From positions 54,440 through 118,439 of the forward strand of contig CAXRAI010000016.1 in NCBI GenBank assembly GCA_964228865.1: a stretch of 64,000 nucleotides of DNA, in the 5' to 3' direction. The notes beneath the pieces were generated by a model that saw nothing but the letters and a program-made list of their open reading frames with translations, ran no database searches and was not told where the DNA came from. Each line of letters begins with the position of its first letter. Within the stretch, counting starts at the first letter, position 1. The stretch is from Salinimicrobium sp. GTDB lineage: Archaea > Thermoplasmatota > Poseidoniia > Poseidoniales > Poseidoniaceae. This document shows positions 1 through 64,000 of this stretch, one piece after another. A program made the translations under genes and the position numbers.

Positions 1-1497
1 GGCCGCCCGCGCCTCCTTCTTTGGCGACGTGAGCAAAGATTCGCTCATCCAGACGAAGGTCGTCCAGCCCCTCCGGATGGAGTTGGTAACGGCCATCTCC
101 GATCGGCGTCGCGGATTCAATGACCAAACGAACGTGGAGTTCTTCTCCATCCAGTCGGCCAAACGTGGCGCCTGAATGCGTCACGAGGGTCGATTCTGGA
201 ACACCGGGATGCGCGACGTCCCACAGTTGCGCCAACCGCTCATCGATGAGACCGTCCAAATCCAAGGCACCGTCCTGCTGAACGGCGGTGGAGGCAGAAA
301 TGAGGGGGTTGAAGACGCCACCAAGAAGGATGAGCACAAGCCCTGGGACGCTCAGGCCCCAGCGAAGCGAAATGGAGGTCGTGCGGCGCGTGAATTCGAG
401 CAAACCAAGGCACAGCAACATGAGGCCGGGGACAGCTCGCAATCCGCTTGGAGGGGCCGGCAGGGATTCTTCCGGGCCTGTCCCTTCCACCTGACCTCCT
501 CCGGAAGGGTAGAGCCCTTCCCCGGTGAATCCACTTGGATCCACCGGGCCCATGCCTTCGAAGCTGAGCAAGCCAGCCCACACATAGGGCTGGAAGCGAT
601 CGCTTTGCCCTTCGAGGCACAAGGTGGCCTCACCCTCCTGCAAGGCGCGCCAGCGGTAGCGGGTGAGGGTCCCGTCGTCGTCGGCCACCACCTCCACCTC
701 CGGCGTCGGTGCCATGAGACCGGTGGAGAGGCGGAGTTCCGGTTGCGTGGACTGCTGCTGAAGTTCCAAGGGAACAGCATCCCATGTGATGAGAACACGG
801 AGGACTTCGTGGGTCTCGATGTTGAACCGGAAGCAATCGGATTCGCTGCCGACCAAAGCACCGTCGTGAGCACTTTCAAACTCAACCGAGGCCGGTGAAC
901 TGCGTGAGCTTGGCTCATCGATGTCAGCGGCATCGGGGTCGGCCGACCAAGCAACGTCCATCTCGAACGTAGAATCCCCGTACAGATGAAGGGTCCATGT
1001 GGCGGGTCGGTCAACGGAAAAACTGAGCAACAGCCGGGCGCCGTCGCCTGGCCACATCACGCGCCCTTCATCCAAGTCCAAGGCCACCTCATCCTCGCTG
1101 TAGGCGGGCCAACTGCTGCCGTCTTCTGCTGCCATGGTCCACGACGTGGATCCACTCCCATGGACCAAGGTCATGGTCACATCTGGCCATGAAAGCCGTG
1201 TCGGGTCGTCGTCAAATCGAAGATCAACCTCCACGTCCGTCAACCGTTCTGGCAGCAAGGCCAGTTCATCCTGAGCGGGATAGAGTTCGAATTCGAGGAG
1301 CACGCGTTCTGGTGCAAAAGGCGTGCCTTGGCTCTGGCCGGAGACCTCGTCTTCACCAGAGGGCACGGTCGTCAGCCGGCAATCGCCCTCGGCCAAACAA
1401 GACAAATGTTGCACGTCGTCCTCCATTTGGAACCCGGCCGAAGCCAAGGGAAGGCTGAGCACCGCCACCATGGCGACCACAAGAAGAGCCAGCCTCA
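1..1497 (-). CDS. Secreted hypothetical protein, 3' end truncated by the window edge. The N-terminus MRLALLVVAMVAVLSLPLASAGFQ is a Sec signal peptide and there is an internal hydrophobic segment VPGLVLILLGGVF.
   Basis: Manual minus-strand translation from the ATG at 1497 gives an uninterrupted frame down to position 1, about 499 codons. It is absent from the ORF track because no in-frame stop lies inside the window. The N-terminal h-region plus the AxA-like cleavage context support export. Confidence 0.5.
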
Positions 1498-2118
1498 TGC
1501 GTCCACCCCTTTGGCGGGCATGTCCTGGAGCACCTGCCCGCAACGCCGGCAGATGTAACGCCCATTGGCGCGGCGCTGTCGCGCATGCTTGACGTCGCAG
1601 GCTGGGCACGTCCACCACCACCGTGCAGAGGCCATGTGGAGCATGTGAGCAAAGGCTTCCGCACCCTCATCTTCGGAGGGACTCGGCCAGGCCGCTTCCC
1701 ATCGCCGGAAGGTGGCGTCGTGCCAACGATGCCCGGTGGCGTGGATGAGTTCGTGATGAAGCACGAAACGCGCATAGGGCCACCAGGTGGCGTCAAGCAA
1801 CCTCGGATGCAAGTCAATGACGCGGACCTCGTGCGGCTCAAGCCGATTGAGACGAGCGCCACGGACCCAGCGCGTGACCCCATGACGACGAACCGTCCCA
1901 CGGCGGAGCACACCGAGCGGAATACTTCGAAGTTGAGCAAGGTCATGGCCTTGCCACTCTGCCATGGCGCCCATGCCATCGAACACCTCGGCTTGGAGCA
2001 CCTCGAGCAGGCGAGTTTGCTCCGGAGTTGGGCGCAAGCAAACACCCCTCACGACCAACGATGGTAGGCAGGATGGCCTTCCTTGACGGCGACAAACATG
2101 CCTTCGCCCTCTGCGCAC
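1495..2118 (-). CDS. SprT-like zinc metalloprotease-domain protein with a C-terminal zinc ribbon
   Basis: HHELIH is an HExxH motif, and CPAC...CRRC forms a four-Cys ribbon at the C-terminus. The first codon is GTG, and an internal ATG (MGAMAEWQ, about position 1974) is the more likely start. The stop overlaps the downstream secreted-protein gene start at 1497 by 3 nt. Confidence 0.5.
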   Translation of the reverse strand: MRRGRRHVCRRQGRPSCLPSLVVRGVCLRPTPEQTRLLEVLQAEVFDGMGAMAEWQGHDLAQLRSIPLGVLRRGTVRRHGVTRWVRGARLNRLEPHEVRVIDLHPRLLDATWWPYARFVLHHELIHATGHRWHDATFRRWEAAWPSPSEDEGAEAFAHMLHMASARWWWTCPACDVKHARQRRANGRYICRRCGQVLQDMPAKGVDA

Positions 2119-2519
2119 CGCATTCCTTCGGCCTCAAGGGCCATGTCCACCCATGCTTTTCTTCCTTCGATCTTGGTCACGCGGGCCGTCACCCGCAAAT
2201 CCGTGTCCATCGGGGTGGGCCTCAACAAGCGGACGGTGTACGAGGCGGTCACGGTGCAAGGGACGTCTTCGGCAGCGCCAGCGTCCATCAACCCCACCGC
2301 TGCGGCCCAGTTGCCGTGGCAATCAAGCAAGGTACCGATGATGCCGCCGTTGACCATGCCCGGAAAGGCGTGGTGATGTGGCTCTGGGCGAAAGATGGCG
2401 ACCAATTCCTCGCCTTCGCGGTAGGAATTGATGCGAAGACCATGGGGGTTGGCCGGTCCGCAGCCGTAGCAGATTGATGTGGGGGCAAAGGTGCGTTGCA
2501 CACCCTCTTGCGAAGCCAT
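2049..2519 (-). CDS. PaaI-type hotdog-fold acyl-CoA thioesterase
   Basis: Only the 3' ~157 codons of the 410-aa ORF 2049..3281 look genuine. The block HHHAFPGMVNGGIIGTLLDCHGNWAAAVG...VTARVTKIEGRKAWVDMALE is a typical 4HBT/PaaI signature. The upstream part of that ORF is antisense to the AstE-family gene. Confidence 0.55.
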   Translation of the reverse strand: MASQEGVQRTFAPTSICYGCGPANPHGLRINSYREGEELVAIFRPEPHHHAFPGMVNGGIIGTLLDCHGNWAAAVGLMDAGAAEDVPCTVTASYTVRLLRPTPMDTDLRVTARVTKIEGRKAWVDMALEAEGMRCAEGEGMFVAVKEGHPAYHRWS

Positions 2520-2744
2520 GCCAAGGCATGGAGAAGGGGGCCTTTCAGATGTACGCATCCCACCATTGATGAACGGCCTGTCCAAGGCAGAGGCGTGGCC
2601 GGTCAGAAGAAGCGGCGGGTCATCAAGACCGCGCACGAAATTCCGAAGCGCCGCAAGCGTGCCATCGAGGAGGCCTTGGCCGCCCACGAACCCAGCAACA
2701 ACCCGGAGTGGGACCGTGGAGCGGAGTGGGGGCCGCTCCGTTTC

Positions 2745-3923
2745 ATGCGAAAACGGATCGCTCCAGGGACCTTCCGAACGGTGCATGTGCCGTTGCTGAA
2801 CGTCAGCATGGGCGACCAATGGCCCATCCCGGTCACGGTCTTTCACGGCAAGAGGCCGGGGCCGACCATCAACGTCCTCGGTGCGGTTCATGGCGACGAA
2901 CTGACCGGACCAAGCGCCTGCACGCACCTGCTTTCCACGAAATTCACCGAGCCGGGAGGCGCGCTCGATCCTTCCAACATGGCGGGGACCGTCCGCATCA
3001 TCCCCGTGGTCAACCTCCCCGGTTTTCGCGCCAAGTCCCGTTACCTCCCCGACGGACGTGACCTGAACCGAAGCTTCCCAGGTTCGCCAACCTCGAACAC
3101 CACGCGCCGGGTGGCCCATCAACTCTGGACCACCCTGATGGAGGATGCAGACGCCATCATCGATTTTCACACCGCGGCCAAAGGCCGCTCGAACATGCCG
3201 CAACTGCGCGTTGACCTCGCCCACCCGTCCTCCTATCTTCTCGCCAAGGCCTTCGGTGCCGAGGTGGTGTTGGACTCCCAACCCCCGCGCGGTAGCCTAA
3301 GGCGGGCGGCCAACGAGGAAGGAATCCCCTGCATCACCTACGAAGGCGGGGCAGCGGACACCTTGGAGCAATCCGCGGTCAAGGTCGCCTTCGAAGGCAC
3401 GCTCAATGTGCTTCGCTCCCTGAAGATGGTCCCCGGACGGCCGACTCGGCCTGCGTTCCGCTTGCTGGCCTCAGGCTCTCGCTGGCTCAGGGCCAGCGAA
3501 GGCGGCCTGCTGGACGTTTTCGTCCGTGAAGGGACCATGATGCGTGAGGGCGAGGTCGTGGCCACGATCTCAGACCCGGGCTCTCCCGGGATGTCCGTGG
3601 ACATCGTGGCGCCCGAGGACGGGCTCATGATTTCCATCGCCACGAACCCCTTCGTGACCGCGGGCATGCCCGTAGGGCACTTCCTCCCTCTCAACAAACA
3701 CAGCGCTCTGGTCGAACGTCACGTCAACGAGGACGGGAGGCTTCAGATGACCGCCGCTGAGGGTGAACCGATCTGGCGAGAAGAGCAAGACGTCGAGGAA
3801 GTGACCGTCGAAGAGTCAACGTCGGAGGAAGCGGAATGGGTGGCCGCCGTCTTCGACCTCGAACATGAGGAGAAGGGCGAAGCCGACGGTGGCCCTGAGC
3901 CAAATCAGGAGCTTGACTCGTAA
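2745..3923 (+). CDS. Succinylglutamate desuccinylase/aspartoacylase (AstE/AspA, M14-like) family zinc hydrolase with an acidic C-terminal tail
   Basis: Motifs GAVHGDELTG (HxxE zinc ligands), RSFPG and IDFHTA match the family. The start was trimmed to the internal ATG at MRKRIAPGTF. The C-terminus is Glu-rich (EEVTVEESTSEEAEW...). Confidence 0.7.
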   Translation: MRKRIAPGTFRTVHVPLLNVSMGDQWPIPVTVFHGKRPGPTINVLGAVHGDELTGPSACTHLLSTKFTEPGGALDPSNMAGTVRIIPVVNLPGFRAKSRYLPDGRDLNRSFPGSPTSNTTRRVAHQLWTTLMEDADAIIDFHTAAKGRSNMPQLRVDLAHPSSYLLAKAFGAEVVLDSQPPRGSLRRAANEEGIPCITYEGGAADTLEQSAVKVAFEGTLNVLRSLKMVPGRPTRPAFRLLASGSRWLRASEGGLLDVFVREGTMMREGEVVATISDPGSPGMSVDIVAPEDGLMISIATNPFVTAGMPVGHFLPLNKHSALVERHVNEDGRLQMTAAEGEPIWREEQDVEEVTVEESTSEEAEWVAAVFDLEHEEKGEADGGPEPNQELDS

Positions 3924-5209
3924 GCGACGATGGCCGCTTCGACCTCGTCGTCTTCCATCAGACGACGCTGTGATTTTGCAACCTCAAACAGGTGCGCAAC
4001 GAGGTCATCGCTCGCTTCGCGACCCCGTTGCTCGAGCCAGTGGACGATGTTCGAGCGCCCGGCCATGTGACCAATACGAATCCGCTGTTGGAGGCCAAAA
4101 TCCCCGGCGGGAACGCCGCTATAGACACGGTCAGCTAGCCAATGGTCACCTTTGCGCATGGCCTTGATGACCGCAGAGGCGTGAACACCTGTGCCGGTCT
4201 CAAACGCATCGTCACCAAACACGGGGTAGTTGCGGGGCAAGGGCACACCGGTGTAGGCATGGGCCTTCTTCACGTACTCCCCAAGAAGGGTCAGATCGTT
4301 GTCGATGGCGCCCATGAGCTTCAGGTTCACCAAGGTCTGGTCAAGAGGTGCGTTGCCTGAACGTTCACCCAGTCCGAGCGCGGTACCGTGAATCACGTCG
4401 GCACCGGCTTGGACGGCAGCGAGGTTGTTGGCCACGCCGAGACCGCGGTCCTGATGGCCGTGCCAGTTGACCTCAATGTCTGAACGCCGGTAGCCTGCAT
4501 CCTTGATGACGTGCTCGTCGATGAAACCGAGGAGGCTGCGAACGCCGTCTGGCGTGACGTGCCCGCAGGTGTCGCACACGCAAAGGCGACGTACGCCGAG
4601 TTCGAGGGCGCGCTGATAGACGCCGATGATGTCCTCAGGCTTGGAACGGGTCGTGTCTTCGGTGACAAACATCACGGGGATGTCTTGCTCGACAGCGAAA
4701 CCAACCGCGCCTTCCATCGTATTGAGCAACTTCTCCATGGTCCAGTTTTCGGCGTACATGCGAATGGGGCTTGTGCCCAAGAACGCAGATGCCTGAATCT
4801 CCATGCCGTGCTTGGCCTGCAGATCGACCAAGGGCTCGATGTCAGACACCACGGTGCGGACCGCACAACCCGGACGTATGGTGTAGTCGTTTTCGCTGAT
4901 GTGGGTCAGCATCGCGTCGATGTGTTCGAGGTGGAATGGCCCCGCCCCAGGCAAGCCGAGGTCGACTTTCTGAAGGCCCAGGCGCTCCATGTAATCCAGC
5001 AATTCCTTCTTCTGCTCGATGGATGGATTCAGCGCGGAGGGGCTTTGCAAGCCGTCACGCAAGGTCTCGTCGTCAAACCAAATCTCGTGAGGATGACGGC
5101 TGGCATCGCGTGAAAACTCACCGTCAGAAACGTTCCAATCGTGAATGAGACGTGTTTCATCCATGCCTTCACCTCCCGTCGACGACGCGCGACGCGGTGT
5201 TTCCGCCAA
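3905..5209 (-). CDS. 2-isopropylmalate/homocitrate/citramalate synthase family (DRE-TIM metallolyase) enzyme
   Basis: IWFDDETLRDGLQSP and HGHQDRGLGVANNLAAVQAGADVIHGTALGLGERSGNAPL are the LeuA/NifV/CimA family signatures. There is no long LeuA regulatory domain, so the exact activity is unresolved. Confidence 0.8.
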   Translation of the reverse strand: MAETPRRASSTGGEGMDETRLIHDWNVSDGEFSRDASRHPHEIWFDDETLRDGLQSPSALNPSIEQKKELLDYMERLGLQKVDLGLPGAGPFHLEHIDAMLTHISENDYTIRPGCAVRTVVSDIEPLVDLQAKHGMEIQASAFLGTSPIRMYAENWTMEKLLNTMEGAVGFAVEQDIPVMFVTEDTTRSKPEDIIGVYQRALELGVRRLCVCDTCGHVTPDGVRSLLGFIDEHVIKDAGYRRSDIEVNWHGHQDRGLGVANNLAAVQAGADVIHGTALGLGERSGNAPLDQTLVNLKLMGAIDNDLTLLGEYVKKAHAYTGVPLPRNYPVFGDDAFETGTGVHASAVIKAMRKGDHWLADRVYSGVPAGDFGLQQRIRIGHMAGRSNIVHWLEQRGREASDDLVAHLFEVAKSQRRLMEDDEVEAAIVAYESSS

Positions 5210-5251
5210 CCCGCGGGAGGGTTTGAAGGCGTCGGAGGAACCACAGCCGTC

Positions 5252-10123
<4,872 letters not shown>

Positions 10124-10918
10124 ATGGCCGAACTCAAGGTATGTGTCTCATTGGAAAGCACGACCGTTGACGAGATGGTCGATGAAGCTGCCCGCGCGAA
10201 CCTTTCCGGGGCCGACATGGTCGAAATTCGGTTCGACCGGTTGTGGCTTGACAAACCCGAGCCCGAGATCGTGGAGGACGAAAACGGCCGCACACGGGAG
10301 GTCATGTCGCTTGAGAACACGTGGGCTGTGAACGATCTTGAGCACGTCGAGGTTGACGCCGCCCTGGACCGTTTGGTGGAAGGCATTCAATCCGAGGCGA
10401 TGTTCACCATCCGCAGTCAGACCCAAGGCGGATTTTTCCCAGGAACCGAGGACCAGCGCCTTGCCATCCTCGATGCTGCCCTCGGCCGAGGCATTCAGTG
10501 GGTTGACCTCGAAGAAAACATCGAGAGCGGCACCCGCGAAGGCCTCGTCGCCAAGGCTCGAGAGGCCGGCATCAGCATCGTGGTGAGTCGACATGAAGCC
10601 AGCACCCCTGGCGCCGAGGACATTGCGACGTGGGTCAAGGATTCCGCAGCCTACGGCGACCTCGTCAAGTTCTGCTCAATGATTTCCAACCCATCCGATG
10701 CCATTCAACTCGTTCAGGCCTCGATGGACCTCAAGGACGGCGAAGTGAAGTTCAGCATCATGGGCCTCGGCCCCGGTGGCGACTGGACACGCCTGCACGC
10801 TCCAGTGATGGGCCAGAGCCTGGTCTACGCCACCATGCGCACCGAGTATGCACTCAAAGACGAAGGCCGCATCAACGTGCGTGACGTTCGCGATGCGTGG
10901 CAGTTGCTCGAGTACTGA
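10124..10918 (+). CDS. aroD: 3-dehydroquinate dehydratase, type I
   Basis: VEIRFDRL, TIRSQTQGG, VDLE and the MGLGPGGDWTRLHAPVMGQSL block resemble the DHQase-I family. Confidence 0.7.
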   Translation: MAELKVCVSLESTTVDEMVDEAARANLSGADMVEIRFDRLWLDKPEPEIVEDENGRTREVMSLENTWAVNDLEHVEVDAALDRLVEGIQSEAMFTIRSQTQGGFFPGTEDQRLAILDAALGRGIQWVDLEENIESGTREGLVAKAREAGISIVVSRHEASTPGAEDIATWVKDSAAYGDLVKFCSMISNPSDAIQLVQASMDLKDGEVKFSIMGLGPGGDWTRLHAPVMGQSLVYATMRTEYALKDEGRINVRDVRDAWQLLEY

Positions 10919-11890
10919 TCAGGCCTCGACAGGATCCAGTCCAGCGTTCGAATAGCGGTGCTGAATGACGGCCGGCACGGCCACCATCCCACCAAGCAAG
11001 ACGATCAGCACCAGGGCCACGCTTGCCGGGGGCATGACAAAGGAGCGGGGCGTGGCAACCGCCGCCACATCAGCGTAGACCGCTGATTCCGGAGGCATTG
11101 CGTCCTTCCCGTGGCCGTTGTCCCACGTGTCAATGACGAGGTAGAAGTCTTCCCACATCTCGCCGCTGAACAAGGAACGGCTGACTTCGGCTTTGTCCAG
11201 ACTTAGGCTGAAGGACACTTCTTCCACGGACTCATAGGCGTGGACGTCGCGGTAAGTGGTCCACCCCATGGGGTCATAACGCCTCAATTCTGGTGCTCGA
11301 TCGGCAAGAAGGTCATCGATGTCGTCCCACCATCCATACGAACTGTGGGCGTTGTTGTACGATTGCTCGTAACGCTGGTATTCCGAGGTGGTCAAGAGGT
11401 AGACGTCGGCTTCAACCGGCAGGCGGTTTCCGTCTTCGTCGAGGTTGCCATAGAGCGTGACACAGAAGGTCATGCGATGCTCGGCAGAGAGGTTGAACCG
11501 ATAGGCGCCAACGCTGTCGTTTCCAACCGCCATGGTGGCCTGCATGGAGGTCCGCATTGGAGAGAGCGGCTGAGGGTACCGCCAATTGACCATCCAGTCC
11601 TCTTCAGGGTGGAGGGAGCTGTTGCGCGCGGTCTCACCGGTGGTGGCGTACTGTTGAGCACGCTGGTCTTCGTCCATGTACCAATCGTCGTAGTAGTTGT
11701 AAACGTTCCAAGGCACCAATGCGGCCCGGTCAACGGTCTTGTTCCAATCCGCATCCAGAAGGTCTGACCCGCATGCTTCACTTGCCGGGGCCGCAGCCAC
11801 GGGGACCGCGAGGAAGGCTGCGAGGCAGGGCGCCAAGAACAGCCAAACCCCCAAGGTGGCCGTCAGCGGGCGCCTCGGCGCGTCATCCAT
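10919..11890 (-). CDS. Secreted, membrane-anchored hypothetical protein with a signal peptide and a C-terminal TM helix
   Basis: The N-terminus LGVWLFLAPCLAAFLAVPVAAAPA is a signal peptide, and the C-terminus ASVALVLIVLLGGMVAVPAVIQHRY is a TM anchor. The protein is rich in W, Y and D. It lies immediately downstream of the giant PKD protease on the same strand. Confidence 0.55.
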   Translation of the reverse strand: MDDAPRRPLTATLGVWLFLAPCLAAFLAVPVAAAPASEACGSDLLDADWNKTVDRAALVPWNVYNYYDDWYMDEDQRAQQYATTGETARNSSLHPEEDWMVNWRYPQPLSPMRTSMQATMAVGNDSVGAYRFNLSAEHRMTFCVTLYGNLDEDGNRLPVEADVYLLTTSEYQRYEQSYNNAHSSYGWWDDIDDLLADRAPELRRYDPMGWTTYRDVHAYESVEEVSFSLSLDKAEVSRSLFSGEMWEDFYLVIDTWDNGHGKDAMPPESAVYADVAAVATPRSFVMPPASVALVLIVLLGGMVAVPAVIQHRYSNAGLDPVEA

Positions 11891-11928
11891 GCAACCGCCT
11901 CGCGCTCCCGGCCATTGAACCTGACCGT

Positions 11929-14900
11929 TCAGCGACGCCGCAACGGCCGGACGTAGCCGCTCGCTTCGTCCCTTCGTTCTTCCTTCCGCAGGATTCGAGG
12001 AGCAGGAGGTGCTCGGTGATCGTCGATACCTAGCATGCCATCGACCTCGACCCGCTCGACGTCCGCGTAGGCTTCTGCGTCCTTCGTGGCCGCTTCTTCG
12101 TCCTCAGTTGGCGCCCGCATCACCAGATAACCAAGCACCAAGGCCGCGATCACAAGTCCCAGGAAAAGGGCGGCATCGGCTCCAATGGAGCGCATCCAAG
12201 CGCTCCAATCTTCACGCGAAAATTCGGAAAGTGAAGGCGGGAGCGTGCTTTGGGGAGAGACGTCGATTTCGAGGTCCATGACCGCGCACTGATTCAGAGC
12301 ATCGCACGCCTCGATTCGAACGGTTCGACGACCGGCTTCGTCGTACACGGTCGCCACGCGATAGGTGTCCTCACGAACGGGTGCAACCCAGTCGTTGTCG
12401 GTCACGCCGTCACCGTCTGTGTCGACCTCAAGGTCGAGTTCCCACAAGGCTGCGATGCGTTGTTCAAGCAACACATCGCAATCCTCCATGGAGCCGTCGT
12501 TCACGTCCTCATCACGGCAGAGCGTTCCGTCTTTGTCCAGTTGTGCAAAGGTCACTTGCGCATCGATGATGGCATTGATGCCAGCGACGAACTCGTCAGG
12601 GATATCGATGAGCGTCACTTCTGGAGGCGCATCAATGACCACCGTAAACTGGGCCCGGGTCACGTCACCGGTCAGGTGCGCATCGCGGACGGTGAGGGTG
12701 ATCGTGTAGTTGCCCGGCTCAGCGTACGCGTGCCAAGGCGACGGCGTGTAGGACAAAGCCGAGCCGTCACCGAAATCCCAGACGTACTCCACCAGCCCGT
12801 TCCAGTCTTCAGAAGCTGGCTCCATTGGGACAAGCCTACCCTCGAAACGAGCATCGCCGTCACGCGTCCCGTCCGAATCGAAGTAAAGCAAGGTTCCCGG
12901 TGAAGCATGGACGGACCCGGCGTCGTCGAAGGTCCTCTTGAGGGTCACAACACCCACATCACCGTCGAACGGTGTGGTGACCTCGACAAGGCTGCCGTTC
13001 AACCACGCCTCGACGATGCGAACCTCGATGAGCGGCACGGGATTGATGACGTCGAAAGTTACGGTCCTCGGAGCGCTTTGGGCGCCGTCGGCGTCCGTGA
13101 CGACCAAGGTCACGCTCTGGATGCCGGGCGTGGCGAAGGTAAACCGGGGCTGAACCTCGGTTGAATTGCTACCGTCAGGGAAGGTCCAGTTGAAACTCAA
13201 GTCGTTTTGATCTCCGACCAACCCGTCCGGATCGGTGCTGTCTCGAGCGTTGAAGACGTAGGGAATATCGGGTTGGATGTCTGACGTCAAGAGGTCCAGC
13301 GTTTCGCTCGATGAGGCCTCACGAACGTTGAACGTCGCCGTAGGGCGTTGGTTTTCGACGATGACCTCCAACGTGGCCAACGATGTGCCGCCGTCATCGT
13401 CCACGACGGTGACCTCGACGGTGTAGGTGCCTGCACGCTCCCACGCCACGACCGGCTGTGCGCTGGTGGCCAAGACGGTGTTGAAATCGCTGGTGCGGTC
13501 CACGGTACCAGATCCGAGGTGGACACCGCCTGGGAAAGACCAGCTCCACGATTCAATGGTCCCGTCTTGGTCCTCAAACACAAGCGGCATCACCGTAGGC
13601 GTCTGGGTCACGGTCATGATGGGGCCGGCCTCAATCTGAACAGGAAGGCGGTTGTTGACCACGACGTCGACCGCCTTGGTGCCCATGTTGGCCCCGTCGG
13701 AAACGCTCAACACGAGCGTGAAGGTCTCGTTTTGTCCATCGATGTCGGTCCAAGCATGATTGGCACTGAACATGCCTGGGCCTTCGTCAACGGTACCGTC
13801 GCCCCAATCCCACGAATAGTTGAGGAAATTGGTCGGAACATTGTCCGTGGTCCGGCCTGCTGAAAACAGGATGCGCTGGTCCACCATGACGCTGATGGTA
13901 TCTCCAACGACCTGGTTGTTGATGGTGATGATCGGAATGGGGTCCGTGTTGTCGATGACCTCGATGGGCAACACGTCAACCTCGGACCACAGGCCCCCGA
14001 AATCCTTGACTTGGAGGGTCACGTTGTACAGGCCGATGGTTTCGTAACCTCGAACGGGGGACTTGAGCCCGCTTGTTTGGTTGTCGCCAAAGTCCCAGGC
14101 GTAGGCAACTGGCGGGTCGAGGTAGGGCAGCGTGTTGTTGACCAAGGAGAGGCCCCATGCGTCAAAACCGTCGCCGCTGAAAGCCACGTCATTCCAACTC
14201 AGGGTGAGGTTCGTCGAAACCGATCCGTTGGACACGGGGCGCATGTTGGCCACGGTCAGGGGTGCGCTGGTGGTCTCGTCGACGTTGTTTCCAAGCAGGT
14301 CACGCATGGTGAATTCGAAGGTGTACTGCCCGTCGGCGTTTGGCGTGAAGAACACCGACGTGCTCACGGGCTGACCACCGCCGGCCTCAACACGAGCGTC
14401 GAGGCGGTCCACGACGGCTCCCGTCCCGTCACGCACGGCGACATCGACGTCAAGGTCTTCGAAGAAGGCGTTTGAGAGCACGTCAAACTCGAGTTCCACC
14501 GTGTCGTCAAGGCCATCGCCATCGCGGTCTGAAGTGGTCACGTTTCCAGTGTCGATCGTCGCCGGAGCGGTGATTCGTGCCGCCTCAAGGTCGATGGTCC
14601 CCGTTGGGTAACTTGGACCGCAACTGGTGTAGTCGCAATCACCGATGCTGCTGGCCAGCCAAACGATCACCCACACCTCATCGGTGAGGTTTCCAAAGCC
14701 GGGAACAAGGGCCGTGGCCTGGGAGTTACTGAAGGTCAAATCGCTCACGGTGAGCAAGCCGTCCGAAGCAGCCTGCGTGACCACGACGCCGTCGAAGTCT
14801 GCACGATCTCCGGTCACGCGAAGGGTCAACGGCGCTGGAGAAGCGGAACCTGGTGTGAGCTTGAACGACCGGATGCCCCATCCTTCCATCGTGTGGCCCG

Positions 14901-16113
14901 TGGTGGTGTAGGGCGTGGACCAATCGCTGTTCGTGGCCGCAGGCTGAGCGCGGCAGAAGGTCCCGCCCGAACATGCGGGGTTCAATTGGAGGTTGGAATA
15001 GCCGTAGATGCCTTGGTCAGAATCCAACGTCGCGGCCACGGAGAAGTTGGCAAACACTTGGTCCATGGTGGTTCCAACAAGGCCTGCTTGCCCGTTTGCT
15101 GGCGCTGTTGCGAGGTTGGTGATGCCGCTTCCACCGGTGGCCCCATCTTGCACCAACTGCCGCATGGCTGGGCCGCCACCAAGGTGGTCCACGAGGTACA
15201 TCATGAGCATGAATCCCGCACCGTAGTCGGCGTTTCGTTGGTTCCACCAGCGCACGGAGAGGCCGCTGTTTTGCGTCCAACCGTTCACGTGTCCCGTGAG
15301 CGTGCTGTCCGCCCCGAAGCAGAGGTAAATCGCCACGTCAGCATTGCCTTCGTCGATGTAGAGGTTCTCGTATGGATCGAGAGCATTGTGCAACAGGTGC
15401 TGAAGCTCGTGCGCGATGATGGATCGACCCCACGTCAGGGTGACGTCAGCGTAGTCGACGAAGACCATCTCGCCCTGAGAAGCAAAACTCGGGGCGAAGT
15501 AACCGCCAATGTTGTACTGCCCATCGATGTCGTAGATGATCACCTCAACCTGGCAATTGTTGTCAACGTCGGGTGGAGCGATGCCCCGGCCGTCGCCGTA
15601 GTCCTTGCCGTAGTAGGTCGTCAACGTCGGGTAGATGGTTTGGTCCCAAGTGCTGGCCAGGTTTTGCAGGACCGTTGAACTGAGGGTGCGGCCGGTCTGG
15701 ACCAGGAAGGCGACGCTGCCCGTGGTTTTGGCCACCGTGACCGAAATCGAGCCGCCCGAGGTGGGCACGTTGAGGGTGTCGCCCTGAACGTGTTGGGTGC
15801 AGGCCCGCCCAGACGTCCCGGTGGCTTCGGTCAAGCCCGGGCGGTCGGCGTCCACCCACTGTTGGCGCAGGTAGGGTGTTGCGGACACCACGGGCTGGGA
15901 TTCGTCGATCAGCACGTACGGTCGTGCAAGGTCTTGCGTGAAACCGTCCAGCGAAGCCACATCGAGCAAATGGGCTGGAAGCGCGGCCATCTCCGTGGAA
16001 GTTGGAGATTCCTCCGCCGATGAGGCAGCGGCCAAACCGGTCAACGGCGCCATGACCATCAGTCCCACGAGGAGCAGTGAGGTGAGGGCGCGATTGGAGC
16101 GTGGTTCAGACAT
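11929..16113 (-). CDS. Giant (1394 aa) cell-surface protein combining an N-terminal HExxH zincin-like metallopeptidase domain, at least five PKD repeats and a C-terminal TM anchor with a charged cytoplasmic tail
   Basis: The signal peptide is MSEPRSNRALTSLLLVGLMVMAPLTGLAAASS. IIAHELQHLLHN...DEGNADV is an HExxH...E zincin signature. PKD motifs include AWDFGDN, YSWDWGDGT, YVWDFGDGS and LSFNWTFPDGS. The C-terminal helix is LFLGLVIAALVLGYLVM followed by an acidic/basic tail. Confidence 0.8.
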   Translation of the reverse strand: MSEPRSNRALTSLLLVGLMVMAPLTGLAAASSAEESPTSTEMAALPAHLLDVASLDGFTQDLARPYVLIDESQPVVSATPYLRQQWVDADRPGLTEATGTSGRACTQHVQGDTLNVPTSGGSISVTVAKTTGSVAFLVQTGRTLSSTVLQNLASTWDQTIYPTLTTYYGKDYGDGRGIAPPDVDNNCQVEVIIYDIDGQYNIGGYFAPSFASQGEMVFVDYADVTLTWGRSIIAHELQHLLHNALDPYENLYIDEGNADVAIYLCFGADSTLTGHVNGWTQNSGLSVRWWNQRNADYGAGFMLMMYLVDHLGGGPAMRQLVQDGATGGSGITNLATAPANGQAGLVGTTMDQVFANFSVAATLDSDQGIYGYSNLQLNPACSGGTFCRAQPAATNSDWSTPYTTTGHTMEGWGIRSFKLTPGSASPAPLTLRVTGDRADFDGVVVTQAASDGLLTVSDLTFSNSQATALVPGFGNLTDEVWVIVWLASSIGDCDYTSCGPSYPTGTIDLEAARITAPATIDTGNVTTSDRDGDGLDDTVELEFDVLSNAFFEDLDVDVAVRDGTGAVVDRLDARVEAGGGQPVSTSVFFTPNADGQYTFEFTMRDLLGNNVDETTSAPLTVANMRPVSNGSVSTNLTLSWNDVAFSGDGFDAWGLSLVNNTLPYLDPPVAYAWDFGDNQTSGLKSPVRGYETIGLYNVTLQVKDFGGLWSEVDVLPIEVIDNTDPIPIITINNQVVGDTISVMVDQRILFSAGRTTDNVPTNFLNYSWDWGDGTVDEGPGMFSANHAWTDIDGQNETFTLVLSVSDGANMGTKAVDVVVNNRLPVQIEAGPIMTVTQTPTVMPLVFEDQDGTIESWSWSFPGGVHLGSGTVDRTSDFNTVLATSAQPVVAWERAGTYTVEVTVVDDDGGTSLATLEVIVENQRPTATFNVREASSSETLDLLTSDIQPDIPYVFNARDSTDPDGLVGDQNDLSFNWTFPDGSNSTEVQPRFTFATPGIQSVTLVVTDADGAQSAPRTVTFDVINPVPLIEVRIVEAWLNGSLVEVTTPFDGDVGVVTLKRTFDDAGSVHASPGTLLYFDSDGTRDGDARFEGRLVPMEPASEDWNGLVEYVWDFGDGSALSYTPSPWHAYAEPGNYTITLTVRDAHLTGDVTRAQFTVVIDAPPEVTLIDIPDEFVAGINAIIDAQVTFAQLDKDGTLCRDEDVNDGSMEDCDVLLEQRIAALWELDLEVDTDGDGVTDNDWVAPVREDTYRVATVYDEAGRRTVRIEACDALNQCAVMDLEIDVSPQSTLPPSLSEFSREDWSAWMRSIGADAALFLGLVIAALVLGYLVMRAPTEDEEAATKDAEAYADVERVEVDGMLGIDDHRAPPAPRILRKEERRDEASGYVRPLRRR

Positions 16114-16170
16114 CTTCTCAACACCAAGAAACGCTTTACTGCGACTCCATTCTCACCTCGCGCCCCGGGG

Positions 16171-16177
16171 TATTTAA
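16171..16177 (+). promoter_or_regulatory. TATA-box candidate (TATTTAA) about 28 nt upstream of the M28 peptidase ATG, in the divergent region shared with the giant protease gene
   Basis: TATTTAA sits about -28 from the ATG at 16202, as expected for an archaeal leaderless or short-leader promoter. Confidence 0.35.
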
Positions 16178-16201
16178 CTGTGGGCTGACGACGCATCGCC
16201 G

Positions 16202-17410
16202 ATGCACCTTCGCGGACGCTTCGTGCTCATGTGCGCCCTCATGTTGATGACGCCGTGGGCCACTGCTCACGCAGAGGGTGAAACGGCGTCGCCTTATTGC
16301 TCGCTTTTGCCTGCACTGGAGGCCGACGGTGAGCGAGCCAATGCCTCCGTCGCCTGGCAGGTTGGTTTGGGTCCACGCCTTCCCGGTAGCGATGCCTCAG
16401 CAGCCCTGCTTGACGGTTTTGAGGAAAACCACAGCGCCTGGTCGTTCGAAAGGGACACCCACACCTACGCTGGAGGGACGTTGACCAACCTGGTGGCTGT
16501 CTTTCCTCCGAACACGGATTTGGCCACGACCGAAGCCTTCGGACTGGGCGCACATTACGACTCGAGGGCCGTGGCCGATGAGGAGGAGAACGCCACCAAT
16601 GCGACCCTCCCTGTCCCCGGTGCAAACGATGGAGGAAGTGGCGTGGCTGCCGTGGGTGAGTTGATGCGCATCATCCCTTCAATGGACCTTGACCACGCGG
16701 TGGTGGTGGTGCTCTTTGACGCCGAAGACCAAGGAACGTCCACGGATTGGGAGAGTTGGGCCGAGGGCAGCCGGCGATGGGCAGACAACCTCTCCAACGC
16801 GGAGGTGAGCAACCTCAAGGCATTCGTTTTGCTTGACATGATCGGTGATGCTCACCTGAACCTTGCCAACATCACGTCCAACCACCAAGGGCTCAACAAC
16901 GCCGTCGAACCTCTGGCCCAAGCCTTGGGCCTTATCCAAGGACGGGAGGCATGTTCCGGCGTTGAGGTGAAGGACGTTTACCAACCCGGAAACCTGCAGT
17001 ACATCTTCGACGATCACGTCCGCCTTCTGAACGTCGGCGTGCCTGCCATCGACATCATCGACCATCGTTTTGGGCCGAACGCGACCGGGTTCTCTAACAG
17101 CTATTGGCACACCCTTGAGGACACGCCCGACAAGGTCAGCGCCGGTTCCTTGCAGACGGTCATGCACCTGGTCGAATTGGGCCTCAGGTCAGGCGCTTGG
17201 ATGGAGGCGGTGGCCCCTGACAATCCAATCGAGGACGTCCCGGTTGTGGAGGACACCACCGGTCTTTCGCTCGCTGGGCCCCTTGGCTTGTTGGTGTTGG
17301 GGTGGGCCTTCGTGGTGGGCGTGGCAGGCGTCAGCATCATGGCGATCCTTGCACTTCGAAGGCTCAGGCCACCCCCCGCTGCCACGGCATGGTCGTGGGA
17401 TGAGGCATAG
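16202..17410 (+). CDS. M28-family zinc aminopeptidase, secreted with a C-terminal membrane anchor
   Basis: A signal peptide is present. The metal-ligand motifs GANDGGSG, LFDAEDQG and HTLEDTPD match the M28 family, and the C-terminal helix is LLVLGWAFVVGVAGVSIMAIL. Confidence 0.75.
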   Translation: MHLRGRFVLMCALMLMTPWATAHAEGETASPYCSLLPALEADGERANASVAWQVGLGPRLPGSDASAALLDGFEENHSAWSFERDTHTYAGGTLTNLVAVFPPNTDLATTEAFGLGAHYDSRAVADEEENATNATLPVPGANDGGSGVAAVGELMRIIPSMDLDHAVVVVLFDAEDQGTSTDWESWAEGSRRWADNLSNAEVSNLKAFVLLDMIGDAHLNLANITSNHQGLNNAVEPLAQALGLIQGREACSGVEVKDVYQPGNLQYIFDDHVRLLNVGVPAIDIIDHRFGPNATGFSNSYWHTLEDTPDKVSAGSLQTVMHLVELGLRSGAWMEAVAPDNPIEDVPVVEDTTGLSLAGPLGLLVLGWAFVVGVAGVSIMAILALRRLRPPPAATAWSWDEA

Positions 17411-17462
17411 ACGACGCAAAGGGACGAAGGGTCATAGGCGACGGCATACCGTGGCCTGAGGC

Positions 17463-18347
17463 GTGGACGCCATGGACCGGGAAGCAAGGCTGAGCGCGTT
17501 GCGCTCGCGCGTCCGCTCCACGCTCGACGGTGAGCAAAGCGATGAGCTCGTCATCGATTCCGTTGACACCTCTCTCGACGACCTCGGCAATGTTGAGCGG
17601 TTGAGCATCGAATCCATGTCGTGGGGCCAAGGCCTCGAACGCGAAGACAGTGAGCGCATTCGGCTCACGGCTGCAGTGTTGATCTTTGTTGGGAGCGTCC
17701 TCGGCATCATGTCCGGGTTGCTCCTTTTGCAAGGAAATCCGGTTGACCTTCTGGCCGCGGAACTCCTCGAGACCACCCCCACAGTGGACCTCCGCATGCA
17801 AGTGCTCGAGGCAGAAAGCGGCAACGCCCTCGAAGGTTTGACCGTCGAGTGGCTCGACTTGGACACAGAAACCGTGCTCCAGACGGCCATGACCGGGTCC
17901 TCTGGCTGGTTTGAGTTCGAAGGCGTGGTCACTGAACCACGCCTGCTGCGTGTCACCGGAGATGGCTACGTGACCTCCGAGATTGAAATGGTAGCCCAAG
18001 CCGCAGGCTCACCACCGGTCACCATGACCCCTGGAAGTGGCACAGAACGTTTGGTGATGACCACAGGCAACGAAGGCCAATGGTCCCTGGACGACGCAAC
18101 GCGCCTGTCCACCACAATCGGCATCGCGACCATCTTGACCGGTGCGGTGGGGTTGTTGGCCGGGCTCGAAGTGCGTCGAGCGAAGAAATACCGCAGGACA
18201 CAGTACCTTGCTGGCATCGGTTTGTTCAGCCGAGGGTTGATCCTGTTTGGACCCGCCCTCATCCTGCTTGGAATGGTCCTGCTGACGCTCACCAAAGGAC
18301 AGTTCCGTGATTGGGAGGGGGACAGCCATGTACCTGATTTCAGTTGA
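17463..18347 (+). CDS. Membrane protein with a CarboxypepD_reg-like beta-sandwich domain
   Basis: There are TM segments near residues 70-90 and 220-285. The central LEGLTVEWLDLDTETVLQTAMTGSSGWFEFEGVVTEPRLLRVTGDGYVTSEI matches a carboxypeptidase-regulatory-like fold. It is co-directional with the M28 peptidase, and its 3' end overlaps tmk by 20 nt. Confidence 0.5.
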   Translation: MDAMDREARLSALRSRVRSTLDGEQSDELVIDSVDTSLDDLGNVERLSIESMSWGQGLEREDSERIRLTAAVLIFVGSVLGIMSGLLLLQGNPVDLLAAELLETTPTVDLRMQVLEAESGNALEGLTVEWLDLDTETVLQTAMTGSSGWFEFEGVVTEPRLLRVTGDGYVTSEIEMVAQAAGSPPVTMTPGSGTERLVMTTGNEGQWSLDDATRLSTTIGIATILTGAVGLLAGLEVRRAKKYRRTQYLAGIGLFSRGLILFGPALILLGMVLLTLTKGQFRDWEGDSHVPDFS

Positions 18348-19659
18348 AGGGGGTGACGGCTCTGGCAAAGGCGAGGCCGTTCGCCTCCTGACCGAAATCC
18401 TCGCGAAGTACCCCTTTGCGGAGGTCTGTTCCACCCATGAGCCACGGCGCCATGCCGACGCCGGGCGGAGGGCCTTGGAGGCCGTTCAGCGCGGTGACAT
18501 GACTCCGGCGGAGGAAGCGGCGTTGTTCGCTGAAGACCGCCTTGACCACACCTCGAGTTGGATTTTGCCTCGCCTTCAGCGAAGCGCCGTCGTGGTTTCG
18601 GACAGAAACATCCACTCCTCCTTGGTCTACCAGGGCGTCGTGGGCGATCTTGGTTTGGACGAGGTCGCGGCACTGAACAAAGGAGCGGCCATCCCTGACC
18701 TCGTGGTGTGGATCGATTGCGACCCAGAACGCGCCATTCGCCGCATTCAGAGCGGCACGCTTCGCATGACCAGCGCAAAGCAGGAGTATTTCGAAACCTC
18801 TGAGATTCAAAAGAAAATTCGCGCTGGATTTGCCTCCTTGCTTTCTGGTGAAGTCAAGGCACCGGCTCCGTTCGACCGCTGCACCATCGCAGGACCCGTC
18901 CTCAACGAGGGCGGACTTGACGAGTTGGAAAAGGCCCTGCGCAAAACGGTCCGTGACTTCATGCGCACCCGCCCAGAACCCCAGAACGTCGACGGCGAAA
19001 CCGTGGACCGCCACGTCATTTCGAACCTTGTTGAAGGCATGAGCGCGCAACAACGCTTGCCCGGGATGCCCGTCAGCAGTGAGCCAGTGTTGCACGGCTG
19101 GCTCAACGGGGCCTCTCCGGCCACATGGATGGAACGGGCTGAGGCGGCTTGGCCAGAGCGCAGCGCCTTGGAGCACGATGTCCCTCGTCGGTTCACCGCC
19201 CTTTCGGTGTGGAGCGTGATCGGAACCTTGTCCCTGATGGACGGTACCTCAGACGTGCGTCGCTTGTACCACGCCCTTGGCCCGGTGCGTTTCGTCTCCC
19301 TCCGCCACGTCCGCAGGCTGGTCAAATGGCTCATTGGGGAAGACTGGATTTTCCGCCAACAGAACGAGGTGAAGTTCGCAGAAGGCCAGATGTTCCGATT
19401 GAGCGATGACCACCTCGCACAAGGGCGCCTTGCGTTGGCGCTTTGGCCCATGCGTGAGCGGTTGGAGGCGTGGCGAGAACAGCACCCAAAGGCCTCCTGG
19501 GCCACCGCGATGGCCCACGTCATCGAAGAAGCACCCGAGCAAGACGTCAACGATGTGATGGCACGGTTGAACCTGCTCTCCAGTGGCCATGTGGGATGCC
19601 CAACCCCAGAAGACGCGACCCAACTTGAGGGATGGTGGCGGTTGGACCCGCCCGCCTGA
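18328..19659 (+). CDS. tmk: Thymidylate kinase fused to a ~240-aa C-terminal domain of unknown function
   Basis: The N-terminus has MYLISVEGGDGSGKGE (P-loop), DRNIHSSLVYQG (the DRY/LID-region analogue) and WIDCDPERAIRRI. After about residue 210 the sequence has no recognisable family and is rich in W and R (LSVWSVIGTLSLMDG..., WPMRERLEAWREQHP). It forms a single in-frame ORF of 443 aa, whereas a typical Tmk is about 200 aa. Confidence 0.7.
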   Translation: MYLISVEGGDGSGKGEAVRLLTEILAKYPFAEVCSTHEPRRHADAGRRALEAVQRGDMTPAEEAALFAEDRLDHTSSWILPRLQRSAVVVSDRNIHSSLVYQGVVGDLGLDEVAALNKGAAIPDLVVWIDCDPERAIRRIQSGTLRMTSAKQEYFETSEIQKKIRAGFASLLSGEVKAPAPFDRCTIAGPVLNEGGLDELEKALRKTVRDFMRTRPEPQNVDGETVDRHVISNLVEGMSAQQRLPGMPVSSEPVLHGWLNGASPATWMERAEAAWPERSALEHDVPRRFTALSVWSVIGTLSLMDGTSDVRRLYHALGPVRFVSLRHVRRLVKWLIGEDWIFRQQNEVKFAEGQMFRLSDDHLAQGRLALALWPMRERLEAWREQHPKASWATAMAHVIEEAPEQDVNDVMARLNLLSSGHVGCPTPEDATQLEGWWRLDPPA

Positions 19660-20406
19660 TCACTCGTTTTCCATCGAAAGGAAACGAGCACCGCCCGGCA
19701 ATCGGACGTCGGCTGCGTTGAGGAATTGTTCCGGAGAGGCGTTCAGAAGTGCGCCGAAGAGCAACCCAAGACCCACGCCAAAGGGAATCCCGGTGAGCAT
19801 CCGTGTCAGTGGATTGGACTCATAGTCGGTCAACAACTGGGTGAATCCGTCCACGCCAATGGGGACCACGGCCAACGCAGCGAAGCCATAGAACGCCACA
19901 TGGCGCCAACGTCGACGGTAGATGCCTTCTTGCCATGCCTCGGGGAGAATGGAGAGCGCCGTGTCGGTGACCGTCCATCGGTTCAAGGAGCGTCGGTGCA
20001 CGATGGCCCCCCCAACCATCAGGCCAGCAAAGATGCCCAAATCCCGAACACACACCGGCATCTGATTCCCGTTGATGGTCCACGAGCGTTCACCGAGGTT
20101 GTGGCAGTTGAGGTCTCCAAAGGCATACGCGATGGCATGAGCGGTTGGCAATTCAGTCCATGCGAAGGGGGTTTCAGGGCTGATGGTTGTACCGGTGTAG
20201 GCGTCGTACCTGGGCTGGTTTCCGTAACTGAAAGCACCGTCAGCCGTGGCATAATCGAAGGCATTTGCACGGCCTTGCAACTCCGGCACGGTGCCGGGTG
20301 GCAAGGTCAGCGGTGCGATGAACATGGCCAGGAGCAACGTGGTGCTGAGGCCGAAAATCATCGCCCCGACCCTCATCTCGCGGTCTCGGGCCGCGGCATC
20401 GGCCAT
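19660..20406 (-). CDS. DUF2085-like polytopic membrane protein
   Basis: It has four or more TM helices and a conserved LNCHNLGERSWTINGNQMPVCVRDLGIFAGL core. It is convergent with tmk and abuts it. Confidence 0.5.
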   Translation of the reverse strand: MADAAARDREMRVGAMIFGLSTTLLLAMFIAPLTLPPGTVPELQGRANAFDYATADGAFSYGNQPRYDAYTGTTISPETPFAWTELPTAHAIAYAFGDLNCHNLGERSWTINGNQMPVCVRDLGIFAGLMVGGAIVHRRSLNRWTVTDTALSILPEAWQEGIYRRRWRHVAFYGFAALAVVPIGVDGFTQLLTDYESNPLTRMLTGIPFGVGLGLLFGALLNASPEQFLNAADVRLPGGARFLSMENE

Positions 20407-20453
20407 GCGGTGATGGAACCGCCGGAGGGGCTTGAATCCTCGCCCGAAGGTCC

Positions 20454-21095
20454 ATGCCTGAGCAGGGGCTCCCGCCGCTCATGGCGAAGAGGAAACGCCA
20501 ACGCCTCGCGGACGTGCTTGGTGGAGCCATCCTCATCGCCGCGTACGGTGCAGCCGGTGCCTTCACGGCCTCTTTGGTGGAGGATCCGCAGGATCTGCGC
20601 CGCCACCTGGTCCTTTCAGGCACCTCGTTTGCGGTCCTCTTCGCGATACTTTTGCCTCTGCTGCTCAACATTGAGCCGTCGGACACCGGCGATCGCATCA
20701 AGGCCGACGTGCGCACACGCCTCGCGGCCCACGACGAAGGAAGGGGTCGCTGGCGTCAACTCAGCCATGCGAGGCAGGAGGCGGCCGGATGGCGCATTGA
20801 CATGCACGACCTGACCGACATCGAGGGCGTTGTTTCGACGGTGGTCGACCTCGCTGCAGATCATCACATCAAACTCATGGTCGGGGAGGGGTCTGCACGC
20901 TCAAAAGACCCCACGCTGCGGCCACGTGTCGAAGCCGCGTTGCGTGCAGCTTTCCCGCCCTCTCGCATCCGTCATGGACGCAAATCCCTCAGCACCATTC
21001 CGGACGCAGCCGTGCAAGGTGGAGGGAGTCTGAAGCTCCCTGTCATGCTGATGACCCTCTCGCTCGTCTTTGTCGCCCTCCTTCTCCTGCGTTGA
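20454..21095 (+). CDS. Hypothetical membrane protein
   Basis: There are N-terminal TM helices (ILIAAYGAAGAFTA, FAVLFAILLPLLL) and a C-terminal helix (MLMTLSLVFVALLLL). No family was recognised and the start is uncertain. Confidence 0.4.
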   Translation: MPEQGLPPLMAKRKRQRLADVLGGAILIAAYGAAGAFTASLVEDPQDLRRHLVLSGTSFAVLFAILLPLLLNIEPSDTGDRIKADVRTRLAAHDEGRGRWRQLSHARQEAAGWRIDMHDLTDIEGVVSTVVDLAADHHIKLMVGEGSARSKDPTLRPRVEAALRAAFPPSRIRHGRKSLSTIPDAAVQGGGSLKLPVMLMTLSLVFVALLLLR

Positions 21096-21134
21096 CAAGC
21101 AAGGTCAATAGAGGCCACGAGCGGTCACAACCAC

Positions 21135-22910
21135 ATGCCCACCGGGCTTACCTTCCATGCCGACGCCAAAGAGGGCGGTAGCCGTCGTTTGCTGGCTGCG
21201 GTCGAAATGGAGGGCCCCTTTCCAACCGGGCGAGTGGACCTCAGTTTTCCACGGTGGATTCCAGGGTCCTACACCCTCCGCGACCCTGTGCAGTACGTCG
21301 ACGGCATCGAGGCCACCGACGGGAACGGGGAACGCCTGACCTGGCAACGCCCCGACCCTCACCGTCTTCGCGTCAAGGTCCCACCCGGCACCGAGCGTGT
21401 TCGGATTCAGCACGAGATCATGGCGCTCGAAATGACCGTCCGTTCCACGCACCTGGACGACAACCACCTTCACCTGATGCCCCCGTTTACGTGGTACCTG
21501 CCCGACAACGCGGATTGGTCGGAAGGCGCTGAAGTGCACCTCGACCTGCCTGAGGCGTGGACGCCGTACACGCAACTCGAAACCGTGGAACGCAACGCTC
21601 CATCCGCCCACGTGTTTCACGCACCAGACCGCGATGCCTTCCTTGACGGCATCATCGAGGCCAACGCCGGCCCCAGCCGCGCGTGGGAGGTGGACGGAAG
21701 GCCACACGTCCTCAACATCTGGGACAGCGCTGGCTTGCCCGTGGCGTCGTCCATGATCGATCGGTTTGTGGACGACGCCACGAAGATCATCAAGGAGCAC
21801 CACGCGTTATTTGGGGTTCCTACAAAGGCCCCGTACGTCACCATCCTGCACTTGACGGACACCATGAGGGGAGGGCTTGAGCACCTTGGCTCACAGACCT
21901 CAATGATGCCCCGCGCCTCGCTCATCGACGGAGAAAAGGCCCTGTACAGGGACCTCATCAGCCTCTTCAGCCATGAGTACCTCCACCAGTGGAACGTCAA
22001 GCGACTCAGGCCGAAGGTGTACCTTGACTACGACCTCTCCAAAGAAGTGCCTTCGCCCTTGTTGTGGTGGTTTGAAGGTGGAACCTCATGGCTTGGTGAC
22101 TTGATTTGCCTGCGATCCGGAGCGTGGACGGAGGAAAACTGGAAGGAGGAATTCAACCTCAAAGTCAACCGACACCTCAACCGCCATGGGGCAGCCCACG
22201 AGTCTTTGGCTGAATCGAGCGAATCGGCATGGGTCCACCTCTACAAGCGCACGGCGTGGTCCAGTGAGCGGCGCATCAACTACTACCTCGAAGGCGAGTT
22301 TGCCATGATGGCCCTCGACGTCGAATTGCGGCGCCGAAGCCGTGGTGCTCGGGGTTTGGACGACGTGATGGTCGAAGCCTTGCGTCGCCATGCGGTTGAC
22401 GCGGAAGACCCTGGTGTGGATCATCGACGTCTGCGTCAAGCCCTGACCTCAACCGAAGGTGGTCGGCGACTTGGAAGCATGCTCGATGAGCTGATGACCA
22501 CGCGAACTGCACCACCGATATCCTCCACGCTCGCCAGCCTTGGCCTCGAGTTGACCCCTGAAGAGGGCAGAGAGGAGCACGAAGGCTGGCTGGGCGTTGG
22601 CCTCCAGAACAGGGGAGGGAAAGTGGTGGTGACCACGCACCTGGAGGGCTCGCCGCTGCGAAACCTCGTTGACGCCGGTGACGAATTGGTGGCCATCAAC
22701 GACCGCAGGATCACCGAGGTCAAGCATGTAAAGCAGGCCCTGAGCCAATGTGCAGGACAGAAGGTGCGTGTGCTGACCGCCCGTGAAGGCGGCCTTCGAA
22801 CCTGCGACGTCACCGCAGATTCGGCCGTCGACCATCGGAAGGTGGAGGTCGCCGGCAAAGGGAACGCACTTTGGCGACGCATCACGGCAACACGCCAGAC
22901 GGATGCCTGA
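21135..22910 (+). CDS. M61 glycyl-aminopeptidase family metallopeptidase with a C-terminal PDZ domain
   Basis: HEYLHQWN is the HExxH motif within a family-typical N-terminal beta-domain. The PDZ-like region is LGVGLQNRGGKVVVTTHLEGSPLRNLVDAGDELVAINDRRI. Confidence 0.8.
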   Translation: MPTGLTFHADAKEGGSRRLLAAVEMEGPFPTGRVDLSFPRWIPGSYTLRDPVQYVDGIEATDGNGERLTWQRPDPHRLRVKVPPGTERVRIQHEIMALEMTVRSTHLDDNHLHLMPPFTWYLPDNADWSEGAEVHLDLPEAWTPYTQLETVERNAPSAHVFHAPDRDAFLDGIIEANAGPSRAWEVDGRPHVLNIWDSAGLPVASSMIDRFVDDATKIIKEHHALFGVPTKAPYVTILHLTDTMRGGLEHLGSQTSMMPRASLIDGEKALYRDLISLFSHEYLHQWNVKRLRPKVYLDYDLSKEVPSPLLWWFEGGTSWLGDLICLRSGAWTEENWKEEFNLKVNRHLNRHGAAHESLAESSESAWVHLYKRTAWSSERRINYYLEGEFAMMALDVELRRRSRGARGLDDVMVEALRRHAVDAEDPGVDHRRLRQALTSTEGGRRLGSMLDELMTTRTAPPISSTLASLGLELTPEEGREEHEGWLGVGLQNRGGKVVVTTHLEGSPLRNLVDAGDELVAINDRRITEVKHVKQALSQCAGQKVRVLTAREGGLRTCDVTADSAVDHRKVEVAGKGNALWRRITATRQTDA

Positions 22911-23268
22911 GCCGATCCAACGAAACCTCACAGGCCACATCGAGTTGGCTCAAGTCGTATTTCGTGCTGCGTGGAGGCATCAGCCCTTGCTCCCGGACGT
23001 GTGCAACCACCTCCTGATGCGTGATGGGAACATCTGAACCGCGACGTTCAACCTTCACGCTGGAAGCATCCACCAACAGCACGGGCACGCATCGAAGGCC
23101 AAGACGGCGAGCAACGGCCAAGCGATGGTGTCCGTCAAGGACCAGATGATCTTCAGCGTCGACAACAAGACGGGACCTCATCGCTCCCCAGCGGACGTGC
23201 ATGTGCGCGCTCTTTCGGACCCTGCTCGATGACGTCGCCTCATGCGGAAGAAGTTCGTCGAGGTCCAT
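22882..23268 (-). CDS. ParB/Srx-fold (ParB-like nuclease domain) small protein
   Basis: Only the 3' ~128 codons of ORF 22882..23787 look genuine: LPHEATSS...LVLDGHHRLAVARRLGLRCVPVLLVD is a ParBc-type motif. The upstream part is low-complexity and antisense to the CCA gene. It is convergent with the M61 gene and overlaps it by 29 nt. Confidence 0.45.
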   Translation of the reverse strand: MDLDELLPHEATSSSRVRKSAHMHVRWGAMRSRLVVDAEDHLVLDGHHRLAVARRLGLRCVPVLLVDASSVKVERRGSDVPITHQEVVAHVREQGLMPPRSTKYDLSQLDVACEVSLDRLRHPSGVLP

Positions 23269-23341
23269 GAGGACGGGACCAAGTTGCACGGGCGGGGCTG
23301 GCTTGCGTGCGATAAGGATATGTCGAGTCGGAGAAGGACAT

Positions 23342-24661
23342 GGCATGGTCGGTGGTGGAGGCGACGCGCTCGCATCCACACTCCCTCCGCACGCCGAGGC
23401 TTGGCTCGACGGCCTCATGGCGGCCCCAGATGGACTGCGGGAAGTGGTGAACCGTTTGTTCTCCCTCGGCTCGCGCGTGTGGCTGGTCGGAGGTTGCGTC
23501 AGGGACGTCCTCTCCAACCGTGGACGTGAACCCCACGATGTGGACTTGGCCGTCGACGTCGAACCCGCCGTGATGCTCGAGGGCTTTGGCTCCATGGCCA
23601 TTGACACCGGTTCTGCCTTTGGAACGGTGACCCTCAAGGCCAGCGGAGGCGTTGAACCGTTCCAGGCCACCACATTGCGCATCGACGGCAGGTACGTGGA
23701 CGGACGGCGGCCGGAGGGTGTCGAACTTGTGACCGACATCGCCCTTGACCTCGCGCGTCGGGACCTGACGATCAACGCCATGGCCATTGACCTTGAAACA
23801 CGGCAATTGATCGACCTCCACGGAGGCCGAAGCGATCTCCTTGCTGGTCGACTTAGAGCGGTGGGCTTGGCAGACGAGCGTCTGGAAGAGGATGCGTTGC
23901 GTGTTCTTCGCGTCTATAGATTCGCAGCTGGAACGCCACCGCATCATGAAAAATGGAACGTCGATGGCCCGCTCCGAGCGGCCTTACGCAACAGGGCATC
24001 TGGCCTCGTTGCCATCCCTGCCGAACGCATCTGGGGCGAGTTCTCAAGGCTGCTCGACGCACCGTTGGCCCACCACGCCTTGGGCATGATGCACGAAGAC
24101 GGCGTGATGCAGGCCCTTCTGGTGGACCGCCATCCTGCGAACGCCGGACTCGAGGCCCTCCAAGGCGAGCAAGGGGTCGGCGAGGAGCGCCTGGCCTTGC
24201 TCCTTTCCGACCACGACGCCTCCGAGGTGGAGGACATGCTGCGTGGACTCAAGGCACCAAAACGGGTGATGTCCCGCGTCCGGAGGCTGGTGAACGCCAT
24301 GCGCATGCCGCCTCCAACCAACAGACAAGCCGTCCGTGTGCTGCGTTACCGTTGGGGCGATGATGTCGAGGCCACGCTCCGTTTGGTCGAGGTGCTCGAA
24401 CGGCAAGGCGCCCTCCAAGGCTGGGCCGCTGCGAAGCCCCTGATCGAGGACACTCCGCCTGCCCAAGCGGACGGGCCCCTGCTCGACGGTCATGCCATCA
24501 TGGAAGCCACCGGTCTTGCCCACGGCCAAGCCCTTGGGCAGTTGAAGGAATGGTTGCATTACCTCCAAGTGGAACGTGACGTGACCAGCAAAGAGGACAT
24601 GCTCAATCTGCTCTGCCGATTGCCTTGGGAACAACCCGACAGCACGTGGCCAAGGCTCTGA
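23342..24661 (+). CDS. cca: Class-II (bacterial-type) CCA/poly(A)-polymerase-family tRNA nucleotidyltransferase
   Basis: LVGGCVRDVL...DVDLAV is the Pol-beta head with its DxD, and RDLTINAMA is the signature motif. There is no HD domain. The start was trimmed to the internal ATG MVGGGG; an alternative ATG is MAAPDG at about 23417. Confidence 0.7.
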   Translation, partial: GMVGGGGDALASTLPPHAEAWLDGLMAAPDGLREVVNRLFSLGSRVWLVGGCVRDVLSNRGREPHDVDLAVDVEPAVMLEGFGSMAIDTGSAFGTVTLKASGGVEPFQATTLRIDGRYVDGRRPEGVELVTDIALDLARRDLTINAMAIDLETRQLIDLHGGRSDLLAGRLRAVGLADERLEEDALRVLRVYRFAAGTPPHHEKWNVDGPLRAALRNRASGLVAIPAERIWGEFSRLLDAPLAHHALGMMHEDGVMQALLVDRHPANAGLEALQGEQGVGEERLALLLSDHDASEVEDMLRGLKAPKRVMSRVRRLVNAMRMPPPTNRQAVRVLRYRWGDDVEATLRLVEVLERQGALQGWAAAKPLIEDTPPAQADGPLLDGHAIMEATGLAHGQALGQLKEWLHYLQVERDVTSKEDMLNLLCRLPWEQPDSTWPRL

Positions 24662-24708
24662 CCCTGTACGGCCACACCTTCAAATCTTGACCGCGTTCAT
24701 GGCGGCCC

Positions 24709-25551
24709 ATGGTGCGCAATGCCGTGGTCAACCTTGCCCGTCAACGCGCGGCTGAAGCCTTGCGTGCCAAAGGCGTCACGAACGACGTCATTGACCGGTT
24801 GCCGTCGATCGAGGATGGCTTCGTGAATTGGATTTCACGGAGTGAGATGCCGATGGACGCCATCGACGACATGCTGCGATCCCGAGGAGGCTTCGTTGAA
24901 CCAAGCGACCTGTCCAACATCGTTGAGAAAACCACGGGGCATGCACCTCCTGCCTGGGTGCTCGACCTGTTGATGACGTCCATGGATGCAGATGGAGACG
25001 GCCTGTTGTCCAACACGGAGGTGTGGACCTGGGCCCACGACCGAGGCCTGGAGGTTCCCGCCCATCTCATGGCGACGGAGGAACCTGAACCCACGCCTGA
25101 GCCCGAACCCGTGCCCGAGGCACAACCTGAGGCCGCACCAACTCCAGACGTTCAAGAGGCCCCCGAACCGAGGCCTGAACCGGTCCGTGCAGAGCCTGCT
25201 CGAACGCAGCCCATGGAGCGCCCCAAGGCTGCAGAAGCAGCCTCACAATCGTCCTTAGAAGGCCTCCTGGATGCCTTTTCCCAGAACCTTCGCGGCGATG
25301 AAATTCAAGCGATTTTGGACGCCAACACCCACGCCTTCCACATCTCGGGCACGGTGGAGGGAAACAAGGCCACGCTGCTTGGGGAGGCCGGATGGCGGGA
25401 CGGTCGAACCTTGACCGTGGCGACGATGCTGGGCGAGGTTGATGTGCAACTTCACAGTGCTGCATTGACCGACCTTCGGGTGCTGGACCACCACGTGATG
25501 CTCCACGATTGGAACCGAGGCCTGGCACGACCGGTGTTCCGTCTTGTGTGA
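24709..25551 (+). CDS. Hypothetical protein with an EF-hand-like Ca-binding loop and a Pro/Glu-rich linker
   Basis: DADGDGLLSNTE fits the DxDxDG...E EF-hand loop. A low-complexity linker EEPEPTPEPEPVPEAQPEAAPTPDVQEAPEPRPEP follows, then a C-terminal globular region. The stop abuts the acyl-CoA dehydrogenase stop, so the two genes are convergent. Confidence 0.45.
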   Translation: MVRNAVVNLARQRAAEALRAKGVTNDVIDRLPSIEDGFVNWISRSEMPMDAIDDMLRSRGGFVEPSDLSNIVEKTTGHAPPAWVLDLLMTSMDADGDGLLSNTEVWTWAHDRGLEVPAHLMATEEPEPTPEPEPVPEAQPEAAPTPDVQEAPEPRPEPVRAEPARTQPMERPKAAEAASQSSLEGLLDAFSQNLRGDEIQAILDANTHAFHISGTVEGNKATLLGEAGWRDGRTLTVATMLGEVDVQLHSAALTDLRVLDHHVMLHDWNRGLARPVFRLV

Positions 25552-26691
25552 TCACCGCAACGCTCGTGCGATGACGAGGCGCTGGACTTCCTGTGTGCCC
25601 TCGTAAATCTGGGTGATTTTCGCATCGCGGAAGAAGCGCTCGACTGGGAATTCCTTCGTGTAGCCGTAGCCTCCGAGCACTTGGATGGCACGCTCTGCGA
25701 CCCACATCGCCGTGTCACCGGCAAACAGCTTCGCCATGCTGGCTTCCTTGCTGTGCCTTGGCCCGTCGGATTCGTAGTGATGCTCCTTGGCCCACGCGGC
25801 ACGGTACACCAGCAGACGTGCCGCGTCAATTTGCGTCGCCATGTCAGCAAGAATGGCGGTGATCATCTGGTGAGCCACGATTGGCTTCCCGAAGGTCTCG
25901 CGCTCATGGGCGTACTTGAGGGCCGCCTCATAGGCGCCCTGAGCGATGCCAAGGGCTTGGGCCGCGATACCGATACGGCTGTTGTCCAACGCGTTCATCG
26001 CGATGGGGAAGCCGTTGCCTGCGCCCTTGAGCACGTTGCCGACAGGGACCTTGCAGTTTTCCAAGACGAGGGTGCAGGTGTCTGAGGAGCGAATGCCGAG
26101 CTTGTCCTCTTTCTTTCCAACCGTGAGGCCTTCGAAGGCCTGCTCGACGATGAAGGCCGTGGTACCGCCGTGCTTCTTGACGCCAAAGTCCGGGTGGTCG
26201 ACGTCCTTAGCAAAGAGCACGTAAATGCCGGCTTGGGCGCCGTTGGTGACCCACATTTTCTCGCCGTTGAGCAAGTAATGGGTCCCGTCTTCGCTGAGTT
26301 TGGCTCGGCAGACCATGGCCGCGGCGTCGGTACCCGCGCCCGCTTCACTGAGCGAATAGGCTCCGACTTCACCGGCGGCGAGACGCGGGAGGTAGGCCTG
26401 CTTCTGTTCCTCGGTTCCATGCAGGTTGATGGTCATCGCACACAGGCCGACATGAACACAGAACATCACGGCAAATGAAGGGTCGACGCGTGCGAGTTCC
26501 TCCACAATGATGGCTTCAGCGATGTCGTTCATCTTCGCCCCACCGTATTCGTCGGGGATCGTGACGCCTTGAAGGCCGAGTTCCAGGAAAGCCTGCCACT
26601 CGTCCGCTGGAGGGCGCTGATCGCGGTCCCTTGCCTCAGCGGTCGGGGCCAGCACGGATTCTGCAAAATCACGGACCATCTCACGAATCAT
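25552..26691 (-). CDS. Acyl-CoA dehydrogenase
   Basis: This is full-length ACAD: MIREMVRDFAESVLAP..., the GGYGYTKEFPVERFFRDAKITQIYEGTQEVQRLVIAR C-terminal signature, and the catalytic-Glu region. The ORF-track 5' extension is unlikely to be coding. Confidence 0.9.
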   Translation of the reverse strand: MIREMVRDFAESVLAPTAEARDRDQRPPADEWQAFLELGLQGVTIPDEYGGAKMNDIAEAIIVEELARVDPSFAVMFCVHVGLCAMTINLHGTEEQKQAYLPRLAAGEVGAYSLSEAGAGTDAAAMVCRAKLSEDGTHYLLNGEKMWVTNGAQAGIYVLFAKDVDHPDFGVKKHGGTTAFIVEQAFEGLTVGKKEDKLGIRSSDTCTLVLENCKVPVGNVLKGAGNGFPIAMNALDNSRIGIAAQALGIAQGAYEAALKYAHERETFGKPIVAHQMITAILADMATQIDAARLLVYRAAWAKEHHYESDGPRHSKEASMAKLFAGDTAMWVAERAIQVLGGYGYTKEFPVERFFRDAKITQIYEGTQEVQRLVIARALR

Positions 26692-26824
26692 CTCGTTTTC
26701 TTCGCTCTCGAGGAAGTCCACCGGCTCACCTGTCCTCAGCACATGACCTCGGCTCTTCAAGCATGTGCATGCGCCAAGTGGAGGCTTTGGTGGCATTGAA
26801 ATACCGCGTGTTTTACGCGGCGAC

Positions 26825-27229
26825 ATGGACGAGGAGGACATCGAGTTCACCATCGCACACAACCGACGCTACTCAAACGCACACCTGTGGTTCCAAGACG
26901 TGAAGGACGAACGGGTGATGATCGGCATCAGCGAGTACTTGCTCGCCGACGCCGGAGCGGTCCTGCGCGTCAACTTGCCCGACCAAGGGCAGGAAATCGG
27001 CGAGGGCGATGTGCTGTTCTCGTTGCGGACCGAATACGAAGCGCTCCGCTTCACGTCCCCGTTCTCGCTGAAGGTGACCGAAGTCAACGGTGAACTGGAA
27101 AGCACGCCGGAGACCATCAACGACTCGCCGTACGACAACGGCTGGGTGCTCATCATCGAACCTCATGACGACGCCGATGACGCTCTGCTCGAGGCGGACG
27201 AATACATCGAGTTCCTCCAAGAAGCCTGA
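26825..27229 (+). CDS. GcvH-like (glycine-cleavage H protein fold) protein lacking the lipoyl-lysine
   Basis: YSNAHLWF...GISEYLLADAGAV...GEGDVLFSLRTEYEALRFTSPFSLKVTEVNGEL aligns with the GcvH ESVKA...P motif. The lipoyl Lys position is Tyr (TEYEA). Confidence 0.55.
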   Translation: MDEEDIEFTIAHNRRYSNAHLWFQDVKDERVMIGISEYLLADAGAVLRVNLPDQGQEIGEGDVLFSLRTEYEALRFTSPFSLKVTEVNGELESTPETINDSPYDNGWVLIIEPHDDADDALLEADEYIEFLQEA

Positions 27230-27264
27230 GCCAAGGCTAAGGTCCATCCGGCTCAGCCGGGGCC

Positions 27265-27852
27265 ATGGAAGAGGCCATGCAACGCTTGACCGCGTCGCTT
27301 GAATCGGCGCCGATCGTGTGGAAGGACGGCTACCCGTACTTCGTCCACCCCGTCACCGATGGCGTGCCTCGCTTGGAAGGAGAGGTGCTTGCCGCCATTG
27401 TCGAGCTCATTGGCCAACAGGTGAACTGGTCAGAGGTGGACCTGATCCTCGGCATTGAAGCGATGGGGTTGCCGTTGACCGCACCGTTGTCCGTCCAGCA
27501 CGACCGCCCCCTGGTGGTCGCCCGCAAACGGGCCTACGGACTCGAAGGTGAAGTGGTGGTGGACCAAAGCACGGGCTATTCGAAGGGCACGATGTACCTC
27601 AACGACGTGCGTCCCGGGGAGCGGGTGCTCATCGTGGACGACGTGCTCTCCACAGGCGGGACCTTGCGGGCGGTCATCGACGGCATCCGACGGTGCGGTG
27701 CAGAAGTGGCACAAGTGGTCATCGTGGTCGAGAAAGGCCCCGGCATGGCCGACCTCCACCGCGACGATCCTTCGCTCAACCTCTCCGCACTCATCGCGGT
27801 GGACGTGGTGGACGGGCGGGTCGTGACGCGTCCTGCGACGAGCATGGCTTGA
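27265..27852 (+). CDS. Purine phosphoribosyltransferase-family protein (Apt/Hpt-like, type I PRTase)
   Basis: The PRPP-binding motif is VLIVDDVLSTGGTL, and the protein is about 195 aa. Confidence 0.7.
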   Translation: MEEAMQRLTASLESAPIVWKDGYPYFVHPVTDGVPRLEGEVLAAIVELIGQQVNWSEVDLILGIEAMGLPLTAPLSVQHDRPLVVARKRAYGLEGEVVVDQSTGYSKGTMYLNDVRPGERVLIVDDVLSTGGTLRAVIDGIRRCGAEVAQVVIVVEKGPGMADLHRDDPSLNLSALIAVDVVDGRVVTRPATSMA

Positions 27853-27886
27853 AAGCCGGAGGACATGACGGGCATACGGGAGCGCC

Positions 27887-28993
27887 ATGGACCTCGACCG
27901 TCATGATTTCCAACTCGAGGAGTTGATGACGCGCATCAAAGACGGTGACCACCGTCTCATCGCCTTGCAGGTGCCCGAAGGGCTCAAGATGCAAGCGCTG
28001 GAAATGATGGACGCCATCGAAACCGACACCAGCGCAAAAGTGGTGCTGGCCGCCGACCCTTGCTACGGGGCATGCGACCTGGTGCACGACAAGATGCGGA
28101 TGATGGGCGTGGAACTTGTGGCGCACATGGGCCACTCGCAGATGAACATCGACTCAGGCATGCCCACCCAATTCATCGACGTGACCTACGAGGGCGACCC
28201 TGAACTTCAGCCCGTTCTGCCGATCCTTCATGCCCACCGTGAGGGCGCCAAGAAGCGCCTTGAGGGGGCCAGCGATGTCCCCCTCACCGAGGAAGAAGCA
28301 CAGGAGCGCTTCCTCGATGCCGTTGGGCGAACAGCGGCCTTGACCGATGTGAAACTCGGCTTGGTGGGCTCCATCCAGCACCTGCACCTCCTCCCCGCCT
28401 TTTGCGAGCGCCTCGAAGAGGCGGGATTCGACGTCACCGTGCCGCTGGGCGGTGCTCGACTGACCTTCCCCGGACAGGTGCTTGGCTGCAACTATTCGGG
28501 CGATGACGACAACATCGGCCACTACCTCTTCCTCGGAAGCGGAGACTTCCATCCGATTGGTTTGGTCCTCCACACCGGCAAGCCCCTTGCCATGCTCGAC
28601 CCGTACACCGGCGAAGCCACCGAAATGTCGCTCCAGCGCATCGAGCGCATCCTGCGGCAACGCTTCGGGCTGATCATGGCCTGCCAGGACGCAGAACGCT
28701 ACGGCATCCTCATCGGCGAAAAGCCCGGCCAGATGCGCCGAACCCTTGCCCTTCGCATGAAGCGCATGCTCGAGCGCCACGGAAAGAAGGGATACTTGCT
28801 CGCCCTCGAACACGTCGGCCCAGAACTCATCGACTTCTATCCGGTCGACGCCTTCGTGAACACGGCTTGCCCCCGCATCGCCATCGATGATGCGGTGAAG
28901 TACGCCAAGCCCCTGATCACGCCGTTCGAGCTTGAGGTGACCCTTGGCGAGAAGGACTGGGGCGAAGGTTACCGCTTCGACGAAATCCCCTGA
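27887..28993 (+). CDS. dph2: Diphthamide biosynthesis enzyme Dph2 (2-(3-amino-3-carboxypropyl)histidine synthase)
   Basis: This archaeal Dph2-like protein of about 368 aa has the conserved Cys-containing blocks CYGACD and NTACPRIA. Confidence 0.8.
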   Translation: MDLDRHDFQLEELMTRIKDGDHRLIALQVPEGLKMQALEMMDAIETDTSAKVVLAADPCYGACDLVHDKMRMMGVELVAHMGHSQMNIDSGMPTQFIDVTYEGDPELQPVLPILHAHREGAKKRLEGASDVPLTEEEAQERFLDAVGRTAALTDVKLGLVGSIQHLHLLPAFCERLEEAGFDVTVPLGGARLTFPGQVLGCNYSGDDDNIGHYLFLGSGDFHPIGLVLHTGKPLAMLDPYTGEATEMSLQRIERILRQRFGLIMACQDAERYGILIGEKPGQMRRTLALRMKRMLERHGKKGYLLALEHVGPELIDFYPVDAFVNTACPRIAIDDAVKYAKPLITPFELEVTLGEKDWGEGYRFDEIP

Positions 28994-29003
28994 TTTGGGG
29001 AGC

Positions 29004-30221
29004 ATGTTCAAGAACGGCTGTCGTCGTTGTTGCTACGTTATGGTCGACTACCTCGATGCCATCGGAGCGGGCCTCATCCTGCTCGACCCGACCCCCCTCG
29101 GGTTTGACTACCTCCCCACGGAGTTGGTGGCCCGGGATGAGTTACAACGCGCCCTTGCAGGCCGCTTTTCCAGCCTTGGCCACGCCAGCGGCTCTGGACG
29201 TGCGGTCATCACCGGGCCGGTCGGGAGCGGGAAGACCAGCCTCGTCCGGCGTTTCTGTGACGACGTCGCCCGTCACCTCATCGGCACGCGTGACATCGCC
29301 GTGGCCCACATCAACTGCCGAAACGAAAACACGACCATGCAGGTGATGCACAAAATCGTCGCACAGATGGACGAGCGCCATCCTGACCGCGGGTTGTCCA
29401 GCGGTGAGTTGCTGGCAAGCATCCGCCGCCTGGTGTCCGCCCGACGCGGGCACCTGATCGTGGTGCTCGACGAGGTGGACCACCTGCTGCGACGAGCGGG
29501 CAACGACATCCTCTACCACTTGCTGCGCATTGACGAGGATGCCGCGTCGGAAGGCACGCTCTCGCTCATCCTCATCAGCCAAGAGCAGATCCTCGACGTG
29601 TTGGAGGGCGCGGTCATTTCGCGGCTCGGGGCGTCCAACCACCTCCGAATCCCCGCGTACAAGCGAGAGGAACTGTCGGCCATCGCCCAACAACGGGCCG
29701 CATTGGCCCTTCGCCCCGGCTCATGGCAAGCCACCCACATCGACCTGATCGCGGAAGCGGCCGCCACCAACGGTGACGCTCGGGCGGCCATCGAGTTGCT
29801 CGATACCGCCGTGCGCAACGCAGAAGCCGACGGACGACGTGAACTGCGTGCCGACGACATCCAGCGGGCGGCGACCGAACTGCCAAGCACCCATGCTGAC
29901 GGCCTGATCGACGACCTGAACCTGCATCAGTTGCTGGTGCTCTTGGCCGTTGCACGGCGCCTGCGGCGCGCCGACCACATCACCAGCGGAGACATCGACC
30001 AACTGTATGCTGTCGTGTGCGAGGAACACGAGGCTGAAGCACGCAGCCACACCACGATCTGGAAGATCGTGAAAGAGCTCGAAGCACAAGGCCTGATTGC
30101 GACACGTGTGGCGCCTGTCGGCTCCGGCCGAGGGCGGACCACGCACGTGACCATGCCAACGGTATTGCCGGCAGACCTCATCCCAAGGATCGAAGATGCC
30201 GTGCCAAGACGGCGGCGCTGA
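29004..30221 (+). CDS. orc1: Orc1/Cdc6 replication initiator (AAA+ with C-terminal winged helix)
   Basis: LLDPTPLGFDYLPTELVARDELQRALAG is the family N-terminal block and ITGPVGSGKTSLV is Walker A. Walker B is IVVLDEVDHL, and a C-terminal wHTH follows. The start was trimmed to an internal ATG after the Dph2 stop. Confidence 0.85.
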   Translation: MFKNGCRRCCYVMVDYLDAIGAGLILLDPTPLGFDYLPTELVARDELQRALAGRFSSLGHASGSGRAVITGPVGSGKTSLVRRFCDDVARHLIGTRDIAVAHINCRNENTTMQVMHKIVAQMDERHPDRGLSSGELLASIRRLVSARRGHLIVVLDEVDHLLRRAGNDILYHLLRIDEDAASEGTLSLILISQEQILDVLEGAVISRLGASNHLRIPAYKREELSAIAQQRAALALRPGSWQATHIDLIAEAAATNGDARAAIELLDTAVRNAEADGRRELRADDIQRAATELPSTHADGLIDDLNLHQLLVLLAVARRLRRADHITSGDIDQLYAVVCEEHEAEARSHTTIWKIVKELEAQGLIATRVAPVGSGRGRTTHVTMPTVLPADLIPRIEDAVPRRRR

Positions 30222-30289
30222 GGCCCATTTTGGCTCCGGTGAGCATAAATAGAGGCCGCATGTCGGCGGACTGCACCTTGGTGAGGCTT

Positions 30290-30772
30290 ATGGCTGATGG
30301 AGAATTCATTGCCGTCGTCAACGACACGAACCCGGCCAACAACGGCCGCTCGTACAACGTGACGATTTCCGGCAACAACCACGCACAGTTCCTCGGAAAG
30401 CGCATCGGCGACGTCGTCGACGGCATCTTCGTGGGCGAAGGTGACACCTCCCTGAACGGCTACAAGCTGGAAATCACCGGTGGCTCCGACAAGACCGGCA
30501 CCCCCATGCGACGCGATCTTGACGGCGGCGCCCGCCAATCTGTCCTCGTGACCGCTTCGACCGGATACAAGGGCCACAAGCTCGTCCAGAAGACCAAGAA
30601 GGGCGAAAAGCGGACCTTCCGCTATGTCCCTGACGGTCTGCGTCGCCGCCGCAACTTCCGCGGCAACACCGTGACTCAGGACACCCGCCAAATCAACCTC
30701 AAGGTCGTCGAAGCCGGCAACAAGCCGCTCGAGGCCATCTTCGGTGCCGACGAGGAACCGGCCGCGGAGTGA
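30290..30772 (+). CDS. rps6e: 30S ribosomal protein S6e
   Basis: The start was trimmed to MADGEFIAVVNDT. SYNVTISGNNHAQFLGKRIGDVVDG and KGHKLVQKTKKGEKRTFRYVPDGLRRR are S6e signatures. Confidence 0.85.
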   Translation: MADGEFIAVVNDTNPANNGRSYNVTISGNNHAQFLGKRIGDVVDGIFVGEGDTSLNGYKLEITGGSDKTGTPMRRDLDGGARQSVLVTASTGYKGHKLVQKTKKGEKRTFRYVPDGLRRRRNFRGNTVTQDTRQINLKVVEAGNKPLEAIFGADEEPAAE

Positions 30773-30815
30773 ACCCCGAGAGGGACGTCGAGCACAACAG
30801 GATGGAGGGGGAGCG

Positions 30816-32054
30816 ATGGCACGTCGACTCCCGCGCCAACCTGAGGTCAACATCGGACTTGTTGGTCACGTTGACCACGGCAAGACCACGCTGACCCAAG
30901 CGTTGTCCGGCGTCTGGACGGACACCCATTCCGAGGAACGCAAGCGCGGCATTTCCATCAAGCTCGGATACGCGGACACGGCCTTCTACCAAACCGAAGA
31001 CGGTGCACACTACCCGCTCGGCCGCCGTCCTGACGGCAACAAGGACGTGGACGAAGAACTCCAGCGCGTGGTTTCCTTCGTGGACGCGCCTGGTCACGAG
31101 ACGCTGATGGCGATCATGATCACCGGTGCATCCCTGATGGACGGCGCCCTCCTGATGGTGGCCGCCAACGAGCCATGCCCACAGCCCCAGACCCGGGAGC
31201 ACCTCATGGCCCTCGAAATCGCAGGCATTGAGAACATCGTGGTCGTTCAAAACAAGATCGACCTCGTTTCGCGCGAACGCGCAATGGAATCCCATGCTGA
31301 GATCAAGGCCTTCCTCAAGGGCACCATCGCTGAGCACGCGCCAATCATCCCGGTCTCGGCCCACCATGACGTCAACCTCGACGTGTTGATTTCAGCCATT
31401 GAAGCCTACATTCCCACTCCGGACCGTTCCGAAGATGTGCGCAGCGTCATGCACGTCGCCCGTTCCTTCGACATCAACCGACCCGGCACCCGCCCCGGCA
31501 AAATGCGTGGAGGTGTCATTGGGGGAAGCATCGTGGAAGGAACCTTCTCGGTGGGCGACGAAGTCGAAATCGCTCCAGGCCGCCGAACCGGTGAAGGCAA
31601 CAAAGCCGTGTGGGAACCCATTCAAGCCACCATCAGCAGCATCCAAGGTGGCGGCTTGAACCTCGACACCGCCCATGCTGGGGGCTTGGTCGGCATCGCC
31701 ACGAAACTCGATCCTGCGACCACCACCGCCGACAACCTCAGCGGACAAGTCATCGCCCTCCGGGGCGAACTTCCTGAGATCCGCGAAACCATTCGCGTCG
31801 ATGTGGACCTGATGGCCACCATGGTGGCCGGTGACGGAGAGGCACCTGAGCCCATCCATCGTCTTCGCAACAACGAGATGCTGATGGTCAACGTGGCCAC
31901 GGCCACCTCGGTTGGCGTGGTGAAAAACGTCGAGAAGAACCAAGCCACGCTTCAACTCCGCCTTCCCATCTGTGCGGATGCCGGTCAACGTGTTTCCATT
32001 TCGCGACGAACCGGTTCCCGATGGCGCCTCATCGGCCATGCCACAATCGTGTGA
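30816..32054 (+). CDS. eif2g: Translation initiation factor aIF2 gamma subunit
   Basis: NIGLVGHVDHGKTTL is the G1 motif, DAPGHE the G3 motif and NKID the G4 motif, followed by the zinc-knuckle region. The start was trimmed to MARRLPRQPEVNIG. Confidence 0.9.
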   Translation: MARRLPRQPEVNIGLVGHVDHGKTTLTQALSGVWTDTHSEERKRGISIKLGYADTAFYQTEDGAHYPLGRRPDGNKDVDEELQRVVSFVDAPGHETLMAIMITGASLMDGALLMVAANEPCPQPQTREHLMALEIAGIENIVVVQNKIDLVSRERAMESHAEIKAFLKGTIAEHAPIIPVSAHHDVNLDVLISAIEAYIPTPDRSEDVRSVMHVARSFDINRPGTRPGKMRGGVIGGSIVEGTFSVGDEVEIAPGRRTGEGNKAVWEPIQATISSIQGGGLNLDTAHAGGLVGIATKLDPATTTADNLSGQVIALRGELPEIRETIRVDVDLMATMVAGDGEAPEPIHRLRNNEMLMVNVATATSVGVVKNVEKNQATLQLRLPICADAGQRVSISRRTGSRWRLIGHATIV

Positions 32055-32063
32055 GGCGGGAAC

Positions 32064-32429
32064 GTGGAGCTGATCATCGACGCCTGCGGTTGGGCCGCAG
32101 CGGTCGACGCCAGCGTCAACCTTGACCATGCGTTGATGCCCTTGGTCGGTCGACCCACGTGGTTGGTTCCCGTTGGCGTGCGGGAGGAACTCGGGGTCCT
32201 TGACCAACAACGGCGTGGACTTTTGCTCGCCTTGCTGGACGAGCGTGCCACGCTTGTGGAGCCTGAGCAGCTCGAGGTGCATCCCGATGACCACATCGTG
32301 GCCTTGGCCACCGCTCGACAAGCGGCCACCCTGACCGTGGATCGTGCCCTCAAAGGGCGGTTGATTCAGGCAGGTTGCCCCGTCATCGAAGTGGTTGACG
32401 GCCACCGACTTCGTCGGATTGACCCCTAA
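32064..32429 (+). CDS. PIN-domain protein (GTG start) in the conserved position downstream of aIF2-gamma
   Basis: LIIDACGWAAAVD carries the N-terminal PIN Asp, and the protein is about 120 aa. Archaeal eif2g is often followed by a Nob1-like PIN gene. Confidence 0.5.
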   Translation: MELIIDACGWAAAVDASVNLDHALMPLVGRPTWLVPVGVREELGVLDQQRRGLLLALLDERATLVEPEQLEVHPDDHIVALATARQAATLTVDRALKGRLIQAGCPVIEVVDGHRLRRIDP

Positions 32430-32773
32430 GGAAGGGTGAACAGAACGTCGTCGTCGTGGCCGTCCAACAGACGCAGGCGAACGCCCGCATCGATCCATGC
32501 ATGAGCGTAGTTGATCGCTCCGAAGGCCCGAACAAGGTCACCGGTGGTCAGGAAGTGTGCTGCATCTGAGGCGTAATCGTCGGCCATTCGAAGCAAGCGC
32601 TGAAGATCATCCCACGCTGGTGTCCCCTCCTCAGGAAGTGGTGTGGCTTTCGCTCGAGCCTTGGCGGTCAAATCCAGATAACGCTGGACCCGCTCAGGTG
32701 TCACTTCCGTTGGGTGGTCGCCCTCAGTCATCAGCCAGCCCTCCTCGTCGACGTACGCGCTCAACATCGTCAT
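32426..32773 (-). CDS. DUF357 (COG1849)-like small archaeal protein
   Basis: The C-terminal block DAAHFLTTGDLVRAFGAINYAHAWIDAGVRLRLLDG matches the DUF357 YAHGWLDAG motif. The start was trimmed to the internal ATG MTMLSAY. It overlaps the upstream beta-propeller gene by about 50 nt. Confidence 0.45.
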   Translation of the reverse strand: MTMLSAYVDEEGWLMTEGDHPTEVTPERVQRYLDLTAKARAKATPLPEEGTPAWDDLQRLLRMADDYASDAAHFLTTGDLVRAFGAINYAHAWIDAGVRLRLLDGHDDDVLFTLP

Positions 32774-33767
32774 CGCGTCCAAGCGCTTCGTAGTGCAGAG
32801 CTGCCGTGGACCAATCAGCACGCTCCTCGGCTTCGACCGCCGCCTCGAAGCGACGGCGGCGTTGCGCCCAATCGGCGGCGCGTCGACCGTCGGCGACCAA
32901 AGCACGACGGGCCTCGCGTTCGATGCGCTCACGTTCACCGCCATACCAACAACGGACCAATCCATCGCGGGTGGCCCCGAACAAGGTCTCTGCACCGTCC
33001 CCGTCAAGCAACAACACAGGGTCGCTCATCATCGCACCCTCATGCACCAATCCCCCGTCCGATGCACTCATGATTCGGCCATCAAGCTCGAGCAGCACCC
33101 ACCCTGTGGCCGTCCTGACGGCGGACGTGGGCTCGAGCACGTCGCTTTCGACGCGTTCGATGCGGTCCCAACCCGAAGCGCCGGGTACGCCCCTGTGCAG
33201 CATACCGTCTGGACCTCGCATGAGCATCCCATCACGGTCCAACGAAGAGACCCACGTCCAGCGTTCCTCTCCATAGGCCGCAAGGTCTTCTCCGCTGCCA
33301 ACGTGAACCAAGCGCAGCACGCCGTCATGGTCGTGAACGATGGCTTGATCCCGGTCCAGCCACCCGATCAAGGCACGGACAGGTGCACGCGAAACACGTG
33401 AGCGCCCTCGCCCCTCTTTCGTGAAGAGATGAAGGTCGCCCTCACGGCCCGAGGCGAGCCAGCCTCCACCAGGCCGTGCCACCAGAGCGGAGAAGCCACG
33501 GCTGACCGCACGCCCCTCGTTGACCGGTGTACCGTCGTCAAACCGGTGCACGGTGAAACCATGTGCGGCAAGGACACCGACATGAGCACCGGCCACGACG
33601 ACACGGTGGGGCGTGAACAGCAGGTCGTGGGTCCAGCGGTGCGCGCCGTCATCAGCCATCAGCGTCAATCGGCGCTCATGGCCAAGCATGCACCACCCTG
33701 AGCCGGCCACCAGCGAGGCCACTGGGCCCGTGATTTTGCTTGACCATGCTGGAGTCCATGCCATCAA
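32724..33767 (-). CDS. Beta-propeller-like (PQQ/WD40-type repeat) hypothetical protein with a C-terminal helical region
   Basis: Irregular repeats rich in G, D, W and H (DDGAHRW, GREGDLHLF, DHDGVLRLVHVG, DRDGMLMRG, LDGDGAETLF) are followed by an Arg/Glu/Ala-rich helical tail. Its start overlaps the upstream ATPase stop by 4 nt. Confidence 0.4.
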   Translation of the reverse strand: MMAWTPAWSSKITGPVASLVAGSGWCMLGHERRLTLMADDGAHRWTHDLLFTPHRVVVAGAHVGVLAAHGFTVHRFDDGTPVNEGRAVSRGFSALVARPGGGWLASGREGDLHLFTKEGRGRSRVSRAPVRALIGWLDRDQAIVHDHDGVLRLVHVGSGEDLAAYGEERWTWVSSLDRDGMLMRGPDGMLHRGVPGASGWDRIERVESDVLEPTSAVRTATGWVLLELDGRIMSASDGGLVHEGAMMSDPVLLLDGDGAETLFGATRDGLVRCWYGGERERIEREARRALVADGRRAADWAQRRRRFEAAVEAEERADWSTAALHYEALGRDDDVERVRRRGGLADD

Positions 33768-35440
33768 GCCTCACCTCCAAGCAAGGTCCACGCACGAAGC
33801 TGAGCACGCGCTCCAGCGGACAGCGTGAACACCCGCGATCGGCCGCGTTGTGCCACGTCCAAAACGCCGTCTTTGTGCAAGCCGTTGCACAATTGCGAGA
33901 GGCGAGCACGTTTCACCCCCAAACGCGCAAGGACACGGTTGTCCGATGGCGAGATTTCGCGATGGCTGGCCGCTTCGACAACCACGGCCTGCCCGGCGTT
34001 CAACTCCTTCAACGCCTGCACGCGAAGAGGACGGTGATGCAAGGCTCCGGCATGCGGCAGGCCCAGACGTGTGAGGGCTTCTGCCAAGCCATGCAACGGT
34101 GAGGGCGAGGTTGGAGGCATGCCTGCAATGGCACGCTCAAGCACCCGAATCACGTCTTCACCGAGGACCGGAGGCCCGCCTTGCGGACCTTGTGCATGGT
34201 CGGCATGCCCCTCATCCTGAGGTGGGAGTGCAGAAGAGGGGGCTGGAGCGGCGGTGTTGTCGGTGAAGACATACCCCTCGCCTTCGCTTGTTTCAGGCAC
34301 GTGCTCAGGTTCCTGTGCAGGTTCATCGTACCGAGGCGTGGCCTGTTGAGCGTTGCTTGCGTCAATGGATCGACGAGCGATGCGGCCGAAGGCTGAGGCC
34401 GGATCCACCCGGGAGACGAGCGGTTCACGGGGCGGTGGTGTTTCAAGCGGAGGCGTTGGTACTTCACGTGGCAGAGGTGCCTCGAACGGCCCAGAAGCGG
34501 CTTCCACTGGAGCGAAGTCTTCCATCCAGTTTGGGTCCGTCTCTTCACGGTCGTCGAGTTGCGGGCGAACGGGTGGCGGAGCGTCCAATTCCCGCGCACC
34601 CTCAAGGTCGTCCATGTCCAATTCAAGGCCGGTGGCGCCAGGTCCGGCTTCCCAGCCGTCCATCGAGGGCTCACGGTTCGCCAACTGAGGCGACGACACG
34701 GGTGGACGCGGGTCGTTGCGTTGGTGCGCCATGTATTGCTTGCTCATCTCGCCGAGCAACGGTCGAGGATACCGTGGAAGGGCGTGCAGGTGCTGCTCAA
34801 TCCACGAAGGATGCGGCCGCCACCCGAGTTGGTTTTCCCGGCGAACGCGCACGTCGATCATGGTCGCAATGTCCTCATCGCTGAACGGCTCAAGCCTGAA
34901 CTCCTCAAGGAAACGTGCCTCCAATGCAGGACCGAGACGGGCAGCATGCTCGGGTGTTGCAATCACCACGATCATGGCGTCAAGACGTTCCAGATACGAC
35001 ATGGATTTGGACAGGATGAAGGGGAGATCTTCCCCGTCGAGGGGGGGCAGGTCGAGCACAATCAGGGCTTGACCAAGGTCCCTACGCAGCGTTTGGATGA
35101 GCATTTCTGTGGCCTGGCTCGGACCCAAAGGTGGCTCACCGCCGATCATTCCAGCGTGAATTTGAGCCATCAGGTCTGCAGCAGGCTCCTGTGCGTTCAC
35201 ATCAACCACGTGAACGGCGCGTTGCAAATTTCCCCTCAGCACACGCATCAGCGACGTTCGCCCGGATCCTGATGGCCCGGTGAGCAGCAGCAAGCGTGCA
35301 TCGTTCCCCTTGTGGAGGTACCACTTGAGGTGTTCAAGCACCTTGTCACGGCCAACCAAGAGGTCCGTATCGCTCGCTTCCAAGGGCTTTCGCCCGAAGG
35401 GGTTCCTGTCCACGGAGGGAAAACCCTCGGAAGGCATCAT
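33764..35440 (-). CDS. Archaeal-ATPase-family (Arch_ATPase/AAA) P-loop NTPase with a long disordered Pro/Glu-rich insertion and a C-terminal winged HTH
   Basis: LLVGRDKVLEHL...LLLLTGPSGSGRTSLMRVL is Walker A and LIVLDLPPLDGE is Walker B-like. A low-complexity region of about 180 aa (PPVRPQLDDREETDPNW...PPLETPPPREP) follows. The C-terminal wHTH is LARLGVKRARLSQLCNGLHKDGVLDVAQRGRSRVFTLS. The track start is TTG and the gene was trimmed to the first ATG. Confidence 0.6.
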   Translation of the reverse strand: MMPSEGFPSVDRNPFGRKPLEASDTDLLVGRDKVLEHLKWYLHKGNDARLLLLTGPSGSGRTSLMRVLRGNLQRAVHVVDVNAQEPAADLMAQIHAGMIGGEPPLGPSQATEMLIQTLRRDLGQALIVLDLPPLDGEDLPFILSKSMSYLERLDAMIVVIATPEHAARLGPALEARFLEEFRLEPFSDEDIATMIDVRVRRENQLGWRPHPSWIEQHLHALPRYPRPLLGEMSKQYMAHQRNDPRPPVSSPQLANREPSMDGWEAGPGATGLELDMDDLEGARELDAPPPVRPQLDDREETDPNWMEDFAPVEAASGPFEAPLPREVPTPPLETPPPREPLVSRVDPASAFGRIARRSIDASNAQQATPRYDEPAQEPEHVPETSEGEGYVFTDNTAAPAPSSALPPQDEGHADHAQGPQGGPPVLGEDVIRVLERAIAGMPPTSPSPLHGLAEALTRLGLPHAGALHHRPLRVQALKELNAGQAVVVEAASHREISPSDNRVLARLGVKRARLSQLCNGLHKDGVLDVAQRGRSRVFTLSAGARAQLRAWTLLGGEA

Positions 35441-35494
35441 GCTCGGCGCCAACAAAAACCGGGTATATCATGCTTCACCGGATGAAGGCCGCCC

Positions 35495-35610
35495 CCCGAC
35501 ACGTTACGTACCGTTAACCGCATGGCCGAGGCCCATTTTTCGACCTCCTCTAACGGGTGCTAACGCTTTGCTAACGCCTCAGTAACATGTTAGTGGAGCG
35601 TTAATTCCCC
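35495..35610. promoter_or_regulatory. Repeat/palindrome array of TAACG/CGTTA half-sites in the divergent promoter region between the Arch_ATPase gene and hmgA
   Basis: Three direct CTAACG repeats occur at roughly 10-11 bp spacing (35549, 35559, 35570). A perfect palindrome TAACATGTTA lies at about 35582-35591, TACGTA and GTTAAC palindromes at 35504-35517, and CGTTAA at about 35598. The arrangement looks like an operator array rather than an archaeal TATA/BRE. Confidence 0.3.
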
Positions 35611-35646
35611 CGGTGGGTTCATGCTCCATCGGGACTGCCGCACATC

Positions 35647-36948
35647 ATGCCCGCACGGAGCAGCCGCCTCTCGGGATTTTACCGGCTGACGGTCGAGGAG
35701 CGTCGGCAGGCCCTCCTGGAGGTCACAGACCTCAGTCAGGAAGCAGTGGAGGCCTTGGCGTCGGCTGAGGTCCTGAGCGAAGAAGCCGCAGACCACATGA
35801 TCGAGAACGTCGTTGGTCGGTTTGTTTTGCCCGTCGGGTTGGCCACGAATTTCATTGTCGATGGCGAGGAGTACCTCATTCCTTTCGTCCTCGAAGAATC
35901 CAGCGTGGTGGCTGCAGCCTCCAACATGGCGCGCCGTTGCAGGGCCACAGGAGGATTCGTGAGCAAGAACGACCCGCCCATCATGATCGCGCAGGTCCAA
36001 GTGCTCGATGTCACCGACCTCGATGCGGCCGAGGCTGCCGTTTTGGGTGCTGAAGAAGAACTGATGCGCATGTGCAACGATCGCCCGTCAACCATGATCA
36101 AACTCGGAGGTGGCCTGAAGCGCTTGACGTGCCACCGAATTCCCACAGAACTGGGCACGATGTTTGTGGTGCACCTCCACGTCGATGTCAGGGACGCCAT
36201 GGGTGCCAATGCGGTCAACACCATGGCTGAATTGATTGCACCACGGATCGAATCGCTCACCGGCGGGCGTGTCCTGCTTCGAATCCTGTCCAACCTGGCC
36301 ACTGAACGCATGGCGCGGGTCGAGGCCCGCTTTAGCCCAGAAGCCATGTCCGATGACGGCGATGCAGCGCAGGGCGCTGAAATCATATCAGGCATCATCG
36401 AAGCCTACCATTTCGCAGCCTCTGACCCTTACCGAGCAGCCACACACAACAAGGGCGTCATGAACGCCATCAGTGCAGTAGCGATTGCCTGTGGACAGGA
36501 TTGGCGGGCGATTGAAGCAGGATGCCACGCTTGGGCTGCCGTTCGAACGGGCCGCTATGCATCGATGACCGAATGGGACATCGACGAAGAGGGATACCTC
36601 GTTGGGCGCCTTGAAACTCCGATGGCGGTGGGCACGGTCGGGGGGGCCAGCAGGGTGCATCCAACCGCCAGGGCTTGCCTCGAACTCCTCGGCATCGATT
36701 CGGCAGATCGCCTCGCGGCCGTCATGGCCGCCTCCGGCCTCGCTCAGAACCTTGGGGCACTGCGTGCTTTGTCGACCAGCGGCATCCAAGCCGGACACAT
36801 GCGCCTGCACGCGCGAAACATGGCCGTGAGCGCGGGAGCAAGCGGACCTGAAATCGATGAGGTGGCCTCGCGCTTGGCCTCTTGGGAAGGGCCGCGGACG
36901 CAAACCACGGCCGAAGAAATCCTTGCCATGCTCAGGCAGGACGGCTGA
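35647..36948 (+). CDS. hmgA: HMG-CoA reductase, class II (bacterial/Thermoplasma/Archaeoglobus type)
   Basis: The 433-aa product has ENVVGRFVLPVGLATNFIVDGEEYLIPFVLEESSVVAAASNMAR and DAMGAN, the class-II signatures. Its length is also typical of class II. Confidence 0.85.
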   Translation: MPARSSRLSGFYRLTVEERRQALLEVTDLSQEAVEALASAEVLSEEAADHMIENVVGRFVLPVGLATNFIVDGEEYLIPFVLEESSVVAAASNMARRCRATGGFVSKNDPPIMIAQVQVLDVTDLDAAEAAVLGAEEELMRMCNDRPSTMIKLGGGLKRLTCHRIPTELGTMFVVHLHVDVRDAMGANAVNTMAELIAPRIESLTGGRVLLRILSNLATERMARVEARFSPEAMSDDGDAAQGAEIISGIIEAYHFAASDPYRAATHNKGVMNAISAVAIACGQDWRAIEAGCHAWAAVRTGRYASMTEWDIDEEGYLVGRLETPMAVGTVGGASRVHPTARACLELLGIDSADRLAAVMAASGLAQNLGALRALSTSGIQAGHMRLHARNMAVSAGASGPEIDEVASRLASWEGPRTQTTAEEILAMLRQDG

Positions 36949-37551
36949 TCACTCATCTTCGCCTACAGGCAGCACAGCTTGGACCGTCCCGTCCACCTGC
37001 TCCTCCTCCACGACCACGCTGCCCAGGACATCGTCGAGAATGCCTGATTCCGCCACTTGCTCGCGGAACCATGCTCGAACCTTCGACCGGTCGGTGTGCG
37101 GGCAACCAAAGACCTCTGAGAACCGACGCGTGGTCGAAAGACGTCGCGTGTTCCCGTCCCTTCGACGCTGAATCATGCCGGCTTGAGCAAGTTCGCGCAC
37201 GTGGTCGTAGGCCCGCTGACCAAGCATGTCGACCAAACGCGATTGAGGCATGGGCTGGTGGTACGCGATAAGGGAGGCTGCCTTGAGCAAACGAGGAGGA
37301 AGGTCCGTCTTGGTTTCACGTGGAAGATGTGCGGCCACCTTCGGCTTGACTTCCATGGCCCAGCGGCCGCCAACCTCAGCAAGGTGCAGGGCCCCTCTGC
37401 GGCGCTTCAACGCCCCTTGGAGCTGTTCCAAAGCCGCACTGACCTCATCGGCTTCGTACCCCAAGGTTTCCGCGAGTTCCTTCACCGAAAGGGATCGACC
37501 GGCGGCGAACAATTGAGCCTCAAGCAGGAGTTCCAGGGGCGTCTCCGTCAT
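36949..37551 (-). CDS. scpB: Segregation and condensation protein B
   Basis: LEAQLFAAGRSLSVKELAE is the N-terminal wHTH followed by a second wHTH, giving about 200 aa. The gene lies directly downstream of scpA. Confidence 0.85.
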   Translation of the reverse strand: MTETPLELLLEAQLFAAGRSLSVKELAETLGYEADEVSAALEQLQGALKRRRGALHLAEVGGRWAMEVKPKVAAHLPRETKTDLPPRLLKAASLIAYHQPMPQSRLVDMLGQRAYDHVRELAQAGMIQRRRDGNTRRLSTTRRFSEVFGCPHTDRSKVRAWFREQVAESGILDDVLGSVVVEEEQVDGTVQAVLPVGEDE

Positions 37552-37560
37552 CTGACCACC

Positions 37561-38679
37561 TCACTCAACCAACCACGAGTCCGTCGTGTCTTCTTGCTCT
37601 GCCAACACCGCAGCCGACGCTTCTTCGAGCGCCGCCGCCTCGCCAGCACGTTGAATCAAGCCCTTCGTGGCACGACCGGTTTCCTCGGCCTCCACGCGCT
37701 CAAGGTGTGCCCTGACCTCCTGATAGGTGCCGATCTCCGGCCAAAGGTCGACCACATGGATGGGGCCAGAGGGAACCACGTCTTGCACCACGTCAGCGAC
37801 GCGACGGTGAACAAGGAAAAGACCGGCAATGAAGGCCGCCACGTTGGCTTCAGTTCGTCCTCCGAGGCTGGCTGCTGCTTCCGGGTCCATTTCCTCCAGG
37901 CGACGGACGACGTCCAGCAAGGGAACCTTCGCAACTCCGTTGGCCACGACGACGGCCCGAAGCGCATTCCAGCATCGCTCGATGTCGCCTTCGAGGTCTT
38001 CGTCATGCATGCGTCCCCCGACGTCCTCAAGGTGAGCCTTCAGCTCAGCCGCTGCGGCCTCCCTGACGCGTTCGCGCTCCTGCAATGCTTCTGCATCATC
38101 GGCCGCGTCCTTGAACGCGGCGAGAAGTTCACCAAGCGTGGTCGGCCGTCCCTCAGGCCGCCTTAGCCTGCCGTCGAACAACGACGGCAGGGTCGCATCG
38201 GCCTCACCCTGCAGCACCGTGGTCGTGAACGCAAAGGCTTCGTCGTCCACTTCAAGCTCCCAACCAAAGTCATGGTCGAACTCCATCTCGTCCTCATCGA
38301 TGTCCATGGTCGTGGCCCGGTCGTAGACCCCCAAGGTTTGCTCGTGGAGGACTTCCCAAGCCAGACGAATCAAGCGACCGCATGCGGGAAGGTCGACACG
38401 ATCGGCTTCGGTGCGCACACGTTCTGTGAAGATCTCGAGGAAGGCTTCCAAATCGATGTCCCATGCGTTGAGCCCCTCTTCACGGACCAACGACAGGACA
38501 AGGGCGATGGAACGGTCGATGGGGTCGCTCAGGGCCTGATGTTCAGCCCCATCGTGTGCGGCGATGCGCATGATGCGGTCGCCGAAGGCAAGGGCTTCTT
38601 CGTTCTCGCTTCCAGTTGACAGGAGACGCTCGACGATGTCCTGCCGCAGGAACCATCCGTCGAGGGCCATTTGTTGCAT
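37561..38679 (-). CDS. scpA: Segregation and condensation protein A (kleisin)
   Basis: This ScpA-family protein is about 372 aa, sits immediately downstream of smc with a 9-nt gap, and has an acidic C-terminus. Confidence 0.85.
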   Translation of the reverse strand: MQQMALDGWFLRQDIVERLLSTGSENEEALAFGDRIMRIAAHDGAEHQALSDPIDRSIALVLSLVREEGLNAWDIDLEAFLEIFTERVRTEADRVDLPACGRLIRLAWEVLHEQTLGVYDRATTMDIDEDEMEFDHDFGWELEVDDEAFAFTTTVLQGEADATLPSLFDGRLRRPEGRPTTLGELLAAFKDAADDAEALQERERVREAAAAELKAHLEDVGGRMHDEDLEGDIERCWNALRAVVVANGVAKVPLLDVVRRLEEMDPEAAASLGGRTEANVAAFIAGLFLVHRRVADVVQDVVPSGPIHVVDLWPEIGTYQEVRAHLERVEAEETGRATKGLIQRAGEAAALEEASAAVLAEQEDTTDSWLVE

Positions 38680-38688
38680 CGGACCACC

Positions 38689-41600
38689 TCACTCCTCATC
38701 GGGTGCTTCGACGAGCACGGCATCCTCAGGTGCTTCCTCTGCGACATCGTCCAACTCGGCCTCGCGCACGGCCTCAAGGTGCTCGCGGACCTCTGCTTCT
38801 TCATCGGCGGACTCGTCGGCTCGCGCCATCAGCCCCTCGAGGCTCTTGGGGGTGCCAAGCGACTCGGGGACCTCCGGCATGGCGTTCTGGAACGCCACGG
38901 CTTCTCCGGCGCGATCGGCATTCTTTGCCGCGTCCGCCGCCGCTGCTTCTTCGGCCGCTTCGCCAAGTTCCAGCGCACGCTGCCGGTTGAAGTCCATGAT
39001 TCGACGGCTGCAGCCGTCGCCACCGTGCGTGACGCCGATGTGGTGATCGGCCAAACTCAGGCTCACCTTGCGCAAGGTGACCATGATGAATTGCGCCCGT
39101 TCTGAACGCGCTCTGCACATCTCGGCGATGAGACGCGCGTTGTCCGAGTCGAGGTTCTGATCCACTTCGTCGAAATAGTAGAATGGACTTGGGTCGTAAT
39201 CCTGGATGGCGAAGATGAGGGCAAGGGCCGCCATCGATTGCTCGCCTCCGGACAAGCCTTGCAAACGGCAACGGCTCGATTTTCCACGTGGGCGCGCCCA
39301 CATGTCCAATCCGCCGGAGAAGGGCTGCTCAGGATTCTCAAGGAAGAGTTCACCCTCGCCACCCTTGGAGAGGGTCTTGTAGACCCGCTTGAAGTTCTCA
39401 TTCACCTTGGAGAGGACTTGCGTCAACCGAACCGTGCGTTGTTGGTCGAGTTGTTCGGCCAAATCCAACAGGTCCTGACGGCGCCCCTTCAACACGTCAT
39501 GATCGGCGCTGAGGGAAGCAAGACGCTCCTCACACGCAGCATGTTGTTCGATGGCACGCCAGTTGACCGAACCGATGTCCTCGATCTTCCGTTCGAGTCG
39601 CCGAACGGTGCGCTCTCCATCGGCCACGGTGGGCAAGGGCGCCTCGTCTTCGACGGTTTCAGGCACACCCTCTTCGACCATGGAAGAGCGGATTTCGAGG
39701 AGGTGTGATTCACTGGTGGACAACAAGCGCCGCAATTCCTCAGCGTGCTGGCGACGTGAACGGGCGTCGGATGCCTTTTGCTCCGATGCGGCGCGGAGGG
39801 CGCTTCGCTCATCCACAAGGCGGATTCGTTCGTCCTCGAGCCCTTGGTGTTCCTCCAAATGGGAGCGGCGTTCCTCTTCTTTCTCGGTCAAGACGGCACG
39901 GTTTTCCGCCATTGAACGCTCGAGTTTTGCCCGCTCTGTGGCTCGGGTTGCAGCCTCTGAAGCCAACACGTCCAGGCGGCCGGTGAGGTCTTCCACGTTG
40001 CCGTACAGCAGCGCGTGACGCTCCTTCCCAGACCGAATGGTGGCCTCGTTGCTTTGGAGGTCGGCTTCCGCGGTGGCTTTGGCCAGTTCGGCCGTGTGAA
40101 GGCGTTCCTTGAGGTGCGTCGGGCTGGCGTCCTGGAGCTTCTGGTTGGCCTCATCCCGTGCTTCGATGGCGGTGGTCAACCGCTGTTGGGCCTGTGACCG
40201 AAGGGCAAGGTGACGACGTCCCTCTTGGTCAAAGGCGTCCAAACGCTTGACCAAGTCAGCCAAGTTGCCCTCTTCCTTGCCCAAAGCGGTCTTTGCAGCA
40301 GCGTGAGCGCTTCGCCAAGAGGCCAACTTGGAAGCGGCATCGTTGTTGGCGAGGTCGCCCAAACGACGCCTGACTTCGCCTTGTGCCTCACGGGCTTCGC
40401 GAACCTTAGCAGCGACGCCCTCGGACATCATCCGCAAACGCTCCACCTCTTTCGACAGGCGATCGACTTCGCTCGCGCCCTGGATTTTCCCTCCAAAGGA
40501 AATGCGGGAACGTCGAGGAGAGCCTCCGGTCATGGCGCCGCCGGCCTCGGCCACGCTTCCATCAAGGGTGATGAGTCGCACGCCGCCCATGTTCGCACGG
40601 GCGGTGGCCATCGTATCGACCACAAGCGTGTTCCGAAGGACGAAGCGAACCGCAGCGTCGATGCGCGGGTCATGCTCCAGCAAATCGTGAGCGAAACCAA
40701 TGACGCCGGGTTGACGGGCGACCATGACCGCCCGACCTGCTGGCCGACCGGCGTTGATCTTGTTCAACGGCAAGAAGGTCGCACGACCAGCGTTGTTGTT
40801 CTTGAGCCAGCGAATGGCCTTCGCTGCGACTTCGTCGGTTTCCACCACCACGGACATCATCCCACCGCCGATGGCGGTGGAGAGCGCCGTTGAATGGGCT
40901 TCATCCTTCGGCGCACAAAGTTCCGCGATGGTGCCGAAGATGCCGTCGAGTTCACCGGAATCGCGGGCGCCGAGCACCGCTGCAGCACCGCCGGTGAGCC
41001 CAGATGACCCAGAATTGGATTCCATGGCCGCTCGAGCGCGTGCCAGTTGCCGTTCCACGTCACGCAGCCGTGTTTCAACCGCGTTGGCTTCCTCCACCAG
41101 CGTGGACTCTTTTCGCTGAGCTGCGGTCAAATCACGGGCGAGGCTTTCTCGATCGGTGCCCTCGGCCATCGCCTTGATTTCCTCGCCCTGAAGTTCGCTC
41201 TCAGCGACCTGCATCTTGGCACCAGCCAAAGCCTCCTCGGCTTTCTGACGTTCCTCAAGAAGCAATTCACCGGCCGTTGCGGAACGGTCAACGTCCGATT
41301 GTGCGTTGGCCAAAGCCGCTCGGGCATGGTCGATTTCCTCCTCGCAGGACTGAACCGTTCGAGCCAGTTCAGCCACGTCACTGGTCGAGCCTTCCAGTGC
41401 GTCACGGACAGAGGCTTCTTCCGCGGAGGCTGCGGCCAGCGCCTCTTTGGCCGCTTTGAGCGCATCTTCGGCACCCTGCACCTCGGAAGCAGCGTGCTCT
41501 GCGGCCGTCGAGGCTTCTTCCAAATCGACCTCCAAACGGGCGCGCATTCCCGCGTCCCCCTCGTCCCGAGTTGCCATGTCTGAGAGACGGTCTGCGGCGG

Positions 41601-42546
41601 TTTCGATGGCCACGTTCAGCCGTTGAATCTCCTGTTGGAGGGCTTCGCCGCCGCCCCCAAGTTTGTCCTGGATCTGCTTGACCAGTTCAGCGATGGCATC
41701 GTCAAGGCGGATCAATTGCTTGGCGGCTTGAGCGACGTCTGCCTCAAGCGCGCTGGCTTCCTCGATGTTGCGAGCAACCTCACGGCGTTGATGTTCGATG
41801 GTGCCTTCCTGACCGGCAAGGCGAGCCCGCCAAAGCCTGGCGCGGGCGGTCAAAAGGTCCTCCCGGATCTTGAGGGCCTTCTCAGCATCCTTCTTTTCCT
41901 CAACAAGGTCGGCGAGGTGCCGTTGTTGCTCTTGTTCGATCATCGCGATGCGTTCGAGGTATTCCTCCACCTGCTTCCGTTGACGGTCCGCCTTGCGAAT
42001 TTCCTCGTCGTAGGACGTCACGCCAGCGACATCGTCGAGCACCTTTCGTCGCTCACCTGAACTCATCTTTGAGAGGCTGGTCACGTCACCTTGGAGCACG
42101 ATGTTGTAACCGTCAGGTCGGGCATTGGCCGCTCCGAGAAGACGGTGGAAGGCCTTGAGCGAGGATTCCTCCCCGTTCAGGTGGTATTCGGTCACGACGT
42201 TTCCGGCAGGCGTCAAACGAACGCGCTTCGACATGGTGATTTCGTCCAAATCGAGGGGGAGGCGGCGAAGGCCCCCTTCCATCGCAGGATTCGCAAAGAC
42301 CAGCGTGACGGCACATCCCTTTGCTGGACGGCTGTTTTTACCACCGTTGAAGATCAAGTCCTTGGAATTCTGAGCCCGCAAGGTCTTGGCCGATTTGGGA
42401 CCAAGAACGAATTGAATGGCATCTCCGCTGTTCGATTTTCCGGAGCCGTTTGGGCCTGTGATGGCCGTGAATCCACGTCCAAAGGGAATGCGAACTTCCC
42501 CCTTGAACGACTTGAAATCAACCATCACGAGTTCCTTGAGGTACAT
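38689..42546 (-). CDS. smc: Chromosome segregation protein SMC
   Basis: [29 protein letters not shown] is Walker A. Long coiled coils and a hinge follow, and the C-terminus has [32 protein letters not shown] (signature and Walker B). The start was trimmed to MYLKEL, which has a GGAGGG SD upstream. Confidence 0.95.
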   Translation of the reverse strand: [1285 protein letters not shown]

Positions 42547-42662
42547 CCCATCCCTCCGGTCCAAATTGGACCTCAGGCCCGTCATCGCGAACGAGGGAAC
42601 TTAAACACTCCGAGAATGAGGCACCGCGAGGCCATCGTTCAGGAATGGAGGGCGCTTCGCCG

Positions 42663-43400
42663 TCACAGGGTTCCAAGCGCGTCGCAGCGGTCGCAACCGG
42701 ACCCCTTGCAGTAGGGGCAGGTGGCCCGGACCAACGGACTCGATCGGGTGCGCATGGGGCGTGTTGGGCCACGAGCAAGGCGGGAATGGCCCTCCGTCGA
42801 ACTGTTCCGGTGAGCATGGACGAACGCCAGCCGGTTTTCGTCGACTTTGGCCCGACGTGATTGCTGGACTTCGGCAAATTCCGATTCTCTATATTTCGGC
42901 CCACGCATCAGCATCATGCCGATGAACGCAACCAGCAATTGGAACAGCCACGCCTGATTGATGAAAGGAACCAATTCAACCAAACCTTCCGAAGAAGCAG
43001 ACCCCGGCAAGAGGGCCAGCCGGTCAAGGATGGCCAGGGAAAACAGCATGGCTCCAGTGATGAACATGACACGCCGGATGCGTTTGGCCATTTTCGGAGA
43101 GCGGGGCATTCGGGCAGTCCCTGCGAGCAACAGGATGCCACCTTCGGCGATCAGCATGAGATCCGCGCCCGTCCACGTGCCGAGTTCGCCGAAGCAATGG
43201 CTTTGCCCAAAGGTCTGCAGATGCGTCCCAATTTGACTGACGCTGCAGCCAGGATCTGACATACGGATGATGTCGAGTTTGGCGTTCGGCGCACCGCTCA
43301 CGAGCATCGGAGCAAGGCTGCCTCGCTCGACGTTGACCCATGCTCCAGCCGCAATGCCTAGGCCAAGCAGCGTGCCGATGCGGCGACGCAACTTCCCCAT
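42663..43400 (-). CDS. Hypothetical membrane protein with a C-terminal zinc ribbon
   Basis: There are three or four TM helices, and CPYCKGSGCDRCDALG at the C-terminus forms a CxxC...CxxC ribbon. It lies upstream of smc on the same strand and is divergent from nadB. Confidence 0.4.
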   Translation of the reverse strand: MGKLRRRIGTLLGLGIAAGAWVNVERGSLAPMLVSGAPNAKLDIIRMSDPGCSVSQIGTHLQTFGQSHCFGELGTWTGADLMLIAEGGILLLAGTARMPRSPKMAKRIRRVMFITGAMLFSLAILDRLALLPGSASSEGLVELVPFINQAWLFQLLVAFIGMMLMRGPKYRESEFAEVQQSRRAKVDENRLAFVHAHRNSSTEGHSRLARGPTRPMRTRSSPLVRATCPYCKGSGCDRCDALGTL

Positions 43401-43479
43401 GCGCTGATGTCGAGCACCGCATCAATAGCCCTGTCGGCCTCGCCGATGCGGTCAAAGGGGAAGGGCGGCAGGTCGACCC

Positions 43480-45099
43480 GTGCACGAAGCAGCGCCGGTG
43501 GCGGTGGTCGGCAGCGGCATTGCCGGCTTGTTCTGCGCCCTCCGACTCGCTGAAGGGGGGCGGCAGGTCCAGATCTTCACCAAACGGAGGACACAGGATT
43601 CGTCCACCAACTGGGCGCAGGGGGGCATCGCCGCCATCCTTGACAAAACAGCTCAAGAGGCGATTGAAGCACATGTTCAGGACACCCTTGCGGCAGGCGC
43701 TGGGACGTGCAACGAAGCGGTGGTTCGTTCGGTTGTCAACGAAGCCGGCGATCGAATTCGGGACCTCTTGGACCTCGGCGTGAACTTCCAACGTGAGCCC
43801 GATGGGTCCTTGCATCGGGTGCGTGAAGGAGGCCACAGCAGCCGACGCATCCTTCACGCGAAAGACGCCACGGGGCGTGAAATCGAACGCTCGTTGATCG
43901 AATCGGTCACCGCCCATCCGGGCATCTCCGTACACAGCGACACCATCGTGGTGGACCTCATCCGTCGCGAGCACGCCAACCCTTCGTCTGGCGTGGTGGG
44001 CCTCTGGGTTCAACACGAGGACGATGCGGACGTGCACACCGTTCCTGCATCGGCCATCGTGTTGGCCACGGGAGGTGCGGGTCAACTCTGGGCCCCGACC
44101 ACCAATCCTCCGGTGTCCACCGGAGACGGCTTGGCCATGGCCGCACGCTTCGGAGCCCACGTGAAAGACATGGCCTTCGTGCAGTTCCATCCAACGACCA
44201 TCGAACACCCCTCCAGAACCTTCCTGATCACCGAAGCCCTTCGTGGGGAGGGGGCCGTGTTGCTGGATGACGAAGGCTTGGCGCGTTGGCGGTCGTCTGG
44301 CGATGAAGACCCTGCACCGTACTCCTTCACGCTGAAGGCCTCACCGAAGGGTTCCATGGGAACCCGTGATTTGGTGGCCCGGGCCATCGATGCGAACCTC
44401 AAGCGTTCGGGGCGTGACGCGGTCTGGCTGGTGACAGAACACCTCGATGCTCGCATGCTGAACGACCGTTTCCCAACGATCCAACGCATGCTCGCGGACC
44501 TTGACCTGCAGCTTGGCGTTGACCCCATTCCAGTCCGCCCAGCCGCGCACTACACCGTCGGGGGCGTTGCCGTCGACAGCAACGGACAAGCCATGGACAA
44601 GGAAAGCCGACCGCTTCCAGGCCTGTATGCGATCGGTGAGGTGGCCTGCACAGGCATGCACGGAGCCAACCGACTGGCATCCAACAGCCTGCTGGAGGCC
44701 GTGGTGTATGCGCAACGTACCGCCGCCCACCTGCTTGAATCAGAACCTGCAGCACGTGCGCAAGACCTGCCAGCATGGAGGGCAGACGGTTTGCCACCGG
44801 TCGAAGAGCACGGTGCGTTGGCTCATGATTTGACCAGTTTGCGCGAAACGATGGGGCGTGAAGTGGGCATCATGCGGAGAAACAGACGCCTTGCCCGGGC
44901 ACAACGCCGACTCAACCTTCTGTCGCAAGAGGTGAATCAGACATGGCTGAGATGCAGGCCGACCAAAGACTTGGTCGAGTTGAGAAACATGGTGCAGGTC
45001 GCCATGATGGTGGTGGACGATGCTTCGGCTCAGAAAGAAAACCGTGGTCTGCACTACAACGCGGACCTCACCGGCCCAAGGCCTGAATCAAAGCCGTGA
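43480..45099 (+). CDS. nadB: L-aspartate oxidase
   Basis: VAVVGSGIAGL is the FAD GxGxxG motif, SSTNWAQGGIAA and HYTVGGV are NadB blocks, and the gene has a GTG start. Confidence 0.9.
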   Translation: MHEAAPVAVVGSGIAGLFCALRLAEGGRQVQIFTKRRTQDSSTNWAQGGIAAILDKTAQEAIEAHVQDTLAAGAGTCNEAVVRSVVNEAGDRIRDLLDLGVNFQREPDGSLHRVREGGHSSRRILHAKDATGREIERSLIESVTAHPGISVHSDTIVVDLIRREHANPSSGVVGLWVQHEDDADVHTVPASAIVLATGGAGQLWAPTTNPPVSTGDGLAMAARFGAHVKDMAFVQFHPTTIEHPSRTFLITEALRGEGAVLLDDEGLARWRSSGDEDPAPYSFTLKASPKGSMGTRDLVARAIDANLKRSGRDAVWLVTEHLDARMLNDRFPTIQRMLADLDLQLGVDPIPVRPAAHYTVGGVAVDSNGQAMDKESRPLPGLYAIGEVACTGMHGANRLASNSLLEAVVYAQRTAAHLLESEPAARAQDLPAWRADGLPPVEEHGALAHDLTSLRETMGREVGIMRRNRRLARAQRRLNLLSQEVNQTWLRCRPTKDLVELRNMVQVAMMVVDDASAQKENRGLHYNADLTGPRPESKP

Positions 45100-45991
45100 C
45101 CTGGGCATTTTGCGTGGCCATCAAACCATGCTGTTCAGCCAAATTGACGATAAATCCGTTCAGTGCATCGATTTCTGTGGGCCGTCCAGCCCTCACGTCT
45201 TCGAGCATGGAGCACCTGTTTTCGGAAGTGGCGTCCAAGACGTCCACCAAGGTCGTCACCAATTCGTCCATGTCGGGCACGTTCACGCCTTGGCGGCGAC
45301 CCACTTGCTCTGCCTCCATCAGCAGACCAACGGCAGCATCGAACAGGGGCGTGTGAAGCATCTCTCCGTTGCGTACACCGGCCAAAGCACACAACGGATT
45401 GATCGCGATGTTCAGCAAAGCCTTGCTCCAAATTTGCCGGCGAGCGTCCTCGACCACCCTGGCCGACAAGCCTGACGCATTCAGGCTGAGGGCCAAGGCT
45501 TCCACGGCCGCGACAGGTGCGCCCGCAGGCCAAGCACCCAACGCAACCTCTCCACGCCCCGTCCAGACCGAGGTGCTGCCTTCTCCTCGCATCGCGCCAT
45601 GGGTCGAACTTGCCGCGATGATGCGCCCCGGTAGAGCACGTGCAAGCCGTTCGACCACACCCAACCCGTTGCCAAGGTAAGCCACGGCACCCTCACGCCC
45701 GAGAAGGCCGGGCAAAATGGGCAACAGGGCATCCACCTGATGCGCCTTGACACAAAGCAGCACGACGTCCAAGCTCAGCGTGGGCGTCGATGCACCCGGT
45801 GCATCGAGAAGGTGCACCTGCTCTGCGGGCAGAACAACCTCAACGTCGGCATGCCCCGTGACCTTCAGACCCGTGGCCAACACGTGAGCCCCACGTGATC
45901 CTCGGGTCAACACGTGGACCTCATGGTGCTGTGCCAGATGGGCGGCGAACAGCCCACCTGTGGCGCCAAGACCGATCACGCCCATCTGCAC
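45068..45991 (-). CDS. panE: 2-dehydropantoate 2-reductase (ketopantoate reductase, ApbA/PanE family)
   Basis: VIGLGATGGLFAA is the N-terminal Rossmann motif. Family length and the C-terminal domain match. It overlaps the convergent nadB by 32 nt. Confidence 0.8.
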   Translation of the reverse strand: MQMGVIGLGATGGLFAAHLAQHHEVHVLTRGSRGAHVLATGLKVTGHADVEVVLPAEQVHLLDAPGASTPTLSLDVVLLCVKAHQVDALLPILPGLLGREGAVAYLGNGLGVVERLARALPGRIIAASSTHGAMRGEGSTSVWTGRGEVALGAWPAGAPVAAVEALALSLNASGLSARVVEDARRQIWSKALLNIAINPLCALAGVRNGEMLHTPLFDAAVGLLMEAEQVGRRQGVNVPDMDELVTTLVDVLDATSENRCSMLEDVRAGRPTEIDALNGFIVNLAEQHGLMATQNAQVTALIQALGR

Positions 45992-45993
45992 CG

Positions 45994-48549
45994 TCAGGCC
46001 TCCAATGAGGACAACCGAAGGAGGACACGCCCGTCAAGGTGGTCGAATTCGAAACTCGAGGTCCCAGACCCTGGAGGGACCAAGGTCAGAACCGTCGTGC
46101 CGTTGACGAGGGCAGCGGGAGCGGTGAGCTCCCAGGCGGGCCCGCTTCCGGCGAGGACCACGTTCAGGGCAAGTTCCTGATCCGCCTCGAGGTGGAGTTC
46201 CAGCGCCCCTGTATCGTTCAGCGCCATGCCCGCGAGGGCACGGCCGTCGTGGTACACGCCACCCACACCAATCCATCGACGTTCAACCTGCGGGAACGAC
46301 AGCCGAACGTCGGGACCTCGCTCAAGCCGGTAGGTGGCTGGCGAAGCCTCCCCAAGGGGGCAATGGAGCAACTCACCGTCAGCAGGGGCACGCAAGGTGA
46401 GGACCTCTCCTTCGGCCACGGTGGGCATGGCTCCAGCACCACGGACCTCCAAGTCCCATACCCAGCCTTGTTCGCCACGAGGAGGCGTGGCTTCTGGGGA
46501 AAGGTCCGCGCATGAATCGCGATCCAAGTGAAGGCTTCCTCCTGCCTCAAGACCAGCCCCCCAACCTTCGGAAGTCACGTTCCATCCGTCGTCGTCGAAA
46601 GCAAGGCGAGCAACCATGTTGGCGGGCGAGAGCACGAAGGTGGAGGAGTCGATCGTCAGGTGGCTCGGCGGGGTGTGCTTCAGCAGCATGGGGTCTGCAC
46701 TGCGAAGGCAGTGCGACGTGGGGGCGGTTGAGTTCAGCGCTTGCGTGCCGCTCTCGGTCCACCACACAGCGCGTTCATCGTGCACGTATTCGGGGAGGCT
46801 GAAGTTTGCGTGAGCACCTTCAGCGGCCGTCACATCAACGCACACGAGGAGGCCCGCTTCGTCCGAGGTGAGGTTCCACTGGGGCGTTGACGGATACACG
46901 GGAAGGTCCGGTTGAAGCGGAGCAGCCCATTGGATGGCACCGCCTGAAACGCTGAGGGCATCGCCGGTCGGCGTGCCCTCACCCACCCATGAAGCATTGA
47001 GACGAAGCGCAGTGTTCCGTCCGGCGCCGACCTCAACGCCGCAACGTTCCCCTTCACCGGTCGTGCAGCCTTCCCATGAAGCCGACCAAGATGGACCGAT
47101 GACGAGGCCGAGGTCAATCGTCTGGTCGAGCAACGACGGGTTGAGCACGCTCATGTTGATCGAGGCCGTCCAGACGCCTTCAACATCCACCACATCAACG
47201 ACCTCAGGGGCATCGAGGGTCATGTCCGCATCCCAATCGGCGTGGGCGATGAGTGGCGTTTCTGAAGGCAGTGCCACAAGCAGGAGAAGCACCCACACAA
47301 GACCCATGGCGAAATGCTGCTGCTCAGGGACAGGCTTGGTGTCGTCGAGGACCATCGGCCACCGGCGATCGGAACCCATCAGCAAGGTCAGCGTGAGGAT
47401 GACAGGGAGCACGATCGACCACACGGAAAAACGGGTGAACACGGAAAAGAGAACAGCTCCGAGCGCAAAGGCGAACAGCAGCAGCATTTGGGTCTGCGTG
47501 GTCCGAACTTCGCTCATGCCCAAGCGTGCCACGTGAAGGCGACCACCCGGGAAAGTAGGCACATGCAGCAGGGAAACCCACGCCAGGAAGGTCAGCGTCG
47601 CCCCGGCCCAAACCAGGGGACTGGCCCACGCAGCCCGCAAGGACAAGTCCGTCCTCAACAAGCCGTCCATCATCCCGAGGAACCAACCCGGGTCATGGCT
47701 GACAGGGAGGGCTGAGACGCTGCTTGCTGCAGGCGTCAGCAACCACCCCAGCATCCACAGGCCTAATCCACCGAGGATCAGGACGCCTGGTGCGCTCAAG
47801 GCCGTCCAACCAAGGGAGGCACGATCGGGCCATGGACGTGCATCCATTCGTGGCAAGGTGGGCAGCACGAAGATGCCGAACGGCCACACGAGCCATGCCG
47901 CGGGAAGTGCTCCCGTCGCCCAAAGCAGGATGGAAGGGTCGGGAACAGGCACAATCGGTCCAACGCGCACGCCGCGGGAACGAGCCACAGCAACCTGAAC
48001 GAGGGACGCCAAGGCCACCAACCCGAGCACTGGAAGGGCCGTGAGCAGGAAAGCGTCAGCGAGCCCTGACGAGGAGATGACGCCTTCAGCGGGTCGGCTT
48101 GCCTTGGTCCCAACAAACCCTGCCATGGTCAGCGTGCACGCCGAGACCGCCCACAGGCAGAGGATCCAGGCACGACCGAGGAACTGGCCTCGTGGCAAGG
48201 GGAGGATTTGCAAGACCAGAGGACGACCCCCTCGAAGGCGAGCCATCCACCCAAGTTCACTCAATTCATCGTTGAACTGGACCATCGAGGCGGACACCGT
48301 GGCGTCGGCTTCCTCTTCAAGTTCCCAAGCAGGAAGGCGATCGCCGACTTGGGCGCCCAAAGCAAAGTGACGCCGAGCGATGTGCTCGAGGAATTCACGC
48401 TGGGACCACGCCTTGGGGTGCACCGGCAAGGGGTCAGGCGCATCGTCCTCGAAGCGTACCTCATCTTCCATCAGGCCGCCTCCTTGACTTTCTGTGACCC
48501 ACGGTCCGCCTTGAATCAACCCCTTTGGGCTGAAGCGGGCTCGGCTCAC
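45994..48549 (-). CDS. Large polytopic membrane protein (ten or more predicted TM helices) with a ~420-aa C-terminal extracytoplasmic domain; function unknown
   Basis: The N-terminal half is highly hydrophobic (LVWPFGIFVLPTLP, VLILGGLGLWMLGWLL, LLLFAFALGAVLFSVF...). The C-terminal half is N/T/W-rich and globular. No HExxH motif is present, so it is not an obvious S2P protease. Its start overlaps the atpD stop by 4 nt and it lies immediately upstream of panE. Confidence 0.55.
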   Translation of the reverse strand: MSRARFSPKGLIQGGPWVTESQGGGLMEDEVRFEDDAPDPLPVHPKAWSQREFLEHIARRHFALGAQVGDRLPAWELEEEADATVSASMVQFNDELSELGWMARLRGGRPLVLQILPLPRGQFLGRAWILCLWAVSACTLTMAGFVGTKASRPAEGVISSSGLADAFLLTALPVLGLVALASLVQVAVARSRGVRVGPIVPVPDPSILLWATGALPAAWLVWPFGIFVLPTLPRMDARPWPDRASLGWTALSAPGVLILGGLGLWMLGWLLTPAASSVSALPVSHDPGWFLGMMDGLLRTDLSLRAAWASPLVWAGATLTFLAWVSLLHVPTFPGGRLHVARLGMSEVRTTQTQMLLLFAFALGAVLFSVFTRFSVWSIVLPVILTLTLLMGSDRRWPMVLDDTKPVPEQQHFAMGLVWVLLLLVALPSETPLIAHADWDADMTLDAPEVVDVVDVEGVWTASINMSVLNPSLLDQTIDLGLVIGPSWSASWEGCTTGEGERCGVEVGAGRNTALRLNASWVGEGTPTGDALSVSGGAIQWAAPLQPDLPVYPSTPQWNLTSDEAGLLVCVDVTAAEGAHANFSLPEYVHDERAVWWTESGTQALNSTAPTSHCLRSADPMLLKHTPPSHLTIDSSTFVLSPANMVARLAFDDDGWNVTSEGWGAGLEAGGSLHLDRDSCADLSPEATPPRGEQGWVWDLEVRGAGAMPTVAEGEVLTLRAPADGELLHCPLGEASPATYRLERGPDVRLSFPQVERRWIGVGGVYHDGRALAGMALNDTGALELHLEADQELALNVVLAGSGPAWELTAPAALVNGTTVLTLVPPGSGTSSFEFDHLDGRVLLRLSSLEA

Positions 48550-49163
48550 TTGTTCTTGAATCGCTTGAGCCTGAAGGTCTCTTCACGTTCCATCTCTTCA
48601 AGACGGAGTTTGATGAACACCTGGGCCTCCTCAAGTTCGGGGATGACCTTGAACTCGAGCGCGTTGACACGGCGCTTGGTGGCCTCGATTTCTTCGAGCA
48701 GCCGCTTCAGCGTGGCCTCCATTTCGGCGGCCTTGACCATCTTCTCAATGAGGTCGCCGAAGGCATCGCTTGCTTCGTCGATGTAGGGGCTCGAACCGAT
48801 GAAACCAACACCGCGCTCGGCGAAGGTGGAGCGAAGGTTGCTGCCGCTCACGTTGGGCACCACGACGCCCATGATGTTGCGCCGCTCAACCTCGACTTCG
48901 GGGTGAGCAGAGTTGGCGATCGCCGCGGCGCGGACCGCCAAACCGCCTTCGATGGCGTTGGCCAAATCCATGCGTGTCTTGGCCAAGCGGTAGGCTTCGG
49001 TCAATTCTCGCTTCGCCGCAATCATCTCCGTCAGGAGGGTGCGGAACTCGTGAAACAGGCCATCGCGCTTCATCTTCAGCAGTTTGTACCCGTTTCGGGT
49101 CTGCTTGATCCGTCCCTTGAGCTTGATCAGCTCACTGCGGGTCGGCTTGATGTCGAGCGCCAT
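48546..49163 (-). CDS. atpD: A-type (A1A0/V-type) ATP synthase subunit D
   Basis: MALDIKPTRSELIKLKGRIKQTRNGYKLLKMKRDGL is the subunit D N-terminal signature. Confidence 0.9.
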   Translation of the reverse strand: MALDIKPTRSELIKLKGRIKQTRNGYKLLKMKRDGLFHEFRTLLTEMIAAKRELTEAYRLAKTRMDLANAIEGGLAVRAAAIANSAHPEVEVERRNIMGVVVPNVSGSNLRSTFAERGVGFIGSSPYIDEASDAFGDLIEKMVKAAEMEATLKRLLEEIEATKRRVNALEFKVIPELEEAQVFIKLRLEEMEREETFRLKRFKNK

Positions 49164-49178
49164 GTTTCCTCACCTCGT

Positions 49179-50558
49179 TCAGCTGCGGTTCTCGGGGTGG
49201 TACTTCGCGATGAGTTCCTCGTCAAGGCGCACGAGGTACTTCGTGTCGATGTTGGACATGAGTTCCCAGCACAGGTCGAGCGTCTCATCGATGGAGCGGT
49301 CCTCGTCACGGCTCTGGCGGAGGAAACGGTCTTCGAAGATGGCGGAGAAGTCGAGCAGTTGCTTGTCACGCTCGTTCAGCGCATCTTCACCGACGATGGC
49401 CACCAGACCGCGGAGTTCGCGGCCCTGCGCATACGCGGCGTACATCTGGTCGCTGACCTTCTTGTGGTCGTCGCGCGTGGTCTTTTCACCGATGCACGAA
49501 CCCATCAGGCGAGACAGGGACGGCAGCACGTTGATCGGCGGGTAGATGCCCTGCTGGTGGAGCTCACGGGAAATCACGATTTGACCTTCGGTGATGTATC
49601 CGGAGAGGTCAGGAATTGGGTGCGTGATGTCGTCACCGGGCATGGTGAGAATGGGGAACTGCGTGATGGACCCTTTCTTGCCCTTCACGATGCCCGCACG
49701 CTCGTAGAGCATGGCCAAGTCGGTGTACATGTAACCGGGATAACCACGGCGGCCGGGAACTTCTTCACGGGCGGCACCGATTTGACGGAGTGCGTCGCAG
49801 TAGTTCGTCATGTCCGTGTAGATGACCAGCACGTGGTAGTCCTGCTCGAAGGCGAGGTATTCTGCGGCGGTCAACGCGAGACGGGGCGTAATGATCCGCT
49901 CGACGGCCGGGTCGTCCGCGAGGTTGACGAACAGCACAGCGTTCTCCAGAGCACCGGTGCGCTCGAGGTCAGAACGGAAGAAATTGTACTCTTCAGCGGT
50001 GATGCCCATGGCACAGAACACGACGATGAACTCCTCATCGCTGTCCTTGAGTTTCGCCTGACGGGCAATCTGCAGCGCGATGTCGTTGTGGGGAAGACCC
50101 GACGCCGAGAAAATCGGCAACTTCTGGCCGCGCACGAGCGTGGTGCAGCAGTCGATGGCAGAGATGCCGGTCTGAATGAAGTCGTGGGGACTCTGTCGGC
50201 TGTACGGGTTGATGGCTGCACCGATGATGTCGGCCTTCTCGTCCGCGACAATTTCGGGGCCGCCGTCACGAGGACGACCGGCACCGTCGAGGATGCGACC
50301 GACCAGGTCGGTGCTGACGGGGAGCTTGAACACGTCACCAAGGAAGGTCACGCCAGCTTGGCGGTCGACCTTTGCGGTGCCTTCGAACACCTGCACGACG
50401 ACCATGTCGTCGGACGTGTCAAGCACCTGGCCGTTCTTGATGTCCCCGTTGGAGAGACGAAGCGACACGATCTCGCCGTAGGCGACGGGTTCGGTTTTGT
50501 TCAGGAACACAAGCGGTCCCTTGACGTCGGTGATGGTACGGTATTCCTTTCCTGCCAT
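49179..50558 (-). CDS. atpB: A-type ATP synthase subunit B (regulatory)
   Basis: The 459-aa product is homologous to the A/V-type B subunit and has a degenerate P-loop. Confidence 0.95.
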
Positions 50559-50570
50559 GATGATCCCTCC

Positions 50571-52310
50571 TCAGTTCTCCTCCACGGTGGCTTCAATTTC
50601 ATCCACCATCGCCTTGACCATGCCGTCGATGCGGTCGATGTAGCCCTCTTCGAAACGGCCACGCAGAAGCGCGGACCGCGCGGGCACGTTGACCACGTCG
50701 GAGAGCGCGGAGCCGGCACCCATGGCCGACTTCGCCGCGTCTTGGAAGGTCAGCACGGCCTTGGCCATGCGGTACTGCAGGTTGATGTCACAGTAGGCGT
50801 CGATGGGGTCGAAGCCGTTCTGCTGCAGGAAGTACTCGCGGATCATGCGAGCGACTTCGAGCGTCAACTGCTGATCGACCGGCAGCGCGTCGGAACCGAC
50901 GAGCTGCACAATCTCTTGCAGTTCAGCCTCAATCTGAAGCAGACCGGAGATGGCGGTTCGAATCTCGGGGAAGTCCTGCCCGATGTTGTCGCGGTACCAC
51001 TGGTCGAGGGACGGTGGGTACAGCGAGTAGGAGTTCAGCCAGTTGATGGCGGGGAAGTGGCGCTGTCGGGCCAGACCCGCGTCGAGGCCCCAGAACACCT
51101 TGACGATGCGCAGGGTACCTTGGCTGACCGGCTCGGAAATGTCGCCACCGGGGGGTGACACCGCACCGATGGCGGTCACGGAGCCGTCCTCACCAGAGAG
51201 GGTGTTGACACGGCCAGCTCGCTCGTAGAACTCGGCGATGCGGGACGAGAGGTACGCAGGGTAGCCTTCCTCACCAGGCATTTCTTCCAGACGGGAGGAA
51301 ATCTCACGCATGGCCTCGGCCCAACGGGAGGTCGAGTCGGCCATGAGGGCCACGTCGTAGCCCATGTCACGGAAGTACTCGGCGATGGTGATGCCGGTGT
51401 ACACCGACGCTTCACGGGCGGCCACAGGCATGTTCGAGGTGTTTGCGATCATGACGGTGCGGTTCATCAGCGGCTTGCCGGTGTTGGGGTCGATGAGGTG
51501 AGGGAACTCGTCCAGCACTTCGGTCATCTCGTTTCCACGCTCACCGCAGCCGATGTAGACCACGATCTGCGCGTCGGAGTACTTCGCAAGGGACTGCTGG
51601 GTGACCGTCTTACCGGACCCGAAGGGACCGGGGATACCGGCTGCACCGCCCTTGGCGAGCGGGAACAGGAAGTCGAGGATGCGCATTCCGGTGATGAGCG
51701 GGGTGTCGGGCGCGTACTTCGTCTGGTAGGGGCGGGGTGAGCGAACCGGCCACTTCTGCATCATCTGAATCTCGGTGCCGTCCTCGAGGGTGGCGACCGT
51801 TTGCGTGACGTTGAAGTCGCCGCTCTCGATGCTCTTGATGGTTCCAGAAACGTTGGGCGGGACCATGATCTTGTGGACGATGGTTTCGGTTTCCTGCACG
51901 TGTCCGATGACGTTCCCGCCAGAAACCTCGTCGCCAACGGAAGCCACCGGCTCAAAGGTCCAGGTCTTCTCCATGTCGAAGGCGTCGGCGTCGACACCAC
52001 GGGTGATGAAGAAACCCATCTGCTCCTCAAGGGTCTGGAGCGGGCGCTGGATACCGTCGTAGATCTGAGTGAGCAGACCAGGTCCAAGCGCCACAGAGAG
52101 GGTCTCCTGCGTGTTCAGCACAGGTTCACCCGGGCGGATGCCGGAGGTGTCTTCGTACACTTGGATGACCGACTGGTCGCCGTGAATCTCGATCACTTCG
52201 CCCATCAGGCCTTCATCGCCGACACGTACGACGTCGTACATGGCAGCACTCATGCCTTTGGCCGTGACCACAGGTCCGGAAATGCGGTAGATTTGTCCTT
52301 CGTTGCTCAT
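50571..52310 (-). CDS. atpA: A-type ATP synthase subunit A (catalytic)
   Basis: The 579-aa product carries GPFGSGKTV (Walker A) and a non-homologous insert region typical of A subunits. Confidence 0.95.
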
Positions 52311-52337
52311 TCATCTTCCTCCAATATGTGTGGAACA

Positions 52338-52637
52338 TCATGCCCATAGGTCGACTCCGATGGCCTTGCGGATGGTGTCACGCAAGGTGTTGTCCTCTTC
52401 CGTGCCGATGCCCAGCACGGTCGGGGTCACTGAAGCAGAGAGCTGCTCGCGCAGCCGCTCTGGAAGGCGGCTCAGGCTCGCGGAGTCGACCACCACGATG
52501 CCCACCTCCTTGCTGTTGAGTAGGGTACGGAGGACGTTGCCCATGGCTTCGTCGTCCGAGGGGTTGTGCAGGTGTGAAATTCCTGCAAGTTGGAAGCCGA
52601 GGGTGAATTCGGGCGTACCGACGACGGCAATTTCCAT
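52338..52637 (-). CDS. atpF: A-type ATP synthase subunit F
   Basis: The product is 99 aa and begins MEIAVVGTPEFTLGFQLAGI. Confidence 0.85.
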   Translation of the reverse strand: MEIAVVGTPEFTLGFQLAGISHLHNPSDDEAMGNVLRTLLNSKEVGIVVVDSASLSRLPERLREQLSASVTPTVLGIGTEEDNTLRDTIRKAIGVDLWA

Positions 52638-52652
52638 GCATCACACCTCCAT

Positions 52653-53690
52653 TCAAATGACGTGGGCCTCCACCACGTCAGCGGACAATCCCGCCATCAG
52701 TCCGCGCGTGATGATCCGGAGGTCTTTGACCTCCTTGACCTTCATCGCGATGTAGTGCACCACAGGCAGCGCGGAAACCGGATGCAGGTAGCTCATCCGG
52801 TTGAGGTGCGCGTTTTCGCGGGCAGCGAGCCAAGTGATCACAGGGTCCAGCGACATCGCCGCATCCGCTTCTGCAATCGCGGCCTCAAATGCGGCCATGT
52901 CGAAACGGTTGGCGGGGCGAAGAACCTCAAGCAGCGAGGCACGACCGCCGTTGGAAACGAGCGAAAAGGCTCGCTTGGGAATCAGGCGGCCACCGGGAAT
53001 CAACGCTGAGGCCACCTCGTTACCTTCGAGGCCCATGGCGGCGGCCTCAAGCAGGTTCACGATGTTGCGGTGATCGATTTCAGTCGCCAGCAACGCACGA
53101 AGCATGCGAACATCCGCTTGCGACCCACTCAACGATGACGTTGCATTGGCGAAGTAGTGCCGATCCAGGACGTCTTCGTAGGCGGCCAGGGAGGACCCCT
53201 CTGGCATCGCGTTCAACGCAGAGCCGAAGGGTTTCCTTCGCATGAGCACCACGGCCGAGCGAAGGTCGTCGGCGCGCTCGATGATCTGCAACCAAGGCGT
53301 GTTGATGTCGTTGATGTCCGGAAGGATGTCGTGCGCCACGCGCTCAAGGTCCACGTCGTTCACGACCGCGCGAAGCACGGCCTTGGCGTTGTGGTACTCG
53401 AAGCGGTCAGTATAGACCGAAACAATGCGCGCCACTTTGCCTGAACAGAGTTTGATGATGTTGTCCAACTCGTGTTCCAGGTTGTCCGTGAGAGCGGCCT
53501 CGATGAGGTCACCCCCGTCGTAGGTGGCCGCGTAGCGGTCAATTTCCGTTCGGTAACCCAAATCAGCCACGGCGACGGTCAGTTGGTCCGGAGCGTGGTT
53601 GATCAATTGCCGGAGCCGCGCCCTGTCCGCCAACGCCTTGCGACGTGACTTCGCCCGTGAGGCGATGTAGGGTGTGGATCCGAAGCGCAT
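52653..53690 (-). CDS. atpC: A-type ATP synthase subunit C
   Basis: The 345-aa helical protein sits in the C-subunit position of the operon. Confidence 0.8.
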   Translation of the reverse strand: MRFGSTPYIASRAKSRRKALADRARLRQLINHAPDQLTVAVADLGYRTEIDRYAATYDGGDLIEAALTDNLEHELDNIIKLCSGKVARIVSVYTDRFEYHNAKAVLRAVVNDVDLERVAHDILPDINDINTPWLQIIERADDLRSAVVLMRRKPFGSALNAMPEGSSLAAYEDVLDRHYFANATSSLSGSQADVRMLRALLATEIDHRNIVNLLEAAAMGLEGNEVASALIPGGRLIPKRAFSLVSNGGRASLLEVLRPANRFDMAAFEAAIAEADAAMSLDPVITWLAARENAHLNRMSYLHPVSALPVVHYIAMKVKEVKDLRIITRGLMAGLSADVVEAHVI

Positions 53691-53699
53691 GGGTTCACC

Positions 53700-54263
53700 T
53701 CAGTCAAACAGAGCGGCGGTCACCGCGGGCAGGCTGCTGGCCCAAGCACGGTCCAGCAAGGCGTCAAAACGGAAATCGTAGGACACGGAGGCATCCTCTG
53801 CATCGAGGATGAAGCCTCCGAGGCCTTCGGCGTCGTCACCAACCTTCTTTCCGCCAGCGAGGTCGGACACGGCCTTTCGGTCGATGCCCACCGGGCGAAC
53901 GGAGTAGCCCTTGCCGCCGATGTCGTCGGCACGGGCCATCAGGGACTTGAGCAACGCGGCCCTGCCTTTCCACTTGGGGTCGGCAAGGGTGCTCTTGGCT
54001 TGCTCAAGCGTGGCGTCAAGCGCCGCGCGGCGAGCGATCAGCAGGTCCCTCTGGTTGGCTTGACGCGCACTGGCCACGATTTCACGACCGATTTGCTCGG
54101 CGTCACGAGCGGCGCGAGCGGCGGCCTCAGAACGGATGGACTCCGCCTTGGCTTCCGCTTCGGAACGCATCGTGTCGGCCTCGGATTGTGCCGAGGCGGC
54201 GAGCTCATCGGCTTCCGCCTGAGCGGCTGCCGTGATGTCCTTTGCAAGCGATTCAAGCGACAT
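53700..54263 (-). CDS. atpE: A-type ATP synthase subunit E
   Basis: The product is 187 aa with an Ala/Glu-rich N-terminal helix and sits in the conserved operon position. Confidence 0.8.
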   Translation of the reverse strand: MSLESLAKDITAAAQAEADELAASAQSEADTMRSEAEAKAESIRSEAAARAARDAEQIGREIVASARQANQRDLLIARRAALDATLEQAKSTLADPKWKGRAALLKSLMARADDIGGKGYSVRPVGIDRKAVSDLAGGKKVGDDAEGLGGFILDAEDASVSYDFRFDALLDRAWASSLPAVTAALFD

Positions 54264-54306
54264 GGTGTCTCCTCCAACGTCCAGCGCGGGCGCTGCACGT
54301 CCTGGC

Positions 54307-54624
54307 TCAGGGTGCCAGGAAGAGCGGCAAAGCGCCGAGGATCACGATGGACTCGGGAAGCGCGGTGAAGATCAGCGCGGGGCCGAACTTCGAGCCGTCT
54401 TCGGCGAGCATGCCAACGGCAGCGCTGCCAATGGCGGCTTGGGAAATCCCAGCGCCAACGGCGGCAAGGCCGAGGGAAATACCAACGGCGAGGTCGCCGG
54501 TGATGGAGTTCCCAGTGGTGGTCGCACCGTCTTCAGCAGCAGCAACACCCTGAGCAATCAGGGTGATGGCGGCCAAGACGATCATAGTTCGCAGCGTGTT
54601 CTTCAGGGTCTTGTTCATGTTCAC
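54307..54624 (-). CDS. atpK: A-type ATP synthase proteolipid subunit K (single hairpin, two TM helices)
   Basis: Helix 1 is VGISLGLAAVGAGISQAAIGSAAVGMLAE and helix 2 is ALIFTALPESIVILGALPLF, whose Glu is the ion-binding carboxylate. The product is 105 aa. Confidence 0.85.
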   Translation of the reverse strand: MNMNKTLKNTLRTMIVLAAITLIAQGVAAAEDGATTTGNSITGDLAVGISLGLAAVGAGISQAAIGSAAVGMLAEDGSKFGPALIFTALPESIVILGALPLFLAP

Positions 54625-54651
54625 TACCTCTGTGTATGTCCTGTTGGACTG

Positions 54652-56721
54652 TCATGCCCCCTCCACATGGATGCTTCGGCCGCCCACGGGGGAGAAGGGG
54701 ACCCCGGAGCCGTTGTGGAATTTGCCCATCCATTCCACGAAGTGGAGACGGGCAGCGTGAATGCTTGGTGAAAGCAGGCCAAGCGCGATGGCAAAGGCCT
54801 GAATGCCGAGGAACAGGAGGAACGCGATGGCGCCCCAAAGGAAGCCGAGACCACCGGCGGCGAATTGCGTCATCATCACTTCCCACCCCATGGTGATGGA
54901 CACCTCAGCGATCTTGACACCGGCCACGCCAACGCCCATCACACGAAGGTAGGACAGGGTGTTGGCCAGGAGGCCAAAGGTCTCGATTGGACCCATGATG
55001 ATGCCACCGGCCCACCCAAACTTCTCGTAGACCGCCAATCCGATGATGAGGCACACGATGCCAATCAGGACGGCAGCAGAGAACACGTTGAGGGAGAACA
55101 GGTCGCCTTCGTAGGCGATGAAGCGCCGGGCGTGGAAGAAGCCTCCGAGGAGGATGAGGATCCACGAGCCCTTTTCGAAGAAGGCGGCAGCGGCGCCGTG
55201 CGCCTTCAGGACGTTCATGAAACCGATGAGGAAACCAGCCAGCAGGTGGATGACGCCAAGATAGATGGAGAACATCACGTACTCTTCGAGGCCGTGCCCA
55301 GGTTCGGCACGGTGCAGCGGATAGGTCAAGTGGTTCATGCCGAGGAGGGCACCCAGGTCGTCGGAGAGCAAGTCCACTGGCTTGTCAGGGTAGAGGAAGC
55401 CGAGCGGAGAATTGCCGTTGGTGAATTCGTATGTCACCCACGTGTAGTTGTCCCAGACGAATCCGAAACCTTCCGCGAAATAGAAGCCCCAAAGCACGCA
55501 CCAGATGCCCATCCAAAGAAGGATGGTGATGCCGTTCTTGACCACAGGATCCGCGGCCATGGGCTTGGAGCGAAGGAACATGGCCAAGGCCACAATGACC
55601 AAGCCAAAGCCCCAGTCGCCGAGGATGGCCCCGAAAATCATCGGGAAGGTGAACATCATGAGGGTCGTCGGGTCGTAGGTGCCGTAGGAAGGACGGCCGA
55701 CAAGGTCGACCATCAACTCAAACGGCTTGGTCGCCGTAGGGTTGTCAAATTCGACAGGAGGCTCGGGGCCGTGACCATGACCATGGTCATCGTGGTCGTC
55801 ATGCCCGTGGTGGCCGCCGTCCCATGCCTCCACTTCGACCAGCGAAGCGTGTGGATTCAGGGCAGCCCTGACCTCATCGGCGCGGTTGGTGGGGATCCAC
55901 GCGTCCATCGCGAAGGCGCGATCTGCCACGGCCATCTGCGTGGGAGCAGACGCGAGGTGTTCCTGGCGCTCGAGCAACTCATGCACGCACACCAAGTCGC
56001 GGCCGTTGGCCTCGACCCACGCTTCGACGCTGGCCTGGTCCGACGCGATTTTGGCTTCCAGTTTCAGAATGTTCGACTTGGCCTCAGCAACACGCTTTCC
56101 GGCGTTGCCCTCGCCAGCAGGGACTTGAACGACCTTTGCCCCGAGTTGACCGAGCACGATCTGAACTTCGGGGGCATGGGCCGGGCGGCAGGCCACGGCC
56201 ACGATGCGGTCCCTGGCGAGGACCTCGCAATCCTTTGCGAGGTCGCCAAGGGCTTCCTGCACCTTGTTCGCTTTGCTGGTTTCAGCCACGAAGATTTCCA
56301 GCCCAGAGATGCCGGTGAGGAGTTCGAGGGGCACATTGAGCGGCGCGAGACGCGCCATGGCGTCGCGCTCTTCGGCCAGCGCCTGAATCGAGGCTTGAGA
56401 TTCGTCGATGGCACGGAGGAGTTCCATGGCCTTCTCGATGCGCCCCGGGAATGACCCATCGATGAGGGCATTGACTTGCTTTCGGGGCATGGGACCAGAG
56501 GTGTTGATGGCCGACGTTGCAGCCCGCACGGCGCGAACGTTGGTCAGCAGTTCGCCGCGGCCTTCTTGCGAGGCGGCTTGACCCACGCCGATGCCATCCT
56601 CGAATTGCTCGTAAGGTTGGACGTGCACGCATCCGAGGGCATCGCAGGCCGCGAGCACGTCGTCCATCGCGTCGAGTGGGGCCGCCACGGTGAGGCGGGA
56701 CATCTCGACCATTGGGAACAT
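54652..56721 (-). CDS. atpI: A-type ATP synthase subunit I (a-subunit)
   Basis: The 689-aa product has a soluble N-terminal domain followed by a polytopic C-terminal half. Confidence 0.85.
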   Translation of the reverse strand: MFPMVEMSRLTVAAPLDAMDDVLAACDALGCVHVQPYEQFEDGIGVGQAASQEGRGELLTNVRAVRAATSAINTSGPMPRKQVNALIDGSFPGRIEKAMELLRAIDESQASIQALAEERDAMARLAPLNVPLELLTGISGLEIFVAETSKANKVQEALGDLAKDCEVLARDRIVAVACRPAHAPEVQIVLGQLGAKVVQVPAGEGNAGKRVAEAKSNILKLEAKIASDQASVEAWVEANGRDLVCVHELLERQEHLASAPTQMAVADRAFAMDAWIPTNRADEVRAALNPHASLVEVEAWDGGHHGHDDHDDHGHGHGPEPPVEFDNPTATKPFELMVDLVGRPSYGTYDPTTLMMFTFPMIFGAILGDWGFGLVIVALAMFLRSKPMAADPVVKNGITILLWMGIWCVLWGFYFAEGFGFVWDNYTWVTYEFTNGNSPLGFLYPDKPVDLLSDDLGALLGMNHLTYPLHRAEPGHGLEEYVMFSIYLGVIHLLAGFLIGFMNVLKAHGAAAAFFEKGSWILILLGGFFHARRFIAYEGDLFSLNVFSAAVLIGIVCLIIGLAVYEKFGWAGGIIMGPIETFGLLANTLSYLRVMGVGVAGVKIAEVSITMGWEVMMTQFAAGGLGFLWGAIAFLLFLGIQAFAIALGLLSPSIHAARLHFVEWMGKFHNGSGVPFSPVGGRSIHVEGA

Positions 56722-56730
56722 GAGAACACC

Positions 56731-57048
56731 TCAGGCGTCGTGAATGGCATTGAGCAGCAGGTCCACGGCTGCGTCGGTGCGCCCGGAGGCGGAAGAGGTG
56801 AGCGCGTCGGCCGCCTTGGCGCCTTCAGCACGAACCTTGTCGGCTTCAGCTTCGGCCTTGGCGCGGGCTGCGTCGATGGTGGAGCGGGCGTCCGAGGTGG
56901 CGCCCTCGGTGGCCTCGGAAACGGTTTCCGAAGCGGCGCGGCGAGCATCGCCGATCGCCTTGCTGGCGTCCTCTTGTGCCGAGGCGAGTAGCGCGTCGGC
57001 CTCGCTTTGGGCGGACTTGATGCTGCGAAGGACAGATTCCATGCTCAT
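56731..57048 (-). CDS. atpH: A-type ATP synthase subunit H
   Basis: The start was trimmed to MSMESVLRSIKSAQSEADALL, which has a GAGGTG SD 6 nt upstream. It is the small Ala/Glu-rich stalk protein at the head of the operon. Confidence 0.65.
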   Translation of the reverse strand: MSMESVLRSIKSAQSEADALLASAQEDASKAIGDARRAASETVSEATEGATSDARSTIDAARAKAEAEADKVRAEGAKAADALTSSASGRTDAAVDLLLNAIHDA

Positions 57049-57121
57049 GGTCAACACCTCATCCTTAGCCGACCGGTAGGCGTCCGGTTTATGAGCATGA
57101 TGCCCTGCGTCAAAGGAGGCT

Positions 57122-57877
57122 TCATTCAGGATTCGAAGGCCGAACACCACTGAATCTGGAGGCCATCAAAAACGGCCAGAGCAAACGGCCTTTCACCTGC
57201 TGAAAACCGACCTCCCGCAGCATCTTCCGGTAATACGCGTTGGTCCCGTAATGCGTGTAGGACCTTGCCAGGCCCTTCCATGGGTGATCTTTCTCGCCGG
57301 TGATTCGACGGGCGATGACCTGCACGCCGGTGGCCATCCAGAACCGTCCGAAAAGCCCGTGGATGGCGTTGCCCTTCCCGGCGTCACAAATGACCAATTG
57401 ACCGCCTGGTTTGAGCACACGAAGGATTTCCTCCAACCCCTTTCGCTTGTCTTGGAAATCACGGAACGAAAACAGGCAAAACACCCGGTCGAAGGAGGCG
57501 TCGGGCAAAGGAATCGATTCTGCAATGGCCTCGACGTACGTGGCAGGCGCCTCGCCCTCTGCCGCCCGAACCGCATCAACACGCTTCTTGGCGACCCGCA
57601 GCATCTCCGGCGAGGGATCGAGGCAGGTCAACTCCACGTTTCGAATCGTTTCCGCGAACGACCCAGGCCCACAACCGACCTCGAGGACCTTCATGCCGGG
57701 TGCAGCATGCGCGGCCACGCCGGCCCGCCAACGGCGGTCTTGGCCGAAGGTCATCCAGGTGTTGACACGGTCGTAATGTGGGATGGTGGCTTCCAATTCG
57801 GCTTCCAAAACCGTCCACGCATCGAGGTCGATCCCGGACGGATCGTAGCCGCCGGTGGCTTCCCTCGAAGGCATGGC
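57122..57877 (-). CDS. menG: UbiE/MenG-family SAM-dependent (demethylmenaquinone) methyltransferase
   Basis: YDRVNTWMTFGQDRRWR is a UbiE N-terminal motif and VLEVGCGPG is SAM motif I. The start was trimmed to the internal ATG MPSREA. Confidence 0.75.
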   Translation of the reverse strand, partial: AMPSREATGGYDPSGIDLDAWTVLEAELEATIPHYDRVNTWMTFGQDRRWRAGVAAHAAPGMKVLEVGCGPGSFAETIRNVELTCLDPSPEMLRVAKKRVDAVRAAEGEAPATYVEAIAESIPLPDASFDRVFCLFSFRDFQDKRKGLEEILRVLKPGGQLVICDAGKGNAIHGLFGRFWMATGVQVIARRITGEKDHPWKGLARSYTHYGTNAYYRKMLREVGFQQVKGRLLWPFLMASRFSGVRPSNPE

Positions 57878-57930
57878 CCGGAGTCGTCGGCCGCCCCCTC
57901 TTGATGCTTCGCTCGCGGCCTGTGGGCCCG

Positions 57931-58731
57931 TTATGCGATGCGTTCCACGGTTTCGGGCGTGATGCACTCCTCGGGCGTCACGCGGAAGACCAGGATGCGG
58001 AGGTTTTCAGGAGCGTTGCGGAACTTGGTCACGGTCATCGAGGTCTCAAAGTCTGTACCGATCGTCCGGACCTTGAATTCCAACACCATGTCAGCGATGC
58101 CGGCCACCTCTTGCCGAAGGCCGGGGGGCAAACCGTCGGATGAGATCGTGACCAACAAGAGGCCGCGAACCATCTGCGTGTGGGCTTGCAGCATACGCAT
58201 CATGGAAATGACCCTGGACGGATCCTCACGTTGAACGAAGAAGTCCATGCTGTCCACCACGGCCCGGAAGTACGGATCGAGGGCCATGACCTCGTTGGTC
58301 ACCTCTGTCAGGAAGTCGCGGTTCTCTGTGTCCACGAATCGGGTTTGAGCCAGGCGCTGAATGTCGGGCAACTGGAAGCCTTCCAACCGGTAACGGCTCG
58401 CCAACAAATCACGTTCCAGCACGCTGGCGTTGTATTCCTCACCGACGGTACGCACCCCGATGTCGAGGGGCCAGTTGTACTTCTCGTAAACACGAATGAT
58501 CTCCTGTTGAGCCTCGTTGGTGGAAATGAGGATGGTGTTCTCTGGCTCTTCCGCGGGTGACGTGAACTGCTTCGCAAACAGCTCCGAGCCAGAACCGGTC
58601 TGAGTGAACGCGACGATCATGAAGCCTCGAGGCACACCGCCGCCCATCACGGCGTCAAACTTCGGGACACCAAAACCGCCGACCTTGCCAAAGAACTCCT
58701 CGTCTTCAGGACTGAAGGTGATGTCTGCCAT
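57931..58731 (-). CDS. KaiC/RecA-superfamily paralog with a degenerate P-loop (pseudo-ATPase)
   Basis: KFDAVMGGGVPRGFMIVAFTQTGSGSELFAKQF aligns with the KaiC GLDELLGGGIPRGSVVLVAGAPGTGKTTLALQF block, but the Walker A Lys and Thr are replaced (GSGSE). Confidence 0.6.
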   Translation of the reverse strand: MADITFSPEDEEFFGKVGGFGVPKFDAVMGGGVPRGFMIVAFTQTGSGSELFAKQFTSPAEEPENTILISTNEAQQEIIRVYEKYNWPLDIGVRTVGEEYNASVLERDLLASRYRLEGFQLPDIQRLAQTRFVDTENRDFLTEVTNEVMALDPYFRAVVDSMDFFVQREDPSRVISMMRMLQAHTQMVRGLLLVTISSDGLPPGLRQEVAGIADMVLEFKVRTIGTDFETSMTVTKFRNAPENLRILVFRVTPEECITPETVERIA

Positions 58732-58740
58732 GGGTTCACC

Positions 58741-59325
58741 TCACTGAATAACGACCTGCCCACGGTCAATCAGGGCTGTGCAGTACAAATCCAGGTTGGC
58801 CAGCACGAGGGGAGGCGTCTGGTCCGGGACGTTGATCAGCACAGAGAGCACCTCACGCTGCCTGAACGTGTTGATGAAGGTGTGAAGGTACTCTGCAAGC
58901 ATACGGTCGTCGTTGTAAATCGACAAGGCGTTGATGCTGTCAACGAAGACGAAGTTCCGCTCAAAGGTGGAGGTGCGGAGGATGTACAAGGTCCTCAGGA
59001 GGACCGACTCGAGCATGATTGGGCTGTCGACGAAATGCACGTTCGGGTAGGGAACGTCGGTGCCGCCCAGAATACCCGAGGACACCAAGTCAAGGAACTG
59101 AATGTTGCTGACGTCAACCCCGATGGATTCGAAGGCCTGAATGATTTCGACGGCCCCACGGCTGGCCGAGATATAGACGCCCCCCATGCCGAAGGACTGG
59201 ATGAGTGGGAGCATGGTGCTGGCCGTGACCACGAAGGAGTTTGAGTTGCCACAGCGCACCTGAACGGCGCTGTTGAGCGAGACTTCCGTCAGTTGCTCTG
59301 CGATGAGGGCGTCAAGTTCGAACAT
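58741..59325 (-). CDS. KaiC/RecA-superfamily paralog with a degenerate P-loop (pseudo-ATPase)
   Basis: LDALIAEQL...VQVRCGNSNSFVVTASTMLPLIQSF and FVFVDSINALSI match the KaiC fold but the GKT is lost. The start is either the ATG at 59325 (a 2-nt gap after the upstream stop) or the ORF-track start at 59370 (a 43-nt overlap). Confidence 0.55.
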   Translation of the reverse strand: MFELDALIAEQLTEVSLNSAVQVRCGNSNSFVVTASTMLPLIQSFGMGGVYISASRGAVEIIQAFESIGVDVSNIQFLDLVSSGILGGTDVPYPNVHFVDSPIMLESVLLRTLYILRTSTFERNFVFVDSINALSIYNDDRMLAEYLHTFINTFRQREVLSVLINVPDQTPPLVLANLDLYCTALIDRGQVVIQ

Positions 59326-59327
59326 GC

Positions 59328-60119
59328 TCAGGCCCCCCAACGCGTCTTTTGGTCCGAAACCGCGCCCCATTTGAGCATCGGAGTGAGCATCACGCCAAGT
59401 TGGGTCAACTCAATGGAGTGCTTGGCCCGACTGTGCGGCGTACCACGCATCTTCACGACTTGGAGGAAGCGAAGCAGGTGACCCATGCGCTCGACGTCGC
59501 CCATCACGATGATGCCGTCCGCGATGGCCTCTTCCACACCGAAGGACGACCAGTGGGCGTTTTCAGTGGCCGAGGTGATCTCTGAGATGAGCACGGTCGT
59601 GCACCCCAACGTGGCCAATTTCTTGCCAAGGGTAAACAGGAAATCGCGGATGAGCTGTTCGCTCTTGATCTTGTAGCACAAGGTGGTCACCGAATCGATG
59701 ACCAAACGGGTCACACCGATGGTGTTGACGATGTCCACGATGGCTTTGATGAGGGCGTGGACGTCGTCCAAGTCAAAGGTGGCCTTGTCCAAGCCAAGCC
59801 ATGAATACAGCACGTCGACGTCAAAGACGTTGATGAGGCCTGTATCGACCATGTTCATGTCGAAAAAGGAGTACTGGCGGATGTTTTCGAGGAGCTTTAC
59901 GCTCGGCTCTGTTGCCGTAAAGTGGGCGCATGCTTCGCCAGCAAGCGCTCCACGGACCAAGAATTCCATCGCCAACGTCGTCTTACCTGAACCACATGTT
60001 CCGGCCGCCAGCACGGTGGAGCCGTATGGAATCCCCCCACGGAGGATTTCATCCAACCCGTGGATGCCGGTGACGCACCGGTCGCGGGTGTAGACGCTGC
60101 TTGGCATCATGGGCTTCAT
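59328..60119 (-). CDS. KaiC-like RecA-superfamily ATPase (COG0467) with an intact Walker A
   Basis: TGIHGLDEILRGGIPYGSTVLAAGTCGSGKTTLAMEF is Walker A, RLVIDSVTTL is Walker B-like, and GHLLRFLQVVKMRG is a KaiC block. Confidence 0.75.
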   Translation of the reverse strand: MKPMMPSSVYTRDRCVTGIHGLDEILRGGIPYGSTVLAAGTCGSGKTTLAMEFLVRGALAGEACAHFTATEPSVKLLENIRQYSFFDMNMVDTGLINVFDVDVLYSWLGLDKATFDLDDVHALIKAIVDIVNTIGVTRLVIDSVTTLCYKIKSEQLIRDFLFTLGKKLATLGCTTVLISEITSATENAHWSSFGVEEAIADGIIVMGDVERMGHLLRFLQVVKMRGTPHSRAKHSIELTQLGVMLTPMLKWGAVSDQKTRWGA

Positions 60120-60168
60120 TCTGTGACGCGGGACCTCGGTTCAAGAAGCATCCGCCGTCGGTTTGACC

Positions 60169-61254
60169 TCAGGCAGCAATGAGCGGGGTCCAATCGCCGG
60201 GGCTGGGTGCGCCGGTCACCGTCCAATCGCTCATGTCACGAACGTCGGTTCCGTTCCACGTGAGCCCGTCGCCTGAGGCAAGAATGTGGCCGGTATCCCC
60301 GCCCCACGCCACGGTTTGCCGCGTGGCAGGAAGGCTGGTCGTCGGATCGGTGTAGTCCACCCGCAATCGGCCCTTGTCGTCGGGAATCACGTCGATTTGC
60401 CCCACGCCGAGCAAACCCACCACGCCAAGGTCGTAGACCTGGGTGGCGTTGCCGGAGTCTTGGGCGTTGACGTCACCGGTGAACACCGCAACACCGCCGC
60501 CGGTGATCAGGCCGTCCAACATCAGGTGGCTGGTGGTGTCTCGTCCGTCTTCGACGTGGAAGGACCACCCCAACAGGCGAACGGCGAAACCCTCAGGATT
60601 GTGCATCTCAAACCACTCTGGTCCACCGTTGTCGGGATGAGGTTGAACCTCCGTGACATGAAGCACCGAGGAGGCACGGCCTCCATCGTGGACCTCAAGC
60701 GAGACCCGGTACAACGCATCCTCACCCACGACCAAACGCGTGGCTCGGCTGGATGTCTCCGCGCCGATGCGCGTGGTTCCCCCTTGGAAAACGGTCGCTT
60801 CGGTGGTCCCGTTGGCGTCCAGCACATCGATGCGAAGGTGCACGTCGAAGGAAGCATCAAGGCCCAATCCCTCGGCAAAACCCTGTTCAGTCACCTTGCC
60901 CAAGGCGGCCAAACGGTCGGCATCGAGCTTCCCGTCCACCACAAGTCCTGCCCGCACACGCCCTTCAAACAGGGCTTCTGCGCTTTCCTCATGCCATGCC
61001 TGAGTCCCGTTGTCCACGTCAGCCTCACCGTCGACCAACGGCACAAACCAACCCTCATCGGCCACCAGCCGATCCAACCCGAGGACAGCCGAGCGGTCCA
61101 AGCGATCGAGGTAGGGGTCATTCGAACCCATCTGCATCTGGGCCAACGCGAGGAAAGCGGTGAGGATCATCAGGAACAGGGTGAAGGCCGAGAGGAACTC
61201 AATGACGGCCGTCAAACCGTCTCGGTCGCGCCGAAGTCCCGACACGTCCCGCAT
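60169..61254 (-). CDS. Membrane-anchored extracellular protein with a lamin-tail-domain (LTD)-like module
   Basis: The N-terminal TM/signal anchor is LTAVIEFLSAFTLFLMILTAFLALA. HVTEVQPHPDNGGPEWFEMHNPEGFAVRLLGWSFHVEDG...GGGVAVFTGDV resembles an LTD. Confidence 0.5.
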   Translation of the reverse strand: MRDVSGLRRDRDGLTAVIEFLSAFTLFLMILTAFLALAQMQMGSNDPYLDRLDRSAVLGLDRLVADEGWFVPLVDGEADVDNGTQAWHEESAEALFEGRVRAGLVVDGKLDADRLAALGKVTEQGFAEGLGLDASFDVHLRIDVLDANGTTEATVFQGGTTRIGAETSSRATRLVVGEDALYRVSLEVHDGGRASSVLHVTEVQPHPDNGGPEWFEMHNPEGFAVRLLGWSFHVEDGRDTTSHLMLDGLITGGGVAVFTGDVNAQDSGNATQVYDLGVVGLLGVGQIDVIPDDKGRLRVDYTDPTTSLPATRQTVAWGGDTGHILASGDGLTWNGTDVRDMSDWTVTGAPSPGDWTPLIAA

Positions 61255-61310
61255 GATGCAACCTGGCGCGCACGGGACATGAGCCTGTCGTCAGGATGGC
61301 TTCGCAAAGG

Positions 61311-61393
61311 CGCGGTGAGGGGGATTTGAACCCCCGAGGGTAGAACCCACAGGATTAGCAATCCTGCGCAATACCAGGCTATGCGATCACCGC
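61311..61393 (-). tRNA. tRNA-Ser (anticodon GCU) with a long variable arm; CCA is not encoded
   Basis: The minus-strand sequence is GCGGTGA-TC-GCAT-AGCCTGGTA-TTGC-G-CAGGA-TTGCTAA-TCCTG-TGGGTTCTACCCTC-GGGGG-TTCAAAT-CCCCC-TCACCGC, plus a discriminator G. The 7-bp acceptor stem, 5-bp anticodon and T stems are fully paired, the T-loop is TTCAAAT, and the 14-nt variable arm is typical of Ser. Confidence 0.85.
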
Positions 61394-61448
61394 AGCGCTC
61401 CGGGCCACCGAAGGTTCGGTCATGAAGGCTGCGGTGAGGGTCGCGGAC

Positions 61449-64000
61449 TCAGAAGAAGTCGTCGAACTCTTCGGCCACGGAATTGGCCTGTTGTTGGCGG
61501 ATCCGTGCAGCGACAATGCGCTTCAGCCGGCGGTGGCGCCCCCTGAGCACAGGCAGGCCAATCGCCACCATCACAAACGCCACGAGCAGCACACCCAGTG
61601 CAGCTTGGAACAAACCGTCGCTCGCCATTCCATCCACGAGTTTGCCCACCCATGGACTGCCCAAGGGCGGTTCTGGTTCGGGCTCGGGCTCAGGGATGAG
61701 GTGCTGGTTGTACGCCCACCACTGGTCGTCGATCAAGAGACGAACGCTGTTCTCACCGATGACCACAGGGTTGTCGTTGCCCACGGCATCCGTTGGTGTC
61801 AGCACGAAGTAGAACACGCGGTACGGCCGGATGGATTCGTCAACGGAGCCGTTCATGTCGTAACGGCCTTCTTCGCCAGGGAAGGCTTGCATGTTGGCCA
61901 TCAGCGGCGTCAGGGCACTCAGGTCGAGCCCCACAGGGTCGATTTCAACGCGGTACAGGTTCCACGACACGTTGCCTTCCGGTTCATGATCGGGCCACGT
62001 CCACGTGACCGCAACGTCGTAGCAACGGTCCCAGTTGCCCGTTCGCTGATGGCAGGCACTGTCGTTGGAGAAGGTGCTCGTTGCGCGCAGGTCGCTCACC
62101 ACCACGTTCGGAGGAATCGCGTCACCGCAGAACAAACCCGGTCCACCTTGCTCACCGCTGGTGACGTTGAGGCGTGACAAATCAGGCGCCCCTGAGCGAT
62201 CGGCTGGCGCGACCAGGTACGAAGCACAGGTGTCGGTCTCGAGGGGAACTGTGTCGTACCAACGGTCGTTTTCAATCGCGGTGCTGGCCACGAAGGTTGA
62301 TTCGGTGAAGTCCTCCCAAAAGGACGGATTGGAGGACGCTTCAGGTGATGGGAAATAGGTCGAGGAACCGGCGGGCATGGCCAAGCGGTAGATGTTCCAG
62401 CCCGAAAGGTAGGGGTTGTCAAGGTCACCGCTGGCGTCCCAGAGCACCTCAAGATGGCCGTTTGGACGTCGCTCGAGGCGAACGTCCTCAAGGCGCACGT
62501 CCGGCGCGGGCAACTCGCCAATGAACATGAGCACCGTGTTCTCTCGAAGCACCACGTCAATCGTACCGTCGTCGTTCACGGTGGCTTCGTTTGGAGGGGC
62601 CACGAATCCCCATGAGGTCGAATTCATGGCAGGAAGCACACGAAGTTCCACCGTTTCAGGATCGATGTTGTTCGGAAGAAGTTCACTCAGGTTGAATTGG
62701 ATGCTCATCTCGAGAAGACCCGCGTCCCCTTCAATGCCACCGGGAGCCTCCAAGCCAAAGGCATGCAGCATCAGCGGCGCCTTGCCGTTTCCAACCCCGT
62801 AATTGAGGCCCAACAGTGGGAGGCTTTCCTCATGCACGAGGACGGCCTCCTCGAGGCTCACACCTTGACCCGTGTACGCCGCACCACCGTCGATGGCGGT
62901 GTGGTGCAACACCGTGATGTCAAGGAACTCAGATTGGGTGTACCCCAACACGTCACGAACAATCAGGGAAATTCGGTGGTCGCCGAGGTCCAAGGAATCG
63001 ACCGGGACCTCGATCAGCTGTCCATAACTCGCGCCTGGGACAAGGTCGAAGATGCCGTTGATTTTCCAGGTGTAGTTGAGGGGACCTGCCGCTGTGTCCG
63101 ACGTCCGGGCGATGAGCGTCATCGTCTCATCCGTGGTGTACACACCGTTGGAATTCGACTGGCTGATTGAGGCACCGATGGGCCCAACCGTGATGTCAAC
63201 GCCGCTTTGCGTGACTTCGTTGTCCTCAGGATTCACGTCGTTCCACAGGCCAAGGTCAACGGGGATGGTGACCGAAATCCGACGGTCTTCCCCGATGAAA
63301 TCGAGGTCAAAGAGGCATTCGTGGTCGGCTCCGGGAGCCATGGTTGGAAGATCGCAGCTTTGTTGTGTGTCGAGGTTTCCAAGCACATCGGAGATGGTCA
63401 TCGTCATCGAGGAGCCCGAGATGGTGGTGTTCCCATGGTTCTCGACCAGCGCAAGCACGGCATCGTCACCGTAGTAGAAGGGAGCGTTCGGGTCCTGCGT
63501 GTTGTGGGTGGGCATGAAACCCATCACCACCAAATCGGAGGTGTCGTCGAGCCGGAGATGGATGCTTCCAATGTTGTTCGTGGGCACCAGATCGCCGCTC
63601 GAATTGAAGACGCCGAACTCAAGCAGGTACCGCCCCGGTTCGTTGTAGGAAAAGGCAGGCAAGTCGCGGCTGAGTTGTGTCAAACCGCCCCAATTGTACC
63701 CGGTCAGGTCCACGTCGGTGATGGACTCCGCGACCGGAGCACCTCCGAAGTCGTGCGTCAGGCGCCACCCCCAACTCATGTTGAGATCGCACCCGCCACA
63801 CAAGTACACGTCGTAATCGACGCGCCAGGTTTCGCCTTGGCGAGGGTAGGTCACGTTGGTGTTCAAGACCGCTCCGTCAACTCCGCTGGCAACATCGAGA
63901 AGACCGTCTCGAGGGTCTTGGTTTTCTGGGACCATGATGTCCTTGAACTCCTCGGTGAGCACCACGTTGACCACCAAGGTGTCATCGCTGGTGTCAAAAT
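61449..64000 (-). CDS. Large cell-surface protein, 5' end outside the window, with CARDB/FN3-like beta-sandwich repeats, a PEPEPEPEP linker and a C-terminal TM anchor
   Basis: The frame stays open to the window edge. FN3-like blocks include LEVLWDASGDLDNPYLSGWNIYRL and VAVTWTWPDHEPEGNVSWNLYRVE. The C-terminus is LIPEPEPEPEPPLGSPW...LGVLLVAFVMVAIGLPVLRGRHRRLKR. Confidence 0.6.
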   Translation of the reverse strand, partial: FDTSDDTLVVNVVLTEEFKDIMVPENQDPRDGLLDVASGVDGAVLNTNVTYPRQGETWRVDYDVYLCGGCDLNMSWGWRLTHDFGGAPVAESITDVDLTGYNWGGLTQLSRDLPAFSYNEPGRYLLEFGVFNSSGDLVPTNNIGSIHLRLDDTSDLVVMGFMPTHNTQDPNAPFYYGDDAVLALVENHGNTTISGSSMTMTISDVLGNLDTQQSCDLPTMAPGADHECLFDLDFIGEDRRISVTIPVDLGLWNDVNPEDNEVTQSGVDITVGPIGASISQSNSNGVYTTDETMTLIARTSDTAAGPLNYTWKINGIFDLVPGASYGQLIEVPVDSLDLGDHRISLIVRDVLGYTQSEFLDITVLHHTAIDGGAAYTGQGVSLEEAVLVHEESLPLLGLNYGVGNGKAPLMLHAFGLEAPGGIEGDAGLLEMSIQFNLSELLPNNIDPETVELRVLPAMNSTSWGFVAPPNEATVNDDGTIDVVLRENTVLMFIGELPAPDVRLEDVRLERRPNGHLEVLWDASGDLDNPYLSGWNIYRLAMPAGSSTYFPSPEASSNPSFWEDFTESTFVASTAIENDRWYDTVPLETDTCASYLVAPADRSGAPDLSRLNVTSGEQGGPGLFCGDAIPPNVVVSDLRATSTFSNDSACHQRTGNWDRCYDVAVTWTWPDHEPEGNVSWNLYRVEIDPVGLDLSALTPLMANMQAFPGEEGRYDMNGSVDESIRPYRVFYFVLTPTDAVGNDNPVVIGENSVRLLIDDQWWAYNQHLIPEPEPEPEPPLGSPWVGKLVDGMASDGLFQAALGVLLVAFVMVAIGLPVLRGRHRRLKRIVAARIRQQQANSVAEEFDDFF

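Follow-up and report, generated by a model that had tools for sequence, protein, structure and literature searches.

The gene analysed here lies within a 64,000-nucleotide stretch of DNA (hereafter, the window) as part of a three-gene block on the forward strand. The first gene of this putative operon encodes an M28 peptidase (16202–17410, +; PF04389, 100.3 bits) and is followed by a gene for a membrane protein with a CarboxypepD_reg domain (17463–18347, +; PF13620, 36.5 bits). Next, at 18328–19659 (+), comes a single uninterrupted open reading frame (ORF) of 443 codons ending in TGA, which encodes a thymidylate kinase (Tmk) joined to a C-terminal extension containing a winged helix (wH); the whole is referred to below as Tmk-wH. 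The longest version of the ORF begins with GTG at 18307, and ATG at 18328 is the supported start because all orthologue N termini align from M/V-YLI..EGGDGSGKG. An earlier reading of the sequence alone (the sequence-only reading) had reported a 20-nt overlap between the start of the gene and the upstream membrane-protein ORF, as is indeed the case, and had called the M28-peptidase operon an odd context for a housekeeping kinase. That context is real and conserved: among 81 orthologous loci fetched from Poseidoniales species genomes, the membrane-protein gene adjoins Tmk-wH in 79 and the M28 gene lies upstream in 76, with a glutaminyl cyclase in its place in one locus (L084). Adjacency of the membrane-protein gene and the start/stop overlap hold even in relatives with ~30% identity in the C-terminal domain.

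Upstream of the block, the only strongly conserved promoter-like element is the TATA-box-like sequence GGTATTTAA (16169–16177, +), positioned ~25 nt before the M28 start. Of 74 distinct intergenic sequences, 73 contain it, and the one that does not (L059) was extracted in truncated form. Further upstream, at a constant spacing from this box, is a conserved block (16124–16149) with dyad symmetry in several clades, which is a candidate operator or 5′-UTR hairpin unlinked to the Tmk-wH protein. A weight-matrix scan of the window for further copies of the dyad stayed at chance level (10 matches, versus 4–12 in shuffled sequences), and no co-variation of the dyad with the recognition helix of the extension was found; for both reasons, the dyad is not claimed as a Tmk-wH site. 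No convincing origin-like repeats were found near orc1/cdc6.

Residues 1–215 (18328–18972, +) make up the kinase. The N-terminal half scores 98.5 bits against PF02223 (cut-off 27) and 100.5 bits against TIGR00041 (cut-off 83.25), and it matches the Staphylococcus aureus Tmk in sequence at 3e-14. Its predicted structure has the Tmk fold: Foldseek matches the solved enzymes of S. aureus, T. maritima, E. coli, and human with an E-value of 7e-9 and TM scores of 0.79–0.85 (normalised to the target) over ~218 columns. The dTMP- and ATP-binding positions (the P-loop Lys and Asp, D-R, S-S..Y-Q, the stacking Phe, and the lid Arg) align with those of S. aureus Tmk, and in all 84 orthologues the P-loop G-x-D-G-x-G-K, EPRR, F67, D70-R71, R93, S97-S98, Y101-Q102, and lid arginines R139 and R146 are invariant. 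The lid region (18742–18795, +) also contains invariant K151 and E153-Y-F-E156; pLDDT is low at residues 147–150, as is typical of a mobile lid. Residues 1–215 thus align as a complete Tmk domain that is probably active.

One feature of the catalytic site departs from the usual pattern. In Tmks, a Ser or Thr after the P-loop Lys usually coordinates Mg2+, and stand-alone Tmks carry GKST, GKTT, GKGT, or GKGS at this position. In the P-loop GGDGSGKG (residues 8–15; 18349–18372, +), the Lys is followed by Gly, and none of the 84 orthologues has a G-K-[ST] loop: Gly is found in all 84 at +1, Glu in 79 of 84 at +2, and no conserved Ser/Thr occurs at +2 across the set. Kinase activity of Tmk-wH is not guaranteed, because its P-loop has no Ser/Thr after the Lys, and the same substitution could be taken to mean that the Tmk half is a non-catalytic nucleotide sensor, the protein a purely dTMP- or ATP-responsive regulator, and a separate canonical Tmk, encoded elsewhere in the genome, the enzyme for the housekeeping reaction; other regulators do have related enzyme-derived sensor domains. 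Such a pseudokinase nevertheless appears improbable given that every dTMP- and ATP-contacting position is invariant, including the D/E-R pair and the lid arginines, and that the kinase half evolves at a dN/dS of 0.02–0.05. A G-K-G-[TS] P-loop is, moreover, found in P0145 and P0146, two stand-alone proteins annotated as dTMP kinase, and the G-K-G loop is therefore treated as a variant rather than as grounds for exclusion from the Tmks; GKG P-loops are also found in adenylate kinases. A second Tmk is absent from the 64-kb window, and no second Tmk family labelled Poseidoniales appears in the homologue list, which is not exhaustive. We consider it likely that the kinase is catalytically active and serves as the housekeeping Tmk of the lineage.

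The claim that this kinase is fused in frame to an uncharacterised, W/R-rich C-terminal part agrees with the ORF, with the family matches, and with the orthologues; the motifs quoted for it are all found in the translation, and the C-terminal part contains 11 Trp and 22 Arg in 231 aa. The proposed domain sizes needed adjustment: helix 197–214 is the last Tmk helix, so the Tmk fold reaches residue ~215 and the extension measures ~228 aa rather than ~240.

Could the fusion be an artefact, two genes having been joined through a frameshift or an error of assembly? A few database entries hold one half only (P0003, P0017, and P0060) and one, P0052, is chimeric, which is what such an error might look like. 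The three half-genes that were checked are, however, themselves artefacts, explained by a contig edge, a scaffold gap of 10 N, and a terminal 1-nt frameshift, and P0052 (Tmk–ThiF) appears to be a one-off chimeric junction, as judged by sequence alone. The identical fusion occurs in a continuous frame in 79 of the 81 loci, from independent assemblies, and the remaining two are cut by contig ends; the fusion proteins across these loci are 442–456 aa long. Purifying selection spans the domain junction (dN/dS 0.02–0.05 in the Tmk half and 0.03–0.08 in the extension), and AF2 returns one rigid two-domain protein. The joining of two genes by error, which the sequence-only reading had named as something to exclude, is ruled out by the 79 independent genomes and the purifying selection, and has next to no probability. 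A genome scan further revealed that at least 104 species genomes retain the extension as conserved coding sequence, a lower bound since the peptide patterns used favour Poseidoniaceae. An exhaustive phmmer search of 1.84 billion proteins yielded 33 representative matches to the extension, and in every match long enough to judge it stands behind a Tmk; neither this search nor a profile search found a stand-alone or otherwise fused copy. These comparisons across genomes show the fusion to be genuine, ancient within the Poseidoniales, and under strong purifying selection.

The sequence-only reading had also allowed that the C-terminal region might be a known, common Tmk extension in this lineage. 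It occurs throughout the order Poseidoniales, but it is neither known nor annotated: database entries label fragments of the C-terminal half "hypothetical protein" and call the N-terminal half "dTMP kinase", and no paper describing the extension was found.

Searches of Pfam and NCBIfam with the extension (231–238 aa) gave no match. Modelled alone by AF2, it is predicted with a pLDDT of 87.3 and a pTM of 0.85 and has an H-beta-H-H-beta-beta topology; the full-length protein, modelled from an alignment of 41 database proteins, reaches a pLDDT of 89.5 and a pTM of 0.87. The latter value suggests that the arrangement of the two domains is fixed, with the extension packing rigidly on the kinase. 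The models show the extension as a single folded domain in which a helical bundle is built around a winged-helix core. Its first part (residues 216–290; 18973–19197, +) comprises a conserved P-x-P-x-N-V...V-D, a long helix, a loop, and two short helices, and the loop, of low confidence, bears a conserved Q..L-P-G. The predicted core follows at residues 292–358 (19201–19401, +), mostly with a pLDDT >90, and has the order H-(beta)-H-H-beta-beta (H292–303, E308, H310–317, H325–337, E341–344, and E355–358), that is, a winged-helix topology with a beta-hairpin wing. Within it, the putative recognition helix LRHVRRLVKWLIG (residues 325–337; 19300–19338, +) comes after an invariant G-P-x-R turn: G318, P319, R321, and R326 are invariant or nearly so and H327 is conserved in at least 90% of sequences. 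The predicted wing (residues 341–358; 19348–19401, +) shows the conserved pattern W-I-x-[RK]-Q-Q ... F-[KR]-L. The C-terminal bundle (residues 360–438; 19405–19641, +) consists of five predicted helices at a pLDDT of about 95 and ends in a conserved E-L-x-x-W-W motif. The winged-helix segment has a pI of 9.8–12.0 in all orthologues, and the flanking segments are on average acidic to neutral.

Nearly all of the best 50 Foldseek matches of the extension are MarR or other winged helix–turn–helix (wHTH) DNA-binding proteins, with probabilities of up to 1.0. These matches are weak (best E 8.8e-3, none at 1e-3, TM 0.25–0.65), and superposition on wHTH structures is confined to a core of ~80 residues. 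Below-threshold Pfam matches are likewise mostly to wHTH families (MarR, HTH_Crp_2, and MarR_2), and none of the wHTH Pfam models scores above its cut-off. As the matches are weak, the winged helix is a fold assignment rather than a family membership. In profile searches of PDB sequences, the only matches were alphaRep/HEAT repeat proteins, with designed alphaRep proteins reaching summed E-values as low as 3e-13, which might be read as a sign that the segment R-H-x-x-R-L-V-K-W-L...W-I-x-R is a HEAT/alphaRep-like helical repeat and not a winged helix. That identity was rejected and is very improbable: the score sums over eight repeats of the target, in which a segment of ~21 residues is matched eight times, while the single stretches are insignificant (i-E 26–800) and the segment is present in a single copy in the query. 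AF2, furthermore, predicts a helix and a beta-hairpin at this segment with a pLDDT >90, and the fold search returns wHTH proteins and not HEAT repeats.

Taken at the level of domain content, the presence of a genuine, conserved Tmk with a novel winged-helix-containing domain is close to certain. Throughout the Poseidoniales, dTMP kinase is made as one protein with a basic winged-helix module that had not been described before.

Several functions for such a module can be weighed. The sequence-only reading had raised nucleotide modification and anti-phage defence, and neither gained support. The extension showed no catalytic fold and had no above-threshold match in PADLOC or PHROGs, and the gene sits in conserved core-genome synteny (76–79 of 81 loci) and not in a variable island. 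The Tmk half has one weak, generic PADLOC match (PDC-M51B, 24.8 bits), and a search of a viral structure library returned no significant match. A regulatory role, the third suggestion, is a reasonable reading of the models, since the extension holds a predicted basic winged-helix core.

Protein contact offers another explanation, in which the enzyme is an ordinary housekeeping Tmk and the extension a protein–protein or oligomerisation module that does not bind nucleic acid. Winged-helix folds widely serve protein contacts, and possible partners include the putatively co-transcribed CarboxypepD_reg membrane protein, whose adjacency and overlap are conserved at ~30% identity, as well as replication proteins, which might be contacted via the E-L-x-x-W-W C terminus or the Q..L-P-G loop. 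The latter is set in a loop modelled with low confidence, which is typical of short linear motifs, and the former resembles a PIP box minus its Gln; the window scan and the co-variation analysis, for their part, found no operator. Against these points, the winged-helix core is uniformly basic (pI 9.8–12) while the rest of the protein is acidic to neutral, and conserved residues gather around the HTH turn and the first residues of the recognition helix. In addition, the E-L-x-x-W-W helix is predicted with high confidence inside the bundle and not as a free tail, and the membrane protein appears, from its composition, to be largely extracytoplasmic or membrane-embedded. A role in protein contact alone is thus judged unlikely, albeit still the weightiest of the alternatives.

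The reading preferred here is that Tmk-wH is a Poseidoniales dTMP kinase with a fused nucleic-acid-binding winged-helix module, possibly an enzyme–regulator of the BirA/RbkR kind, to which we assign a probability of roughly 0.55. Nucleic-acid binding by the modelled core is, by itself, slightly favoured; a role as a sequence-specific transcription regulator is more tentative, with the odds somewhat against it. Tmks are homodimers, and the fusion would therefore present two winged-helix units, which would enable nucleic-acid binding, most likely to double-stranded DNA. Occupancy of the kinase by nucleotides (dTMP and ATP versus the products) could then modulate winged-helix binding, as in BirA, NadR, and archaeal RbkR, and the thymidylate pool would be coupled to transcription or some DNA-associated process. 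The complete dual function, in which the protein both makes dTDP and uses the dimer-presented winged helices to bind specific DNA sites in a manner dependent on dTMP, dTDP, and ATP, is a rather unlikely version of this scheme. The fusion nonetheless suggests that Poseidoniales may tie the synthesis of DNA precursors to DNA binding or to gene control.

The archaea of Marine Group II (MGII; Poseidoniales) rank with the most abundant in the plankton, and none has been brought into culture; their physiology is therefore known mainly from gene-level inference. The basic winged-helix module fused to Tmk represents a new domain family, for which there is neither a Pfam/NCBIfam model nor a solved structure, and a domain model would mend the automated "hypothetical protein" annotation; the fusion itself is a lineage marker. 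Known regulators of deoxynucleotide metabolism, such as NrdR, work differently, and DNA binding by the module would make it a new case of enzyme–regulator coupling within this metabolism. Were the dual function true, an MGII protein sensor would directly link the thymidylate pool to transcription or replication-associated DNA and would, as far as found, be the first transcription factor based on a thymidylate kinase. The protein is small and soluble-looking and is predicted with high confidence.

Stand-alone Tmks (S. aureus, T. maritima, and E. coli) resemble residues 1–215 of Tmk-wH in both sequence and fold, sharing the P-loop, D-R, the S-S-x-x-Y-Q-G motif, and the lid arginines. They differ in the P-loop, which reads G-K-G-E in Tmk-wH and G-K-[ST]-[ST] in the stand-alone enzymes, and in that no solved Tmk has the folded C-terminal module of ~228 aa. 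This module is matched best in fold by members of the MarR family (PF01047), among them 7krh, 3cdh, 1ku9, and 4gxo (probability 0.9–1.0), in which the order of helices around the winged helix is similar. The Tmk extension has extra N- and C-terminal helices, however, and is fused to an enzyme; global superposition on a MarR protomer is poor (rmsd 9–16 Å; TM 0.25–0.47, and 0.34–0.47 when taken to the targets), the winged-helix core alone matching. Weak Pfam MarR matches were obtained for 1 of 15 and 3 of 16 members (best E 0.0022–0.0075, below the cut-off), no member reaches the PF01047 gathering cut-off, and the window protein has no match. The likeness to MarR is one of shared fold, not of family membership.

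At the fold level, the AF2 models place an enzyme and a putative DNA-binding domain in one polypeptide, an arrangement with precedents. NadR also has a P-loop kinase, combining an HTH with an NMN adenylyltransferase and a P-loop ribosylnicotinamide kinase. Both NadR and BirA (a biotin ligase and repressor) are fusions of enzyme and DNA-binding domain in which occupancy by ligand or product controls DNA binding (PMC5397151). They involve other enzymes, carry the DNA-binding domain at the N terminus, and have no detectable homology to Tmk-wH; the likeness is one of functional analogy only. RbkR is an archaeal bifunctional riboflavin kinase and wHTH transcription regulator, the wHTH of which is nearest to MarR/SlyA; its kinase domain also acts as the sensor of the effector, with ligands modulating DNA binding (PMC5397151). 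No sequence similarity between RbkR and Tmk-wH was detected, and the kinase folds are unrelated, that of RbkR being a cradle-loop barrel that uses CTP and that of Tmk-wH a P-loop NMP kinase. The wHTH of RbkR is N-terminal, whereas the predicted winged helix of Tmk-wH lies on the C-terminal side, within a larger bundle, and operators and regulons have been defined for RbkR, while the window scan and the co-variation analysis defined none for Tmk-wH. Both proteins nevertheless combine an archaeal small-molecule kinase with a MarR-like winged helix, and RbkR thus provides the best analogy for how Tmk-wH might work.

The gene at 18328–19659 (plus strand), designated Tmk-wH, translates without interruption into 443 residues before a TGA stop, and every motif quoted in the sequence-only reading—which had claimed an in-frame fusion of a thymidylate kinase (Tmk) to an uncharacterised W/R-rich domain—is found in this translation. 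The longest open reading frame (ORF) starts at GTG 18307; ATG 18328 is the supported start, because all orthologues align from M/V-Y-L-I-x-V-E-G-G-D-G-S-G-K-G. From the ORF coordinates, the gene overlaps the upstream ORF (17463–18347) by 20 nt, as had been reported. The N-terminal half is a Tmk family member whose P-loop departs from the usual form: it scores 98.5 bits against PF02223 (cut-off 27) and 100.5 bits against the TIGR00041 equivalog (cut-off 83.25), is matched by Staphylococcus aureus Tmk (E = 3e-14), and in its modelled fold reaches a TM of 0.85 at best against solved Tmks, all in agreement with the kinase assignment already made. The C-terminal extension is as unfamiliar as claimed, albeit shorter (around 228 aa, not 240), since the final Tmk helix of the AlphaFold2 model ends at about residue 214.

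Conservation and charge were assessed in 84 non-identical orthologues. Kinase positions G8, D10, G11, G13, K14, E38-P39-R40, F67, D70-R71, H74, R93, S97-S98, Y101-Q102, R139, R146, and E153-Y-F-E156 are invariant in all 84, a pattern that argues for a working active site. The P-loop is the sole deviation, with Gly after the Lys in 84/84 orthologues and then Glu in 79. Among stand-alone Tmks, those closest in sequence carry G-K-S-T, G-K-T-T, G-K-G-T, or G-K-G-S, whereas Tmk-wH mostly has G-K-G-E. This P-loop, lacking Ser/Thr after the Lys, is the best argument for regarding the Tmk half as a sensor-only pseudokinase, but the invariant positions speak against that reading, which we consider improbable. 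The P-loop of adenylate kinases is normally G-K-G, and thus the change need not abolish catalysis. Tmk-wH is probably the housekeeping dTMP kinase of the Poseidoniales (Marine Group II archaea); no second Tmk is encoded within the 64-kb window.

Searching with the extension alone recovered 10 relatives among 5.8 billion clustered proteins, and HMMER, run exhaustively on 1.84 billion representative sequences, gave only 33 matches. In every match long enough to judge (379–455 aa), the domain lies at around residues 200–450, after a Tmk N terminus, and no stand-alone or otherwise fused copy occurs in the databases searched. When one genome was scanned for each GTDB species, a relative turned up at 104 loci, and 80 of these were retained. 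Essentially all bear the labels Poseidoniales, Poseidoniaceae, or Poseidonia, or older labels of the same MAGs; one is labelled Thalassarchaeaceae. In 79 of 81 loci, one reading frame carries both M-Y-L-I-x-V-E-G-G-D-G-S-G-K-G and the extension (proteins of 442–456 aa); contig ends cut the gene in the other two. Three database proteins considered as separate half-genes were rejected: P0017 is explained by a contig edge, P0003 by a 10-N scaffold gap, and P0060 by a 1-nt frameshift located 25 nt from the end of its contig. Nei–Gojobori dN/dS against nine close relatives (dS approximately 1–2.7) is 0.02–0.05 for the kinase, 0.03–0.08 for the extension, and 0.01–0.065 for the winged-helix segment. 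Together, the in-frame loci, the HMMER matches, the traced half-genes, and the low dN/dS exclude a frameshift or assembly artefact, to which we assign a negligible probability. The fusion is robust, and it is widespread across the phylogeny of an uncultured group that is ecologically dominant. The sequence-only reading had allowed for a known, common Tmk extension in this lineage: common it is, but not described, with fragments named 'hypothetical protein' or 'dTMP kinase, partial' and no published description found in full-text literature searches.

In P0009, from a 2.07-Mb nanopore/pilon contig (kelso_4__contig_13935_pilon, ENA; locus L001, 10001–12400), the frame of the extension is locally disrupted by errors, and the correct residues recur in another frame; around 1.1 kb of low-GC, stop-rich sequence, which could be an assembly error or an insertion, separates Tmk-wH from the DUF2085 gene there. 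P0052 (NCBI/ENA, 90.8-kb contig; 340 aa) shares 95% identity with the window protein's Tmk domain as far as ...GGLDELEK, after which it becomes ThiF-family (PF00899) sequence; either chimeric assembly or a rearrangement in that one genome is the probable cause.

The extension has no match in Pfam, NCBIfam, PADLOC, or PHROGs. AlphaFold2 models it alone (15-sequence alignment) with mean pLDDT 87.3 and pTM 0.85, and full-length Tmk-wH (41 sequences) with pLDDT 89.5 and pTM 0.87, low confidence being limited to the kinase lid (147–150) and one loop at around 241–262. The high two-domain pTM suggests that kinase and extension are held in a fixed mutual arrangement. In the model, a long helix (223–239), a loop with a conserved Q..L-P-G, and two short helices lead into a core of helix 292–303, a short strand, helices 310–317 and 325–337, and a β-hairpin (341–344 and 355–358), followed by five further helices, the last with a conserved E-L-x-x-W-W. 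The H-β-H-H-β-β unit is winged-helix topology. Nearly all of the top 50 Foldseek matches in the PDB are winged-helix DNA-binding proteins, of the MarR family or others (7krh, 3cdh, Methanocaldococcus jannaschii 1ku9, SarZ, ST1710, STIV F93, MecI, PadR, and PerR among them), with probabilities mostly 0.8–1.0, TM 0.25–0.65, and a best E of 8.8e-3, so that none reached 1e-3. Named BFVD matches are mostly HTH/wHTH and local (approximately 70–90 residues, rmsd 2.5–3.7 Å), and sub-threshold Pfam matches of family members are mostly wHTH (MarR in 1/15 and 3/16, best E 0.0022; also MarR_2, HTH_Crp_2, and SgrR_N). A winged-helix fold is supported by these model-based comparisons; membership of MarR or another curated family is not, and the extension, which has a winged helix at its core, defines a new domain family. 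An alphaRep-like identity from a PDB sequence profile search was rejected, its score, to designed alphaRep proteins, summing eight matches (i-E 26–800) of one 21-residue segment that are each meaningless on their own.

The winged-helix segment (291–360) is basic across the orthologues, with a mean pI of 10.6 (range 9.8–12.0) against 6.35 for the kinase and 6.2 and 7.6 for the extension flanks; in the window's protein it is 10.2 against 5.5, 5.5, and 5.0 elsewhere. Within the extension, invariant or nearly invariant positions are found in G299-T-L-S-L, in the turn L-G318-P319-x-R321, and in R326-H327, at the N-terminal end of the third helix; the turn and this end of the helix are where wHTH proteins touch DNA. 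Charge and residue pattern thus favour nucleic-acid binding, to which we give a probability of roughly 0.55; that Tmk-wH is a sequence-specific transcriptional regulator is a more tentative proposal, with the odds somewhat against it.

Gene order is kept in 75–79 of 81 loci: a giant PKD-repeat gene (minus strand), an M28 peptidase gene, a CarboxypepD_reg membrane-protein gene (17463–18347, plus strand) whose stop overlaps or abuts the Tmk-wH start, Tmk-wH itself, and a DUF2085 gene (minus strand). The order persists in relatives with around 30% extension identity and is identical in L083; in L084 (120–2094), from a divergent lineage, a glutaminyl cyclase (PF05096) replaces the M28 peptidase. 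Surface peptidase or cyclase genes are thereby conservedly paired with a cytoplasmic nucleotide kinase. The PKD-repeat protein (11929–16113, minus strand; 1394 aa, many PKD-type repeats, secreted or anchored) is 52%–95% identical across loci, occupies this position in every case, and diverges from the M28 operon across an 88-bp intergenic region (16114–16201) that is homologous in L001–L081. Near-invariant GGTATTTAA (16169–16177) is presumably the TATA box of the three-gene block, and its spacing of some 25 nt from the M28 ATG downstream points to a transcript with a short leader or none. Further upstream, at a constant distance from this box, lies a conserved block (16124–16149) that in several clades forms a dyad (GAATC-N8-GATTC, GAAAC-N8-GTTTC, GCTTT-TTAC-AAAGC, and GGTGGTTAACCCACC), the arms differing by clade as GAATC/GATTC, GAAAC/GTTTC, GCTTT/AAAGC, and GGTGG/CCACC. 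This dyad cannot be assigned as an operator of Tmk-wH: its weight matrix finds 10 sites at score ≥10 in the window against 4–12 in shuffles, no excess over chance, with the window's own site scoring only 10.9, and arms do not co-vary with the recognition helix. Clades with different arms have the same R-H-T-Q-R-L helix, and the window's clade has R-H-V-R-R-L yet the same C-G-C-N3-A-C-T-G-C core. The block is real and might be a transcription-factor site or a 5′-leader hairpin of the PKD gene.

The genes for gyrB/gyrA (5252–10118, minus strand), an Orc1/Cdc6 homologue (28944–30221, plus strand; AAA plus a Cdc6_C winged helix), and ScpB (36949–37551, minus strand) all lie within around 20 kb, placing Tmk-wH in a replication-flavoured region, and gyrB also adjoins the L001 locus; beside orc1/cdc6, neither a cluster of origin-like repeats nor an AT-rich gap is seen. 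A 563-aa ORF (33764–35455, minus strand) has AAA_16/AAA_22 matches only, at a STAND/Orc-like ATPase N terminus, the rest of it being unassigned; its neighbours (31392–32498 and 32724–33767, both minus strand) have no Pfam match, and neither has an 851-aa ORF (45994–48549, minus strand) at E 1e-4 or better. The window also holds a 1298-aa ORF (38689–42585, minus strand). The main rival to nucleic-acid binding gives the extension a protein-interaction or scaffolding role, with the presumably co-transcribed membrane protein as a possible partner, or else the replisome, for which E-L-x-x-W-W at the C terminus or the Q..LPG loop would be the contact; set beside the basic core, we hold this to be rather unlikely.

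Tmk-wH thus pairs a complete Tmk with a folded module, predicted to be rigidly attached, whose winged-helix core is basic, and the pairing is conserved throughout an archaeal order. It is at once a Tmk bearing an accessory domain peculiar to its lineage and an enzyme–winged-helix fusion, readily testable, whose function is so far inferred. No solved structure covering both halves was matched. Tmks are homodimers, and two winged helices would therefore be shown together, the usual geometry for dyad-symmetric DNA. If nucleic acid is bound, the kinase, on taking up nucleotide and closing its lid, could alter DNA binding via a rigid interface, by analogy with archaeal RbkR, in which ligands of the kinase domain alter DNA binding and the wHTH is closest to MarR/SlyA (PMC5397151). 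RbkR, BirA, and NadR resemble Tmk-wH in logic only, differing in enzyme fold, domain order, and sequence.

Follow-up and report, generated by a model that had tools for sequence, protein, structure and literature searches.

The window, a stretch of 64,000 nucleotides from a Poseidoniales (Marine Group II, MGII) archaeon, carries on its minus strand a run of three genes, here termed K1, K2 and K3, together with a promoter-like element and two genes for membrane or surface proteins.

59328..60119, minus strand: K1, a single-domain KaiC-like ATPase of 263 aa
58741..59325, minus strand: K2, a truncated protein of 194 aa with a predicted RecA/KaiC fold
57931..58731, minus strand: K3, a full-length KaiC-family paralogue of 266 aa with a degenerate Walker A motif
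60138..60156, minus strand: a promoter-like element, GGCGGATGCTTCTTGAACC, 25-33 nt upstream of the K1 start codons
60169..61254, minus strand: P361, a 361-aa membrane protein encoded upstream of the triad in all MGII
61449..64000, minus strand: BIG, a large surface protein of 991 aa in full, cut by the end of the window

The three consecutive, tightly packed open reading frames are present in the window as the original prediction described them, with intergenic gaps of 2 nt between K1 and K2 and 9 nt between K2 and K3. This packing recurs across about 150 loci, in which the gaps mostly fall between -8 and +14 nt. The start codon of K1 conserved among orthologues, and the probable one judged by sequence, is the ATG at 60110, which yields a protein of 260 aa; an alternative K2 start giving 209 aa is not conserved among orthologues. 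The element at 60138-60156 contains a core, YTTC(A/T)T(G/C)AAC, whose spacing from the K1 ATG stays constant across diverged loci of Poseidoniaceae, and is a putative promoter. An Rfam scan of the window returned one tRNA and nothing else.

The central proposal for this locus, one competent KaiC-like ATPase followed by two degenerate RecA-fold paralogues, is supported. All three proteins match the Pfam KaiC family (PF06745), with a structural model as further backing for the fold of K2, and the Walker A motif is intact in the first gene only (GTCGSGKTT in K1 vs CGNSNSF in K2 and TQTGSGSE in K3). The conserved blocks once attributed to all three proteins are retained only in part: K1 and K3 possess a KMRG-type region, whereas K2 ends before it, and the GLDxxLGGGxPxG lead-in claimed for K2 is not real, the corresponding segment reading only ELDALIAEQL. 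K1 and K3 share 25% identity over 120 aa in BLASTP, and K2 gives no BLASTP match to either; because pairwise similarity is so low, the term paralogue rests on profile and structural evidence.

K1 matches PF06745 with an E-value of 1.3e-51 (175.6 bits, against a gathering threshold of 26.6 bits) and contains a Walker A GTCGSGKTT, a catalytic-glutamate region TATE, a Walker B LVIDS and an arginine finger KMRG. These catalytic motifs are invariant across all lineages compared, and K1 is 79-81% identical between MGII families. A phmmer search of the PDB retrieved the CI domain of KaiC (2e-40) and PH0284 (3e-31). An assignment to anti-phage defence was considered and rejected: the PADLOC defence models gave K1 just a weak partial match to mad8 (1.5e-06, residues 68-185), and K2, K3, P361 and BIG no match.

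K3 is recognized by Pfam as KaiC (1.7e-13, 50.9 bits) and as DUF7125 (2.5e-05). Its Walker A reads GSGSE, with lysine replaced by serine and threonine by glutamate, and it retains the Walker B aspartate, the glutamate of an ST.E motif and an arginine finger, KFRN. When the K3 family profile was searched against the PDB, SSO2452 was the best match (1.2e-12), followed by KaiC (7e-12), and hhalign aligned K3 with K1 at 87% probability. In Marine Group III (MGIII), unlike in other K3 orthologues, the Walker A lysine is retained (GSGKE).

K2 is the most divergent member in its comparison with Pfam, reaching PF06745 with an E-value of 4.8e-06 and 26.6 bits, exactly at the cutoff; its relatives score up to 33.5 bits. 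It has neither a P-loop nor an arginine-finger region, carries GNSNSF at the Walker A position and is marked by two hallmark motifs, ESP[TI]MLE and DS[VI]N[AG]LxIY[NS]. Direct pairwise homology to K1 or K3 was sought and set aside, BLASTP finding nothing and hhalign with small alignments giving weak E-values of 0.03-0.05. Because these pairwise comparisons failed, the assignment of K2 rests on Pfam, on a search of the PDB with the K2 family profile (KaiC 8zn5, 1.1e-05) and on an AlphaFold2 model (pLDDT 92.1, pTM 0.89). Compared with the PDB by Foldseek, the model most closely resembles PH0284, FlaH (4yds) and KaiC (E 1e-7, TM 0.70), and the top matches, RecA among them, span E-values of 1e-7 to 1e-5 and TM scores of 0.6-0.7. 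As modelled, K2 is a RecA/KaiC-fold protein despite its truncation and the loss of its P-loop.

Conservation of the triad as a unit, on which the original prediction had staked itself, extends far beyond the Poseidoniaceae genome analysed here. The contiguous unit is kept in about 90 MGII loci, and K1, K2 and K3 are adjacent and co-directional in every MGII locus that offers enough sequence. Of 82 more distant metagenomic loci, from MGIII and other Thermoplasmatota and recorded under source names such as Marine Group III, Poseidoniia, Thermoplasmatota and groundwater euryarchaeotes, 67 have the triad intact. A further nine of the distant loci hold K2 and K3 cut at a contig end, and contig ends explain most of the loci that are not intact. 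In the one genome collection that was scanned, 344 species-level genomes keep the triad. Motif states are stable among orthologues: K1 shows the canonical motifs throughout, a P-loop is never present in K2, and the Ser/Thr position of the K3 Walker A is occupied by an acidic residue in every lineage. Such conservation fits a hetero-oligomer and does not prove one. Putative additional KaiC-like open reading frames of 581 and 467 aa upstream of K1 in the high-GC loci have no Pfam match and are probably artefacts of crude ORF calling.

The gene order downstream of K3 is also as first described: menG follows after about 56 nt on the same strand, and atpHIKECFABD follows menG, an order shared by the window and almost every Poseidoniaceae locus retrieved. 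The original prediction took this arrangement as a hint at a link to energy or redox regulation. On that reading the triad would be a regulator sharing a transcript with menG and the genes of the A-type ATP synthase, and it could be added that ctaA and ctaB lie upstream of the triad and that no obvious terminator is visible past K3. The adjacency to menG and atp, however, is lost in the Thalassarchaeaceae-type MGII loci (L007, L010 and L091-L093), in L094, in the rearranged loci L009 and L076 and in every locus from MGIII or other Thermoplasmatota, all of which keep the triad. Because this adjacency is confined to Poseidoniaceae, as is that of ctaA and ctaB, the proposed link to energy or redox regulation is unsupported, and we consider it highly improbable.

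Cell-surface genes are recurrent neighbours of the triad across lineages. P361 and BIG always adjoin one another in MGII, and both flank the triad in all MGII. P361 begins with a short tail and a nearly invariant pilin-like helix, TAVIEFLSAFTLFLMILTAF, followed by an alpha/beta domain, a beta-sandwich and a C-terminal lamin-tail domain; the N-terminus is atypical though pilin-like, and the protein may be a pilin-like or signal-anchored adhesin. BIG consists of a signal peptide, an ectodomain of about 900 aa, a PEPEPEP stalk, a C-terminal transmembrane helix and a cytoplasmic tail that terminates in [DE][DE]FF. Pfam has no family for BIG, nor for the 141-aa family F2 of MGIII.

A more specific association emerged from a search for the PilA N-terminal pattern AVSPVIATxLxxAITV within about 8 kb on either side of K3 in all loci, some 1.9 Mb of flanking sequence. 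Matches occurred in 27 loci, and all share the strand of K3 and lie 60-1600 nt downstream of it, with one to three PilA-type pilin genes per locus. The 27 loci are made up of three MGII lineages, L010, L091 and L093, together with every high-GC Thermoplasmatota locus among the matches numbered L140-L176. Pfam recognizes these pilins as Pilin_N (8.5e-10, 3.1e-07 and 1e-05), and the K3 proteins of the two PilA-bearing clades are only about 35% identical. Unless a specific link exists, it is difficult to account for the confinement of PilA matches to the sequence just downstream of K3 in two clades so diverged. Convergent to K3 in the Thalassarchaeaceae locus L007, and in the similarly organised L008 and L092, is an archaeal prepilin peptidase gene whose product matches Arc_PepC_II just below the cutoff (5e-6 to 8.5e-6) and carries a GGADAK motif. 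Searches of the window itself, by tblastn with the pilin and prepilin peptidase of Thalassarchaeaceae and by the PilA motif scan, found no pilin or prepilin peptidase. Neither the window nor Poseidoniaceae and MGIII in general have a triad-adjacent pilin, prepilin peptidase, PilB/ArlI-type ATPase or TadC gene, and no locus examined has a PilB/ArlI-family secretion ATPase or a TadC-like platform gene beside the triad. In published work, KaiC-family ATPases are associated with archaeal type IV pilus loci (PMC4858521), including a KaiC-family gene in the pilus locus of Pyrobaculum calidifontis (PMC10334743), ArlH assembles into hexamers on ArlI, and the regulation of pilin-mediated motility involves the KaiC-like CirA (PMC10983859).

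Starting from these observations of fold, motif state, operon conservation and gene association, we infer hetero-oligomer formation, separate subunit roles and a pilus link. The explanation that we prefer, by analogy with ArlH and at roughly even confidence, is that the products of the triad form a heteromeric module in the cytoplasm, similar to ArlH, that serves surface structures built from pilins. K1-K2-K3 constitute one ancient operon that predates the split between MGII and MGIII and is present in other Thermoplasmatota, and its products would act jointly as a cytoplasmic KaiC/RecA-fold assembly. K1 would be the sole subunit to bind and hydrolyse ATP normally. K3, with an acidic residue at the Walker A Ser/Thr position, would not itself turn over ATP; with its retained Walker B aspartate, glutamate and trans-acting arginine finger K[FIV]RN, it could complete or gate the interfacial active site of K1. 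The truncated, P-loop-less K2 would serve as an adaptor subunit. The module would then serve or regulate a type IV pilus of the PilA type, or an adhesion apparatus, much as ArlH docks on the archaellum ATPase ArlI, and may read or act on the membrane proteins encoded alongside. In this Poseidoniaceae genome, the pilin genes are no longer adjacent, with menG and atp as neighbours through lineage-specific synteny only. A bolder form of this proposal, which we think unlikely, specifies an obligate hetero-hexamer, (K1-K2-K3)2, whose sole catalytic interface would pair the K1 P-loop with the K3 arginine finger and which would be the ArlH-equivalent ring of PilA-type pili. That ring would be a prokaryotic counterpart of rings of the Elp456 or Rad51-paralogue type, and might couple cytoplasmic tails such as the [DE][DE]FF of BIG to pilus assembly or adhesion.

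Another possibility, on balance doubtful, is a generic KaiC-type signalling hub, in which an ATP-driven switch with two pseudo-enzyme partners would have an output not specific to pili. Through protein-protein interactions it might govern surface or adhesion state, transport or metabolism, with pilins as one client among several. The MGIII and Poseidoniaceae triads without adjacent pilins suit such a hub, as does the finding that K2-like domains form the cytoplasmic C-terminal domains of many receptor-like membrane proteins; the MetOD1/V4R-like ligand-binding gene inserted between K2 and K3 in a groundwater lineage points the same way and fits a pilus role equally. KaiC-like ATPases have been put forward as hubs of signal transduction in archaea (PMC5847659, citing Makarova 2017). 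A hub of this generic kind nevertheless sits poorly with the location of all PilA matches, which in both clades lie closely downstream of K3 on its own strand, and with the positions of K1 equivalent to the KaiC-CII phosphosites, where the sequence EEAIADGII offers no Ser or Thr.

Public annotations instead read 'recombinase RecA' or 'RAD55 family ATPase', and would make the triad a mediator of recombination or DNA repair built from RadA/RecA paralogues, comparable to Rad55-Rad57, the Rad51 paralogues or the Sulfolobus RadA paralogues. The best solved-structure match of the K3 family, SSO2452, is presumably a RadA paralogue, gyrA and gyrB lie upstream in loci L007, L010, L091 and L092, and mutS and mutL are found downstream, at a distance of a few kb, in L010, L091 and L093. 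Yet the annotated names reflect the generic COG0467, the NCBIfam models for RadB (24.1 vs a cutoff of 278 bits) and RadA (18 vs 259) are missed by a wide margin, a DNA-binding N-terminal domain was not found, and the mutS/mutL and gyrase genes are neither co-oriented nor operonic with the triad and are missing in other lineages. A repair role is, in our estimation, improbable. That the triad consists of displaced or mis-annotated accessories of the archaellum (ArlH, alone or together with ArlCDE) is hardly credible, even though the JGI name of some K2 and K3 orthologues is 'archaellum biogenesis ATPase FlaH', K2 has FlaH (4yds) as one of its closest structural counterparts, and ArlH is the best NCBIfam match of K3 (2.6e-12). 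The ArlH model NF052589 scores K1 at 36.7 and K3 at 47.0 bits against a cutoff of 215 and does not match K2; no locus contains arlB, arlF, arlG, arlI or arlJ, nor do neighbouring proteins contain archaellin, T2SSE (ArlI) or T2SSF (ArlJ) domains; and the matched solved ArlH homologues keep an intact Walker A, which neither K2 nor K3 has. Scores and gene context thus effectively refute membership in the known ArlH/ArlCDE set, an identity that the original prediction had named as its own undoing.

The Poseidoniia, comprising Marine Groups II and III, rank with the most abundant archaea of the plankton; they are uncultured, and their surface-attachment biology is inferred almost wholly from genomes. 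The triad performs a core function, because it is kept in those 344 species-level genomes and in distant Thermoplasmatota and because K1 is about 80% identical across MGII families. Viewing the three genes as one active/pseudo/pseudo unit corrects the present annotations 'RecA', 'RAD55' and 'FlaH', and K2 and K3 should not be counted as archaellum FlaH in motility surveys. The triad is also a testable candidate for cytoplasmic regulation of archaeal adhesion pili, beyond the ArlH of the archaellum; were the hetero-hexameric ring real, it would be relevant to some of the ocean's most abundant archaea.

The suggestion that no named archaeal system has this architecture may hold for the triad itself but not for its kind. 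Since archaeal KaiC-like ATPases, inactivated ones included, have been described both as hubs of signalling and in association with type IV pili (PMC4858521, PMC5847659), this kind of system is already known. K1 aligns end to end, with all catalytic motifs, to the CI domain of cyanobacterial KaiC and to PH0284, which like PH0186 is an archaeal single-domain KaiC homologue. KaiC, however, is a CI-CII tandem, whereas K1 is one domain with two pseudo-ATPase partners obligately encoded alongside it. Circadian KaiC has two tandem KaiC domains in about 500 aa; the 263-aa K1 scores far below its models (100 bits vs a cutoff of 546 for TIGR02655 and 131.6 vs 408 for NF006799), and in no locus do the called neighbours include a KaiB/thioredoxin-like or KaiA partner gene. 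Inactivated KaiC-like domains (iKaiC) are a recognized class in archaea (PMC5847659). K2 and related proteins of its wider family weakly match DUF835, DUF7504, DUF7090 and KaiC, and K3 matches DUF7125; the scores against these DUF families are below the gathering thresholds. Unlike those families, K2 and K3 are orthologous groups of their own, with distinct hallmark motifs and a fixed operon position.

Elp4/5/6 and the Rad51 paralogues, including Rad55-Rad57, likewise assemble diverged RecA-fold paralogues, some with degenerate P-loops, into one hetero-oligomer. The likeness is an analogy of architecture only. Faint matches to the Pfam families PAXNEB (Elp4, E 0.05) and Iki1 (Elp5, E 0.0075) are not significant, and the triad has no tRNA-modification or recombination context. 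CirA of Haloferax volcanii, a KaiC-like ATPase tied to type IV pilin-dependent regulation of a surface structure, offers a functional likeness but is a single protein within the arl cluster with neither a triad nor degenerate partners (PMC10983859). ArlH is one homo-hexameric protein encoded inside arl operons beside arlI and arlJ (PMC10983859), unlike the triad of three diverged paralogues, two of them degenerate, which lies beside pilins and surface proteins and never beside ATPase or platform genes. What ArlH/FlaH shares with the triad members is a single-domain KaiC/RecA fold of about 230 aa and, as proposed here for the triad, a cytoplasmic role as accessory to a type IV filament machine.

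Three back-to-back ORFs spanning 57931-60119 on the minus strand of the window encode K1, K2 and K3, the KaiC/RecA-type triad. The three-gene observation of the original prediction holds up, although some details given for K2 need correcting. The triad and the features upstream of it are laid out as follows.

57931-58731, minus strand: K3, 266 aa
58741-59325, minus strand: K2, 194 aa
59328-60119, minus strand: K1, 263 aa; the start shared by orthologues is an internal 'MMP', with its ATG at 60110
60138-60156, minus strand: promoter-like motif GGATGCTTC(A/T)T(G/C)AAC, intergenic, 25-33 nt upstream of the K1 ATG
60169-61254: P361, a 361-aa membrane protein with a short variable N-terminal tail followed by a nearly invariant hydrophobic helix
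61309-61393, minus strand: tRNA-Ser(GCT) gene, between BIG and P361
61449 to beyond the window end, minus strand: BIG, a large anchored surface protein of 991 aa (complete at L001:4308-7283, the locus from the same genome)
61449-61560, minus strand: C-terminus of BIG, whose cytoplasmic tail turns from a basic to an acidic stretch

In the window, 2 nt separate the K1 stop from the K2 ATG and 9 nt the K2 stop from the K3 ATG. An alternative 209-aa start of K2 overlaps K1 and is not conserved in orthologues. The ORFs listed on the opposite strand are the usual long spurious frames, at a genome GC of 57-63%.

Profile searches, together with a structural model of K2, place the RecA fold in all three proteins, including the two ORFs predicted to have lost the P-loop. 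By sequence, K1 is clearly a RecA/KaiC-fold member: it matches Pfam KaiC at 1.3e-51, and in a phmmer search of solved structures it aligns over its full length with the KaiC CI domain (2e-40) as well as with PH0284 and PH0186, single-domain homologues from Pyrococcus (about 1e-31). K3 scores above threshold against Pfam KaiC (1.7e-13), its 28-sequence family profile matches SSO2452 (1.2e-12) and KaiC (7e-12), and hhalign relates it to K1 with 87% probability. K2 is the weakest of the three cases, with a Pfam KaiC score exactly at the 26.6-bit threshold, an hhalign E of only 0.03, and no similarity to K1 or K3 by BLASTP. A profile of its family (57 sequences) matches KaiC at 1.1e-05, and the AlphaFold2 model built on that alignment (pLDDT 92.1, pTM 0.89) finds PH0284, FlaH/ArlH, KaiC and RecA as its best PDB matches (E 1e-7 to 1e-5, TM up to 0.70). 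Two of the conserved blocks once claimed for all three proteins do not extend to K2, which lacks the GLDxxLGGGxPxG lead-in and stops before the KMRG hairpin.

The predicted Walker A readings are present as described, namely GTCGSGKTT in K1, CGNSNSF in K2 and TQTGSGSE in K3. K1 has a complete motif set (Walker A, the Walker B LVIDS, the catalytic-region Glu of TATE and the KMRG Arg finger), and GxxGxGKT[ST], TE, hhhhDS and KMRG are kept in every lineage. In K2 the P-loop and the Arg-finger hairpin are absent from all lineages, and ESP[TI]MLE and DS[VI]N[AG]LxIY[NS] are always present. The universal hallmark of K3 is an acidic residue replacing the Mg-coordinating Ser/Thr of Walker A, in the motif Gx[ED]L[FL]xKQ[FY]. 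Its Walker A Lys is retained in Marine Group III (MGIII; GSGKE) and lost in Marine Group II (MGII) and others (GSG[SMTLV][ED]). K3 always carries the Walker B Asp, the ST.E Glu and K[FIV]RN, which aligns with the KaiC Arg-finger position. Active sites in RecA-type rings form at the subunit interface, with the Arg finger supplied by the neighbouring subunit. Because interface sites take a neighbour's finger in this way, the motif pattern is as expected if K3 completes or gates the K1 active site and K2 serves as a non-catalytic adaptor, a division of labour that we infer from the motifs.

The triad is clearly conserved as a unit. A scan with one genome per species found a K3 relative in 344 genomes. 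We tabulated the best 80 of these, all Poseidoniaceae-level, along with other MGII loci from exact protein look-up; homologues carry the names Candidatus Poseidoniaceae, Thalassarchaeaceae and Poseidoniales, and identical copies occur on TARA and other marine contigs. K1-K2-K3 are always contiguous and co-directional in the tabulated MGII loci, where identity to the window descends from K1 (79-100%) through K2 (64-100%), K3 (54-100%) and P361 (37-100%) to BIG (27-100%). Such a gradient would be expected where cytoplasmic proteins under strong constraint are encoded next to surface proteins that evolve fast.

Beyond MGII, the K2 family is broad (503 representatives at E <= 1e-3), and distant K2-like genes in L095 and L096 are flanked by K1-like (48-52% identical) and K3-like (35%) genes. 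A metagenome scan with a K3 alignment led by a distant member yielded 80 further loci of 35-68% GC, making 82 with these two. The ordered triad lies on one strand in 67, K2-K3 run up to a contig end in 9, and K3 occurs without the others in 6, two of which are genuinely stand-alone. In about 150 loci the spacings between the genes mostly fall from -8 to +14 nt. The sources are MGIII euryarchaeotes (CG-Bathy1, CG-Bathy2, CG-Epi1), Candidatus Poseidoniia, Candidatus Thermoplasmatota and groundwater 'Euryarchaeota CG_4_9...', with proteins annotated 'recombinase RecA', 'RAD55 family ATPase' or 'KaiC/GvpD/RAD55'. On this distribution the triad is much older than MGII.

Several lineages vary the arrangement. 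L153:3001-3852 and L158:7893-8744 hold a K3-like gene (283 aa, with an acidic N-terminal extension) with neither K1 nor K2 next to it; in some lineages, then, K3 can occur without its partner subunits. In MGIII a 141-aa acidic cytoplasmic protein family without a Pfam match lies directly upstream of K1 (L104:967-1395, L110:6190-6615 and 27 other MGIII loci) and, since its gene abuts K1 at 0-6 nt or overlaps it, the operon there has four genes. A low-GC groundwater lineage inserts a 368-370 aa gene between K2 and K3 (L095:1444-2556, L143:2718-3824; also L149 and L152). The insert matches MetOD1/ATC_hydrolase-type (V4R-like) domains; visual reading of the sequence suggests two repeats, one stretch of which Pfam confirms.

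The flanks tell against the energy or redox link suggested earlier. The order ctaA, ctaB, BIG, P361, K1-K3, menG, atpHIKECFABD holds in the window and in Poseidoniaceae. In L007 (Thalassarchaeaceae) and the diverged MGII loci L008, L010 and L091-L093, gyrB/gyrA lie upstream of the triad, and a pilin or prepilin peptidase, EPSP synthase and mutL/mutS lie downstream. L094 keeps cta and lacks menG, the flanks of L009 and L076 are rearranged, and MGIII loci carry an OPT or sodium-solute transporter upstream together with the 141-aa family. Since the flanks differ in every non-Poseidoniaceae group, the menG/atp adjacency is lineage-specific synteny, and the cta, menG and atp genes form a Poseidoniaceae-specific bioenergetic neighbourhood around the triad. 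Past the right end of the window on the same contig, L001:1-4233 carries a tryptophan 2,3-dioxygenase gene, an rpoK-like gene, ctaA and ctaB; these haem A and haem O synthase genes sit just upstream of BIG.

The GGATGCTTC(A/T)T(G/C)AAC motif is conserved across Poseidoniaceae in which P361 is only about 45-50% identical, and may be a TATA/BRE-like promoter that gives K1-K3 a near-leaderless transcript. Its core, TTCATGAA, is palindromic, and the motif could instead be a regulator site. The tRNA-Ser(GCT) gene separates BIG from P361, and BIG is therefore a separate unit. At every MGII locus checked, that tRNA gene directly adjoins the 3' end of BIG. Compared with most loci of Poseidoniaceae and Thalassarchaeaceae, the block of the two is inverted in L019 and in the lineage of the window.

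P361 and BIG are the two constant neighbours of the triad in MGII. The P361 helix, [GA]-[LMV]TAV[IV]EFLSAFTLFLMILTAF, is nearly invariant, with the remainder 37-50% conserved. An AlphaFold model (pLDDT 87) gives a 37-residue helix, an alpha/beta domain, a beta-sandwich and a C-terminal lamin-tail domain. BIG combines a signal peptide with a PEPEPEP stalk and a TM helix at its C-terminus; its ectodomain is 27-45% identical, and the [DE][DE]FF ending of its tail is kept across MGII, also at ectodomain identities of about 30%. The tail resembles a peptide on which a cytoplasmic partner docks. Beside the cluster in high-GC loci and in L148 lie large surface proteins that pair a TM helix with a zinc-ribbon tail on the cytoplasmic side. 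A K2-like domain is also fused as the cytoplasmic C-terminus of receptor-like proteins (TM, ectodomain, TM, sometimes DUF835, K2-like), and this degenerate KaiC domain ends giant TPR/SNAP/CARDB proteins of 900-1800 aa; fusions of one or the other type are P0183, P0191, P0198, P0213, P0229, P0239 and P0265.

The pilin association is stronger evidence than these neighbours. A search for PilA-type N-termini in all loci, about 8 kb to either side of K3, found them in 27 loci, only 60-1600 nt downstream of K3 and on the same strand. These are three MGII lineages (L010, L091, L093) and all high-GC Thermoplasmatota loci, each with 1-3 tandem pilin genes, and Pfam Pilin_N confirms the pilins (8.5e-10, 3.1e-07, 1e-05). 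In L007, L008 and L092, K3 converges with a gene for an archaeal prepilin peptidase (Arc_PepC_II about 5e-6; GGADAK motif). In none of the loci examined does a gene for a PilB/ArlI-type ATPase or for TadC adjoin the triad, and PilA-type pilins are missing from the window itself. A TnpB/Cas12f-like gene (L144:11688-12962; Cas12f1-like TNB domain, 4e-21) was seen in one high-GC Thermoplasmatota contig, where it follows the triad and pilin genes a few kb downstream.

The heteromeric assembly proposed originally is plausible, and deep co-conservation of the triad strengthens it. The reading of the triad as an ArlH-like cytoplasmic module, heteromeric and linked to pilin-based surface structures, has, in our judgement, about an even chance of being right; a generic KaiC-type signalling hub seems less likely. 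K1, K2 and K3 are members of the KaiC domain superfamily only, and assignment to circadian KaiC, ArlH or RadB fails in each case on score and context. Our literature search found no account of a pilin-linked operon of active, truncated and Walker-A-acidic paralogues in Poseidoniia and Thermoplasmatota, and a prior description (cf. Makarova et al. 2017) is possible. The literature acknowledges 'inactivated KaiC' domains as a class (PMC5847659). It also recognises KaiC-family ATPases as a class of accessory or regulatory proteins encoded at archaeal type IV pilus and archaellum loci (PMC4858521), and the Pyrobaculum calidifontis T4P locus has a KaiC-family gene noted as unusual (PMC10334743). 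The ArlI motor ATPase has a KaiC-like partner in ArlH, and pilin-dependent motility regulation involves the KaiC-like CirA (PMC10983859).
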